A DNA stretch of 32,000 bases. Origin: Candidatus Electronema aureum. Its GTDB lineage: Bacteria; Desulfobacterota; Desulfobulbia; Desulfobulbales; Desulfobulbaceae. The notes under the pieces were generated by a model, which was not told where the DNA came from, searched no databases, and saw nothing but the letters and a program-made list of their open reading frames with translations. Shown here one piece after another: positions 1 to 32,000 of this stretch. The position numbers and the translations under genes are program-made. Position 1 is the first letter of the stretch, and every line of letters starts with the position of its first letter. The stretch is taken from the NCBI GenBank assembly GCA_004284765.1, contig NQJD01000001.1, positions 90,001 through 122,000 of the forward strand, in the 5' to 3' direction.

Positions 1-2
1 TT

Positions 3-203
3 ATCAATGATGCTAAGAATCGCGGTATGAACTGTGAAACAGCAAAAATTCACGCCTTTGCCTGCATCACCTCGTATTGCTCCATCTGTAAAGAGCATCC
101 CGGTATCATGGAGAGCTGCATAAAGATGGGTGCCGATTATTTTGCCGCCTCACCGGGTTTCTGCCAGTCTTCTGGACAATTAGCAGTCACACCGATGTTC
201 TAA
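3..203 (+). CDS. 3' end of an unidentified Cys-rich protein, truncated at the 5' end by the window edge
   Basis: Frame 3 is open from the window edge to TAA at 201-203 (..CETAKIHAFACITSYCSICKEHPGIMESCIK..). It is absent from the ORF track because there is no start codon in the window. No family recognised. Confidence 0.3.
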   Translation: MNDAKNRGMNCETAKIHAFACITSYCSICKEHPGIMESCIKMGADYFAASPGFCQSSGQLAVTPMF

Positions 204-309
204 GATAGGCGTAAACTGAAGGGCGGTCTTATCCTTGGTTCCGACAGACCGCCCGGAATATATCTCCGCCCGTTTTTTTGCGGTACGGAGCAAAGACAAG
301 GAGCCGTAT

Positions 310-459
310 ATGGAGATGCTCCACGAATGCTGTTCTGACTGGCTCTTCATTGGTACAGCATTGTTCGGCGTGTTTCTGATCGTAGCTATTGGTTTACTGG
401 CGGCAGGAAAAAAGGAAGATGACACCAAGAAAAAGCAGAAGTTGACTCAAGACTTTTAA
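310..459 (+). CDS. small single-pass membrane protein (49 aa), hypothetical
   Basis: An internal ATG at 310 of the 235..459 ORF is preceded by AAGGAG (297-302). The product MEMLHECCSDWLFIGTALFGVFLIVAIGLLAAGKKEDD.. has one hydrophobic helix followed by a Lys-rich tail. Confidence 0.45.
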   Translation: MEMLHECCSDWLFIGTALFGVFLIVAIGLLAAGKKEDDTKKKQKLTQDF

Positions 460-481
460 GAGAGCGATACCGTCTTCAAGA

Positions 482-539
482 GTGTCTTTGCCTCGACTCC
501 TCCTCCACGCAATGGTGCGTGGAACAGAGGCAAAGGCAC
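482..539. repeat. structured repeat unit 1: 13-bp outer stem around a conserved 32-34 nt core
   Basis: GTGTCTTTGCCTC (482-494) pairs with GAGGCAAAGGCAC (527-539) with one mismatch. The core GACTCCTCCTCCACGCAATGGTGCGTGGAACA contains an inner hairpin TCCACGCA-ATGG-TGCGTGGA. Confidence 0.6.
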
Positions 540-571
540 TTGTTTCAACCCATTTACGAAAACACGCCTCT

Positions 572-641
572 CAGCGTCTCTGTTCCGACTCCTCCTCCAC
601 GCAATGGTGCGTGGAACAGGGGCAGAGACGCTGTCTTTTTT
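572..641 (+). terminator. structured repeat unit 2, with the same core and a different outer stem, followed by a T-run; likely a terminator between convergent genes
   Basis: CAGCGTCTCTG (572-582) pairs perfectly with CAGAGACGCTG (623-633) and is followed by TCTTTTTT (634-641). The core is identical to unit 1. Confidence 0.55.
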
Positions 642-649
642 AGATGAAA

Positions 650-2272
650 TCAGCTGTAAAACGCCGCCCGCAGCAACTGCTGGGTGTAGTCGTGCTTGGG
701 TTGGGTGAAAATCCGATCTGCCGGGCCTTGCTCGACGATTCTCCCTTGGCGCATGACTGCCAATTCATCCGCTAAAGACCGCAGCACTCGTAGGTCGTGG
801 GTGATGAAGACATACGTCAGGCCGTGCCTCCGCTGTAAACTCCGCAATAACGTAATAATCTGTGCTTGAATAGTCACGTCCAAGGCCGAGGTGGGTTCAT
901 CAAGGATCAGCAGCTCTGGCTTGAGGATTAAGGCGCGAGCAATGGCGATGCGCTGTCGCTGACCACCTGAGAACTCATGCGGAAAGCGGCCTGCCATCTC
1001 CGGGGTTAGCTCCACTTCTAAGAGTGCCTGCTCAACCAGCACCTGCCGTTCCTTTCGACTAAGACTTGGCTCATGCACTTGCAAGCCTTCACCGATGATC
1101 TGCTCTACCGTGAGGCGTGGCGAGAGCGAAGAAAAGGGGTCTTGAAAGACGATCTGCATGTGGCGGCGCAGAGGTCGCAACTGGCGGCTACTGAGCTGAG
1201 AAAGCAGTATTTCTCGGTCATCGCGACTATAGCGAATCGTCCCTTGAAAGGTAGTCAAGCCGAGCAAGCAAAGGGCAAGTGTACTCTTGCCAGAACCAGA
1301 CTCACCGATGATACCCAGCGTAGTGCCTTGGTGGATAGTGAGGTTGATATCATCCACCGCTTTCAGCAGTGTACTGTTCCGCTTAAGCACCCCCTGCCAC
1401 GACTTCTTCACCGTAAAGACACAGTTCAACCTCTCTATGCTGATCAGTGCCTTACCACCTACCGCTGGTGTCTTGCTGTCCTGTGGCACTGACTCCAGCA
1501 GCTTATGGGTGTAGTCCTGCGTGGGGGCACTGAAAATCTCCTCTGCTGGGCCTTGCTCAACAATCCTTCCCCTGTGCATGATCGACACCGTATCTGCTGC
1601 CTTCCGCACCAAAGGTAGGTCGTGAGTGATGAGCAGCACGGCCATCTTGAATTCCTGCTGCACATCCTGAATCAACTCCAATATCTGCGCCTGGAGAGTT
1701 ACATCCAAGGCAGTCGTCGGCTCGTCGGCAATTAACAGATGAGGACGACAGGCTAAGGCCATCGCAATCATCACCCGCTGGCGTTGGCCACCGGAAAGCT
1801 GGTGCGGATACGCGTTGATTCTGCTCTCCGGCTCCTGAATACCGGTGCGTGCCAACAGACTGATAGCCTCCTGCCTTGCTTCTTCCTTAGACATCTGCCG
1901 ATGAAGCACCAGCGGCTCTACCAGCTGACTACCGATAGTCAGCACTGGATTGAGCGAGGTCATCGGCTCCTGAAAGATCATGGCTATCTCATTGCCGCGT
2001 ACCGCTCTGATGTCCTTCTTGCCCAAGCGCAGTAGGTTGCGTCCCTTGAACAGAATGCTTCCACCGGTGCGAACTGTACTTACGTCTTCCAGTAAGCGAA
2101 GGATGGATAAAGCGGCCACAGACTTACCAGAGCCGGATTCGCCGACCAAGGCATGGGTCTTGCCCGGCTCGATGCTCAGGCTGATGCCATGCAGCACCTC
2201 AGTGTCGCCGCCCGCTTCCTTATCTGCACAGAAGGAGAGCGTAAGATTGTCGATTGCAAGCAGTGTATTCAT
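650..2272 (-). CDS. ABC transporter ATP-binding protein with two fused ATPase domains, Dpp/Opp (YejF/GsiA-like) type
   Basis: Two Walker A motifs (GESGSGKS twice), two LSGGQRQR signatures, two Walker B motifs ([24 protein letters not shown]) and Opp-type C-terminal motifs ([18 protein letters not shown]). I trimmed the start to the ATG at 2272 ([14 protein letters not shown]). The 37-codon upstream extension in the ORF track would run over the divergent promoter. Confidence 0.9.
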
Positions 2273-2391
2273 GCGAAGAAATGTACTGCAAGGGAGGAAC
2301 GAGAGCAAGACAGAAGGAGGCCGGAGCATTGTTTTGCCGCAGACTTCTCTAAACCCAGTAGGATCACGGCGCATCATGACCATCCCACGTC

Positions 2392-2420
2392 TTGACAGCA
2401 GGCAGCCGCAGGTCTATACT
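2392..2420 (+). promoter_or_regulatory. sigma70-type promoter, TTGACA-17 nt-TATACT
   Basis: TTGACA at 2392-2397 and TATACT at 2415-2420 are separated by a 17-nt spacer, and the pair sits directly upstream of the riboswitch aptamer. Confidence 0.55.
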
Positions 2421-2428
2421 GGCCGCAT

Positions 2429-2557
2429 TATCGCCGAGTCCTGCTGCGGCAGGAGCGGGGGACCCACTCTTACGGGGCGAAGCGCAGCAGCTTGCGCAGG
2501 GCTATTCTCTTCGGCCCCAGCCCGTCAGCTAACCTCGCAGGCGTTGAAGGGGCGAAC
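2429..2557 (+). promoter_or_regulatory. c-di-AMP riboswitch (ydaO-yuaA class) aptamer
   Basis: Conserved blocks recalled from the ydaO motif are present: GAGCGGGGGACCCA (2453-2466), ACGGGGCGAAG (2472-2482) and CCCGTCAGCTAACCTCGCAGGCGTT (2521-2545). A closing helix forms between TCGCC (2431-2435) and GGCGA (2551-2555). The downstream gene is a KimA (YdaO) homologue, which is the canonical regulated gene. Confidence 0.8.
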
Positions 2558-2565
2558 CTCTCTTT

Positions 2566-2606
2566 GACCACGGGGGCTTATCTCCTTTTCCCTATGACCC
2601 GTGGTC
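2566..2606 (+). promoter_or_regulatory. putative expression-platform hairpin with an anti-SD sequence in its loop
   Basis: GACCACGGG (2566-2574) pairs with CCCGTGGTC (2598-2606). The loop contains CTCCTTTT (2582-2589), which is complementary to AAAAGGAG (2611-2618) of the kimA SD. No U-tract follows the hairpin. Confidence 0.4.
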
Positions 2607-2625
2607 GCGTAAAAGGAGGTTTGCC

Positions 2626-4632
2626 ATGACGCAAGCCAAGCTGTCCAGCGCTGATGCAGTACCCGTAGAACGCAGCTTCTTCCATCGTCTCTGGCGCACT
2701 CTAATCGGTGCGCCACGTGGCTTGGCTGACAAGTCACTCTTTCATCACCTGTCGCTGATCCCCTTCCTTGCTTGGGTGGGCTTAGGCGCAGACGGCCTGT
2801 CGTCCTCGTCCTACGGCCCGGAGGAAGCCTTCCGCGCTCTTGGCGAGCACTCCTATCTGGCTGTGCCGCTGGCTTTGCTGATGATCGCCACAGTGCTCAT
2901 CATCTCGCTGGCCTACAGCCGGATCATCGAGGCCTTTCCCAGCGGCGGCGGCGGATATCTGGTGGCCACGAAGCTGCTTGGGCCACGGGTCGGCGTGGTC
3001 TCTGGCTCGGCCTTGGTGGTGGACTACATCCTGACCATCACCATCTCAATAGCTGCGGCTGGCGATGCCCTGTTCAGCTTTGTGCCGCTCCATCTCCATC
3101 ACTGGAAGCTGACTGTTGATGCCATGCTCCTGCTCGGTCTGGCCACGCTCAACCTGCGCGGCGTGCGCGAGTCCGTGGTGGCCTTGACCCCGGTCTTCAT
3201 CGTCTTTGTCATCACCCACCTGCTGCTGATCGGCTACGGCATCTTCAGTCATGCCAGCGAAATGCAGGCAACGGCGGCCAAAGTCACCGACGGCTTCTCG
3301 CAGGGGCTTTCCAATGTCGGCGTGTTCGGCCTGCTGCTCCTGCTTCTGCGAGCCTTCTCACTCGGCGGCGGCACCTACACTGGTATTGAAGCGGTCTCCA
3401 ACGGCCTGCCGATCATGCGGGAACCCCGTGTGCCGACCGCGAAACGCACCATGCTCTATATGGCCTCGTCGCTAGCCTTCACCGCAGCGGGCCTGCTGCT
3501 CTGCTATCTCCTCTGGAGCATCAGCCATGTGCCAGGCAAGACCATGAACGCTGTGCTGGCCGAGCGTGTCGCTGCGCAGCTTCCCTTCAGCAGCACCTTT
3601 GTCTTCCTGACGCTCTTCTCTGAAGGCGCACTGCTGATTGTGGCCGCCCAAGCGGGCTTCATTGACGGGCCGCGCGTGCTGGCCAACATGGCCGTGGACT
3701 CCTGGATGCCGCACCGCTTCTCCGCGCTCTCTGACCGTCTAACCACGCAGAACGGCATCCTCCTCATGTGCGGGGCGGCACTGAGTGCGCTCATCTACAC
3801 CAAGGGCAATGTCAGCGCGATTGTGGTCATGTACAGCATCAACGTCTTCCTCACCTTCTCGCTTTCCATGCTCGGCATGTTGCAGCACTGGATCAGCCGC
3901 CGCGCAGAGCAGCATTGGCGGCGGCAGGCAGCCTTGTTCGCGGTCGGCCTGCTGCTCTGCGTCTCCATCCTGACCGTCACAGTCTTGGAGAAGTTCACCG
4001 AAGGCGGCTGGATGACGGTGGTGGTGACAGGGATGCTGGTAGGGCTGGCCTTTATCGTGCGGAAGCATTATGGCATGGTCTATGACAAGATCTCCGAGCT
4101 GTATCAGGAAGACATGGTGGAGCTTGCCCATGTCCCGGCAGGCGAGGAAGCAGCAGTCGGCCCGCTTGATCCCAGCCAGCCGACCGCCATTCTCTTGGTC
4201 AGCTCGTACAGCGGCTTGGGCATCCACACCATGCTCAACATCTTCCGCATGTTCCCTGGCTACTATAAGAACCTGCTCTTTGTCACGGTCGGCGTGGTGG
4301 ATTCAGGGGTGTTCAAGGGAGAAGAGACCGTGGATGCCCTGCAAGAGGAGACAGAGAAGATGCTGGCCCGCTATCTGCGCTTGGCCAAACGTCTGCGCAT
4401 CCCTTGTGAATGCGACTACGAGCTGGGCACCGATGCGGTGGACGAGGCGGAGAAGCTCTGCCGCAGGCTCCATCGCGAGTTCCCCAAGGCCACCTTCTTT
4501 GCCGGCAAGATCGTCTTCCAGCGCGAACGCTGGTACCAGCGCCTGCTGCACAATGAGACCGCCTTTGCCATTCAGCGGCGGCTGCAATGGAGTGGCCAGA
4601 CGATGATGATCATTCCGGCAAGGATGGCGTAG
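2626..4632 (+). CDS. kimA: KimA-family K+/H+ symporter (APC superfamily) with a C-terminal cytoplasmic domain
   Basis: The protein aligns by eye with B. subtilis KimA/YdaO along its whole length: WRTLIGAPR, LGADGLSSSSYGPEEA, FPSGGGGYLVATKLLG, VVDYILTITISIAAAG, LNLRGVRESV, LLLLRAFSLGGGTYTGIEAVSNGLP and the C-terminal RERWYQRLLHNETAF. An AAGGAGG SD sits 6 nt upstream of the ATG. Confidence 0.9.
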   Translation: MTQAKLSSADAVPVERSFFHRLWRTLIGAPRGLADKSLFHHLSLIPFLAWVGLGADGLSSSSYGPEEAFRALGEHSYLAVPLALLMIATVLIISLAYSRIIEAFPSGGGGYLVATKLLGPRVGVVSGSALVVDYILTITISIAAAGDALFSFVPLHLHHWKLTVDAMLLLGLATLNLRGVRESVVALTPVFIVFVITHLLLIGYGIFSHASEMQATAAKVTDGFSQGLSNVGVFGLLLLLLRAFSLGGGTYTGIEAVSNGLPIMREPRVPTAKRTMLYMASSLAFTAAGLLLCYLLWSISHVPGKTMNAVLAERVAAQLPFSSTFVFLTLFSEGALLIVAAQAGFIDGPRVLANMAVDSWMPHRFSALSDRLTTQNGILLMCGAALSALIYTKGNVSAIVVMYSINVFLTFSLSMLGMLQHWISRRAEQHWRRQAALFAVGLLLCVSILTVTVLEKFTEGGWMTVVVTGMLVGLAFIVRKHYGMVYDKISELYQEDMVELAHVPAGEEAAVGPLDPSQPTAILLVSSYSGLGIHTMLNIFRMFPGYYKNLLFVTVGVVDSGVFKGEETVDALQEETEKMLARYLRLAKRLRIPCECDYELGTDAVDEAEKLCRRLHREFPKATFFAGKIVFQRERWYQRLLHNETAFAIQRRLQWSGQTMMIIPARMA

Positions 4633-4644
4633 TTCCGTCAGTAA

Positions 4645-4670
4645 TAGGGGCGAAAGATTTTTCGCCCCTA
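4645..4670 (+). terminator. REP-like hairpin, probable kimA terminator
   Basis: TAGGGGCGAAA-GAT-TTTTCGCCCCTA forms a perfect stem of 10-11 bp starting 13 nt after the kimA stop. It shares its arms with the repeat at 30299-30355. Confidence 0.5.
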
Positions 4671-4828
4671 CATCGCACACATGCTTGGTGCAGCCGCTGT
4701 GTGTAGGTTCTTCCGCTCCTGCGCTGGCTTTTGTTGAATGCCGCCTCCCTCCAGCGGAAATTCCTTGTTATTCACACCTGCCGGATGGTATTTTCAGTCC
4801 ATGCAATCATCTGAAGAAGGAGGGAAGC

Positions 4829-6940
4829 ATGGCCTTGGAAGTTCTGAGCTTCGTCAAAGCGGCGTGGATAGTGCCGCTCTGGAAGCGGCTTCGCCGAATA
4901 AGAGAAGAGGAAAAGCAGGAGCTGGAACGTCTGCGGGACGAGTTCGTTGATCCTGAAACCCTGCGCGGCCTCTACATTGAGCCGTTTCTGCAAGACCGCA
5001 ACCCGGCTGATGTGCAGCAGGACGATCTGCTGTCTGCGGCCCGGCAGCCTGCCTTTGAGCGGATCAACGAGTTCTTTCAGGGCGGTCTGCCTTTGGAGAA
5101 AGATGGCCGCCACCAGATGTTCATCCTCTCTGATGCCGGGATGGGCAAGACCTCGCTGCTCCTCATGATCAAGCTCATGCACCTGACCAGCTTCTGGCCT
5201 CAAGGGCATGGCTGCGCCCTGTTCAAGCTGGGCGCGGACACCTTGGAGCGGGTGCAGGCTCTGCCGAACAAGGGTGGGACCGTCCTCCTGCTTGATGCCT
5301 TGGATGAAGACCCGCTGGCGTGGAAGCGCATCCGCGACCGCCTGCTGGAGCTGCTGCGGGCCAGCGAGGATTTCCGCCGGGTGCTCATCTCCAGCCGCAC
5401 CCAGTTCTTCCCGGAGATGGAGCCAGACCGCTTTGGCCGCCCGGAGATCAGAGTGCTGTCCGGCTATCACTGCCCGGTGCTGTATCTTTCCCCCTTCACC
5501 GATGCCCAAGCGCAGGACTTCATTGAGCGCAAGCTGCCGCTGCGCTGGCATCATCATCTGCGGCTCCGGGCTGGCACGATCAGGAAGGAGCGGGCCAAGG
5601 CTGACTGTCTGCTCAAGCACATGCAGGATTTGCGGATGCGGCCCATGCTCCTCCAGCATATTGACAAGCTGCTGGCCAAGGACTGCCGCCAAGACTGGAA
5701 CGCCTACACGGTGTACGAGGCCCTGCTGGAGGAATGGCTTGACCGTGAGGTGCGCAAGCTGCGGGAGCAGCACAAGGAGCGGCGCGTCCCTGAGCGCAAG
5801 GAACTCTTTCTGGCCTGCCTGCGGATTGCCGAGCGGATGCAGCGGCAGGGAACGCGGGTCATCTCGGAGGACGAGCTGAAGCAGCTCATCAGTGCGGACG
5901 CGAACATAGCCTGGCTGGAGCAGTTCGAGCTGGGCGGTCGTTCCCTGCTCAATCGCAACTCTGACCGCGCCTTCCGCTTCAGCCATTACACGGTGCAGGA
6001 GTTCCTCTTGGCGTGGGGCATAGTGCATAAGCAGTTGACTGAACAGGAACCGCTGTGGGCCACGGATCAGCTTGTGCGCTTTGTTGATCTTGCTGACGGG
6101 ATATTCAGGCACGTTGATCAGATTGCCTTACCCTGTCCTTTGCCGGAGTCTTTTGGCGGTGGACTCGGAATAAAGATGATACTTATACGCGGCGGTAGTT
6201 TCCGCATGGGAGATATTCAGGGCAATGACAGTGAAGATGAACGGCCTGTACATGAGGTGGAGCTGGACGAGGACGACTTGGACGACTTTTTCTCTTTTGA
6301 AGAAGATGAAGATAAACTGCCAGTGCATGAGGTGGTGCTGGACAGCTTTGCCCTTGGCCGCTATCCAGTCACCTTTGCTGAGTATGATGCCTTCTGTGAG
6401 GCCACAGGTAAAGAAAAACCGAAAGATGAGGGCTGGGGTCGGGCGCAGCGGCCAGTGATCCGTGTGTGCTGGCATGATGCTGTCGCCTATTGTGCGTGGC
6501 TGCGCCAAGAAACTGGTCAGCCCTATCGTCTGCCCACCGAGGCGGAGTGGGAGTATGCCTGCCGGGCAGGCAGCGAGGCGGCTTGGTGTTTCGGAGATGA
6601 TGAGGCTCAACTTGAAGACTATGCTTGGTACAAGAAGAACTCCGGCGATACAACCCATCCAGTTGGCGAGAAAAAGGCCAATGTCTGGGGCCTGCATGAT
6701 ATGCACGGCAATGTCCGGGAGTGGTGTGCGGACTGGTATGATGCTGGTTATTATGCCGTCAGCCCTAAGGACAATCCGCTAGGCCCTGAGAGTGGCTTGT
6801 ACCGCGTGCTTCGCGGCGGTAGCTGGGACAGCACGCCCAAAAGCGTGCGGGCGGCGAATCGCGACGTGAGCGCACCAGGCTTCCGCGACTACGACTTGGG
6901 GTTCCGGCTTGCCCTTTCCTTGCCGCCAGCTCAACGCTGA
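4829..6940 (+). CDS. NACHT (STAND P-loop NTPase) protein with a C-terminal FGE-sulfatase (SUMF1/FGS) domain
   Basis: The ATG at 4829 follows GAAGGAGGGA. NACHT motifs: Walker A LSDAGMGKTSLLL, Walker B VLLLDALDED, and VLISSRTQFF. FGE-domain motifs: RGGSFRMG, LGRYPVTFAEYDAF, RPVIRVCWHDAVAYCAWL, YRLPTEAEWEYACRAG, NVWGLHDMHGNVREWCADWY and RVLRGGSW. Confidence 0.85.
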   Translation: MALEVLSFVKAAWIVPLWKRLRRIREEEKQELERLRDEFVDPETLRGLYIEPFLQDRNPADVQQDDLLSAARQPAFERINEFFQGGLPLEKDGRHQMFILSDAGMGKTSLLLMIKLMHLTSFWPQGHGCALFKLGADTLERVQALPNKGGTVLLLDALDEDPLAWKRIRDRLLELLRASEDFRRVLISSRTQFFPEMEPDRFGRPEIRVLSGYHCPVLYLSPFTDAQAQDFIERKLPLRWHHHLRLRAGTIRKERAKADCLLKHMQDLRMRPMLLQHIDKLLAKDCRQDWNAYTVYEALLEEWLDREVRKLREQHKERRVPERKELFLACLRIAERMQRQGTRVISEDELKQLISADANIAWLEQFELGGRSLLNRNSDRAFRFSHYTVQEFLLAWGIVHKQLTEQEPLWATDQLVRFVDLADGIFRHVDQIALPCPLPESFGGGLGIKMILIRGGSFRMGDIQGNDSEDERPVHEVELDEDDLDDFFSFEEDEDKLPVHEVVLDSFALGRYPVTFAEYDAFCEATGKEKPKDEGWGRAQRPVIRVCWHDAVAYCAWLRQETGQPYRLPTEAEWEYACRAGSEAAWCFGDDEAQLEDYAWYKKNSGDTTHPVGEKKANVWGLHDMHGNVREWCADWYDAGYYAVSPKDNPLGPESGLYRVLRGGSWDSTPKSVRAANRDVSAPGFRDYDLGFRLALSLPPAQR

Positions 6941-6953
6941 AGCGGCCTGCAAG

Positions 6954-7038
6954 CACACCAGTGATGTCCCATCCTCCTCACCAGTGTGCAGCCGCTCTCC
7001 ACACCAGTGATGTCCGCGCCTCGACACTGGTGTGCAGC
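6954..7038. repeat. tandem ~46-bp repeat (two units); the second unit forms a 10-bp hairpin
   Basis: CACACCAGTGATGTCC occurs at 6954-6969 and 7000-7015. The two units end in CACCAGTGTGCAGC (6979-6992) and CACTGGTGTGCAGC (7025-7038). CACACCAGTG (7000-7009) pairs with CACTGGTGTG (7025-7034). Confidence 0.6.
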
Positions 7039-7164
7039 ATCCCACAAAAGGCAGGCCGGAATGACATCTTCTTGCGTTCAGCTCGAACCAGGCGGAAACT
7101 ATTTGCAAAGACTAACACGGCAGTTGCCTGATCTCAATCTCTTCAACCAAGGAACAACAAATCA

Positions 7165-7827
7165 ATGGAACTCATTGCAGAAGTGATTAATTTTGTCCTC
7201 CACGTTGACACCTATCTCGAAAGCATCATCTTGGAGTACGGTGCGTGGACGCTGGCTATCCTTTTTGTCATCGTCTTTCTGGAAACAGGCTTCGTGGTCA
7301 CGCCTTTTCTGCCCGGCGACTCGCTTATTTTCGCTGCGGCTACCTTTGCTGCACGCCCCAGCAGCACTCTTGACCCCTGGTTACTCTTCTTTCTGCTCTC
7401 CATCGCCGCTGTACTCGGTGATACAGTCAATTATTGGATTGGCTATCGCATCGGAGCTAAAGCCTACACCGGTGAAGTTAAGTGGATTAAGAAACAATAC
7501 ATGGAGCGCACCCATGTTTTCTTTGAAAAGCATGGTGGGAGGACAATTTTCCTTGCTCGCTTCGTGCCGATCATCCGTACATTCGCTCCTTTTGTTGCTG
7601 GAGTCAGTCGGATGCCATACGGTTTCTTTATCCGCTGGAACATCATCGGTGGCATTACTTGGGTGGCGGTATTCACGCTCTTGGGTGTATTCTTCGGCAA
7701 TATCCCTTTTGTCCAGAAACACTTTGAATTAGTGATCATCGTCATCATTGTTCTCTCGGTTATCCCGGTAATTATCGAGGCAGTGAAGGCACACCGAGAG
7801 TTCCGCCAAGAGAAAAGCAAAGACTGA
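7165..7827 (+). CDS. dedA: DedA-family inner membrane protein
   Basis: Carries the DedA signatures VTPFLPGDSLIFAAATF and FLARFVPIIRTFAPFVAGV and has a multi-TM profile. Confidence 0.85.
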   Translation: MELIAEVINFVLHVDTYLESIILEYGAWTLAILFVIVFLETGFVVTPFLPGDSLIFAAATFAARPSSTLDPWLLFFLLSIAAVLGDTVNYWIGYRIGAKAYTGEVKWIKKQYMERTHVFFEKHGGRTIFLARFVPIIRTFAPFVAGVSRMPYGFFIRWNIIGGITWVAVFTLLGVFFGNIPFVQKHFELVIIVIIVLSVIPVIIEAVKAHREFRQEKSKD

Positions 7828-7854
7828 GTTGCGGGAGGAATAGCGGCGGTAGGG

Positions 7855-8250
7855 TCATGACGCGCCGTGACCCTGCTCCACCGTGCAGAACTCTTCCTGT
7901 CCCCAGTCGCTGCGAGTAACCGGCCCCAAGCCATGCGCGGCACGCGCTCGATTGCAGTCTTCATTCACTACGCCGTCAAGCAGAGAAGGCTGAAAGGCAC
8001 GGCAGACCGAAGAGCGTTGTTCGTAAATGCCACAGGCTACGCTCTTACCTATCTCGCCGGTTAAGGCGATGCAGCGCGGCTGTAGTCCTCTGGTACCTTT
8101 CATCTGCACCCGGAAGTCGTTGATTTTCTCGGTGAGATGATCAGGTACGCCGCCGGGACTGCCCGCTTCGGTCTCTGCCCAGTAAAAGGAGGCCCGGAAG
8201 AAGGCGCAGCAGGCTCCGCAGGTCAGACAAGGATTGCTGATTGTTTTCAT
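7855..8250 (-). CDS. YkgJ-family cysteine-cluster (Zn/Fe-chelating) protein
   Basis: CLTCGACCAFF (the CxxCGxCC motif) lies near the N-terminus and further Cys residues follow downstream. Start trimmed to the ATG at 8250 (MKTISNPC..). Confidence 0.65.
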   Translation of the reverse strand: MKTISNPCLTCGACCAFFRASFYWAETEAGSPGGVPDHLTEKINDFRVQMKGTRGLQPRCIALTGEIGKSVACGIYEQRSSVCRAFQPSLLDGVVNEDCNRARAAHGLGPVTRSDWGQEEFCTVEQGHGAS

Positions 8251-8433
8251 AGTGGTTGCAGGAAAGGCAGAAGGAGTGATGCTGAATACGGGCAAGCATA
8301 GAGTTTGCCGCTCACCGGGTCAAGGGGAAAAATTCCTTGCTGCGGGGCAACGGAATTTGCTAAGGTGCTGTGCGGGCTGCGCTCAAACGCGGCTGTTTTT
8401 GTCCCAAATCGTTTCTCTTTTCCCCGGCTCTTG

Positions 8434-8811
8434 ATGTCCCGGCGCAAACACTTATCCACTGAACATAAACACAGCAACGACGAGCCAGACAGCAGCTTTT
8501 CCTTTCAGCTCAGTCTGAGTGGGATTGTCGGTATCGCAGTGGTGCTGTTTTGTCTCTTCCTTTGGATGTTCCTCATAGGCATTTGGGCCGGGCAAACTAT
8601 CCTCTATCCACCGTCCCAACCGCTTGCGAAGGCAGCTGTATCGCAATCGCCTTCAGTCAAAAGCGAGGAAACACGTCGCCCGGCGAAACCTCTTACCCTT
8701 TCCCCAGAACCAGAACCGCTGCCGGAATCGGAAGGAGTCCTCATCCTACCTGGAGAACGAAAGCGGCGGATCGCTCCACCGAATATACCTGTTGCTTCTC
8801 CAGCGCAGTGA
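8434..8811 (+). CDS. hypothetical single-pass membrane protein with a Pro-rich tail
   Basis: From the ATG at 8434 (MSRRKHLSTEHKH..) there is one TM helix (IVGIAVVLFCLFLWMFLIGIWAG) and then a Pro/Ser/Glu-rich low-complexity tail. No family recognised. Confidence 0.45.
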   Translation: MSRRKHLSTEHKHSNDEPDSSFSFQLSLSGIVGIAVVLFCLFLWMFLIGIWAGQTILYPPSQPLAKAAVSQSPSVKSEETRRPAKPLTLSPEPEPLPESEGVLILPGERKRRIAPPNIPVASPAQ

Positions 8812-8953
8812 ACAGTGAAAACGCCTCATTCTTCTGATATCACGGTATAATCATCGGAATGCTTGACCAAATGCCACTGAAGGGTTAAGGTGAATAATTT
8901 TCACCTGTTCCCGGCCAGTCTCGGCCTCGTCTGTACTACCACGAATCTGCACG

Positions 8954-9442
8954 ATGATCATGAACGGAGCCACTGTTACACTCACATCGACGAAAATTCG
9001 TCCGGCCCACATGGGTGATGTCAAAATCATTCATACCTTGCTCCAGCAATTTGCTAATCGGGGCTTGCTCTTGGGTCGCTCGATCAGCTCGCTCTACGAT
9101 CAGCTGCGTGATTTTGTCGTTTATGACGACAACGGAGTGCAGGGAGTTTGCTCTTTGCATATTTGCTGGGATAATTTAGCAGAAATCCGCTCGTTGGCTG
9201 TGGTAGAGAGTAGTCAAGGTCAAGGCATAGGCCGTGAGCTGGTTTCCGCCTGCTTAATCGAAGCGCAAAAATTGGAGATCAACAGGGTCTTCACCTTGAC
9301 CTACCAAGGTGGTTTTTTCAGAAAATTGCACTTTGCACCCATTGAAAAAAGCGAATTGCCGCATAAAATATGGAGCGACTGCATTCAGTGTCCTAAATTC
9401 CCGGACTGCGACGAAGAAGCGCTGATCTGGATCAACGATTAA
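8954..9442 (+). CDS. GNAT-family N-acetyltransferase, short N-acetylglutamate-synthase-like type
   Basis: Contains the acetyl-CoA binding motif region [17 protein letters not shown] (Q/RxxGxG/A). Size and layout are typical of a GNAT protein. Confidence 0.75.
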
Positions 9443-9488
9443 TCCTGGCGGCGCGGAGTCAAATGAGTTCCGCCTGCGGAGAACAAGC

Positions 9489-12032
<2,544 letters not shown>

Positions 12033-12044
12033 TAGGTAGTACAC

Positions 12045-12254
12045 CTATTCCATCAAATGCACCCGCTCGCAGTCTGGGCATATCCAAGTGGGGCCGTTGC
12101 TCATGCCCCACTTGTTTTCGGTAAAGCAATCAGGGCAGATGGCAAAGCCGCAGGTGCAAGTCCAACAGAAAGGCACTTGTTTCGTGCAGCAATGGCAGGT
12201 GTCGCCGTCGATACGTCTGCGACGACGTTTTCGGGGTGAATACTCGTCAGTCAT
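12045..12254 (-). CDS. small Arg-rich, Cys-rich (zinc-ribbon-like) protein, 69 aa
   Basis: The sequence is PRKRRRRRIDGDTCHCC..CWTCTCGFAICPDCF..WICPDCERV. Its ATG overlaps the cbiO stop (ATGA at 12251-12254), which suggests translational coupling. Confidence 0.55.
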   Translation of the reverse strand: MTDEYSPRKRRRRRIDGDTCHCCTKQVPFCWTCTCGFAICPDCFTENKWGMSNGPTWICPDCERVHLME

Positions 12255-12985
12255 CGTTGGTGTTCGTGGGGTCGGTCGCCATATGTGTGAACATGATGGT
12301 GGCTATGCAGACATTCGGTACCACTGCGCAGCGCACATCCTTCGCTTAACGTATATATCTCATCGCAGGTTTCAGCGAGAAAGTCCCAGTCATGCGAGAT
12401 GATCATGTAGCCGATCTCCAGCCGGTTGAGAATGCTGATCAGGCGAGTGCGGATATTGCTGTCGAGGTTGTTGGTTGGTTCATCTAAGAGCATCGCTTCT
12501 GGCTGCATAGACAAGATCGTGGCTAAGGAAATCAGCTTTTTCTCGCCGCCAGAAAGCTGATGTGTAACTCTCTCTGCCAAGGCGGAGAGACCAAGATCAG
12601 CTAATGTTTGGCGAGAGATACGCAGGGCTTCTGCTGGGTTCATGCCGAGATTGAGCGGGCCAAAGGCAATATCTTCAATCACCGTGGGCGAAAAAAGTTG
12701 GTCATCGGCATCTTGAAAGACCAAACCGATGCTTCGGCGTAGCTTGCGGAATTCCTCTTTACTGCTGATCTCTTGGCCCTTAAACAGCAGCCTCCCTGCT
12801 GTGGGTCGCAGCAGTCCCATGATGATATGCAGCAATGTGGTTTTGCCGCTACCGTTCGGGCCAATCAAACCAATACGCTGGCGATAATCCAGCGTCACGT
12901 CTGCTTGGTTGAGCAGCAGATGGCTGCTACCGGGATAGGCAAAAGATACCTGCTGAAGCTGGATAAGGGTTGGGTTAGCGGGCAT
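12251..12985 (-). CDS. cbiO: ECF/Cbi-Nik type ABC ATP-binding protein (CbiO/NikO) with a His-rich C-terminal tail
   Basis: Walker A GPNGSGKTTLL, signature LSGGEKKL and Walker B MLLDEPTNNLD. The tail reads ECLHSHHHVHTYGDRPHEHQR. Confidence 0.85.
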   Translation of the reverse strand: MPANPTLIQLQQVSFAYPGSSHLLLNQADVTLDYRQRIGLIGPNGSGKTTLLHIIMGLLRPTAGRLLFKGQEISSKEEFRKLRRSIGLVFQDADDQLFSPTVIEDIAFGPLNLGMNPAEALRISRQTLADLGLSALAERVTHQLSGGEKKLISLATILSMQPEAMLLDEPTNNLDSNIRTRLISILNRLEIGYMIISHDWDFLAETCDEIYTLSEGCALRSGTECLHSHHHVHTYGDRPHEHQR

Positions 12986-13050
12986 GTTGCTTTGAGTTAG
13001 TCGGTTGCATAAAGATTGATAGCAGCTCGTTAGTGAAGATGGGCATGAGC

Positions 13051-13464
13051 TTACCGGGAAGCCGCTGCTGCTGGGCGCGGCAGCTTCTTGGCCTTTGCCG
13101 CTGCAACCTTGTAGGGCTGAATCAGCACGTCCGCCGCAATGCCCAGTCCTGTATGCAGCTTTTGAATCATGGGTAGCGACAGGGAACGCTGCCGGTTGAT
13201 GATCTCGGCCACCCGCGCCCGTGTGCCGATAAATGGCTCTAAATCTTTCCGTGACAAGCCCCGGCTTTCCATCTGGTAGAGAATAGCCTCAACTGGATCA
13301 GGCTTGGGCAGATCGTAACGACCTTTCTCGTAGGCTTCAACCAAAATGGTCAGCATGTTCAGCTGGTCGCCGTCAGCAGTGTCTGCTTCCGCTGCAAACA
13401 GCCGCTCTATCTCCGCCAAAGCCTGCTGATACTCTGCTTCCGACCGGATTGGCTTCATATCCAT
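13051..13464 (-). CDS. higA: HigA-family antitoxin (XRE-type HTH)
   Basis: MKPIRSEAEYQQALAEIERLF.. followed by the HTH region LSRKDLEPFIGTRARVAEIINRQRSLSLPMIQKL. It lies 12 nt downstream of higB with a GAGGAG SD, so the order is toxin first, as in higBA. Confidence 0.8.
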   Translation of the reverse strand: MDMKPIRSEAEYQQALAEIERLFAAEADTADGDQLNMLTILVEAYEKGRYDLPKPDPVEAILYQMESRGLSRKDLEPFIGTRARVAEIINRQRSLSLPMIQKLHTGLGIAADVLIQPYKVAAAKAKKLPRPAAAASR

Positions 13465-13476
13465 AACTTGTTCTCC

Positions 13477-13770
13477 TCACACGCTGGCTGCATCAACAGC
13501 ATCGTATTCCGCATGAGTGCCGACAAAGCGGATATAGACGATGCTGTATTCGTAGTGAATAGCCACAATCACGCGGTACTTGTTGCCTTTGATGTTGAAC
13601 ACCGCCCGGTTGTTGGCAACAAAGCTGACGTTGCGGTACGCATTCTTCACATCCGCAGGCGACTTCCAGTCCGCTTGTTGCACGTCCGTATGCCATGACT
13701 GCAAGGCTTGCTGCGCATCAGCATGTTTTTCCCAGAATTCCCGGAGAGTCTTTTTGGCAATGATCCGCAT
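13477..13770 (-). CDS. higB: HigB-family toxin (RelE-like mRNA interferase)
   Basis: From the ATG at 13770: MRIIAKKTLREFWEKHADAQQALQSWHTDVQQADWKSPADVKNAYRNVSFVANNRAVFNIKGNKYRVIVAIHYEYSIVYIRFVGTHAEYD. This is the typical HigB_toxin pattern. Confidence 0.8.
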   Translation of the reverse strand: MRIIAKKTLREFWEKHADAQQALQSWHTDVQQADWKSPADVKNAYRNVSFVANNRAVFNIKGNKYRVIVAIHYEYSIVYIRFVGTHAEYDAVDAASV

Positions 13771-13776
13771 GAGAAC

Positions 13777-13804
13777 ATTATACGCTAATCCCTTAGCGGG
13801 AACA
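13777..13804 (-). promoter_or_regulatory. putative higBA promoter (TTGTTC-17-TATAAT) with an overlapping operator palindrome; possibly a leaderless transcript
   Basis: On the minus strand TATAAT (13777-13782) lies only 6 nt before the higB ATG. The inverted repeat CGCTAA-GGGA-TTAGCG (13783-13798) fills the spacer. Confidence 0.45.
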
Positions 13805-13913
13805 AAACAGTGCTTCAGCCATGTGCTTTTCTCCGGTTGCTCCAAGTTGTATGCTTGCAAAGCTGGGCTACAAGGCAACAGCACGGTAGAGGTAGGCTGG
13901 GTTTTATTTTATA

Positions 13914-14285
13914 CTACGATGCTGGTGGCATTATTAATACAACCAGTGGATCTTCTTTTATTCGTTTTATCAATCTTTTAAGTTCGCCATCACTTGTTGA
14001 GTTTGGATAACGCAAACTACTAACAATATCCCACAATACAGTTCCACTTCTAAAAAACCTCACGCACTCTCCTGCCTCATCGATAGATGGGAAAACACGA
14101 ACACCAAGGTCTGATAAAGCTTCTTGTATCCCCTCGCGCGCACTTTTAGCTAAACGAATAGAATCGTCTTGCGCAGCAGTTCTATACATTAATTGCAATT
14201 CGCTATATTGAATTGTAATAAAGCTGTAATTCCCTTGGTCCATACGATATTTTATTTCTTTAGCTACTTTTCTAAAAACTTCCAT
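13914..14285 (-). CDS. hypothetical protein (123 aa), AT-rich gene
   Basis: The ATG at 14285 follows AGAGG (the ORF track starts 2 codons earlier at a TTG). Begins MEVFRKVAKEIKYRMDQGNYSF... No motif recognised. Its composition differs from the GC-rich gene immediately upstream (14424-15494). Confidence 0.5.
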   Translation of the reverse strand: MEVFRKVAKEIKYRMDQGNYSFITIQYSELQLMYRTAAQDDSIRLAKSAREGIQEALSDLGVRVFPSIDEAGECVRFFRSGTVLWDIVSSLRYPNSTSDGELKRLIKRIKEDPLVVLIMPPAS

Positions 14286-14423
14286 AGTCAAGACCTCTTT
14301 GTTTGATTATTCTTTGCACATAACAAGATAACAGCTCTACCTTCCCTGCAATATGCAGGACATCCAAACCAAGCTGGGGAAAGCCCCCGCCCTCCCCAAC
14401 TTTCACCCTTCCAACCCCCTATC

Positions 14424-15494
14424 CTACACCTCCAAATCCAAAATATCCACCAGCCTGCCGTCGTAATCGTTGCGAATCATCGTTCTGAGCGCGGCGTAGT
14501 TGTTGACCTTGATCTTCAAGCTGCTCACGGCGGAACCGGCAAAACCGGGCAGCGTGAATTCCCCGTTCGCGGTCACGGGCACCATGCCGCCGACCGCGCC
14601 GCCGTCGCGCATGGCAATCAGCCGGAATGAGAGCTGATTTTCCTGCACACTGGCATCTGCCTGAATGCGCAGCCGCTCGCTGGCCGAGAGGGTGCAGGCG
14701 GTGATGCTGACATGCGGCGTAGCCGCGCTGCCGGTGAGAATGCCGGTCTCCGGCGGGTTCGGATGATCGAGATTGACGGCGGTCAGCGGCGAGCGCAGCT
14801 TGCGTCCGTAGGTGCCGCTGCGCAGCGAGCCGTGCTCGGTGTAGCGCGTCGTGACCGACACCGTGTACTCGTTGTTCCAAGGATGGGCTTGGGCCGGAAT
14901 GTGCGGCACCAGCAGGATTTCCGTGTCGCTGACGCTGGCGAGCTGGCTTTGTTTCTCGCTGCCGCTACGGGTGCCTTCGATGACACAACCACAGTCCGGC
15001 TTTTTCGGGTCAAAGAGCAGATTGCTGCCGGTCAGCCGGAGCACGCCGTCCGGGTTGAGGACATTGTTCAGCTCAAGCGTGGTGTCTGCGGCGGAGAGGA
15101 TGGACGGGGCCTTTTCCTCGGTCGAAACCCGTTCCAAGGTCACGTTCTGCTGCACATATTGGACAAAGGGGCGCGTGGCCGAGACGCTGATCCGCAGCAG
15201 CTCGCTGACCGGCGGCAGCGGGTCAGCCGGGCTGTTCAGCTTGCCACGGAAGGCGGGGGCGAAGGTCAATGCCTCCTCCAGCGTGACCTGCATCCCGTTG
15301 CAGAGCATCTCTTTGATATTCTTCATTGTTGACTGAATGGAGGCCTTGGCCTGCTCCGCGCTCAGGCCGGTGTCTTTGGCAACGGCGGCGGCCAGCTCGT
15401 CATAGCCCGCTGTCTGCTTCGGCATGAAGCGCAGCTTGTAGGATGCAGGTTTGGTCAGAGGATTCGGCTCGACGCGGTATTGCACAGTTCCCAT
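14424..15494 (-). CDS. HU-like (HU-HIG type) DNA-binding domain protein with a C-terminal Ig-like DUF4469-like region
   Basis: The N-terminus VQYRVEPNPLTKPASYKLRFMPKQTAGYDELAAAVAKDTGLSAEQAKASIQSTMKNIKEMLCNGMQVTLEEALTF matches the Bacteroidota-type HU-like pattern. A later segment, LRLTGSNLLFDPKKPDCGCVIEG, resembles DUF4469. A GGAGGG SD precedes the ATG. Confidence 0.6.
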   Translation of the reverse strand: MGTVQYRVEPNPLTKPASYKLRFMPKQTAGYDELAAAVAKDTGLSAEQAKASIQSTMKNIKEMLCNGMQVTLEEALTFAPAFRGKLNSPADPLPPVSELLRISVSATRPFVQYVQQNVTLERVSTEEKAPSILSAADTTLELNNVLNPDGVLRLTGSNLLFDPKKPDCGCVIEGTRSGSEKQSQLASVSDTEILLVPHIPAQAHPWNNEYTVSVTTRYTEHGSLRSGTYGRKLRSPLTAVNLDHPNPPETGILTGSAATPHVSITACTLSASERLRIQADASVQENQLSFRLIAMRDGGAVGGMVPVTANGEFTLPGFAGSAVSSLKIKVNNYAALRTMIRNDYDGRLVDILDLEV

Positions 15495-15554
15495 GATGCC
15501 CTCCGTTCTGGTTTTTCAGATATTGATACAACGAGTTGCGGCTGATCAAAAGCC

Positions 15555-15583
15555 AAGATACGGCGGAGACTGCGCTTTGTCAA
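15555..15583 (-). promoter_or_regulatory. sigma70-type promoter (TTGACA-17-TATCTT) for the HU-like gene
   Basis: On the minus strand TTGACA (15583-15578) and TATCTT (15560-15555) are separated by a 17-nt spacer, about 60 nt upstream of the ATG at 15494. Confidence 0.5.
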
Positions 15584-15621
15584 TAAAATAGGGCGCGGCG
15601 AGGGAAGGAGACGGGCGGCAA

Positions 15622-15730
15622 AATACATACTGGTATGTATTGAGGAAACATACTGTATAGTTTTCCCGGAACATACCAGTATGTATTGGCGGAACATACT
15701 GGTATGTATTTGGGATACTATTCGGTATGT
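15622..15730. repeat. array of 4-5 palindromic sites, core ACATAC-N2-GTATGT
   Basis: AATACATACTGGTATGTATT (15622-15641); a degenerate site AACATACTGTATAG (15647-15660); GGAACATACCAGTATGTATTGG (15668-15689); GGAACATACTGGTATGTATTTGG (15691-15713); and a degenerate site GATACTATTCGGTATGT (15714-15730). Confidence 0.8.
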
Positions 15731-15755
15731 TTTTTGGGGGAGGTGGGGCGAGGGT

Positions 15756-16481
15756 TTAAGGCTGGGGTGCGAGGTTAATCAACCTTGCCATGGAACAACG
15801 AATATAACTTTCATTTTCCTTATCCCAATCTGTCATTATTCCTATTAATTTACTGGAAAAACCAGATGATCCATTGCTTGATAATTCAATAACAGGCCCT
15901 CCCGACATACCATTGGGATTTGGAGCTGTACTTTGTGACCCATCACAACGGGGTACTTTTTTCTTTTGAAATTTACAGAAAAAGTGTACTTCTTGATGAA
16001 CTTTCTTGATAGGCTGCGAAGGAAAATCTATAATTTTTGTTAACATATAAAAAGGCTCAACAAATGTTCCTTTGCTCGATATTGAAACCTTACTTTGAGG
16101 GTAGCCAAGCAAAAGAATACTATTTTCAGATCGATTAACTATAGAGTCACTTATCAATTCAATAGGAGAAAAAAATTCCAACTCTTCTGTTAAATAGACA
16201 AGAGAGATATCAACATCAGCCTCGTTGCAAGATATTTTCACCGCTTGATCTATAGGGATACTTGCAAGTTCCTCTCTCCTCAGAGGAATGATATTCTTTG
16301 CAAGCTCCTCATGGTCAATAACATGAGATGCTGTTGCCAAGTAATATTTATCCTTTATTTTTAGATAGACAGCACATCCTGAATATTCATATTTTCTTTT
16401 TATAGTTCCTATCCTGTAGACAGGAACAACATGTTTTTGAATATTCAGAAGAACTGGTTCGTACTGCTTGTAGTCAAACAT
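15756..16481 (-). CDS. trypsin/chymotrypsin-fold serine protease without a signal peptide, AT-rich gene
   Basis: The catalytic triad motifs appear in H-D-S order: LATASHV (His), DVDISLVYL (Asp) and NGMSGGPV (Ser). The N-terminus MFDYKQYEPVLLNIQKH is not hydrophobic. Confidence 0.7.
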   Translation of the reverse strand: MFDYKQYEPVLLNIQKHVVPVYRIGTIKRKYEYSGCAVYLKIKDKYYLATASHVIDHEELAKNIIPLRREELASIPIDQAVKISCNEADVDISLVYLTEELEFFSPIELISDSIVNRSENSILLLGYPQSKVSISSKGTFVEPFYMLTKIIDFPSQPIKKVHQEVHFFCKFQKKKVPRCDGSQSTAPNPNGMSGGPVIELSSNGSSGFSSKLIGIMTDWDKENESYIRCSMARLINLAPQP

Positions 16482-16699
16482 ATTTTAGCCGTGTAGTGTG
16501 TAGAGTCATGTATGGTGCGGCACCCCGCACCAGAAAAGGTGCATGGAAAACCATAAGTCGGGGTAAGCGCAATGAACCGCGACAAGAAAGCTACCTGATT
16601 AACAGTGCTGTGGTCAACAGGAAAACTTCAGCAATGCAGTTGCACGGCTGCGGCCACCGATGCGAATTGAAGGAATGCCATTGCACTGAACGCAGCTTG

Positions 16700-17452
16700 T
16701 CAGCCTATCAGCTCCAACACCACGAGCAATAACGCTGTCAACAAAAGGCCAGCCATAAGCAAGACATCATTGCGATGCAACTCCGTTGGTTCAAGGCTAT
16801 GAAAGGTACCGGAGAAGCCGCGCAGCAGCATTGCCTGCTGCACTCGTGCCGCTCGGTTCCAGCTGCGTACAATCACCATGCCCAGTAAATGGCCGTAGGT
16901 TCGGTACGTGTGCAGATTGGTGCGCGGATGGAAGCAACGTAGCTCTGCCGCCCGATGCAGGCGAAGAAACTCCTCGTGAATCAGACCGAGATATCGGTAG
17001 GAAAAAAGCAGAAGCAAGCAAAGACGCGGTGAGAGGCGCAGCAGTTGCAGACTATGCCCAAGACGTGCCACGGTGGAAGTGGACAACAAGCTAATGAAGA
17101 GCAGCACCGCTGCATTGCCCTTGATTGTGATCAGCGCAGCTAACCGCAGCCCGGTTAGGCTGAGATTAAGACCAGCAAAGCGCACAACCTCTGTTCCGCC
17201 ATAGGTCAGGGGGAGTAGCAGCCAAAGCAGCGCGTTGAAACTGTTGACGATCAGGAGCCGCCGGAGAATTGCTGCCCAAGACAGTCGTGCTGCCGCTGTC
17301 AGCAGCACGGACAAGAGCAACCCAGCAAAGGCAGTGCGGAAATTCTGACTGAGAGCGATGAGCAGACTGAGAACTACCGCACTGATCAGCTTACTGCGTG
17401 GGTCGGCCCGATGCAGGAATGAGCTGCCCGTGCTGAATTGTTCAAAGGTGAT
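16700..17452 (-). CDS. cbiQ: ECF transporter transmembrane (T) component CbiQ/NikQ; start codon uncertain and apparently non-canonical
   Basis: The frame stays open upstream of the ORF-track TTG (17320) as far as TAG at 17474-17476. That extension encodes a typical CbiQ N-terminus (..ITFEQFSTGSSFLHRADPRSKLISAVVLSLLIALSQ). An AGGAGGG SD precedes ATC ATC at 17455/17452. Confidence 0.75.
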   Translation of the reverse strand: MTFEQFSTGSSFLHRADPRSKLISAVVLSLLIALSQNFRTAFAGLLLSVLLTAAARLSWAAILRRLLIVNSFNALLWLLLPLTYGGTEVVRFAGLNLSLTGLRLAALITIKGNAAVLLFISLLSTSTVARLGHSLQLLRLSPRLCLLLLFSYRYLGLIHEEFLRLHRAAELRCFHPRTNLHTYRTYGHLLGMVIVRSWNRAARVQQAMLLRGFSGTFHSLEPTELHRNDVLLMAGLLLTALLLVVLELIG

Positions 17453-17532
17453 GATACCCTCCTGTGTACGGTGCTATCACCAGCAGCGTATCGGTGTTGT
17501 AACGCAGAAATGTTGAAATCACCAAGCAAAGA

Positions 17533-17575
17533 ACAGACCTCCTGCTGCGGATGTTTCTTCCTTCAGGAGGTCTGT
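17533..17575 (-). terminator. intra-operon hairpin between nikK and cbiQ, a possible attenuator or partial terminator
   Basis: ACAGACCTCCTG (17533-17544) pairs with CAGGAGGTCTGT (17564-17575) to give a 12-bp perfect stem. On the minus strand it is followed by TCTTTGCTT. Confidence 0.4.
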
Positions 17576-17586
17576 GTCAGCAGAGC

Positions 17587-18360
17587 TTATTTATTCTTGT
17601 AGGAATCAAGATAGATCCATAGAACTGCGCCTAACTCCACGCCCTTTTCTTCGCCTGCTGGATTCTTCAACTTGTAGTCTGCCTCATTCAGAGCAGCAAA
17701 GCCCCACCAACCCGGCTGCGGACAGGCAAAAGTGAACACGCCGTTCTCGTCGGCCTTAACTACCTGAGTGACATGATAGTCGCTGGGAGCTGCAAATTTC
17801 TTCTCCTTGTTGTACAGCTCGACCTCAACCTCAGCACCGGGTACTGGCTTACCGTTGAGCAGCACTTTGCCGCTGAAGCTGTTGCCTGCATAGTTGCCGA
17901 AAGGTCGAGTCAGCGGCACAATCTCGGTAGGAATACCGAGCGGTTCGTCCCAACCTTGGTCATCACCGAACGCAGCAATCAAGGTCTTGGTGTAATGAAT
18001 GATACTCAGGTCTTCGGCAGGCTCCCAGTACGGAGTTGGCTCCATGACAAAGCCATACACGCCCGGCTTTTTGATGGCTACGTCAGTGGTCCAGGCTTGG
18101 TGATCAATGGCCTTGCTTTCCTTGAGGTTGCCCAGCAGATCAGTTTTTTCCCCTTCAGCCAGCATGTAGAAGGCTTTGGGTTTGACTAAATCCATGCCGA
18201 TCATCTCGAAAGGATGAGAGAAAGAAAGATCAACCGTGACGTTCTTCTTAGCTGGGGTGACAATGTTCTCTGAGGGAATCACCATGCCGAAGTGGGCAAA
18301 GGCATTGCCCGTCAGTAAGAGGCAGAGGGCGGCGGTCATGGATGCGGCTTTGATTTGCAT
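17587..18360 (-). CDS. nikK: periplasmic DUF4198 protein (NikK/CbiK-like Ni/Co transport accessory component)
   Basis: The ATG at 18360 follows AAGGAG. The signal peptide is MQIKAASMTAALCLLLTGNAFA followed by HFGMVIP. Size, beta-rich sequence and its position inside the cbiM..cbiQ operon all fit. Confidence 0.7.
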   Translation of the reverse strand: MQIKAASMTAALCLLLTGNAFAHFGMVIPSENIVTPAKKNVTVDLSFSHPFEMIGMDLVKPKAFYMLAEGEKTDLLGNLKESKAIDHQAWTTDVAIKKPGVYGFVMEPTPYWEPAEDLSIIHYTKTLIAAFGDDQGWDEPLGIPTEIVPLTRPFGNYAGNSFSGKVLLNGKPVPGAEVEVELYNKEKKFAAPSDYHVTQVVKADENGVFTFACPQPGWWGFAALNEADYKLKNPAGEEKGVELGAVLWIYLDSYKNK

Positions 18361-18413
18361 TGTTATTGCTCCTTTTTTGGTACAGGTGGATATAAAAGAA
18401 CGGGCTTCCCCGT

Positions 18414-18992
18414 TCAGGAAATACTCTTTCTGCGACTCGCCCAAGCAGCCATGCCAGCTATTCCGAGTATCCAGCCGATGCCGCCAAGGATGTCACGCAG
18501 ACCCGGCTCTGGGTTGATGCTTTCAGCTAAACTCTGGCGGATGGGCGATAATCCCTTACTTAGTTCTTCAGCAACAATACGCCGAAGTTGCGACTCATTG
18601 ACTGCAACAGCTGACGACGCTGAAGCCTGTGCTGGAGGTGCTGTATCACTGATGACTGCGGCATATTCTTTTGCCTCCAAGAGCCATTCGCCGCGATGTC
18701 CTTCACCGCCGTTAGCAATGATGAGCAGGTCAGGCTTTGTTTTCATGGTTTGTTCCGGCAGAGTAAGGCGGAAGTCTCCTTTCTCATCGCAGACTGTTTC
18801 GGCCACGATGCTGCTATCCAACCTGTTCTGCACGACAATATTGACGTTTTTTGCCTGCCTACCGCCGCTGAACTTCACTTCACCACGAATCTCGCTGCCT
18901 TCTGGCCAAGCAAAAATGCTCAGTTTGTGTGCCTGTGCGGACAGCGGCAGAAGAAGAATGAGCGCGAGGCAGAAGAGAGAGGAATGTTTCAT
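18414..18992 (-). CDS. exported accessory protein with a C-terminal membrane anchor (NikL-like)
   Basis: The signal peptide MKHSSLFCLALILLLPLSAQA is followed by HKLSIFAWPEG. There is a C-terminal TM helix, ILGGIGWILGIAGMAAW. Its start overlaps the cbiM stop by 4 nt. Confidence 0.55.
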   Translation of the reverse strand: MKHSSLFCLALILLLPLSAQAHKLSIFAWPEGSEIRGEVKFSGGRQAKNVNIVVQNRLDSSIVAETVCDEKGDFRLTLPEQTMKTKPDLLIIANGGEGHRGEWLLEAKEYAAVISDTAPPAQASASSAVAVNESQLRRIVAEELSKGLSPIRQSLAESINPEPGLRDILGGIGWILGIAGMAAWASRRKSIS

Positions 18993-19594
18993 AATGCGGC
19001 CTTGACGTGGAGGATTTCCGGTTGCACTTTGACAATGAAACCAATCGTGAACAGGGTGATGCAGCCTTCTATCACCATGACTGGTAGATTGGCGATAATA
19101 ATCGCCTGTGCCGCCGTTGTGAAACCCTCATCAGACAAGCTGAGGGCTAAGGCGGTCAGCAGTGAGGAAAACAAAATGGAAAGCGAGCCAGCAGTAAAGG
19201 CGGCGATAGGCCGAGTGCTTGGGGTTTCTAACCAACGCCGGGCGAGGTAATGGCAGCAAAGGGCCGGAGCCGCCATCGTCACGGTGTTCACACCCAACAC
19301 CGTCAGGCCACCGAATTGGAAAAAAACCGCCTGAAGAAACAGCCCGATTAGGATAGCGGGAAAGCACGCCCAGCTCAAGACCAAGCCAAGTAAGCCACTC
19401 AAGACTAAATGCACCGAGCCAGGGCCAATCGGGACATGCACGAGACTGGCGACAAAAAAGACTGATGACAGCAAGGCCGCTGGCATGATTTCGTCTATAT
19501 CAATCCGGCGCAGACCAATGACCGTGCCGACTGCGGCCAGCACTCCGCCGCTGATGAGTACCGGTGCGGAAAGCACCCCTTCAGAAATGTGCAT
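18989..19594 (-). CDS. cbiM: ECF substrate-specific component CbiM/NikM
   Basis: Has the canonical N-terminus MHISEGVLS (the Met-His metal-binding end) and multiple TM helices. A GAGGGAG SD precedes the ATG. Confidence 0.88.
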   Translation of the reverse strand: MHISEGVLSAPVLISGGVLAAVGTVIGLRRIDIDEIMPAALLSSVFFVASLVHVPIGPGSVHLVLSGLLGLVLSWACFPAILIGLFLQAVFFQFGGLTVLGVNTVTMAAPALCCHYLARRWLETPSTRPIAAFTAGSLSILFSSLLTALALSLSDEGFTTAAQAIIIANLPVMVIEGCITLFTIGFIVKVQPEILHVKAAL

Positions 19595-19814
19595 GGCTCC
19601 CTCTTAGAAGAGAATAATACCCGTTAAACATTCGTCGTATTCATACTACTCATACCTAATGCACTGTGGGAATTTTGTCAAGCCGGAGTTGTGTAATTTC
19701 TTGGTTGTGCTGAAGGTGGGCAATAGAGTATTTCAGTTTTTAGATCGTCTTGAAAACCGTCTCGACGCAAACGCTTAAACTCTTGATGCCGTCAGCTATT
19801 TTTTTTACTTTAAA

Positions 19815-20435
19815 CAAGTAAACCCCCGGCTCTGCCGGGGGACTCCCGAAGTTTGACAGTTCCGGGAAAATATGGAAGTCTCGCTATTCTGAACCGCTCA
19901 AAGTTCAAGAAGAGGAGACTTCCATGTACGACAGCCAAAGTCTAAGCCACACCAAGTGGGAATGCAAGTATCACATTGTCTGGATACCAAAATACCGCAA
20001 GAAAGCTCTCTTTGTCGAGTTGCGGAAATACTTGGGAGAAATCTTGAGGGAGCTGGCCAAGCAAAAAGAATGCGAGGTGCTGGAGGGGCATCTCATGCCT
20101 GACCATGTGCATATCATGCTTTCCATACCGCCCAAGTATTCGGTGTCTCAAGTCGTTGGATTCATCAAAGGCAAGAGCGCAATCCAGATTGCCCGCAACT
20201 TCCAAGGGAGAAGAATTTCGTTGGTCAGAATTTCTGGGCCAGAGGTTATTATGTTTCAACAGCTGGAAAGGACGAAGAAGTCGTGAGAGCATACATTCAA
20301 GCTCAGGAGAAGGAAGACCAGCGTCTTGAGCAGCTCAACCTGTTTGAATAGCGGCTGCCTTCAGGCAGCTCAAGTTGTTTAACCGCTTTGAGCGGTTCAG
20401 AATCTCAAGCCACCGGCTTTGCCGGTGGTACTTGA
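19815..20435 (+). mobile_element. IS200/IS605-family insertion sequence (IS200-like, tnpA only)
   Basis: Similar subterminal hairpins sit at both ends: CCCCCGGCTCTGCCGGGGG (19823-19841) and CCACCGGCTTTGCCGGTGG (20410-20428). A perfect 17-bp inverted repeat pairs 19887-19903 with 20386-20402. A 5' stem, GGAAGTCTC (19874-19882) with GAGACTTCC (19915-19923), occludes the SD as in IS200. Confidence 0.8.
19924..20351 (+). pseudogene. tnpA: IS200 tnpA (Y1 HUH transposase) disrupted by a 1-nt frameshift
   Basis: The N-terminal 95 aa or so are typical (KYHIVWIPKYRKK, HUH motif DHVHIMLSIPP). After ..ARNFQG near 20205-20215 the conserved C-terminus KNFVGQNFWARGYYVSTAGKDEEVVRAYIQAQEKEDQRLEQLNLFE continues in another frame to TAG at 20349-20351. 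The total length of 428 nt is not a multiple of 3. Confidence 0.8.
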
Positions 20436-20478
20436 CTAACAACTAGACAAAAGTTGCACTTACAACTTGAATTCACCC

Positions 20479-21885
20479 TTATCCCCTCACATACGCATCC
20501 GCATCATTCGCCACAATCACGCCGTAGTTGATTGCGCCCAGCCAGCCGCTCATGATGATGCCGACCGAGCCGACATGGAACAGCCCGCCCACTTCCTTGA
20601 ACAAAGTGCGGGAGATGTCCAGCCCTTCAAATTTAGTGCCGAAAGAGCTGCCCTTGGTGTGCAGGGTGTAGCGGTGGAAAGTCTTGGGCGTGGCTGTCTC
20701 CACAGTGTCGATTTTCTCGCGGATGCCCGGAAGATAGCGTTCCAAATCCACTACGCAGCGTTCCGCCATCGCCGCCTTGGCCTGTTTGTAGGCCGCTTCG
20801 TCGAGGCCCGCCCAGTCGTCGTAGTTGGCATTCATCGAGGCAACGACCGTGTAATCAGGCTGCTCAGGCCGGGTTTTCGGATAATAGACCGAAAAGGTGC
20901 GGCTTTTGGTGTCCATCCGCCGCATTTCCTCAGAGGAGAAAACTTCAGCGGTGGAGGTGAAGAGCAGGTCGCCCACGTCCGGGAAAGACTCGCCCTTGCG
21001 GATGCCGAAATAAACCTGACAGGAGGAGTTGTTCACCACCACCTTATCGAAACGGCTGAGGAAATCGCTGCTGAAGGCCTCGCGGCCCGCGAGCTGGTCA
21101 ATGGTGTTGGTGATGCCGGAATTGGAGACAACGGCTTTGGCCGCAATCTCTCGCCCTTTCACCAGCACGCCGCGCACTTTGCCCTTTTCGACCAAAACCC
21201 GCTCGGCCTTTGCGCTGGTGCAGATGGTCACGCCGTTGGCTTGTAGATCGTCCGCCATCATCGCAATCAGCTTGTCCGTGCCGCCCTCGAAGGTGAACAC
21301 GCCTTTGCTCATAAAATTTGAAAAAACAATGCCGTAAGTGATGGCTGGCTCGTTCATGGTCGAGCCGTTGGCGTAGGTGATCGGTTCCATTAACAGGCGG
21401 TGGACATCCGAGCGGCCCGGAAAGAATTTCTCAAATAACTCCCGCGTGGTCATGCTTTGGTCGTCGTAAAAGTTCATCGCTCGGACTGTATTGAAAAAAT
21501 CATCCACCACGCTGCGCTCGATCTTGAAATCCTCATGCAGAATGCGGACAAAATCGTCTTTTGAAAAAGTGGTGGTGAGCGAGAACTGCGGGTTGTCAAA
21601 GACGATGTTTTTCAGCTGAACGATGGAATCTTTGATCGCCTTCGACCAGTATTTGCTGCATGTTTTCACCATGCCGTAAGGAAATCCGTGCAGCGAGACA
21701 TCAAAAACATGACCGCCGCGCTTAAACCACGCGGCCAAGCCGCCAAGCTGGAAATGCTGCTCCAGCAGCAGCACGCTGTGGCCAGCTTTGGCCAAGCGGT
21801 TGGCGCAGGTCAGGCCACCAAGGCCGGAGCCGATAACGATGATGTCGTAGCTGCTCTGAACTTTATCGAAAGGAGTGAAAATCAT
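20479..21885 (-). CDS. NAD(P)/FAD-dependent oxidoreductase, phytoene desaturase (CrtI/CrtD) family
   Basis: Rossmann motif YDIIVIGSGLGGLTCANRLAKAGHSVLLLEQHFQLGG, a length of about 470 aa and a C-terminal FAD-fold segment. The start is either the ATG at 21885 or the TTG at 21924 (uncertain). Confidence 0.8.
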   Translation of the reverse strand: MIFTPFDKVQSSYDIIVIGSGLGGLTCANRLAKAGHSVLLLEQHFQLGGLAAWFKRGGHVFDVSLHGFPYGMVKTCSKYWSKAIKDSIVQLKNIVFDNPQFSLTTTFSKDDFVRILHEDFKIERSVVDDFFNTVRAMNFYDDQSMTTRELFEKFFPGRSDVHRLLMEPITYANGSTMNEPAITYGIVFSNFMSKGVFTFEGGTDKLIAMMADDLQANGVTICTSAKAERVLVEKGKVRGVLVKGREIAAKAVVSNSGITNTIDQLAGREAFSSDFLSRFDKVVVNNSSCQVYFGIRKGESFPDVGDLLFTSTAEVFSSEEMRRMDTKSRTFSVYYPKTRPEQPDYTVVASMNANYDDWAGLDEAAYKQAKAAMAERCVVDLERYLPGIREKIDTVETATPKTFHRYTLHTKGSSFGTKFEGLDISRTLFKEVGGLFHVGSVGIIMSGWLGAINYGVIVANDADAYVRG

Positions 21886-21942
21886 GATGCGTGGATTTGT
21901 AAGTTCAATGGAAAAAGAAAGCAAATGATTTGCTGCGTCCTG

Positions 21943-22551
21943 TCAGAAGCCGGGCTGTTCTGACTGCGTTCCGTCTTGGGATTTGATCCTGTCCATCTCG
22001 CTGCGAAAGCAGTCCGGGCAGTAATTGTGCGAGCAGTCAACATCCCAGCTGTTTTTGAAATAGGATTCAACCTTGGTCCAAGTTTTGTCCTCATCCTGCA
22101 TTTTGCCGCAGACCGGGCAGATGAAAATCATCCGGTAGAGCGCGGCAATCTCGCTGATGTCTTCAATCACCAGCAAGGCGTGATCCTTTCCCTCGAAAGC
22201 AAAAAGCGAGACCGTGACCAAGCCGTACATCTCGCGCTTGCTGCCGCTGCGGAGCAGCTCAATCTTGGCCCGGCGGCGGACAACCCGCTTGCCTGCAAAG
22301 GCAAGATTGACCGAATTTCTGATGATGCAATCTTTGCACGAGGAGGAATGGCCGCAGCCTTGGGGCACTTCATCGGAATGAATACAGTGGAGAATTTCAC
22401 CGGCCCGCCGCCGCAGGATGGTCTCCCGCTCGGCCATCATCAGCTCGGCAGCCGCCGCGTTGTACTCCTGAATTTGTACGTCCCGGTCAACCACAAAAAC
22501 CAGCGAGGGAAGTGCGTCAAATACTGCTCTGAGCAAGGTACGCTCATTCAT
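21943..22551 (-). CDS. PAS-domain protein with a Cys/His cluster and a C-terminal zinc-ribbon
   Basis: From the ATG at 22551: MNERTLLRAVFDALPSLVFVVDRDVQIQEYNAAA (PAS N-cap); HCIHSDEVPQGCGHSSSCKDC; and the C-terminal ICPVCG..(27 aa)..YCPDCF. Confidence 0.6.
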   Translation of the reverse strand: MNERTLLRAVFDALPSLVFVVDRDVQIQEYNAAAAELMMAERETILRRRAGEILHCIHSDEVPQGCGHSSSCKDCIIRNSVNLAFAGKRVVRRRAKIELLRSGSKREMYGLVTVSLFAFEGKDHALLVIEDISEIAALYRMIFICPVCGKMQDEDKTWTKVESYFKNSWDVDCSHNYCPDCFRSEMDRIKSQDGTQSEQPGF

Positions 22552-22659
22552 GGTATTTAATGCGGTATTGCGAAAAGGCATTAGAGGGTTAATAAAGTTC
22601 TTAGGAAGAAGCAGATACATTCCATATTTTATTATGGATAAATTACCCGGCTGTCTGCT

Positions 22660-22980
22660 TCAATTTTCAATAATTTCCGTTTTTGCAATTCGGCAACGAT
22701 TGCCTCCTGATCTTGTTCTGAAATACCACCTTGAAACTGATACATTGCCCGAATTGAATTCAGCAAGCTTTTCTATCCGTTCCATAACGTACTCTATGGA
22801 ATTCTTCTCGGACGCGGCGGTTTCTTTATAACTCTCTTCTTTGCTGATGCCAATTCTGTTCTGCGGATTATGGATTTCCTCTTCTTTTCGTGCAATTTGG
22901 ATAAGAAGCTGCGCGAGACGAAACTTGTCTCTGTATCCTAACAGCTCGCATCCTTTTACGATTTCGTCGTATCCCATCAT
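22660..22980 (-). CDS. hypothetical protein (about 106 aa), AT-rich gene
   Basis: The ATG at 22980 follows GAGGAAAA (the ORF track starts at GTG 23001). No motif recognised. Confidence 0.4.
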   Translation of the reverse strand: MMGYDEIVKGCELLGYRDKFRLAQLLIQIARKEEEIHNPQNRIGISKEESYKETAASEKNSIEYVMERIEKLAEFNSGNVSVSRWYFRTRSGGNRCRIAKTEIIEN

Positions 22981-23004
22981 GCTATTTTCCTCAATAATCA
23001 CTTG

Positions 23005-23664
23005 TTAATCAATTTTAATGTATTTAAAAAGAAACTGTTTTACAGTGTTGCTGATCCAAAATTTGAGTTTGACATCAAACCAATACTGAACCTCAACAGA
23101 CACTTCTGGAATGAACAGCAAGACGAATGCGCCGCAATTCAGTAGGACAGTTATCCAGAAGACAACACGAAATGCCTGCTTTTTTGATTTATGCCGTAAA
23201 ATTTGCTGGGCAATCAATGCCCCAGGCCAGCCGCAGAGGAGCGCAAGCAGATGGAGGGAGCTTTCTGGTGTGCGCCAGCTTCCATTCTTTGCGGCGGTTT
23301 TGTCTCTGCTGTATATGATGAAGGTAAGCAAACTGGCTATAACATACCACCAGAAGATCAGGCGAGGAATCTTGTTTAGATGAAACGACGAGAAAGCAAC
23401 AGTGGCAATAAATAACAGCGCAATAACGGACGAGCCGATGCGGCTTGTGCGCTGTTTACCAGCAAATAAAACGTTTGCCGCGCATGGTCGGCCTTTGCTG
23501 TCTGAAGATAAGGTATAATTTACCGCTTGGTTAATTTTCGGTCGTCTGCCGCGATTGCTGAATGATTTAATACGAACAAAAATTTGCCTGCTGTCATCGT
23601 CAGGCGTGATAAAACCAAATCCTTTTTCGTCATTCCAAGATGTCAGCGTTCCTTGATTGCGCAT
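23005..23664 (-). CDS. cold-shock domain plus DUF1294 membrane protein
   Basis: From the ATG at 23664: GTLTSWNDEKGFGFITPDD (CSD RNP1-like motif), followed by TM helices and the DUF1294-type motif LHLLALLCGWPGALIAQQILRHKSKK. The longer ORF-track version would overlap the upstream gene. Confidence 0.8.
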   Translation of the reverse strand: MRNQGTLTSWNDEKGFGFITPDDDSRQIFVRIKSFSNRGRRPKINQAVNYTLSSDSKGRPCAANVLFAGKQRTSRIGSSVIALLFIATVAFSSFHLNKIPRLIFWWYVIASLLTFIIYSRDKTAAKNGSWRTPESSLHLLALLCGWPGALIAQQILRHKSKKQAFRVVFWITVLLNCGAFVLLFIPEVSVEVQYWFDVKLKFWISNTVKQFLFKYIKID

Positions 23665-23675
23665 AATTATTCTGT

Positions 23676-25052
23676 TTACTTCAACAAATGCTGATTGACA
23701 ATCGTCACGCCGCTCAACATCGCCCCAACAATACCGAGATAGCCCTGATCCGTGCCTGCGATGAAGAGATTCGGCCACGGGGTCTTGCCGCTCTTGATTT
23801 TGACTGGGCTGCCGTAAACCGCGCCTGCGCATTTGCCGGTGAAGCGTTCGATGGTCAGGGGGGTGAAGCTGTCTTGATAGACCGCGTCCCGGCTGTAATC
23901 ACCGAGGAGCTGCCGCACTGCCGCCGCTGACTGCTGGCCGCAGTCAGTCTTCAGCCGCCGGTACTCCGCTTCGTCAGCCTGCCGCCAGAGGTCGTAGTTT
24001 GCCGCGTTGGTGACGCGCACCTGCGCCGGGCCGCTCTGCGCCAAGCCTTGGAAATGATCGGGAAAGCAGATCACGCCCCAGGACGGGTCAATCGGCCCGC
24101 TGGGGCGGTGATAGGCCAGTCGCTGCTTGAGGCTGTAGAAAATGATCGTCTTGCCGCTGCGCTCCGGCGGCAGGTGCAGCTCCGGCACAAGGCTGATGCT
24201 TTCCATGAAGCTCATTTTGCCGGTGTAGCGGCCTGCTTCCAGCGGCCAGCCGCTCATCTCGGCAGTGCCGGGAATGCCTGCGGTGGACAGCACTGCGTCG
24301 GCAAAAAGCTCCTCGCCGCTTTGCAGGCTGATGCCCCGCACTGTGCCGCCGTCGGTGAGGATATGAGCCACCGGAGCGCGGAAGCGGATTTCGCCGCCAA
24401 ACGCCTTGTACTGGGCCAGCAGCATGTCCAGCAAATTCTTGATCGTGCCTGCGGGCCGGAAGAAGCCCTCCAAGAAGACCGCCCGGAACATGATCGCAAA
24501 CTGGCCGATGTCCATGTCATCTTCCTCGGCGTTGCCATAGACCATCAGCGGCAGCAGGAGCATGTCCTCCAGCAGCGGCTCGGCCAGACGGCTGCGCAGG
24601 AAGGCCCGCGCCGACTGCCAAGGCCGCTCGGCAAAAGGATCGTAGGCATCCACCTCGCGGACAAGGCTACGGAAGCGGTCTGCCGCCAGGGGGAAATGGG
24701 CGGCGATCTCCTCGATGAGCAGGTTGAGGTCGTTGGAGAAACGCAGACTGATGCCGGGAAAAATCACCTCGGATTCCAGCTGCTCATGGGTGGTGAACTC
24801 TTTGCGGGAAAGCTGAAGCTGGCGGAAGAGCCGGTTCAGCGGCGCGTGCTTCAGCCCCGGCGGGGCGAAGTTGGTCATCGCGTGCAGACCGGTCTCCAGC
24901 AGATGTCCTTGGCGGAGGTAGTACGAATTGAGGCCGCCGGGCAGACTGTGCTGCTCGACGATCAAGGGCTTTAGCCCGAAGCGCGCGGCGCGGATGCCTG
25001 CGGCCAGCCCGGACAGGCCGCCGCCGATGATGATGAGCTGCCAGTCAGCCAT
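23676..25052 (-). CDS. NAD(P)/FAD-dependent oxidoreductase, phytoene desaturase family (paralogue of 20479..21885)
   Basis: From the ATG at 25052: MADWQLIIIGGGLSGLAAGIRAARFGLKPLIVEQHSLPGG. Its length and C-terminal segment are similar to the other copy. Confidence 0.8.
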   Translation of the reverse strand: MADWQLIIIGGGLSGLAAGIRAARFGLKPLIVEQHSLPGGLNSYYLRQGHLLETGLHAMTNFAPPGLKHAPLNRLFRQLQLSRKEFTTHEQLESEVIFPGISLRFSNDLNLLIEEIAAHFPLAADRFRSLVREVDAYDPFAERPWQSARAFLRSRLAEPLLEDMLLLPLMVYGNAEEDDMDIGQFAIMFRAVFLEGFFRPAGTIKNLLDMLLAQYKAFGGEIRFRAPVAHILTDGGTVRGISLQSGEELFADAVLSTAGIPGTAEMSGWPLEAGRYTGKMSFMESISLVPELHLPPERSGKTIIFYSLKQRLAYHRPSGPIDPSWGVICFPDHFQGLAQSGPAQVRVTNAANYDLWRQADEAEYRRLKTDCGQQSAAAVRQLLGDYSRDAVYQDSFTPLTIERFTGKCAGAVYGSPVKIKSGKTPWPNLFIAGTDQGYLGIVGAMLSGVTIVNQHLLK

Positions 25053-25147
25053 AATTGGTGTGCGCCGGAACGGCAGTTCTGTCGGAAAAACAAAGGCAGA
25101 TGCCGAGACCTGCCTTTGCGCTCTGTTCAACTCAGCCGGGCCTGCGC

Positions 25148-25399
25148 TCAGGCATCCTTCAGCTTCGGCTCAAGGTAGTTGACGCAGCTCATCAGGGTGG
25201 CAAGCTGGGGATAATCCTCCTCCGGGACTTGCAGCTTGTGCCGCTTGCGCAGCTCCATGACGATGTCGAGGAAATCCATTGAATCAAGATCAAGCTGGTC
25301 GCGCAGCGGCTTGTCCTCGTCCAAGCCGTCAAACTCGGCCTCATCGTCTATATCTTGAATAATATCAAGAATCATGTACTTGATTTCATCACGGGTCAT
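25148..25399 (-). CDS. acyl carrier protein
   Basis: An acidic 83-aa protein with the phosphopantetheine attachment motif LDLDSMDFLDIVMEL (DSxxxL). A GAGGAA SD is present. Confidence 0.8.
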   Translation of the reverse strand: MTRDEIKYMILDIIQDIDDEAEFDGLDEDKPLRDQLDLDSMDFLDIVMELRKRHKLQVPEEDYPQLATLMSCVNYLEPKLKDA

Positions 25400-25585
25400 G
25401 ACTGTTCCTCAGAAAATGCGTTAATGGTCGTATGTGATGGGAAAAGCAGATGTAAAACTACTTCAGAAATTGACGTGCCGACCGAAAACAGATGAAGGCT
25501 ACGCGTTGAACGATTCATAATTTATCCCGTCACGGTCGCTGAATTCCACTTCAAAGGCCGCACCGTCTGCAAAACATTCTGTATT

Positions 25586-26179
25586 TCAAACAGGTGGTGT
25601 ATTGTTCTGCTCTGTTACCACCTCGAAATCTGATGTCCCCTTAGGCAGATACTTAATCACTACGTATAATGCCCAAGAAAATCCTCCTGTATAAAATGCC
25701 ACTAATCCTAAAGCAATAACAACAGGAAAGTTTAAATTCTTTGCTGCCTCATAAACAAATGATAAACCTAAAAAGAAGTAAACTGAGAAAACGATATGCA
25801 CTGACCATGCGAAAAAATTTTCAGCCAGCCGTCCTTTTGGAGACCGCTCAAGCCACTCTTCCCACCCCATGAAGCCAATTGGAACCAAAACATTTTCTGT
25901 TTTTTGTTTCAAATAAGCTCCAGCCCTCATCAAACTTGTTTGTTCAAAAATAACCATAAAAGCAAATACAAGCGTAATTACTGGCGAGACAAGAAGTACA
26001 GGCCATAACTTATATTGCAATCCAGAGCCAATAATAAAAGGTATTGCTGTAATTCCTCCAAGTTGGACTTTTATAAGCCTCTCTTTTATTCCGAGTATCT
26101 CGTTGCGTAACGCTTGGTATTGCAGCGAAATGAATTCTTCTTGCTTTTCTTGACTAATTTTGAATCCGTTTTGATTCAT
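25586..26179 (-). CDS. hypothetical multi-pass membrane protein (197 aa), AT-rich gene
   Basis: The ATG at 26179 follows AGGAG. An N-terminal soluble helix (QEKQEEFISLQYQALRNEILGIKERL) is followed by about four hydrophobic segments. No family recognised. Confidence 0.5.
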   Translation of the reverse strand: MNQNGFKISQEKQEEFISLQYQALRNEILGIKERLIKVQLGGITAIPFIIGSGLQYKLWPVLLVSPVITLVFAFMVIFEQTSLMRAGAYLKQKTENVLVPIGFMGWEEWLERSPKGRLAENFFAWSVHIVFSVYFFLGLSFVYEAAKNLNFPVVIALGLVAFYTGGFSWALYVVIKYLPKGTSDFEVVTEQNNTPPV

Positions 26180-26280
26180 TTCATTACTCCTGTATCTGCA
26201 TTCAAGCAACCGAAAAAATTCCATAAGGCCAAGTTTTTGGTTACTTGGAGACATTTCGTATGGCAATCAATCACCTTGTG

Positions 26281-26312
26281 ACAAAACACAAAAGGCAGGC
26301 AAGCGGCCTGCC
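26281..26312 (-). terminator. rho-independent terminator downstream of the KAS gene
   Basis: On the minus strand GGCAGGC-CGCTT-GCCTGCC (26312-26294) is followed by TTTTGTGTTTTGT. Confidence 0.6.
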
Positions 26313-26377
26313 TCCTCTGCGCATCTCCGAAAACACCTCGACGCTTATCAAAAAACAAAAATTTACCACAGCCCGCC

Positions 26378-27621
26378 CTATTTCGCCACCAGTCTCTTGA
26401 CGATGAGGGTGGAATTTATCCCCACCATGCCGAAGGAGTTGTTGAGGATGGTCTCGGCGCGGGGCAGCTTCTGCGCTTCGCCGCTGACTAAGCCCGGCAA
26501 CGCACATTCTGGGTCCAGCTCGTCGAGATTGATGGTCGGATGCGCCAAGCCGTCTTCAAAGGCAGGCAGATTAGCGGCCAGCTCCAGCACACCGGCAGCC
26601 CCCATCGCGTGGCCGATGATGGACTTAGTGTTGTTCACCCGCAGATTCTCACAGCCTGCGAAGACTTCGGCAATCGCCCGGCATTCCTCAATATCGCCCT
26701 GTTTGGTGCCGGTGGCGTGGGTGTTGACCAAATCTATGTCCGCCGGAGTCATGCCAGCGCGGTCAAGGGCCAAGCGGATGCACTCGGCTTGACGCGGGCC
26801 ATAGGGCAGGACAAAATCGCGGGCATCCGAGTTCATCGCATAGCCGACAATCTCGCCGTAAATCTTTGCGCCCCGCGCCTGCGCCTTGTCTAATCGCTCC
26901 AAGGTGAAGACGCAGCCACCCTCGGAGATAACAATGCCGTTCCGGGCTTGGTCAAAGGGACGGCTGGCTTTCGTCGGGTCGGCGTGTTCGGCCAAGGCTC
27001 CTTGGGCACGGAAGCTAGCGAAGATACCGAAGGAGCCGGTGCATTCGGACAATCCGCCGCAAAGGGCCACATCCACTTCCCCCAAGCGCAGCATCTGGCA
27101 GCCCTGAATCAGAGCCGCGTTGCCCGCAGCGCAGGCCGCGCCCACCGAGTAATGCGGCCCGGTGATGCCAAAGGTCATGGTGATTTCGCCCGCCGGGTTG
27201 TTGAGCACAGTGCGCGGGTTGTGGTGGTGCGTCCAATAATCAACGTTGTAGTTGTATTGACTGATATTATAGACCTCATTCTCGGTCTCCACCGTGCCGT
27301 GCTCGGTCAGGCCCATGTACACGCCGGTGCGGTCGAGGCGGTACTGTGTGAAATCAATCCCCGATTCGGCCAGTGCTTCGCCAGCGCAGTATACGCCGAG
27401 ACAGCCCGCCCGTGTGCCGCGCTTGTTGTCGCGCTTTTTCCGATACTTGGTCTCTGGGAAATCGCACAGTCCGGCGGGATGCACACCCATGTAGCGCATT
27501 TCCAAGGTGGAGATGCCGCTGCGCCCGGCCAAGACCTGCGCCCTGAATTCCGCCAAGGTGCTGGCCCCGCCCGGCGCGGCCAAGCCCACGCCGGTGATGA
27601 CAATGCGTTGTGAATCCGGCA

Positions 27622-27625
<4 letters not shown>
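26378..27625 (-). CDS. beta-ketoacyl-ACP synthase (KAS I/II, FabF-like)
   Basis: RIVITGVGLAAPGG; the active-site Cys in VGAACAAGNAAL; His residues in NTHATGTKQGD and GHAMGAAG. The start ATGATG overlaps the alaS stop (ATGA at 27622-27625). Confidence 0.88.
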
Positions 27626-30276
<2,651 letters not shown>

Positions 30277-30298
30277 TCTAGTGGCGGCGTATGAACGT

Positions 30299-30355
30299 GT
30301 AGGGGCGAATCTTGTATCCGCCCAATTCAAGGGCGATCGCAAGGATCGCCCCTAC
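30299..30355. repeat. REP-like element: two inverted ~25-nt GTAGGGGCGA..CGCCC units
   Basis: GTAGGGGCGAATCTTGTATCCGCCC (30299-30323) and GGGCGATCGCAAGGATCGCCCCTAC (30331-30355) are inverted copies. They sit between the isochorismatase-family gene stop and the alaS start. The arms match the hairpin at 4645-4670. Confidence 0.6.
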
Positions 30356-30358
30356 ATT

Positions 30359-30916
30359 TTATTTTAAATACGGCAGCATGGCCTTGAAAGCGGGTGTACC
30401 TGCTTTCTGAAGAAATTCGTAAATGATCATCTCTGCTGGAGCCAAGACCACGCCGATCTCGCGCAGCCGCTGCTGGCCGTAGGCATGGTTTTCCGGCGTG
30501 CGCGAGGAGATGGCATCCGCCACAACCTGCACCTCATAGCCTTCTTGGATAGCTCCAACCGCTGTTTGCCAGACGCAGATGTGGCTTTCCACCCCGCAAA
30601 GCAGCAGAGTATGCACCAAGGCTGAACGGCTGTGCAGTATCTTCCGCACGCCTGAATTGGCCAGGGCGTTGAACTCCATTTTGTCTGCGCTGGGCCAGTC
30701 AGCAAGCAGCGGGGCCAGTTCCGGCACAAAGGGGCCAATCCGCTCTTTGTTCTGCGTACAGGTGATCACCGGGATGTCCAGCACCGAGGCAAGGCGAACC
30801 ATCAGGCTGATGTTTTTCACCACCCGCGCCGCCTGATGGATGTGGGCCATCAGGCGTTCCTGGGGATCAATCACAACGAGGCAGCATTCCTGCGGCAGGA
30901 GTTGTCCGATGTTCAT
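30359..30916 (-). CDS. isochorismatase-family cysteine hydrolase
   Basis: CCLVVIDPQERL (the hhhhD.Q motif) and LLLCGVESHICVWQTAVGA (catalytic Cys region). The size is about 185 aa. Confidence 0.8.
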   Translation of the reverse strand: MNIGQLLPQECCLVVIDPQERLMAHIHQAARVVKNISLMVRLASVLDIPVITCTQNKERIGPFVPELAPLLADWPSADKMEFNALANSGVRKILHSRSALVHTLLLCGVESHICVWQTAVGAIQEGYEVQVVADAISSRTPENHAYGQQRLREIGVVLAPAEMIIYEFLQKAGTPAFKAMLPYLK

Positions 30917-31052
30917 ATCTTATTCATGCTGATGTTGATGACTGCCCTGTCCTTTTTAGTGGGCAGTGACAGAAGTTGCAACAGAAAAACGAAAGCTGGG
31001 GCAGCGGCCCGCAGAATACACTATTTTGGAGAAAAGAGGAAGAAAGAGAAAA

Positions 31053-32000
31053 TCATTTCTCCAGCGACCAGATCAAATCTGCGCCGGTAGTCTTTGAGGT
31101 ATTTTCCGTCTCCACTGAGAAGCCGTACTTGAGATCATAGCGAGCCTTGAACGAGCCACCTTCACCGGTTAAGTCTTTGCCGTAGCTGAGGTAGAGGTCT
31201 TTGTATATCTCCTTGCCCATCACTAAGGAAACGTCAGAGGCCTCCTTACCGCCACCAATGCTCACATCAACGAAATCCTCCATGTCAATGACAGCAAGCG
31301 GATTGACCGACTTAAGCAATGCGCCACCGCCCACCTTACTGAGAGCTGCAGCCGCAGGGGAAAGGGTTGCATCGCCTCTACTGCTGGACATTCCGTTTTG
31401 CCCGGTTAGTAGCCAAGAGAGGATTTCCGAGTCATCCATCGCGGTATCAGAGAACAGCTTCATGTCCATGTTGCTGGCATTGCCAGTGAGATGAATGCCT
31501 GCCTCGACCTTATTGACCTTTCTCGAAGCTCGGATGTCCAAGCCGGGGTTGTCGATTGGGCCTCCCTGATAGAATATCCGCCCTTCATTCAGCTGTAGCG
31601 AGACCCCTTCAAAGTCCACTGACGCATCACGCAGGCTGAGAGTACCCAACGCAGTAACAGCACGATCTGGCTTGGCATTGATCTTCAGGTCGCCATCTAA
31701 GAAGCCCTTGAGTCCAAAGGCATCTACAGCTACCTCGTTGCCTAAGGCTAACGCGACCTCCACCGACAACGGCAGGGTGTTCTCTGGCGGTTTGCCCTCA
31801 CTGTCTATCACGATCACATCCTTAGAGGAGGTAGCAGCACCGCTAAAGCCTGTGGGTGCAATTCGTGCCTTGGGTACAGCAAGGGTGCCAGTCAGGGTCG
31901 TGCCTCTTTTGCCGTACCCTAAGCGGAGATCAGGGCTGACCCAGACTTGGTATTCGGGCAGATCAACAGCTTGGAACGCCTGTCCCTGAAGAGTGAACTC
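31053..32000 (-). CDS. tamB: translocation and assembly module protein TamB, C-terminal part (5' end outside the window)
   Basis: The frame is open from the window edge; the ORF-track M at 31817 is an internal GTG. The C-terminal DUF490-type sequence reads ..DSEILSWLLTGQN..YGKDLTGEGGSFKARYDLKYGFSVETENTSKTTGADLIWSLEK. Confidence 0.8.
   Translation of the reverse strand, partial: EFTLQGQAFQAVDLPEYQVWVSPDLRLGYGKRGTTLTGTLAVPKARIAPTGFSGAATSSKDVIVIDSEGKPPENTLPLSVEVALALGNEVAVDAFGLKGFLDGDLKINAKPDRAVTALGTLSLRDASVDFEGVSLQLNEGRIFYQGGPIDNPGLDIRASRKVNKVEAGIHLTGNASNMDMKLFSDTAMDDSEILSWLLTGQNGMSSSRGDATLSPAAAALSKVGGGALLKSVNPLAVIDMEDFVDVSIGGGKEASDVSLVMGKEIYKDLYLSYGKDLTGEGGSFKARYDLKYGFSVETENTSKTTGADLIWSLEK

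Follow-up and report, generated by a model that had tools for sequence, protein, structure and literature searches.

The DNA analysed here, a stretch of 32,000 nucleotides from the cable bacterium Candidatus Electronema aureum (hereafter the window, to which all positions refer), encodes at 4829-6940 a 703-aa protein that public records name an FGE/SUMF1 family protein. The question raised by this locus is what role a protein that joins such a domain to a STAND NTPase could play in a filamentous bacterium. We favour, with a probability of about 0.7, an NLR-like receptor that consists of a STAND NTPase and a DGR-diversified lectin-fold sensor.

The reading frame contains no internal stops on translation, and its start Met (the ATG at 4829) is common to the orthologues. 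The original prediction of an open reading frame fusing a STAND NTPase to an FGE-like domain was borne out by the FGE-sulfatase match and by the intact NTPase motifs (Table 1). The gene also stands alone, as had been proposed, and is a singleton among housekeeping genes. Its upstream neighbour is an amino-acid-permease-family (KimA-like) gene at 2626-4632, located behind a c-di-AMP riboswitch, and its downstream neighbour is a VTT/DedA gene at 7165-7827. The hairpin that follows the KimA-like gene is probably, judging by its sequence and position, the terminator between that gene and the NTPase gene; it was missed by a consensus terminator scan because it has no T run. The ~70 nt 5' of the start are nearly identical to those of the non-syntenic copy in Electronema sp. 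V4.

Table 1. Positions of the features of the NTPase gene and its flanks within the window
Feature	Position	Strand	Description
GC-rich hairpin GGGGCGAA-AGATTT-TTCGCCCC	4647-4668	+	15 nt past the stop of the KimA-like gene; read from the sequence
Ribosome-binding site AAGGAGG	4817-4823	+	5 nt 5' of the ATG; read from the sequence
CDS, 703 aa	4829-6940	+	N-terminal helices, NACHT-type STAND NTPase, linker, FGE-like C-type-lectin-fold domain
N-terminal ~45 aa	4829-4963	+	Predicted helices 11-22, 26-38 and 42-45 (AF2 model)
NACHT-type STAND NTPase module	4970-6088	+	YIEP pre-P-loop strand, nucleotide-binding domain, helical and winged-helix domains; Foldseek
Walker A DAGMGKTS	5132-5155 (aa 102-109)	+	No variation at G104, G106 and K107 (75 sequences)
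Walker B with NACHT-type acidic tail LLLDALDED	5285-5311 (aa 153-161)	+	D156 and D161 invariant (75 sequences)
Sensor-1 strand ISSRTQ	5387-5404 (aa 187-192)	+	R190 conserved in at least 90% (75 sequences)
Winged-helix motif FRFSHYTVQEFLLA	5972-6013	+	F384, H386 and E391 invariant (75 sequences)
Linker / domain-shuffling junction	6089-6175	+	No sequence relation to the Electronema V4 copy; flanks 81-97% identical
FGE-sulfatase / C-type-lectin-fold (FGS) domain	6176-6919	+	Pfam FGE-sulfatase match, E 4e-55, aa 495-695; judged catalytically dead
In-frame 75-nt insertion	6232-6343	+	37-nt direct repeats flank a 38-nt novel acidic segment, 6269-6306
Putative DGR variable region	6800-6912 (aa ~658-694)	+	YRVLRGGSW-DST-P-KS-VRAA-N-R-DVS-AP-GF-R-DYD-LGFRL
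23-nt-period array, palindromic core CACCAGTG/CACTGGTG	6953-7038	+	Repeat search; 11-bp long-range hairpin possible

There was no defence-island context at the locus, nor were MoxR or vWA neighbour genes found there. The search of PADLOC-DB 2.0 (bNACHT, Avs and others) with the 703-aa protein returned 0 families at E ≤ 0.01, and no recognisable effector domain was detected in the protein or adjacent to it, in agreement with the original prediction. A sub-threshold trypsin-like ORF at 15759-16481, 9 kb away, was considered as a partner and rejected, as SecA and other genes intervene and the pairing is not conserved.

The three NTPase motifs named in the original prediction (GMGKTS, LLLDALDED and ISSRTQ) are all present in this protein, the first at aa 104-109 (nt 5138-5155), and the alignment of 75 sequences showed that they are not degenerate, as the key residues are invariant or nearly so. 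The P-loop pattern of Walker A, GxxxxGK[ST], is represented by DAGMGKTS. In the NACHT Walker B motif, hhhhD is followed first by a small residue and then by two acidic ones (hhhhD[GAS]hDE; Koonin and Aravind 2000, Leipe et al. 2004). The sensor-1 arginine strand (hhhTSR) corresponds in this protein to VLISSRTQ. The winged-helix motif resembles the 'F.H.sfQEFLAA' histidine motif of NLRs. The AF2 model of the whole protein (pLDDT 86) was matched by Foldseek to rabbit NOD2 (5irm) with E 5.4e-11 and probability 1.0 over 434 aligned columns. The Pfam NACHT profile (PF05729) gave a non-significant E of 4.1 for the 703-aa protein; among 23 family members, nine matched nSTAND3 (PF20720, best E 1.9e-5) and two matched NACHT (best 0.0019), in both cases below the Pfam cut-offs. 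The earlier NACHT claim is therefore upheld for the motifs and the NOD2-like fold, because of which we make the assignment, but not for the Pfam threshold, which was not reached. By sequence, the NTPase falls between NACHT and nSTAND3 as a divergent clade.

The Foldseek analysis of the model also matched PvdO, TvpA and FGE structures, the latter with E about 1e-16 and a TM to target of about 0.67, while in the sequence comparison TvpA, a DGR variable protein, was the closest relative of solved structure (PDB 2y3c, E 3e-34). In human FGE, the catalytic copper-binding cysteine pair is C336/C341. Both catalytic cysteines are absent from the window protein: the segment LCHDSYCNRYR of the S. coelicolor FGE aligns to DSTPKSVR preceded by gap positions, with the first Cys falling in a 3-residue gap and the second replaced by Pro. 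On this alignment, the lectin-fold domain is catalytically inactive as an FGE. The possibility that the gene encodes a housekeeping formylglycine-generating enzyme maturing sulfatases, which the name in the public records and the Pfam match would suggest, is refuted by the absence of this pair and has a negligible probability; moreover, a STAND NTPase is part of the same polypeptide, and there is no sulfatase gene in the neighbourhood, which contains the permease, DedA, a CxxCxxCC protein, GNAT and SecA. Both points raised beforehand about a possible enzyme, the catalytic pair and the sulfatase neighbours, were thus answered in the negative. 'Formylglycine-generating enzyme' is the wrong name for this gene and for hundreds of its relatives.

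The lectin domain ends with ~30 residues that constitute a variable region on an RGGSW...GFR scaffold. Within subfamily 1, which is cable-bacterial, conservation reaches its minimum there, with a mean pairwise identity of 0.31-0.47 compared with about 0.9 in the NTPase core; in a paralogous cable-bacterial subfamily, which provides an internal control, the same stretch is conserved. Verified TR/VR pairs accompanied by reverse transcriptases were found in eight related loci and follow the pattern RGGSWNNNPxNxRxxNRNxNxPxNRNNNxGFR, and the Asn (AAC) positions of these eight template repeats are the hypervariable columns of the window family. The residues in these columns are confined to amino acids encoded by NNC. 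At 10 hypervariable columns, K, E, Q, M or W accounted for 7 of 250 residues (2.8%), compared with 446 of 1498 (29.8%) at the other variable columns (Fisher p about 1e-25). The third base of the hypervariable codons in eight genes was C in 66 cases, T in 10, G in 4 and A in none.

The direct data on hypermutation come from Electrothrix orthologues, which are ~69% identical to the window protein and belong to other species than that of the window. Near-identical orthologues differed mostly inside the 36-aa variable region (7 of 8 amino-acid differences in one comparison, 12 of 16 in another). When two of the Electrothrix genes were compared, 20 of the 33 nucleotide differences were located in 97 nt, i.e., 21% divergence vs 0.65% elsewhere (p 1e-19). 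None of these 20 affected codon position 3, compared with 10 of 13 elsewhere (p 3e-6), and only 5 of the 20 were transitions, compared with 10 of 13 elsewhere (p 0.005). Since nearly all differences between these orthologues are located in the variable region, the diversification in cable bacteria is very recent. Compared with the V4 copy, its closest DNA relative, the window gene is not more divergent at the third codon positions of the variable region than at those of the remaining lectin domain, and therefore this pair by itself does not distinguish hypermutation from selection.

The latter comparison would suit a plain NACHT-FGE anti-phage sensor, as envisaged in the original prediction, whose tip varies only by conventional diversifying selection and recombination between paralogues, without a retroelement; the swapping of the C-terminal half and the lack of a detected RT, both described below, also agree with it. 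However, selection leaves unexplained why the residues are limited to those encoded by NNC, why the third bases are fixed and why the variable columns coincide with the Asn codons of verified template repeats. The same applies to the 97 nt of genes that are otherwise 99.3% identical, with their complete lack of third-position changes and their random-like ratio of transitions to transversions. We consider this explanation quite improbable. Read from its substitution pattern, the variable region carries a DGR signature, and owing to this C-terminal signature, the gene belongs to the described class of DGR-diversified STAND sensors (PMC7159879, PMC10907252 and PMC13581612).

The search for the retroelement itself, performed in the 32-kb window by repeat search, an RT motif regular expression and tblastn, for which three DGR RTs and two Avds served as queries, detected no RT, Avd or template repeat; the same search over 179 loci gave no match in any cable-bacterial locus. 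None of the three was found within 10 kb of seven cable-bacterial members including the window gene, and no RT lay within 10 kb in the neighbourhoods of family members (ten were sought, one of which was not on record). No repeat of 6800-6912 occurs inside the window. Scans of viral and metagenome contigs gave no match to the predicted template repeat TGGAAYAAYACGCCCAARAAYGT, and the search with a guessed TR-encoded peptide yielded 225 TR-ORFs, none attributable to a cable bacterium. The genome-contig search with the window protein returned four close loci followed by generic FGE-domain genes, the genome of the window not being among the matches, and the metagenome search with the family alignment, which was the source of the verified DGRs, returned only FGE-domain relatives among the matches listed. 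The literature search for a link of cable bacteria to DGRs or reverse transcriptases gave nothing relevant, and a DGR-diversified STAND sensor in cable bacteria is apparently unreported so far.

Among the relatives, truncated Avd genes are located directly 3' of Competibacter/Contendobacter family members. The neighbourhood of one Avd protein led to a complete DGR belonging to the Competibacter/Contendobacter-type Avd clade, in which 17 of 17 mismatches were at TR adenines. Three Competibacter MAGs carry an identical family protein, which, together with the truncated Avd, indicates that decay and stasis occur in the family. The window gene could likewise be a frozen descendant of DGR targets in an Electronema genome that no longer has a working DGR, its tip being a fixed sensor surface that changes by point mutation only. 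The Competibacter cases, the negative searches in the window and near all cable-bacterial copies, and the identity of the variable region in two sequencing runs of the window organism are in line with such a relic. It is harder to reconcile with Electrothrix orthologues that, at the conspecific level, differ almost exclusively in the variable region, and the inspected DNA represents a small part of the window genome. We regard the relic as possible, although on the unlikely side.

Recombination has also shaped the gene. The same NACHT module bears other C-termini in two further family members, and with the break in similarity to the V4 copy at the linker, the comparison clearly points to a swap of the linker and C-terminal half by recombination. 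The array located 3' of the gene has a DNA fold z of -2.98. A conserved array of greater length follows the V4 copy, which is not syntenic with the window gene, and the array thus travels with the gene; apart from the window and the V4 copy, it was present in none of the loci compared. The array may be a terminator, a DGR target-recognition hairpin or a REP-like element. Pyrimidine-rich CCCTTT tracts with a GC hairpin, which occur 3' of verified variable regions, are not clearly present at the window gene.

The doubling of PVHEV with an acidic stretch in between, described in the original prediction, was confirmed to the exact coordinates (6245-6259 and 6320-6334, 75 nt apart), with 12 Asp/Glu among the 25 intervening residues. 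Both copies lie inside direct repeats (6232-6268 and 6307-6343; 37 nt, 86% identical, 75 nt apart), within which the placement of the insertion is ambiguous. The 25-aa insert was present in none of 74 aligned homologues, so it is not a family-wide feature as one might have suspected. An assembly artefact was ruled out by two independent Logan assemblies (SRR14559658 and SRR14559659), both of which encode a 703-aa protein identical to that of the window. With a pLDDT of 41-44 in the AF2 model, the insert is probably disordered and forms a loop shortly after the lectin-fold domain begins. Its assignment to the putative sensor domain holds in that it is in-frame and close to the beginning of that domain, but it lies outside the part that varies in the family. 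It is a lineage-specific loop, possibly without function.

Of the ~95-aa N-terminal region initially set apart from the NTPase, residues ~48-95 proved to be the usual pre-P-loop part of the NTPase, while ~45 extra residues with two helices remain. These residues are arranged in the order hydrophobic, basic and acidic, and match no known domain. The exhaustive phmmer search of aa 1-45 against 1.84 billion representatives gave eight hits, all of them fragments of the same family; an EAD-type adaptor was accordingly rejected, as the segment has no homologue outside its own family. The consensus of the MADA motif of plant CC-NLRs, i.e., the ZAR1 alpha-1 helix, is MADAxVSFxVxKLxxLLxxEx (PMC6944444), and MALEVLSFVKAAWIVPLWKRL is equal to it at 5 of 14 specified positions (M1, A2, S7, F8 and L17), which is a resemblance only. 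In a more far-reaching version, cable bacteria would possess dispersed effector-less NLR-like receptors whose tips are rewritten in trans by a single remote DGR or a non-DGR-like hypermutator, and the conserved N-terminal amphipathic helix (MALEVLSF...) would be a membrane-inserting executioner, like the MADA/alpha-1 helix of plant ZAR1-type resistosomes. We treat this version as a long shot.

The function of the receptor may also be other than anti-phage. The family hosts are mainly multicellular or aggregate-forming (cable bacteria, Competibacter and large sulfur bacteria-like Gammaproteobacteria), which would suit a receptor for self/non-self or kin recognition or for developmental signalling in a multicellular filament, as would the lack of an effector and of a defence-island context at this locus; according to Doré et al. 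(PMC10907252), the antigen-sensor role awaits an experimental test. On the other hand, toxin-antitoxin, SMODS, trypsin, caspase or DarTG genes are found alongside some homologues, and bacterial STAND NTPases of known function are mostly anti-phage (PMC13581612), which makes such a receptor unlikely in our view.

In the reading that we prefer, the DGR-diversified receptor, the gene product would be a cytoplasmic NLR-like protein composed of the N-terminal helical segment, the NTPase and the lectin-fold sensor. The functional-looking NACHT-type STAND NTPase would act as an oligomerisation switch, and the lectin-fold domain, lacking FGE catalysis, would bind a ligand through a tip encoded at nt ~6800-6912. 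An error-prone reverse transcriptase would copy the template repeat with random changes at its adenines, most of which lie in AAC codons; the mutated cDNA would then replace the variable region. In cable bacteria, the DGR would act in trans on dispersed single-gene targets, with the RT and template repeat presumably elsewhere in their genomes and the window copy as a present or recent target. Ligand binding may trigger NTP-dependent oligomerisation, and the response that follows may be defensive or abortive, with either the N-terminal helices or an effector from an unlinked locus as its output.

If this is true, cable bacteria are a further case of multicellular bacteria with hypermutated NLR-like receptors, and the proposed link of multicellularity to an anticipatory, antibody-like diversification of immune sensors becomes firmer. 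Targets scattered singly without a nearby retroelement would offer a test of the trans reach of DGRs and of the cis elements that mark their targets. As there is no fused or adjacent effector, the protein also poses in a clean form the question of how a minimal STAND receptor signals. Should the executioner-helix version be true, a centimetre-long multicellular filament would possess an adaptive-like, cell-autonomous immune receptor.

Among the known systems, Treponema denticola TvpA aligns with the window protein residue for residue over RGGSW...LGFRLA, a stretch which we take to be the TvpA variable region. TvpA is located at the cell surface as a lipoprotein and has no NTPase, whereas a cytoplasmic location is predicted for the window protein, whose lectin-fold domain is joined to a NACHT module. 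True FGEs (human SUMF1 and the S. coelicolor and T. curvata FGEs) have the same fold as the window domain, which differs from them in the missing cysteines, the NTPase fusion and the lack of a sulfatase gene nearby. The bNACHT and Avs-type proteins share with the window protein the order of N-terminal output, STAND switch and C-terminal sensor, but the window protein has no PADLOC match and no effector domain, and its sensor is apparently hypermutable rather than fixed. FGE-sulfatase-like sensors are present among the anti-phage STAND proteins catalogued in a 2026 survey (PMC13581612).

The FGS-domain proteins of NTP-dependent conflict systems described by Kaur, Burroughs, Iyer and Aravind (2020, PMC7159879) are similar in that their inactive, TvpA-related FGE-like lectin domain is always C-terminal and DGR-hypervariable, and the template repeat may be elsewhere in the genome. 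Most of the published cases belong to vWA-MoxR (VMAP/iSTAND) ternary systems that use EADs as adaptor domains, whereas the window gene has no MoxR, vWA or EAD partner, and its N-terminal 45 aa are found on no other type of protein. DGR-diversified STAND sensors of multicellular bacteria were described for the targets of DGR 3 and DGR 6 of Thiohalocapsa PB-PSB1, referred to as 'clade 5D' (Doré et al. 2024, PMC10907252); cable bacteria do not appear in the text or supplements of that paper. The Thiohalocapsa targets adjoin an RT-Avd-TR cassette, are usually paired and are often near peptidase effectors, in contrast to the window gene, which lies singly amid housekeeping genes, without a partner gene and without an RT, TR or Avd nearby. 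In their architecture, they are nevertheless like the window protein, with a central NACHT/nSTAND NTPase, a C-terminal FGE-type lectin fold and a variable region at its end; many of them carry an N-terminal extension of no known domain, and their host is likewise multicellular.

The open reading frame at 4829-6940 (+) comprises 703 uninterrupted codons, as first annotated, and AAGGAGG at 4817-4823 precedes its ATG; the same start methionine is used in the orthologues. A public protein record is 100% identical to the encoded protein, and the nearest relatives (80-84% identity) belong to Candidatus Electronema spp., which makes the host a cable bacterium of the freshwater type. The sole Pfam match of the protein is an FGE-sulfatase domain (see the table), while the N-terminal 460 aa gave sub-threshold matches only (nSTAND3 0.11, NPHP3_N 0.12 and NACHT 4.1). 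Among 23 family members, nine matched nSTAND3 (best E 1.9e-5) and two matched NACHT. The AlphaFold2 model, based on 75 homologues, was confident (pLDDT 86.4, pTM 0.68), and the Foldseek search showed that its C-terminal domain resembles PvdO, TvpA and FGE and its N-terminal two thirds the NACHT module of rabbit NOD2 (5irm, E 5.4e-11, 434 columns). The motifs quoted in the original prediction, GMGKTS (aa 104-109), LLLDALDED (153-161) and ISSRTQ (187-192), are all present. Across the 75 sequences, G104, G106 and K107 of Walker A, D156 and D161 of Walker B with its acidic tail, and F384, H386 and E391 of the winged-helix motif FRFSHYTVQEFLLA are invariant, and the sensor-1 residue R190 is conserved in at least 90%. 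As the motifs and the fold agree, the protein was accepted as a NACHT-type STAND NTPase, although it misses the Pfam NACHT threshold and belongs to a divergent clade by sequence. Its STAND switch is intact.

The lectin-fold domain is a dead-enzyme lectin sensor. Aligned with copper-bound S. coelicolor FGE, the domain has a 3-residue gap at the first catalytic Cys and Pro at the second (LCHDSYCNRYR vs ---DSTPKSVR), so neither member of the Cys pair, whose fate the original prediction had left open, is retained. No sulfatase gene was found in the neighbourhood of the gene. A true FGE enzyme was thus ruled out by the missing catalytic Cys and the missing sulfatase gene. Among proteins of solved structure, Treponema denticola TvpA (2y3c, E 3e-34) scored best by sequence; TvpA is a variable protein belonging to a diversity-generating retroelement (DGR).

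The tip of this domain (nt ~6800-6912, aa ~658-694) is hypervariable. Among 25 aligned members of the cable-bacterial subfamily, which share 62-84% identity with the query, the mean pairwise identity per 15-residue block was ~0.9 in the NTPase core. It dropped to 0.47 and 0.31 over aa 661-690, and no other part but the linker reached such low values. Five lines of evidence tie this variability to DGR-type mutagenesis. Loci retrieved for their similarity to the C-terminal domain were scanned for repeat pairs with mismatches at the adenines of one copy, and genuine pairs of template repeat (TR) and variable region (VR) adjoining DGR reverse transcriptases (RT) were revealed in L016, L051, L059, L064, L091, L099, L150 and L152. 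The verified template repeats of related loci encode RGGSWNNNPxNxRxxNRNxNxPxNRNNNxGFR, and their Asn positions are the hypervariable columns in W-DST-P-KS-VRAA-N-R-DVS-AP-GF-R-DYD-LGFR. The amino acids K, E, Q, M and W lie outside the coding range of NNC. They account for 7/250 residues at the ten hypervariable columns and 446/1498 at the other variable columns of the same alignment (Fisher p about 1e-25, relatedness ignored). The third base of the hypervariable-column codons in eight genes was C in 66 cases, T in 10, G in 4 and A in none.

Likewise, near-identical Electrothrix orthologues differ almost exclusively at the tip: 7 of the 8 differences in 701 residues between P0008 and P0129, and 12 of the 16 in 695 residues between P0012 and P0131, fall within its 36 aa. 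At the DNA level, 20 of the 33 differences between the L179 and L001 genes are gathered in 97 nt (21% vs 0.65% elsewhere, p 1e-19). Third codon positions account for 0/20 of the changes in the tip and 10/13 elsewhere (p 3e-6), and transitions for 5/20 and 10/13, respectively (p 0.005). Moreover, a second cable-bacterial paralogue subfamily, serving as an internal control, conserves the tip stretch (WDSSAKFASSCFRFCLSPGLRIIRAGFRVA); therefore the tip is not intrinsically unconstrained. The sensor tip of the cable-bacterial subfamily is subject to DGR-type hypermutation. Separately, the L179 and L001 genes, otherwise 99.3% identical, carry eight mostly synonymous differences clustered in 61 nt (gene nt 912-972), which looks like a short recombination tract in the NTPase region.

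Neither RT, the DGR accessory gene avd nor TR was found in the 32-kb window or within 10 kb of six other cable-bacterial copies (L081, L085, L086, L167, L171 and L179). Sequence scans of viral and metagenome contigs for the predicted template repeat were negative. A search with the guessed TR-encoded peptide gave 225 short TR-ORFs; they come from many phyla, and not one could be assigned to a cable bacterium. The absence of a retroelement is weakly supported, since the genome of the window was missing among the matches listed in two large collection scans. The variable region was identical in two sequencing runs, and obvious heterogeneity in the population was not seen. We put the odds that diversification is still active in this genome at about even.

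A link to DGRs is also seen in the wider family: full-length homologues in Competibacter and Contendobacter are ~44% identical with unchanged architecture, and truncated Avd genes lie ~90 nt past their stop codons. These remnants (70 aa in L168-L170, 33 aa in L175) share 83-91% identity with entries for full-length 'DGR protein Avd' and look like decayed DGR cassettes; a parDE toxin-antitoxin pair borders the end of the remnant in three of the four loci. Hypervariability is seen in the Competibacter variable regions even inside one 90% cluster. A complete cassette from the clade of these Avd remnants is present in L176, where all 17 mismatches between TR and VR are at adenines of the TR. L176 also has a second caspase-FGE target (12323-14014), 7 kb away. 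The gene caller had miscalled the L176 template repeat as a 94-aa ORF, and hundreds of TR-ORFs in public data are annotated 'SUMF1/EgtB/PvdO family nonheme iron enzyme'.

Coordinates of features in the window, the protein and the related loci
Feature	Location	Strand	Details
Two 60-nt direct repeats	481-632		85% identical, 92 nt apart, self-complementary ends
c-di-AMP riboswitch	2422-2558	+	RF00379, 91.8 bits, E 1.5e-20; directly upstream of permease gene
Amino-acid-permease-family gene	2626-4632
Hairpin	4647-4668		after stop of permease gene
FGE-sulfatase domain	aa 495-695		E 4e-55
3' array, 23-nt-period units	6953-7038		immediately 3' of gene; palindromic core CACCAGTG/CACTGGTG
Second 23-nt-period array	15625-15732		other sequence than 3' array; three perfect 14-nt palindromes ACATACYRGTATGT
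Trypsin-like ORF	15759-16481	-	241 aa; sub-threshold Trypsin_2, 25.0 bits vs cut-off 27.6
Truncated Avd gene	L168 12194-12403
Truncated Avd gene	L169 2854-3063
Truncated Avd gene	L170 2488-2697
Truncated Avd gene	L175 11212-11310
Complete DGR cassette	L176 3517-7235
Caspase-PEGA-FGE target	L176 3517-5418
Avd	L176 5504-5869
RT	L176 5866-6936
TR	L176 6938-7057

The acidic insert was described correctly: PVHEV occurs at 6245-6259 and 6320-6334, and the 25 residues LDEDDLDDFFSFEEDEDKLPVHEVV include 12 Asp/Glu. The two copies lie in a 37-nt direct repeat (6232-6268 / 6307-6343; 86% identical, 75 nt apart) on both sides of 38 nt of novel sequence. The insert is private to this protein, being absent in 22/22 and later in 74/74 aligned homologues, including those 80-84% identical. 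An assembly artefact was ruled out, since the protein is identical in two independent Logan assemblies. Judging from its pLDDT of 41-44 in the model, the insert is probably a disordered loop that connects two strands early in the lectin-fold domain. Despite the emphasis originally placed on it, the insert lies outside the variable part of the domain in the family, nothing ties it to a function, and it is not where the biology lies.

The gene is, as had been stated, a singleton between a permease gene, consistent with a c-di-AMP-controlled KimA-like K+ importer, and a DedA/VTT gene. Orthologues lie among unrelated housekeeping genes (pntA/mnmA, gatB, near dsr genes, ppx). Compared with the non-syntenic Electronema sp. 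V4 copy (L081), identity is 93-97% in the NTPase part, 81-85% in the lectin-fold domain, 72% in the variable region and ~97% in the last 28 nt of the CDS, and the linker is unrelated (46% aligned identity). The ~70 nt upstream of the gene start are also conserved in that copy, and in P0040 and P0032 the NACHT module is joined to other C-termini. The varying segment identity, conserved flanks and swapped C-termini indicate that the gene moves as a unit, with its halves shuffled at the linker. The 3' array is conserved and longer in L081 (12110-12256) and absent in all other loci compared; it can form an 11-bp hairpin (z = -2.98) and is possibly a terminator, a DGR target-recognition hairpin or a REP-like element. 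A 1-nt indel at 6913-6945 between the window and L081 shifts the frame near the 3' end, so the stop codon differs between the species and the V4 orthologue is 12 residues longer, reaching into the start of the array. In Electrothrix (L179 12500-14600; L167 12844-15150), a second paralogue, from the conserved, non-hypervariable subfamily, comes after the orthologue; this paralogue is intact in L167, with a YoeB/Phd pair between the two, and probably a pseudogene in L179, as no gene was called in the 2.5-kb stretch that holds it.

Searches of Pfam, PADLOC and NCBIfam gave no effector domain, in line with the original prediction. Its ~95-aa N-terminal region shrinks to ~45 extra residues with two to three predicted helices, as the conserved stretch before the P-loop, residues ~48-95 (LYIEPFLQDRNPAD...), already belongs to the NTPase module. 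An exhaustive phmmer search with the N-terminal 45 aa matched only fragments of the gene's own family, so an EAD-type adaptor common with an unlinked effector is unsupported. The N-terminus MALEVLSFVKAAWIVPLWKRL agrees with the plant MADA consensus (PMC6944444) at 5/14 specified positions, a MADA-like resemblance in sequence that may serve as a lead only. Conflict-type neighbours occur beside some homologues and none is conserved: toxin-antitoxin genes and SMODS at L167, caspase-like genes at L171 and L179, and a trypsin gene and DarTG (DarT-Macro) near the Competibacter family member on the plasmid-like contig L172 (36.7 kb). This element also carries Rep3, ParA, an SNF2 helicase and methyltransferases. 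Its trypsin-family gene, 476 nt downstream of the family member, is a candidate effector partner in the Competibacter lineage.

Trypsin-like peptidases are partners of STAND/DGR systems elsewhere. SecA and other genes separate the trypsin-like ORF of the window from the NACHT gene, 9 kb away, to which the ORF is probably unrelated. Between this ORF and the start of an HU/HU-HIG-like gene (14427-15494, -) sits the second array, which looks like an operator array; its palindrome has 6 strand-matches vs 0.17 expected. The 60-nt repeats are intergenic and adjoin an ABC ATPase gene (650-2383, -).

We consider the gene a DGR-type target and NLR-like sensor with a probability of roughly 0.7. A trans-acting RT/TR would rewrite nt ~6800-6912, ligand binding to the lectin tip would release NTP-dependent oligomerisation, and the oligomer may act via the N-terminal helices or an unlinked effector. 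Our literature search revealed no paper that connects cable bacteria with DGRs. DGR-diversified FGE/C-type-lectin domains fused to STAND NTPases are known in multicellular bacteria (PMC10907252), and hypervariable FGS domains with a remote TR (PMC7159879) and STAND sensors of FGE-like type (PMC13581612) have been described; the gene therefore belongs to an already known kind. To this kind it adds its host group, its arrangement as fully dispersed singletons lacking both cis retroelement and partner gene, and the private acidic insert.

Follow-up and report, generated by a model that had tools for sequence, protein, structure and literature searches.

A composite gene islet proposed between cbiQ and cbiO in the nickel transporter operon of Candidatus Electronema aureum

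The interrupted nickel operon

NikMLKQO and CbiMNQO were reportedly described by Rodionov et al. in 2006 as group I ECF transporters. Toxin-first gene order is a hallmark of higBA, and toxin-antitoxin pairs are typical cargo of mobile elements. In this study, we analyzed a window of 32,000 nt from Ca. Electronema aureum GS. As shown in Table 1, cbiM-nikL-nikK-cbiQ (19594-16700) and cbiO (12985-12251) on the minus strand are parted by 3.7 kb with five co-directional genes, which encode a probable serine protease, an HU-HIG/DUF4469 protein, a 123-aa winged-helix-like ORF (ORF123), HigB and HigA. The spacers around these genes are 218, 261, 138, 143 and 12 nt, followed by 65 nt to cbiO. A sequence-only reading of this DNA had reported five co-directional, unrelated genes in the gap, and all gene calls and coordinates could be reproduced. 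The split gains interest from the role of nickel in the conductive fibres of cable bacteria. We propose, with a probability of about 0.7, that the 3.7 kb is a composite, integrase-less islet inserted into the cbiQ-cbiO spacer of a once-contiguous nikMLKQO-zn69 operon in the Ca. E. aureum lineage.

Table 1. Features of the nickel operon and of the segment between cbiQ and cbiO (window coordinates).
Feature	Position	Strand	Description	Basis
cbiM/nikM	18989-19594	-	Substrate-specific (S) component, Ni/Co ECF transporter	Pfam CbiM, E 3e-55; NCBIfam NF004905, 284 bits, above cut-off
nikL	18414-18992	-	NikL family	NCBIfam NF058648, E 3e-50, above cut-off
nikK	17587-18360	-	DUF4198 periplasmic component	Pfam DUF4198, E 2e-62
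Hairpin in nikK-cbiQ spacer	17533-17575	-	12 bp, ACAGACCTCCTG / CAGGAGGTCTGT, 19-nt loop, then TCTTTGCTT	Read from sequence
cbiQ/nikQ	16700-17452	-	T component	Pfam CbiQ, E 2e-22
E1	16503-16549	-	Conserved ~45-nt element TTTCCATGCACCTTTTCTGGTGCGGGGTGCCGCACCATACATGACTC, just 5' of first cargo gene	blastn, alignment
Protease gene	15756-16481	-	Probable chymotrypsin-fold serine protease, 241 aa	Pfam Trypsin_2, E 3.5e-5, just under Pfam cut-off
Palindromic boxes	15621-15732	-	Three exact ACATACnnGTATGT and one degenerate, 23-nt phasing	Repeat search
HU-HIG/DUF4469 gene	14424-15494	-	356 aa; predicted N-terminal HU/IHF-like fold and Ig-like beta-domains	Pfam (Bac_DNA_binding and DUF4469 barely over cut-offs), AlphaFold model
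3' flank of HU gene	14338-14423	-	Conserved; weak terminator-like hairpin 14376-14388	Alignment, terminator scan
ORF123	13914-14285	-	Small winged-helix-like protein	Structure model
E2	13805-13877	-	Leader and first 9 codons (MAEALFCSR*) of vapB-type antitoxin gene	Identity to L112
higB	13477-13770	-	Toxin, 97 aa	Pfam HigB_toxin, E 6e-33; PADLOC PD-Lambda-2_A, 6e-43
higA	13051-13464	-	Antitoxin, 137 aa, HTH	Pfam HTH_3, 23.7 bits vs cut-off 23
cbiO/nikO	12251-12985	-	ATPase	Pfam ABC_tran, E 5e-31, full-length match
zn69	12045-12254	-	69-aa Cys-rich (zinc-ribbon-like) gene; overlaps cbiO stop codon by 4 nt	

CbiO is intact, with full length, all ABC motifs and a His-rich C-terminus (HSHHHVHTYGDRPHEHQR). 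Its best relatives come from Electronema and Electrothrix and bear the annotation nickel/cobalt ECF ATPase. Since its closest homologues are located in nikMLKQO operons and the gene (CAK8717587) is the sole nikO of Ca. E. aureum in a genome-wide survey (Table S6, PMC11247825), the ATPase is, judged by homology, part of this nik transporter and not of another one, a case that the sequence-only reading had considered.

That reading had also described cbiM to cbiQ as contiguous. The gene order was as described, but nikK (257 aa in the public annotation) and cbiQ are separated by a 134-nt spacer bearing the hairpin, whereas the two genes overlap in L096 and L090 in a junction comparison. At the conserved cbiQ start, 5 nt 3' of an AGGAGG Shine-Dalgarno sequence, we found ATC and not ATG, GTG or TTG. 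The start reads ATG-ACC/ACT-TTT/TTC-GAG-CAG/CAA-TTC in five relatives, and ATC-ACC-TTT-GAA-CAA-TTC both in the window and in the independent Logan contig L087. The nearest transposase gene, of the IS200-type Y1 family, lies upstream of cbiM at 19924-20286.

The cbiQ-cbiO junction in relatives

The distance between cbiQ and cbiO was compared across related loci and was 15-130 nt in about 35 of them. It was 28-36 nt in L096, a related Electronema-clade assembly, and L090, a metagenome contig; in L096/L097, the spacer is 36 nt, CbiO is 80% identical and zn69 lies downstream of cbiO. The published nikMLKQO accessions are consecutive for Ca. E. halotolerans, which implies that cbiQ and cbiO adjoin there, and have a five-gene gap in their numbering for Ca. 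E. aureum (Table S6, PMC11247825). Because cbiQ and cbiO are near-adjacent in L096, L090 and Ca. E. halotolerans, sequence comparison supports the segment as a lineage-specific insertion relative to the ancestral operon, in agreement with the sequence-only reading. Islet insertion is an ordinary kind of genome event. The five-gene set was found between cbiQ and cbiO in none of the ~110 fetched loci, which further supports an insertion.

The closest empty site has about 80% CbiO identity, and the exact junctions therefore cannot be fixed. A search for direct repeats at the two junctions, as the earlier reading had proposed, returned AAGCT alone. This repeat is too short to tell from chance, and in the empty sites L096 and L090 it likewise comes after the stop codon of cbiQ. 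The repeat search revealed no convincing target duplication or terminal repeats at the segment edges.

It had further been stated that cbiO normally follows cbiQ directly. This holds for the related loci above, but not within the clade, where five other cable-bacterium loci carry cbiO-zn69 away from cbiQ, namely Electronema sp. VV (after dut) and TJ (after a fused ybeY/pdxJ gene) and three Electrothrix/Desulfobulbaceae loci (L006 and L009 after lpxK-lpxC, L008 after usp). In two of these contexts, the unit lies only 1-10 nt behind the stop codon of the upstream gene. In addition, cbiQ lacks a downstream cbiO in L093, the closest relative by NikK (89%), and an upstream nikK in L094. Such observations, with at least four other contexts, would fit a rearrangement in which cbiO-zn69 is a wandering two-gene unit that by chance lay 3.7 kb downstream of cbiQ, beside a pre-existing islet, or was re-joined there. 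However, the order and orientation of cbiQ and cbiO-zn69 are exactly those of the intact L096 operon. Compared with an insertion, it would be much less parsimonious for the two to have been re-joined by chance close by, on the same strand and in the same order; we consider the rearrangement quite unlikely.

In all cable-bacterium loci whose region downstream of cbiO was examined, zn69 comes after cbiO. A tblastn search placed it directly after cbiO in L006, L008, L009, L095, L096/L097 and L098, whereas more distant loci such as L007 and L010-L015 gave no hit. The Cys pattern is invariant in the alignment, and zn69 has no Pfam match.

Parts of the inserted segment

Mosaic base composition had been noted from hand counts of 19 and 40 G+C in two 60-nt lines, which were exact on recount, and the mosaic was real. 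GC and GC3 were 0.355 and 0.28 for the protease gene, 0.62 and 0.81 for the HU-like gene and 0.376 and 0.27 for ORF123; higB and higA have a GC of 0.52-0.57 and GC3 of 0.64 and 0.63, respectively. The flanking nik genes have a GC of 0.52-0.56 and GC3 of 0.52-0.63, and host GC3 is about 0.6. Within the segment, only the protease gene and ORF123 look foreign by composition, and higBA is host-like. GC3 of the HU-like family is about 0.80 in three genomes (the window, L099 and L100). The view of one accessory segment, marked as foreign throughout by its GC mosaic, was not supported.

E1 is the left limit of homology with other HU islets, and it also lies 5' of the protease gene in L112 and of a non-homologous CoiA-like gene in L099. 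The protease has the motifs ATASHV and GMSGGP and matches the PADLOC models LmuA N-terminal effector domain (1e-11) and RT-Protease (3e-5). Close homologues numbered only 6 among 5.8 billion proteins.

The HU-like protein has 944 homologues at E<=1e-5. The best 120 of these are 54-94% identical and mostly about 355-360 aa, and the named organisms among them are Electronema or Electrothrix; by homology, the gene is a member of a family that cable bacteria share at 55-95% identity. Its AlphaFold model (pLDDT 83) has BVU_2165 (4FMR) as best PDB match (Foldseek E 8e-11). The palindromic boxes lie 131-213 nt upstream of the start codon, with 3 matches observed against 0.02 expected by chance. L099 also has three boxes, the nearest again 131 nt from the HU gene start. 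These operator-like boxes are conserved and belong to the HU gene itself. A promoter scan found a promoter-like TTGACA-17-TATCTT at 15583-15555, 5' of the gene.

A blastn comparison aligned window positions 16549-14338 with L112 1627-3873 (80% over 2274 nt), and the 3' flank of the HU gene is the right limit of this 2.2-kb protease and HU block. In L112, another cable bacterium, the block sits behind rfbC, and ORF123 and higBA are absent there. The HU module alone matched L099 (83%) and L101 (84%) in other contexts, and the HU gene occurs without the rest of the segment in L099, L100 and L101. Its neighbours differ in all four cable-bacterium genomes with full two-sided context, among five or six contexts available in total, and the adjoining cargo genes are non-homologous between genomes and often accompanied by toxin-antitoxin pairs. 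Pointing to recombination in such islets, the L099 islet is flanked by a 290-nt direct repeat of the serC 3' end (95%), and in L111 direct repeats of HU-gene pieces (295 nt and 183 nt) flank nested inserts. Since neighbours change and cargo is non-homologous, we take the segment to be one copy of an HU islet that is variable and relocates; the differences in neighbours could instead reflect generally poor synteny in these IS-rich genomes.

These contexts also bear on whether the inserted genes have become new functional components of the nickel system, for example with the HU-like protein or ORF123 regulating the operon, or the protease processing a transporter component. The gap genes run in the direction of the operon, and DNA-binding folds are predicted for two of their products. 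However, the HU-like gene, its boxes and the protease gene elsewhere adjoin serC, glnS, rfbC and PKD-repeat genes, not nik genes, and the gap genes were present in no other nik operon examined. A nickel function is very improbable.

ORF123 has no Pfam, PADLOC or PHROG match. Its family comprises 37 clusters with the conserved motifs G-x-R-x-F-P and V-R-x-x-R-x-G-T, and its model reached a pLDDT of 92 with weak winged-helix matches (E >= 0.09). Over 73 nt, E2 shares 92% identity with L112 4314-4386; there, the counterpart continues into an 84-aa gene and then an ORF that, read by eye, is a putative PIN/VapC-type toxin gene. Further copies of E2 were found in L101 (one) and L111 (two). From this likeness, E2 is taken as the scar of an earlier toxin-antitoxin module. 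HigA matched PHROG 1373, a transcriptional regulator, and its match to PADLOC PD-Lambda-2_B is confined to positions 1-125 of 402.

In the model implicit in the sequence-only reading, all five genes would have arrived in one horizontal transfer on a single foreign element, for instance a decayed transposon or integrative element. All five are co-directional within one gap, two have GC3 of 0.27-0.28 against about 0.6 in the host, and a toxin-antitoxin pair is carried. We nevertheless consider this unlikely. The sequence-only reading had seen no integrase, transposase or tRNA at either edge. There is no tRNA anywhere in the window and no integrase or transposase domain in the five proteins (Pfam, NCBIfam, PADLOC and PHROG), and terminal repeats are absent. 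The largest gene belongs to the cable-bacterium-wide family with its typical codon composition, higBA has host-like GC3, and sub-blocks occur separately elsewhere (HU alone in L099, L100 and L101; protease and HU without ORF123 or higBA in L112). Furthermore, the truncated vapB leader shows replacement of at least one module, either on site or prior to arrival.

The inserted islet would instead be a patchwork of self-contained expression units. The first would be the low-GC protease gene behind the short E1, the second the HU-HIG/DUF4469 gene together with operator-like boxes, a promoter and a terminator-like hairpin of its own, the third the low-GC ORF123, and the fourth the truncated vapB-type leader followed by the intact higBA pair. 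Host recombination, with no element-encoded recombinase, may have placed the islet, and higBA may contribute to its retention. Because cbiO-zn69 and cbiQ lie apart in five other cable-bacterium loci, the transporter probably does not require co-transcription of cbiO with cbiQ, and the insertion may be tolerated for this reason. A TTGTTC-17-TATAAT sequence, read 5' of higB, ends 7 nt before the ATG, and a terminator scan found no terminator-like site between higB and cbiO. Transcription of cbiO-zn69 may start from islet promoters, either that of higBA or by read-through from the HU gene; the earlier suggestion that cbiO depends on read-through or the higBA promoter is plausible.

Comparison with known systems

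The locus has the same subunits (M, L, K, Q and O) in the same gene order as the group I ECF transporters, and a cable-bacterium survey lists exactly these nik genes for Ca. E. aureum (PMC11247825). It differs in the 3.7-kb interruption between Q and O, in the ATC at the conserved cbiQ start with the hairpin-bearing spacer upstream, and in the coupling of the conserved 69-aa Cys-rich gene to nikO, none of which is mentioned in that survey (PMC11247825).

As in type II HigBA modules, the HigB_toxin-family toxin gene comes first and the HTH antitoxin gene follows after 12 nt. Here, however, the predicted pair is lodged within a transporter operon, immediately ahead of the ATPase gene and after a vapB-type scar.

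The HU-like protein is predicted to share an N-terminal HU/IHF-like fold followed by a beta-sandwich with BVU_2165-type HU and Ig-like proteins (PDB 4FMR; Pfam HU-HIG, DUF4469), at 16-17% sequence identity. Its model is about 120 residues longer (356 versus about 235) and was aligned over roughly 245 columns, and the protein constitutes a subfamily specific to cable bacteria, with a GC3 near 0.8.

PADLOC found no complete known defence system here, and the cargo of HU islets includes a CoiA-like gene, DUF4365 and HNH genes, and the protease, which resembles Lamassu and RT-protease effector domains. The segment resembles small integrase-less islets and defence-island-like hot spots with swappable cargo in its variable, compositionally foreign cargo and toxin-antitoxin pairs around a conserved anchor. 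Unlike in those systems, the anchor here, an HU-HIG/DUF4469 gene, has promoter boxes of its own and changes chromosomal position between genomes.

Interruption of the nickel transporter operon

Profile searches agreed with the sequence-only reading on the genes, their minus-strand orientation and their coordinates, and the NikMLKQO component set was complete, with CbiM/NikM (S component), NikL, NikK (DUF4198), CbiQ (T component) and CbiO (A component). CbiM, NikL, DUF4198 and Pfam CbiQ scored above their cut-offs. CbiO gave a full-length ABC_tran match, while its scores against the NCBIfam cbiO models stayed under the cut-offs; nik operons contain its nearest homologues, and its closest relatives, up to 88% identical (P0002), are all from cable bacteria (Electronema, Electrothrix). 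Nickel, rather than cobalt, is the predicted substrate on indirect grounds, namely the presence of NikL and NikK, a His-rich CbiO tail and an RNA-family scan in which no cobalamin riboswitch was found 5' of cbiM or elsewhere in the window. The C-terminal tail (HSHHHVHTYGDRPHEHQR; 12251-12310), also found in Electronema sp. VV, suggests possible metal binding by the ATPase subunit.

It had been proposed that an accessory segment is wedged between cbiQ and cbiO. We found that these genes are spaced by 15-130 nt in about 35 related loci. In a locus of the Electronema clade (L096/L097, GCA_026645415.1), cbiM-nikL-nikK-cbiQ is followed by a 36-nt spacer, cbiO and then the same gene for a 69-aa Cys-rich protein that lies 3' of cbiO in the window; identity to the window is 80% for CbiO, 73% for CbiQ and 79% for NikK. 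The spacer is 28 nt in L090, a metagenome contig that is 72-77% identical. In a survey of nickel homeostasis, the accession numbers of nikM/L/K/Q/O are consecutive in Ca. E. halotolerans, and Ca. E. aureum, with one listed nik gene set, shows a six-gene step from nikQ (CAK8717617) to nikO (CAK8717587) (Table S6, PMC11247825); the interruption receives no comment in that paper. Since one nik set is listed and the nearest homologues of the ATPase lie in nik operons, it does not hold that relatives conserve this arrangement or that the ATPase belongs to another transporter. We conclude that the gap is an insertion: in this lineage specifically, the nickel ECF operon is truly interrupted by an islet that is composite and lacks a recombinase. 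The proposed alignment to empty sites succeeded in finding such sites and left the exact junctions unmapped, because protein identity to the closest ones is only about 72-80% and their intergenic DNA is not reliably alignable. The insertion itself is an ordinary event of a known kind in a biologically interesting place, and public annotation already implies the order of the genes.

Over 2251-20437, the window matches the closed Ca. E. aureum genome OW818638.1 at 99.98% identity. Collinearity of the two extends to 20437, and past that point their sequences are entirely different; the break represents a structural variant or else a join made in assembly at the IS copy. The IS200-type element, with 18-nt inverted repeats (19886-19903 and 20386-20403), lies about 290 nt upstream of cbiM. 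Elsewhere in the window, the gene for a 668-aa amino-acid permease is preceded by a c-di-AMP riboswitch of the ydaO/yuaA type (91.8 bits).

Coordinates of the operon genes, the segment and other features of the window
Feature	Position	Strand	Basis or remark
cbiM	18989-19594	minus	profile search
nikL	18414-18992	minus	profile search
nikK (DUF4198)	17587-18360	minus	profile search
Hairpin and T-rich tract	17533-17575		nikK-cbiQ spacer
cbiQ	16700-17452	minus	profile search
E1	16503-16549		short conserved junction element, ~45 nt
Probable serine protease	15756-16481	minus	Trypsin_2 just under cut-off; ATASHV, GMSGGP motifs
Palindromic boxes	15621-15732		upstream of the HU gene
HU-HIG/DUF4469 protein gene	14424-15494	minus	profile search
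ORF123 (123 aa)	13914-14285	minus	no family match
E2	13877-13805		short conserved junction element, 73 nt
higB	13477-13770	minus	HigB_toxin E 6e-33
higA	13051-13464	minus	HTH_3 23.7 bits vs cut-off 23
cbiO	12251-12985	minus	profile search
69-aa Cys-rich gene	12045-12254		4-nt overlap with cbiO stop codon
IS200-type element	19886-20437
Y1 transposase gene	19924-20286		within the IS200-type element
c-di-AMP riboswitch	2422-2558
Amino-acid permease gene	2626-4632

Gene content and composition of the segment

The two hand counts of G+C given for the mosaic composition were exact on recount. GC3 was 0.28 in the protease gene, 0.81 in the HU-HIG/DUF4469 gene (hereafter the HU gene), 0.27 in ORF123, 0.64 in higB and 0.63 in higA, and 0.52-0.63 in the nik genes. 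The HU gene has a GC3 of 0.79-0.81 in the window and in the loci L099 and L100 (Ca. E. halotolerans). Its high GC is thus a family property and not a mark of recent import, and it was ruled out as evidence of transfer. One foreign block was not borne out, as the HU gene belongs to a cable-bacterium family with its own typical GC3. The genome region around the segment is compositionally patchy overall; GC falls below 40% in 300-nt windows at about 22500-23200 and 25500-26300 (background 54%), two stretches that are probably further foreign genes.

The HU protein joins an N-terminal domain of the HU/IHF type to an Ig-like one, with scores of 24.8 bits for Bac_DNA_binding (cut-off 22.4), 23.2 for DUF4469 (22.6) and 25.6 for HU-HIG, just below its cut-off of 26.2. 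The best match of its AlphaFold model (pLDDT 83) was 4FMR, a Bacteroides protein with HU and Ig-like domains (E 8e-11), and classical HU/IHF proteins matched the N-terminal ~90 residues. There were 944 homologues at E<=1e-5; the best 120 were 54-94% identical, most of them had about 355-360 aa, and those with a name came from Electronema or Electrothrix. A literature search returned no paper mentioning DUF4469 or the locus tags. Three exact ACATACnnGTATGT palindromes (chance expectation, 0.02 matches) and a degenerate one are arranged in 23-nt phase 131-213 nt upstream of the HU start codon. L099 also has three such boxes (7765-7870), the nearest at the same 131-nt distance. The boxes look like a putative operator for a regulator or for the HU-like protein itself. 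A promoter-like site lies 3' of them and a weak terminator-like hairpin 3' of the HU gene. The sole structured-RNA match near the segment was a chance match of a miRNA model to these palindromes.

The protease is a candidate chymotrypsin-fold (S1-like) enzyme, a type that would have a His-Asp-Ser catalytic triad; it scored 25.0 bits for Trypsin_2 (cut-off 27.6), and its two motifs are readable in the sequence. It had no PDB relative by sequence and six homologues only in a set of 5.8 billion proteins, all 75-98% identical. The ORF123 family comprises 37 clusters, and its winged-helix-like model (pLDDT 92) gave no significant structural match.

The segment carries no recombinase domain and the window no tRNA, in line with the earlier remark that integrase, transposase and tRNA are missing at the edges; the IS200 transposase gene lies 3.2 kb beyond the left edge of the segment. 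An element-encoded recombinase, defined ends (att sites or inverted repeats) and a target-site duplication, the marks of a mobile element, were not found for the segment, and its junctions showed no flanking direct or inverted repeats above chance length. Both junctions contain the pentamer AAGCT, which is also present 3' of the cbiQ stop codon in empty sites and is too short to count. An origin from a phage or plasmid was rejected, as the protease matches in plasmids and phages are only 22-28% identical and the HU gene has no relative in IMG/VR.

The HU gene in other chromosomal settings

We compared the islet with other loci that carry the HU gene. The surroundings of the gene differed at every locus with full two-sided context, and the cargo genes adjoining it were mutually non-homologous.

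Surroundings and cargo of the HU gene at five loci
Islet	Upstream	Genes	Downstream
Window	cbiQ	protease, HU, ORF123, higBA	cbiO
L112	rfbC	protease, HU, 110-aa ORF, vapB-like + PIN-like ORF	contig ends, not seen
L099	serC	CoiA-like gene, HU, DUF6794 gene	duplicated serC 3' end
L101	glnS	HEPN-MNT pair, 194-aa ORF, HU, 88-aa ORF, hicAB	metallophosphatase gene
L100	PKD-repeat gene	two small ORFs, HU, two ORFs	response regulator

Positions 16549-14338 of the window, from E1 through the protease gene, boxes and HU gene to the 3' flank, were 80% identical to L112 over 2274 nt. The HU module alone was 83% identical to L099 and 84% to L101 at the DNA level. E1 precedes the protease gene in the window and L112, and an unrelated CoiA-like gene in L099. 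E2 forms the leader and start of the vapB-like antitoxin gene in L112, where the following ORF is a putative PIN/VapC toxin gene; in the window it is reduced to nine codons just 5' of higBA. Identity of the HU protein is 95% with Electronema sp. V4, which has an additional 63% paralogue, and 93% with Electronema sp. VV, whose CbiO is only 78% identical. This difference hints at a possible exchange of the HU gene between Electronema species. A second copy elsewhere in the E. aureum genome (CAK8719891 / P0285) is truncated to 161 aa and 99% identical over the first 130 residues; this copy may be behind the short-read contig breaks at ~15705 and 14350 in this organism. A further break lies at ~13846, and repeat copies and heterogeneity are candidate causes of such breaks.

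A single crossover with circular DNA would leave long direct repeats of the target sequence. In L099, the 3.1-kb islet lies between two direct copies, 290 nt long and 95% identical, of the 3' end of the serC-like aminotransferase gene (6165-6454, 9554-9843). In L111, an HU gene comes after the protease gene and has been split up by inserts nested in it (DUF4365, HNH, cupin and others), and these inserts are bounded by direct repeats of HU-gene pieces of 295 nt and 183 nt (867-1155/3235-3529 and 1191-1373/6891-7053). Such repeats could be the footprint of single-crossover integration of circular DNA. The islet in the window has no long direct repeat of target sequence.

Tentatively, with a probability of about three in ten, the HU gene and its boxed promoter may form the conserved core of an undescribed kind of small recombinase-less islet of cable bacteria, which changes chromosomal position and swaps low-GC cargo and toxin-antitoxin modules beside E1 and E2. 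Such an islet might move between Electronema species, as the HU and CbiO identities might indicate, and might integrate by Campbell-type homologous recombination, leaving direct repeats like the 290-nt one in L099 and those in L111. The frequent unlinking of nikO in the clade could stem from landing of the islet at the nikQ/nikO (cbiQ/cbiO) junction and from recombination among its dispersed copies. HU-centred variable islets offer a handle on gene exchange among uncultured, IS-rich cable-bacterium genomes. These islets, together with the wandering pair of nikO and the 69-aa gene, are less ordinary leads than the insertion.

Expression, linkage of cbiO and comparison with known systems

At its start position (17450-17452), cbiQ carries ATC where five relatives have the start codon ATG, with AGGAGG 5 nt upstream. 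A divergent relative, L094, has GGAGGG-CATCATC in the same region (2390-2420), which suggests a tolerated and maybe conserved non-canonical start codon rather than a dead gene; a cbiQ pseudogene was not adopted, given also the intact reading frame and the strong Shine-Dalgarno sequence. The 134-nt nikK-cbiQ spacer contains a hairpin of 12 bp and, after it, a T-rich tract, together a possible internal terminator or attenuator of the nik operon; the two genes overlap in L096 and L090. The cbiO gene is intact. A terminator scan found no terminator-like site between higB and cbiO, and a promoter-like sequence (TTGTTC-17-TATAAT) ends 7 nt before higB, so cbiO and the 69-aa gene probably share a transcript with higBA or are reached by read-through that starts at the HU gene.

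The expectation that cbiO follows cbiQ holds in general and fails in this clade, given its unlinked loci. An unlinked cbiO with the 69-aa gene begins 1 nt after the dut stop codon in Electronema sp. VV (L095, 9999-10001) and 10 nt after that of a fused ybeY/pdxJ gene in Electronema sp. TJ (L098, 7302-7312); in both, the ATPase gene is grafted tightly onto a housekeeping operon. In three Electrothrix/Desulfobulbaceae loci, too, the pair lies apart from cbiQ, behind lpxK-lpxC or usp. L093, whose NikK is the nearest relative at 89%, has a convergent M16 peptidase gene after cbiQ, and in L094 cbiQ has no nikK upstream. An unlinked ATPase gene is evidently compatible with retaining the transporter system.

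The 69-aa gene is directly 3' of nikO in the window, L006, L008, L009, L095, L096 and L098, even where nikO is unlinked. Its product is basic at the N-terminus and shows an invariant arrangement of Cys residues (CHCC...C.xC.CGF.ICPxCF.EN.WG.SNGPTW.CPDC.R.H), with no match in the non-cable relatives examined and no Pfam family. From this constant position, it may be a partner of the ATPase, as an unrecognised accessory subunit.

Ca. Electronema aureum GS serves as the freshwater model strain, and here the ATPase gene of its sole NikMLKQO importer is severed from the operon by an islet bearing a toxin-antitoxin module. Cable bacteria have an unusually large nickel demand, for the Ni-containing cofactor of their conductive fibres (PMC11247825). 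The interruption and the apparent non-canonical nikQ start bear on the expression and regulation of nickel uptake, and on how transcriptome and proteome data for the locus are read.

We compared the locus with known systems. The protease resembles the N-terminal effector domain of PADLOC LmuA (Lamassu) and the protease domain of RT-Protease models. Lamassu needs the LmuA effector and the SMC-like ATPase LmuB, with LmuC optional, whereas here the LmuA match covers the N-terminal effector-like domain only (model positions 6-180 of 425, E 1e-11) and the segment has no SMC-like gene. The anti-phage system PD-Lambda-2 has been described as three genes, and PADLOC-DB models its components A and B, the latter with ~400 positions. 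Component A was matched with an E-value of 6e-43, the antitoxin aligns only with positions 1-125 of the 402 in the B model, and no other component was matched among the neighbouring genes. Lamassu and PD-Lambda-2 memberships were rejected, each being matched only in part. The higB and higA genes show the type II HigBA arrangement, a HigB/RelE-fold toxin gene directly 5' of an HTH antitoxin gene with a 12-nt gap, and are a predicted toxin-antitoxin pair. In the group I ECF organisation, every component lies in one unbroken operon, whereas here cbiQ and cbiO are parted by 3.7 kb and five genes, and nikK and cbiQ by the hairpin-bearing spacer. The clade-wide loose linkage of nikO, with the 69-aa gene as its constant companion, is unusual for a group I ECF transporter.

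Follow-up and report, generated by a model that had tools for sequence, protein, structure and literature searches.

Five genes of Candidatus Electronema aureum, encoding a protease, an HU-like protein, a 123-aa protein (ORF123), HigB and HigA, lie between nikQ and nikO in the 32,000-nucleotide stretch of DNA analysed here (the window), and they raise the question of whether protease, HU-like protein and ORF123 belong to one functional unit, as a preliminary description had proposed in treating the interval 13914-16481 as a three-gene cassette. Profile annotation of the window ORFs places nikM, nikL, nikK and nikQ on one side of the five-gene block and nikO on the other, and it is thus the nickel importer operon, encoding the Ni/Co ECF transporter NikMLKQO, that is interrupted. 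The left flank of the insertion is nikQ/cbiQ, which encodes the ECF transporter T component (16700..17320, minus strand; Pfam CbiQ 1.8e-22, NCBIfam ECF_T_CbiQ 1.3e-30), and the right flank is the gene of the nikO/cbiO ATPase (12251..12985, minus strand; Pfam ABC_tran 4.8e-31, NCBIfam cobalt transporter/ECF ATPase models ~1e-54). The preliminary description had overlooked these flanks of the whole block. The usual operon order in closed cable-bacteria genomes is nikMLKQO (PMC11247825), and from this published operon structure we infer that the block is an insertion.

The interval 13914-16481 is part of a mosaic, accessory islet of ~3.7 kb, in which the GC content is 0.355 for the protease gene, 0.621 for the HU-like gene and 0.376 for ORF123, with 0.541 for the whole window. 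No integrase was found among the annotated window ORFs (the scan covering all ORFs but those in 1-9450 and 30359-31817), no tRNA was found in the window, neither direct nor inverted repeats flank the insertion, no target-site duplication accompanies it, and the HU units carry no terminal inverted repeats. We consider it likely that the islet between nikQ and nikO is a mosaic of independent modules, namely an HU-HIG core, swappable cargo slots and higBA, and the evidence for this is best followed gene by gene.

The protease gene (15756..16481, minus strand) encodes a stand-alone, cytoplasmic protein of 241 aa, assigned to the chymotrypsin-fold serine type from its triad, its PADLOC matches and AlphaFold/Foldseek. 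The motifs ATASHV (H53), DISLV (D91) and GMSGGP (S193) supply a triad in His-Asp-Ser order that is invariant across 35 homologues, which are 22-36% identical to the window protein, and direct reading of the sequence reveals no hydrophobic signal sequence at the N-terminus. The match to Pfam Trypsin_2 (E=3.5e-5, 25 bits) is just under the gathering score of 27.6, and the AlphaFold model (pLDDT 90.5, pTM 0.89) retrieves S1/chymotrypsin-fold structures in Foldseek, with E ~1e-8 to thrombin, uPA and chymotrypsin. The protein has the features of an S1/chymotrypsin-fold serine peptidase (Trypsin_2-like) with a double beta-barrel and may be catalytically active; the signal-less protease with an H/D/S triad that had been described at this position was thereby recovered.

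In profile searches the protease is closest to two effector domains of protease type in PADLOC, that of Lamassu LmuA and that of the RT-protease fusion of type XI retrons (models PDLC03855, PDLC02959 and PDLC02960). The LmuA model PDLC03855 is matched with E=1.3e-11 over model positions 6-180 of 425, and the RT-protease model over positions 349-478 of 510, which is the protease part only. Like these, the window protein is a chymotrypsin-fold Ser protease domain with an intact triad, but unlike LmuA it consists of the effector domain only and ends at 241 aa. The members of the family are stand-alone proteins of ~240-290 aa and match the LmuA model in 27 of 35 cases and the RT-protease model in 14 of 35. 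An assignment of the window to Lamassu was rejected, as the LmuA C-terminal region is missing and no SMC-like LmuB or LmuC is found among the window ORFs, and an assignment to the type XI retrons was likewise rejected, there being no RT domain in the neighbours and no Rfam match for an msr/msd ncRNA. The gene combination matches no named defence system, and the preliminary description had recognised none in it either.

The intact catalytic triad and compact single-domain fold would also suit a peptidase that serves housekeeping or quality control in cable bacteria and stands outside conflict systems. This is however very improbable, since only 6 close homologues were found among 5.8 billion proteins, since the gene occupies variable positions and has a GC content of 0.355 against 0.54 for the genome, since it has no conserved context, and since the profiles that it matches best are those of defence effector domains. 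Neighbourhood comparison identified no recurrent partner gene of the protease family; the distant homologues are surrounded by a mixture of defence and metabolic genes, and none of 45 loci with distant homologues has an HU-like neighbour. The defence role of the protease is a putative one, suggested by association.

The HU-like gene (14424..15494, minus strand) encodes an HU-HIG/DUF4469 protein of 356 aa, recognised by Pfam, AlphaFold and Foldseek. Its Pfam scores lie near the thresholds, with 25.6 bits for HU-HIG (cut-off 26.2), 24.8 for Bac_DNA_binding (22.4) and 23.2 for DUF4469 (22.6). The predicted domains are an N-terminal beta-hairpin followed by the HU core (~residues 31-122), an Ig-like DUF4469 domain (~131-239) and a C-terminal beta-rich domain (~250-354). 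The AlphaFold model (pLDDT 88) has as its best PDB match in Foldseek 4FMR, a Bacteroides HU+Ig protein (E=8.7e-13 over ~245 columns), followed by HU/IHF proteins, to whose chains the target-normalised TM-scores are 0.65-0.87. The predicted fold is confirmed by this structure match, and the earlier reading of the protein as an HU-like domain joined to a DUF4469-like region stands. The protein shows the features of the Ig subclade of the HU-HIG clade, an N-terminal HU/IHF-fold domain with a fused C-terminal Ig-like DUF4469 domain.

The family to which it belongs is large, with 944 homologues, many of them from Ca. Electronema and Ca. Electrothrix; Ca. E. halotolerans has at least 6 copies and the metagenome-assembled genome S01.Bin068 ~19, the identities ranging over 35-81%. 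Many of the copies sit at contig ends. The gene is a member of a lineage-specific, rapidly diverging expansion in cable bacteria, and no recurrent neighbour of the family was found. These properties are shared with the HU-HIG clade (PF18291, DUF4469; 4FMR, BVU_2165; PMC5499826), in which an N-terminal HU-fold domain is likewise fused to an Ig-like domain, in which many fast-diverging, lineage-specific paralogues without a conserved operon partner are found per genome, and for which a role in genetic conflict has been suspected. The present family differs in that the expansion is in cable bacteria (Desulfobulbaceae) and not in Bacteroidetes, and in that the protein has 356 instead of ~235 aa, its additional parts being a hairpin at the N-terminus and, at the C-terminus, a second domain that is beta-rich. 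It differs furthermore in carrying paralogue-specific, 23-bp-spaced arrays upstream of a conserved promoter, of which we found no mention in PMC5499826.

The array (15625..15732) marks the 5' end of the HU-HIG unit and comprises about five palindromic units at 23-bp spacing. Repeat detection (family D1) yielded four register copies at this spacing in 15625-15724, and direct reading of the sequence adds a fifth, degenerate palindrome-like unit near 15717-15732, by which the array was extended to ~15732. The perfect palindrome ACATACYRGTATGT is present in three units, the other two being degenerate, and these three exact matches, against 0 in shuffled sequence, are the only ones in the 32 kb. 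Downstream of the array lies a sigma-70-type promoter of the HU-like gene, TTGACA-17-TATCTT (15555..15583, minus strand), with 10 of 12 consensus matches; of 74 paralogous loci, 67 carry a comparable TTGACR-N16-18-TAnnnT, whose median position is -87 relative to the ATG. The strong promoter and palindrome array previously ascribed to this gene are accordingly both present. The unit ends in a GC-rich terminator-like hairpin of the TTGGGGAG...CTCCCCAA type (14375..14400, minus strand), and in most HU-like paralogues a comparable hairpin comes after the stop codon.

The repeat sequence differs between HU-like paralogues and the 23-bp spacing is kept. In 60 of 74 paralogous HU-like loci the upstream region is most self-similar at a period of 23 bp, and an upstream self-identity of at least 0.6 is reached in 40 of 74 loci but in 0 of 74 coding-sequence controls. 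The units of an array agree with their own consensus to ~0.8, whereas consensus units of different loci agree with a median of only 0.48. From these patterns we infer that each HU-HIG protein would bind to the array of its own gene in the form of stacked dimers and in this way regulate itself; the HU-HIG unit, which is conserved, is probably self-regulating.

This notion has to be weighed against the alternative that the array is not bound by the HU-HIG protein at all, being instead recognised by another factor or forming RNA or DNA hairpins that insulate from or terminate the transcription of upstream cargo, with the protein binding protein or RNA. Such an arrangement would agree with the acidic nature of the HU-like family (median pI 5.1), with the very stable folding of the array if it is transcribed (-42.8 kcal/mol, z = -9.2), and with the comparison of repeat similarity to protein-domain divergence, in which no single domain was tracked and no clear covariation emerged. 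It is also in line with the analysis of Burroughs et al. 2017, who argued that in 4FMR, an Ig-fused HU-HIG structure, the DNA cleft is blocked by the Ig domain, and who considered these proteins unlikely as sequence-specific transcription factors (PMC5499826); for Ig-fused HU-HIG members, binding to protein or RNA has been proposed. However, the repeat sequence varies in almost every paralogue while the arrays keep their 23-bp spacing, their place with respect to the promoter and their linkage to the gene; sequences this different would not be readable by a single host factor, and the linked protein is the only element that varies in cis with the array. Furthermore, 3-8 phased copies in a fixed 23-bp register are not needed for a plain terminator. 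An array that is not bound by its protein is therefore possible but rather doubtful, and the paralogue-specific arrays would, as far as sequence comparison goes, argue against the view of PMC5499826 that HU-HIG proteins are unlikely to be sequence-specific.

Phased arrays of this kind have counterparts in other elements. Plasmid iterons with ~22-bp spacing, the ParR/parC system and the heptad arrays of the omega repressor are iteron/centromere-type or autoregulatory operator arrays, and in these, as here, 3-8 phased short repeats lie upstream of a promoter and of a small gene whose product has a DNA-binding fold, and the specificity differs between related elements. The HU units differ from them in being chromosomal and present in dozens per genome, in having no linked replication initiator or partition ATPase, and in that the putative binder is an HU-fold/Ig protein.

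The third gene, ORF123 (13914..14285, minus strand), encodes an AT-rich orphan of 123 aa from an ATG at 14285, or of 125 aa from a TTG at 14291, with its end at 13914, and has no match in Pfam, NCBIfam, PHROG or PADLOC. Its position directly upstream of higBA is as previously described, coordinates and profile matches being in agreement. Eight homologues (65-80% identity) were found in two settings. In the first they follow SduA_C (Shedu) and precede a BglII endonuclease gene, in an island with reverse-transcriptase, HEPN and IS110 genes, and in the second they directly follow a pentapeptide-TIR gene. Here too, the defence role is a putative one, suggested by association.

That protease, HU-like protein and ORF123 nonetheless make up a single three-gene defence cassette, possibly derived from an AT-rich pair split by the HU gene, could be argued from their adjacency and common orientation beside higBA and from the fact that each has some defence-type association. 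ORF123 is however missing from all other protease or HU-like loci, and its homologues occur with Shedu or TIR genes but never with a protease or HU-like gene. Furthermore, the third position is held by unrelated genes in all sister loci (L004, L005, L007-L010 and L141-L144), and the conserved DNA block stops before ORF123, homology with the sister loci ending at the hairpin (block end ~14375-14338). The preliminary description had itself tied the cassette to co-occurrence of the genes elsewhere, and the cassette fails because homologues of all three never co-occur elsewhere, the HU-like family moreover being mostly without a protease; we regard it as hardly tenable. The idea of an original AT-rich pair separated by the HU gene fares no better, since the HU unit is the conserved part and its family is resident in cable bacteria. 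The suggestion of a defence-like context is borne out by the LmuA/retron matches of the protease, by the Shedu and TIR neighbours of ORF123 homologues and by the PADLOC candidate systems PDC-M02 and PDC-M48 held by the slots in sister loci.

A closer connection exists between the protease and the HU unit. A 2.2-kb block containing both (window 16549 to ~14340) is ~80% identical at the nucleotide level and constant in order, orientation and spacing in four flanking contexts, with nikQ, rmlBC and a third gene (the upstream gene common to L005 and L006) as flanks. Wherever the context is long enough to be informative (window, L003, L004, L005/L006), the close homologues of the protease (75-98% identical) are followed by the HU unit, and functional coupling within this subclade is therefore possible. 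The two could accordingly be imagined as a two-gene system, with ORF123 unrelated, in which the HU-like protein would act as a sensor or binder of nucleic acid that controls the protease, or else would be a substrate of the protease, the more so as the protease resembles effector domains that need a sensor partner in Lamassu and retrons. Such a system is nevertheless improbable. No protease is found within 10 kb of the HU-like gene in any of 80 genome loci, and 86 HU-like loci are without a protease, relatives of 79-94% identity among them; the protease is absent from the loci of HU relatives at 94%, 86%, 84% and 84% identity, and the upstream slot of such loci holds PDC-M02, DUF6896 or unknown genes. 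Next to rmlBC the protease is swapped and the HU unit stays, as L004 and L008 share the rmlBC flank at 93% and the HU unit at 87% identity but have in the same slot the protease in L004 and an unrelated 219-aa gene in L008, the downstream genes differing too. L005 and L007 likewise share an HU unit at 89% nucleotide identity, upstream of which lies the protease in L005 and PDC-M02A+B in L007. Homology breaks off precisely between protease and HU gene, at the array edge, the DNA module conserved with the protease extending from ~16549 to ~15760 in blastn comparison with L003-L010. An intact protease stands beside a fragmented HU gene in L003, and this locus, with its protease, 5' HU-gene fragment, PDC-M02A/B and second array copy, looks like a recombinant. 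Finally, the HU gene is equipped with a promoter and a terminator of its own, and it is never found beside the distant protease homologues. The HU unit is thus apparently the conserved part, and the AT-rich genes on either side, including the protease in the slot upstream, are to all appearances interchangeable cargo.

The remaining genes of the islet are a higB toxin gene (13477..13770, minus strand; 97 aa from MRIIAKK; Pfam HigB_toxin 6e-33, PADLOC PD-Lambda-2_A 1.6e-42), for which the gene call in L001 agrees, and, after a gap of 12 nt, the gene of a higA antitoxin with HTH_3 (13051..13464, minus strand; 137 aa; Pfam HTH_3 5e-5). They form a type II toxin-antitoxin pair, with a HigB/RelE-fold toxin upstream of an HTH antitoxin. 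The order of a HigB-family toxin followed by an HTH antitoxin and the strong matches to PD-Lambda-2 A and to the B N-terminus recall PD-lambda-2, but that system has three genes, with a B protein of ~400 aa and a C gene, whereas here the next gene is nikO. Since the match to the B model (402 positions) extends over no more than positions 1-125 and a third gene is lacking, we read the two genes as an ordinary higBA pair and reject PD-lambda-2. Beside it lies the 5' remnant of a vapB-like antitoxin gene (13805..13877, minus strand), consisting of promoter, ribosome-binding site and first five codons (MAEAL), after which it is out of frame. It shares 92% identity with L004 4314-4386, and at that place both the 84-aa gene and a PIN toxin have stayed intact. 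The vapB 5' region has the appearance of a short, repeated, junction-like element between cargo genes, with five occurrences in L008 and two in L009.

Taken together, the islet is best explained by a core module (~15764-14375) made up of the 23-bp-spaced palindrome array, the sigma-70 promoter, a 5' UTR, the HU-HIG/Ig gene and the terminator hairpin. Dozens of such paralogous units would be present in each cable-bacterium genome, all with a common architecture and the 23-bp spacing but with a repeat sequence of their own in each copy. Slots on both sides of the core would receive AT-rich foreign genes exchanged via recombination, the breakpoints lying at the array's 5' edge and immediately past the hairpin. 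The upstream slot would here hold the protease, which belongs in one family with the protease effector domains of LmuA and type XI retrons, and the downstream slot ORF123, elsewhere a companion of Shedu and TIR genes, while higBA would have taken the place of an earlier vapBC module and left its promoter stub behind. The protease and ORF123 would most likely be separate, single-gene cargo of the defence or abortive-infection type, or orphaned effectors, and the pairing of protease and HU unit in four loci would go back to a single capture event, with later spread alongside the HU unit, rather than to an obligatory partnership. Such an islet is reminiscent of defence hotspots, with their variable islets between conserved anchor genes, and of integron-like cassette arrays, in that alternative small cargo, including PDC-M02 and PDC-M48, occupies the same slots of sister loci and in that the vapB 5' element recurs between cargo genes. 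It differs from these, however, in that its anchor is itself a multi-copy paralogous unit at many chromosomal sites, and an integron or other integrase-mobilised island was rejected, since the scanned ORFs include no integrase and the searches gave neither attC-type sites nor a tRNA or terminal repeats. It is conceivable, although we offer this as a tentative and on the whole unlikely proposal, that HU-HIG/Ig units, each recognising its own array, anchor and perhaps regulate or insulate recombination hotspots at which defence-type cargo (LmuA-like protease, PDC-M02, PDC-M48, ORF123) is swapped. If this were true, it would represent a previously undescribed way of organising defence islets as well as the first evidence of sequence-specific HU-HIG proteins.

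The gene features reported in the preliminary description, namely a signal-less protease with an intact H/D/S triad, an HU-like protein with a DUF4469 region, its own promoter and palindrome array, ORF123 and higBA, are all confirmed, and the defence-like context proposed for them is reasonable, no named system matching the gene combination. The claim that protease, HU-like gene and ORF123 constitute a three-gene cassette is not borne out. In those contigs that are long enough to judge, the protease and an HU-like gene of 355-360 aa form a single 2.2-kb DNA block (window 16549 to about 14340), which is about 80% identical between loci and ends at a hairpin 3' of the HU stop codon, and the flanks of which are wholly different, with nikQ in the window, rmlBC in the related locus L004 and one further gene common to loci L005 and L006. 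The third gene is unrelated from locus to locus, encoding 110 aa in L004, 230 aa in L005 and 123 aa in the window, where ORF123 (13914-14285, minus strand) has no family match in profile searches. Furthermore, neither a protease nor an HU-like gene is found near any of the eight homologues of ORF123, some of which follow a Shedu SduA_C gene in an island that also carries genes of the HNH, BglII, reverse-transcriptase, HEPN and IS110 kinds, and others of which are located immediately after a pentapeptide-TIR gene. A false lead is hereby removed, in that the three genes as a set are not a new defence system. The best-supported reading is that the islet, i.e. the block of protease, HU-like gene, ORF123, higB and higA, is a mosaic of an HU-HIG unit, two cargo slots and then a replaced toxin-antitoxin module: a conserved, cable-bacteria-specific unit of array, promoter, HU-HIG gene and terminator hairpin would lie between two slots, which in the window would be occupied by a LmuA-like stand-alone protease and the small orphan ORF123. 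Whatever we say of the function of the islet, the protease and the HU unit, we infer.

All islet genes are on the minus strand, and in the ORF annotation of the window they have nikM, nikL, a DUF4198 nikK-like gene and nikQ on one flank and nikO on the other, so that the five genes interrupt a Ni/Co ECF transporter operon. The preliminary description had the islet genes right but overlooked this surrounding operon. [quoted passage not shown] The islet would have been inserted between nikQ and nikO. A target-site duplication or inverted repeats around this insertion were considered and rejected, since neither inverted repeats nor a direct repeat of at least 8 nt flank the block; likewise no tRNA is found in the window and no integrase among its ORFs annotated outside 1-9450 and 30359-31817.

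The window has some further features. A gene for an IS200/IS605-type Y1 transposase (19924-20286, plus strand; Pfam Y1_Tnp, 1.1e-28) is oriented opposite to nikM, about 330 nt upstream of it, and is a second mobile element at the nik locus. A 69-aa Cys-rich ORF (12045-12254, minus strand) has several CxxC-type cysteine pairs, CPDC among them twice, and its start overlaps the end of nikO (ATGA), 4 nt before the stop codon of that gene; Pfam gives no match, and the ORF is uncalled in the public annotation of the contig matching the window (L001). Two AT-rich ORFs amid housekeeping genes, of 226 aa (25586-26266, minus strand, local GC 0.40-0.45) and 113 aa (22660-23001, minus strand) and likewise without Pfam match, could be additional small items of foreign cargo. 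Finally, two paralogous FAD-dependent amine-oxidase/desaturase-like genes (20479-21924 and 23676-25130, minus strand) lie on either side of two others, one with a PAS domain and one with cold-shock-domain+DUF1294.

The protease (15756-16481, minus strand, 241 aa) carries the motifs ATASHV, DISLV and GMSGGP, and its triad, H53/D91/S193, is invariant in seven close homologues and also in 35 sequences that are 22-36% identical to it. Inspection of the N-terminal residues shows no hydrophobic signal sequence. Pfam Trypsin_2 scores 25 bits, just under the threshold of 27.6, and an AlphaFold model made with a diverse alignment (pLDDT 90.5, pTM 0.89) matches chymotrypsin-fold proteases in a structure search (E ~1e-8). 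Only six close homologues are present in a collection of 5.8 billion proteins, and a profile search of 1.8 billion representatives found 306 clusters of stand-alone proteins, mostly of about 240-290 aa. Of 35 members sampled from this family, 27 have a match to PADLOC's protease-type model of LmuA and 14 to its model of the type XI retron RT-protease. The window protease however covers the effector part of Lamassu LmuA only (positions 6-180 of the 425-position model), and neither an LmuB/LmuC gene nor a reverse transcriptase (window ORF annotation) nor an ncRNA (RNA search) is found near it, so that it belongs to neither Lamassu nor the type XI retrons but is a free-standing protein related to the effector domain of both. 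A conserved partner gene was also considered for the family and rejected, as none was found by clustering, Pfam or PADLOC in 45 metagenome loci with distant homologues; defence-type genes (YhcG/PDC-S02, GmrSD, AbiGi, TIR, Fic) are found there mixed with ordinary metabolic genes. The GC content of the protease (0.355) and ORF123 (0.376) is low compared to that of the window (0.54), which marks both as foreign cargo. A phage origin was rejected, the HU family being absent from IMG/VR and the protease family having one match there.

Judging from gene neighbourhoods, a link between the protease and the HU-like gene appears to be confined to one small subclade. With the protease profile, none of 80 HU-family loci in species-representative genomes has the protease within 10 kb, and the HU-like gene is absent from the 45 metagenome loci. 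Loci L004 and L008 are alike in their rmlBC flank (93%) and in their HU unit (87%), yet the upstream slot holds the protease in L004 and an unrelated 219-aa gene in L008, and the downstream genes differ as well. Similarly, the HU units of L005 and L007 have 89% nucleotide identity and are preceded by the protease in L005 versus PDC-M02A(DUF4365)+PDC-M02B in L007. This pair (DUF4365, E=6.5e-78; the 384-385-aa PDC-M02B, ~1e-125) occupies the slot held by the protease in the window both in L007 (8028-9714) and in L003 (1540-3223), where it lies between two partial copies of the HU gene's 5' region; L003 furthermore has an intact protease, an HU-gene fragment and a second array copy and looks like a recombinant of the L005 and L007 types. 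DUF6896 is found in the upstream slot of L010 and L144, other genes in that of L141, L142 and L143, the last with an HU protein 94% identical, and PDC-M48A in the downstream slot of L009. The homology breakpoints are at the 5' array edge, just past the protease stop codon (window 15764), and after the terminator hairpin. That protease and HU-like protein nevertheless form a functional pair would agree with the close protease clade having so far been seen only beside this HU subclade, but given the exchange of genes in the slot we hold it to be improbable.

In the window, higB and then higA (Pfam) come after ORF123, and a 73-nt stub between ORF123 and higB (13805-13877) has 92% identity to the 5' part of a vapB-like antitoxin gene, with its promoter, ribosome-binding site and first codons; this gene is intact in L004 and L005, where a PIN toxin accompanies it. 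In the window the reading frame is broken after five codons and higBA follows, from which it can be concluded that one toxin-antitoxin module replaced another. The 5' element of 60-90 nt, comprising promoter, ribosome-binding site and about nine first codons (MAEALLAQA), occurs five times in L008 (11734, 12826, 13600, 14214 and 14992), and further copies are found in L009 (6226 and 6978), L003 (8028) and L010 (11690). Its downstream genes and sequences differ, the copy in the window being a dead stub, and because it recurs in front of different genes it may be a recombination joint between cargo cassettes. The higBA genes match components A and B of PD-lambda-2, but B only over the N-terminal 125 of 402 positions, and the third gene of that system is absent; they are an ordinary toxin-antitoxin pair.

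The HU-like ORF (14424-15494, minus strand, 356 aa) matches HU-HIG, Bac_DNA_binding and DUF4469 of Pfam near their thresholds, and in its model (pLDDT 88) an N-terminal hairpin precedes an HU core, after which come an Ig-like and a further beta-rich domain. The top match in the PDB is 4FMR (E=9e-13), an HU+Ig protein of Bacteroides, and genuine HU/IHF proteins come next. There are 944 homologues, and a scan of species-representative genomes gave 80 HU loci, none of them outside cable bacteria and related Desulfobulbaceae, with at least six copies in Ca. E. halotolerans and about 19 in one metagenome-assembled genome, many of them at contig ends. The HU-HIG genes are consistently GC-richer than their surroundings (median GC 0.606 and GC3 0.756 versus 0.55 in the rest of the locus; 73 loci). 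In several loci two HU-HIG/DUF4469 paralogues are found 4-10 kb apart, at times on opposite strands (e.g. L141 9810-10886; L055 3193 and 10001; L079 10001 and 20215), which echoes the adjacent pairs reported in Bacteroidetes. A conserved neighbour of the family was rejected, none being found and TPR/NTPase genes making up only 7 of 110 neighbours; the sole mildly recurrent one is a large NTPase+TPR (STAND-like) gene, which in about ten loci, including L050 (7685-9718), is co-oriented with the HU-HIG gene and precedes it by about 2 kb. A C-rich sequence before the array (5') and a G-rich one past the stop codon (3') looked complementary, which prompted a test for terminal inverted repeats bounding the HU unit; these were rejected, same-locus inverted-repeat scores in 67 loci equalling the direct-orientation and mismatched-locus controls.

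Upstream of the HU-like gene are the minus-strand promoter TTGACA-17-TATCTT and an array of repeats at 23-bp spacing, of which four copies were detected in register and a fifth, degenerate unit can be read near 15717-15732. Three units contain the perfect palindrome ACATACYRGTATGT, which is not expected by chance and is found nowhere else in the window. Across the family, 67 of 74 HU loci have a TTGACR-N16-18-TAnnnT promoter at a distance of about 87 nt from the ATG. Upstream of this promoter, 60 of 74 loci have a best self-similarity period of exactly 23 bp, whereas coding-sequence controls give only multiples of three, and upstream self-identity reaches at least 0.6 in 40 of 74 loci versus none of 74 controls. 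The number of units per array is 3-8, and palindromes of 10-20 bp are present in 35 of the 47 units that are well defined. Nearly perfect arrays of 23-bp direct repeats (self-identity 0.8-1.0, 5-8 units) are seen with some paralogues (L046 ~9730-9860; L082 ~9670-9810; also L025, L019, L037 and L040), which suggests recent array expansion or homogenisation. The architecture is the same in every paralogue and the repeat sequence private to each, for example ACATACCAGTATGT in the window, ACATGCTAGCATGT in L008, ACATCCTAGGATGT in L009 and CTCCATGCnnGCATGGAG in L011, L012 and L020, with direct repeats in L046 and L082; units match their own consensus at about 0.8, and consensus units of different loci match one another at a median of 0.48, near chance.

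Constant geometry with diverging sequence is what would be expected were every paralogous protein to recognise the array of its own gene, and since no single host factor could read all these private repeats, the pattern points to self-binding and autoregulation by HU-HIG proteins, to which we give about an even chance. Against this notion, the family is acidic (median pI 5.1), the Ig domain fills the DNA cleft in 4FMR, and HU-HIG proteins were considered unlikely to be sequence-specific transcription factors (Burroughs et al., PMC5499826); moreover, repeat similarity correlates weakly with that of any single protein domain (rho 0.06-0.19), a correlation confounded by phylogeny. The array may alternatively act at the RNA level, as its strong predicted fold if transcribed (z = -9.2) would allow, and a search of the region gave no known RNA or retron ncRNA, only sub-threshold miRNA-hairpin artefacts from the palindromes. 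Be that as it may, what is recognised by HU-HIG proteins is a question of long standing, and the private arrays open it to direct testing.

Literature searches found no description of DUF4469 or of an HU-HIG expansion in cable bacteria, and the expansion of HU-HIG units with private 23-bp arrays thus appears to be new. It extends to cable bacteria an expansion known only from Bacteroidetes, and in cable bacteria each paralogue has its own phased repeat array. The HU units would mark slots where candidate defence genes are exchanged, and screens for phage defence could draw on these, among them the family of stand-alone proteases, which has about 300 clusters and is related to the LmuA effector domain. 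Finally, the conductive fibres of this organism depend on nickel, and the splitting of a nickel-importer operon by the islet raises the question of nikO expression in this strain, which is of relevance to cable-bacterium physiology.
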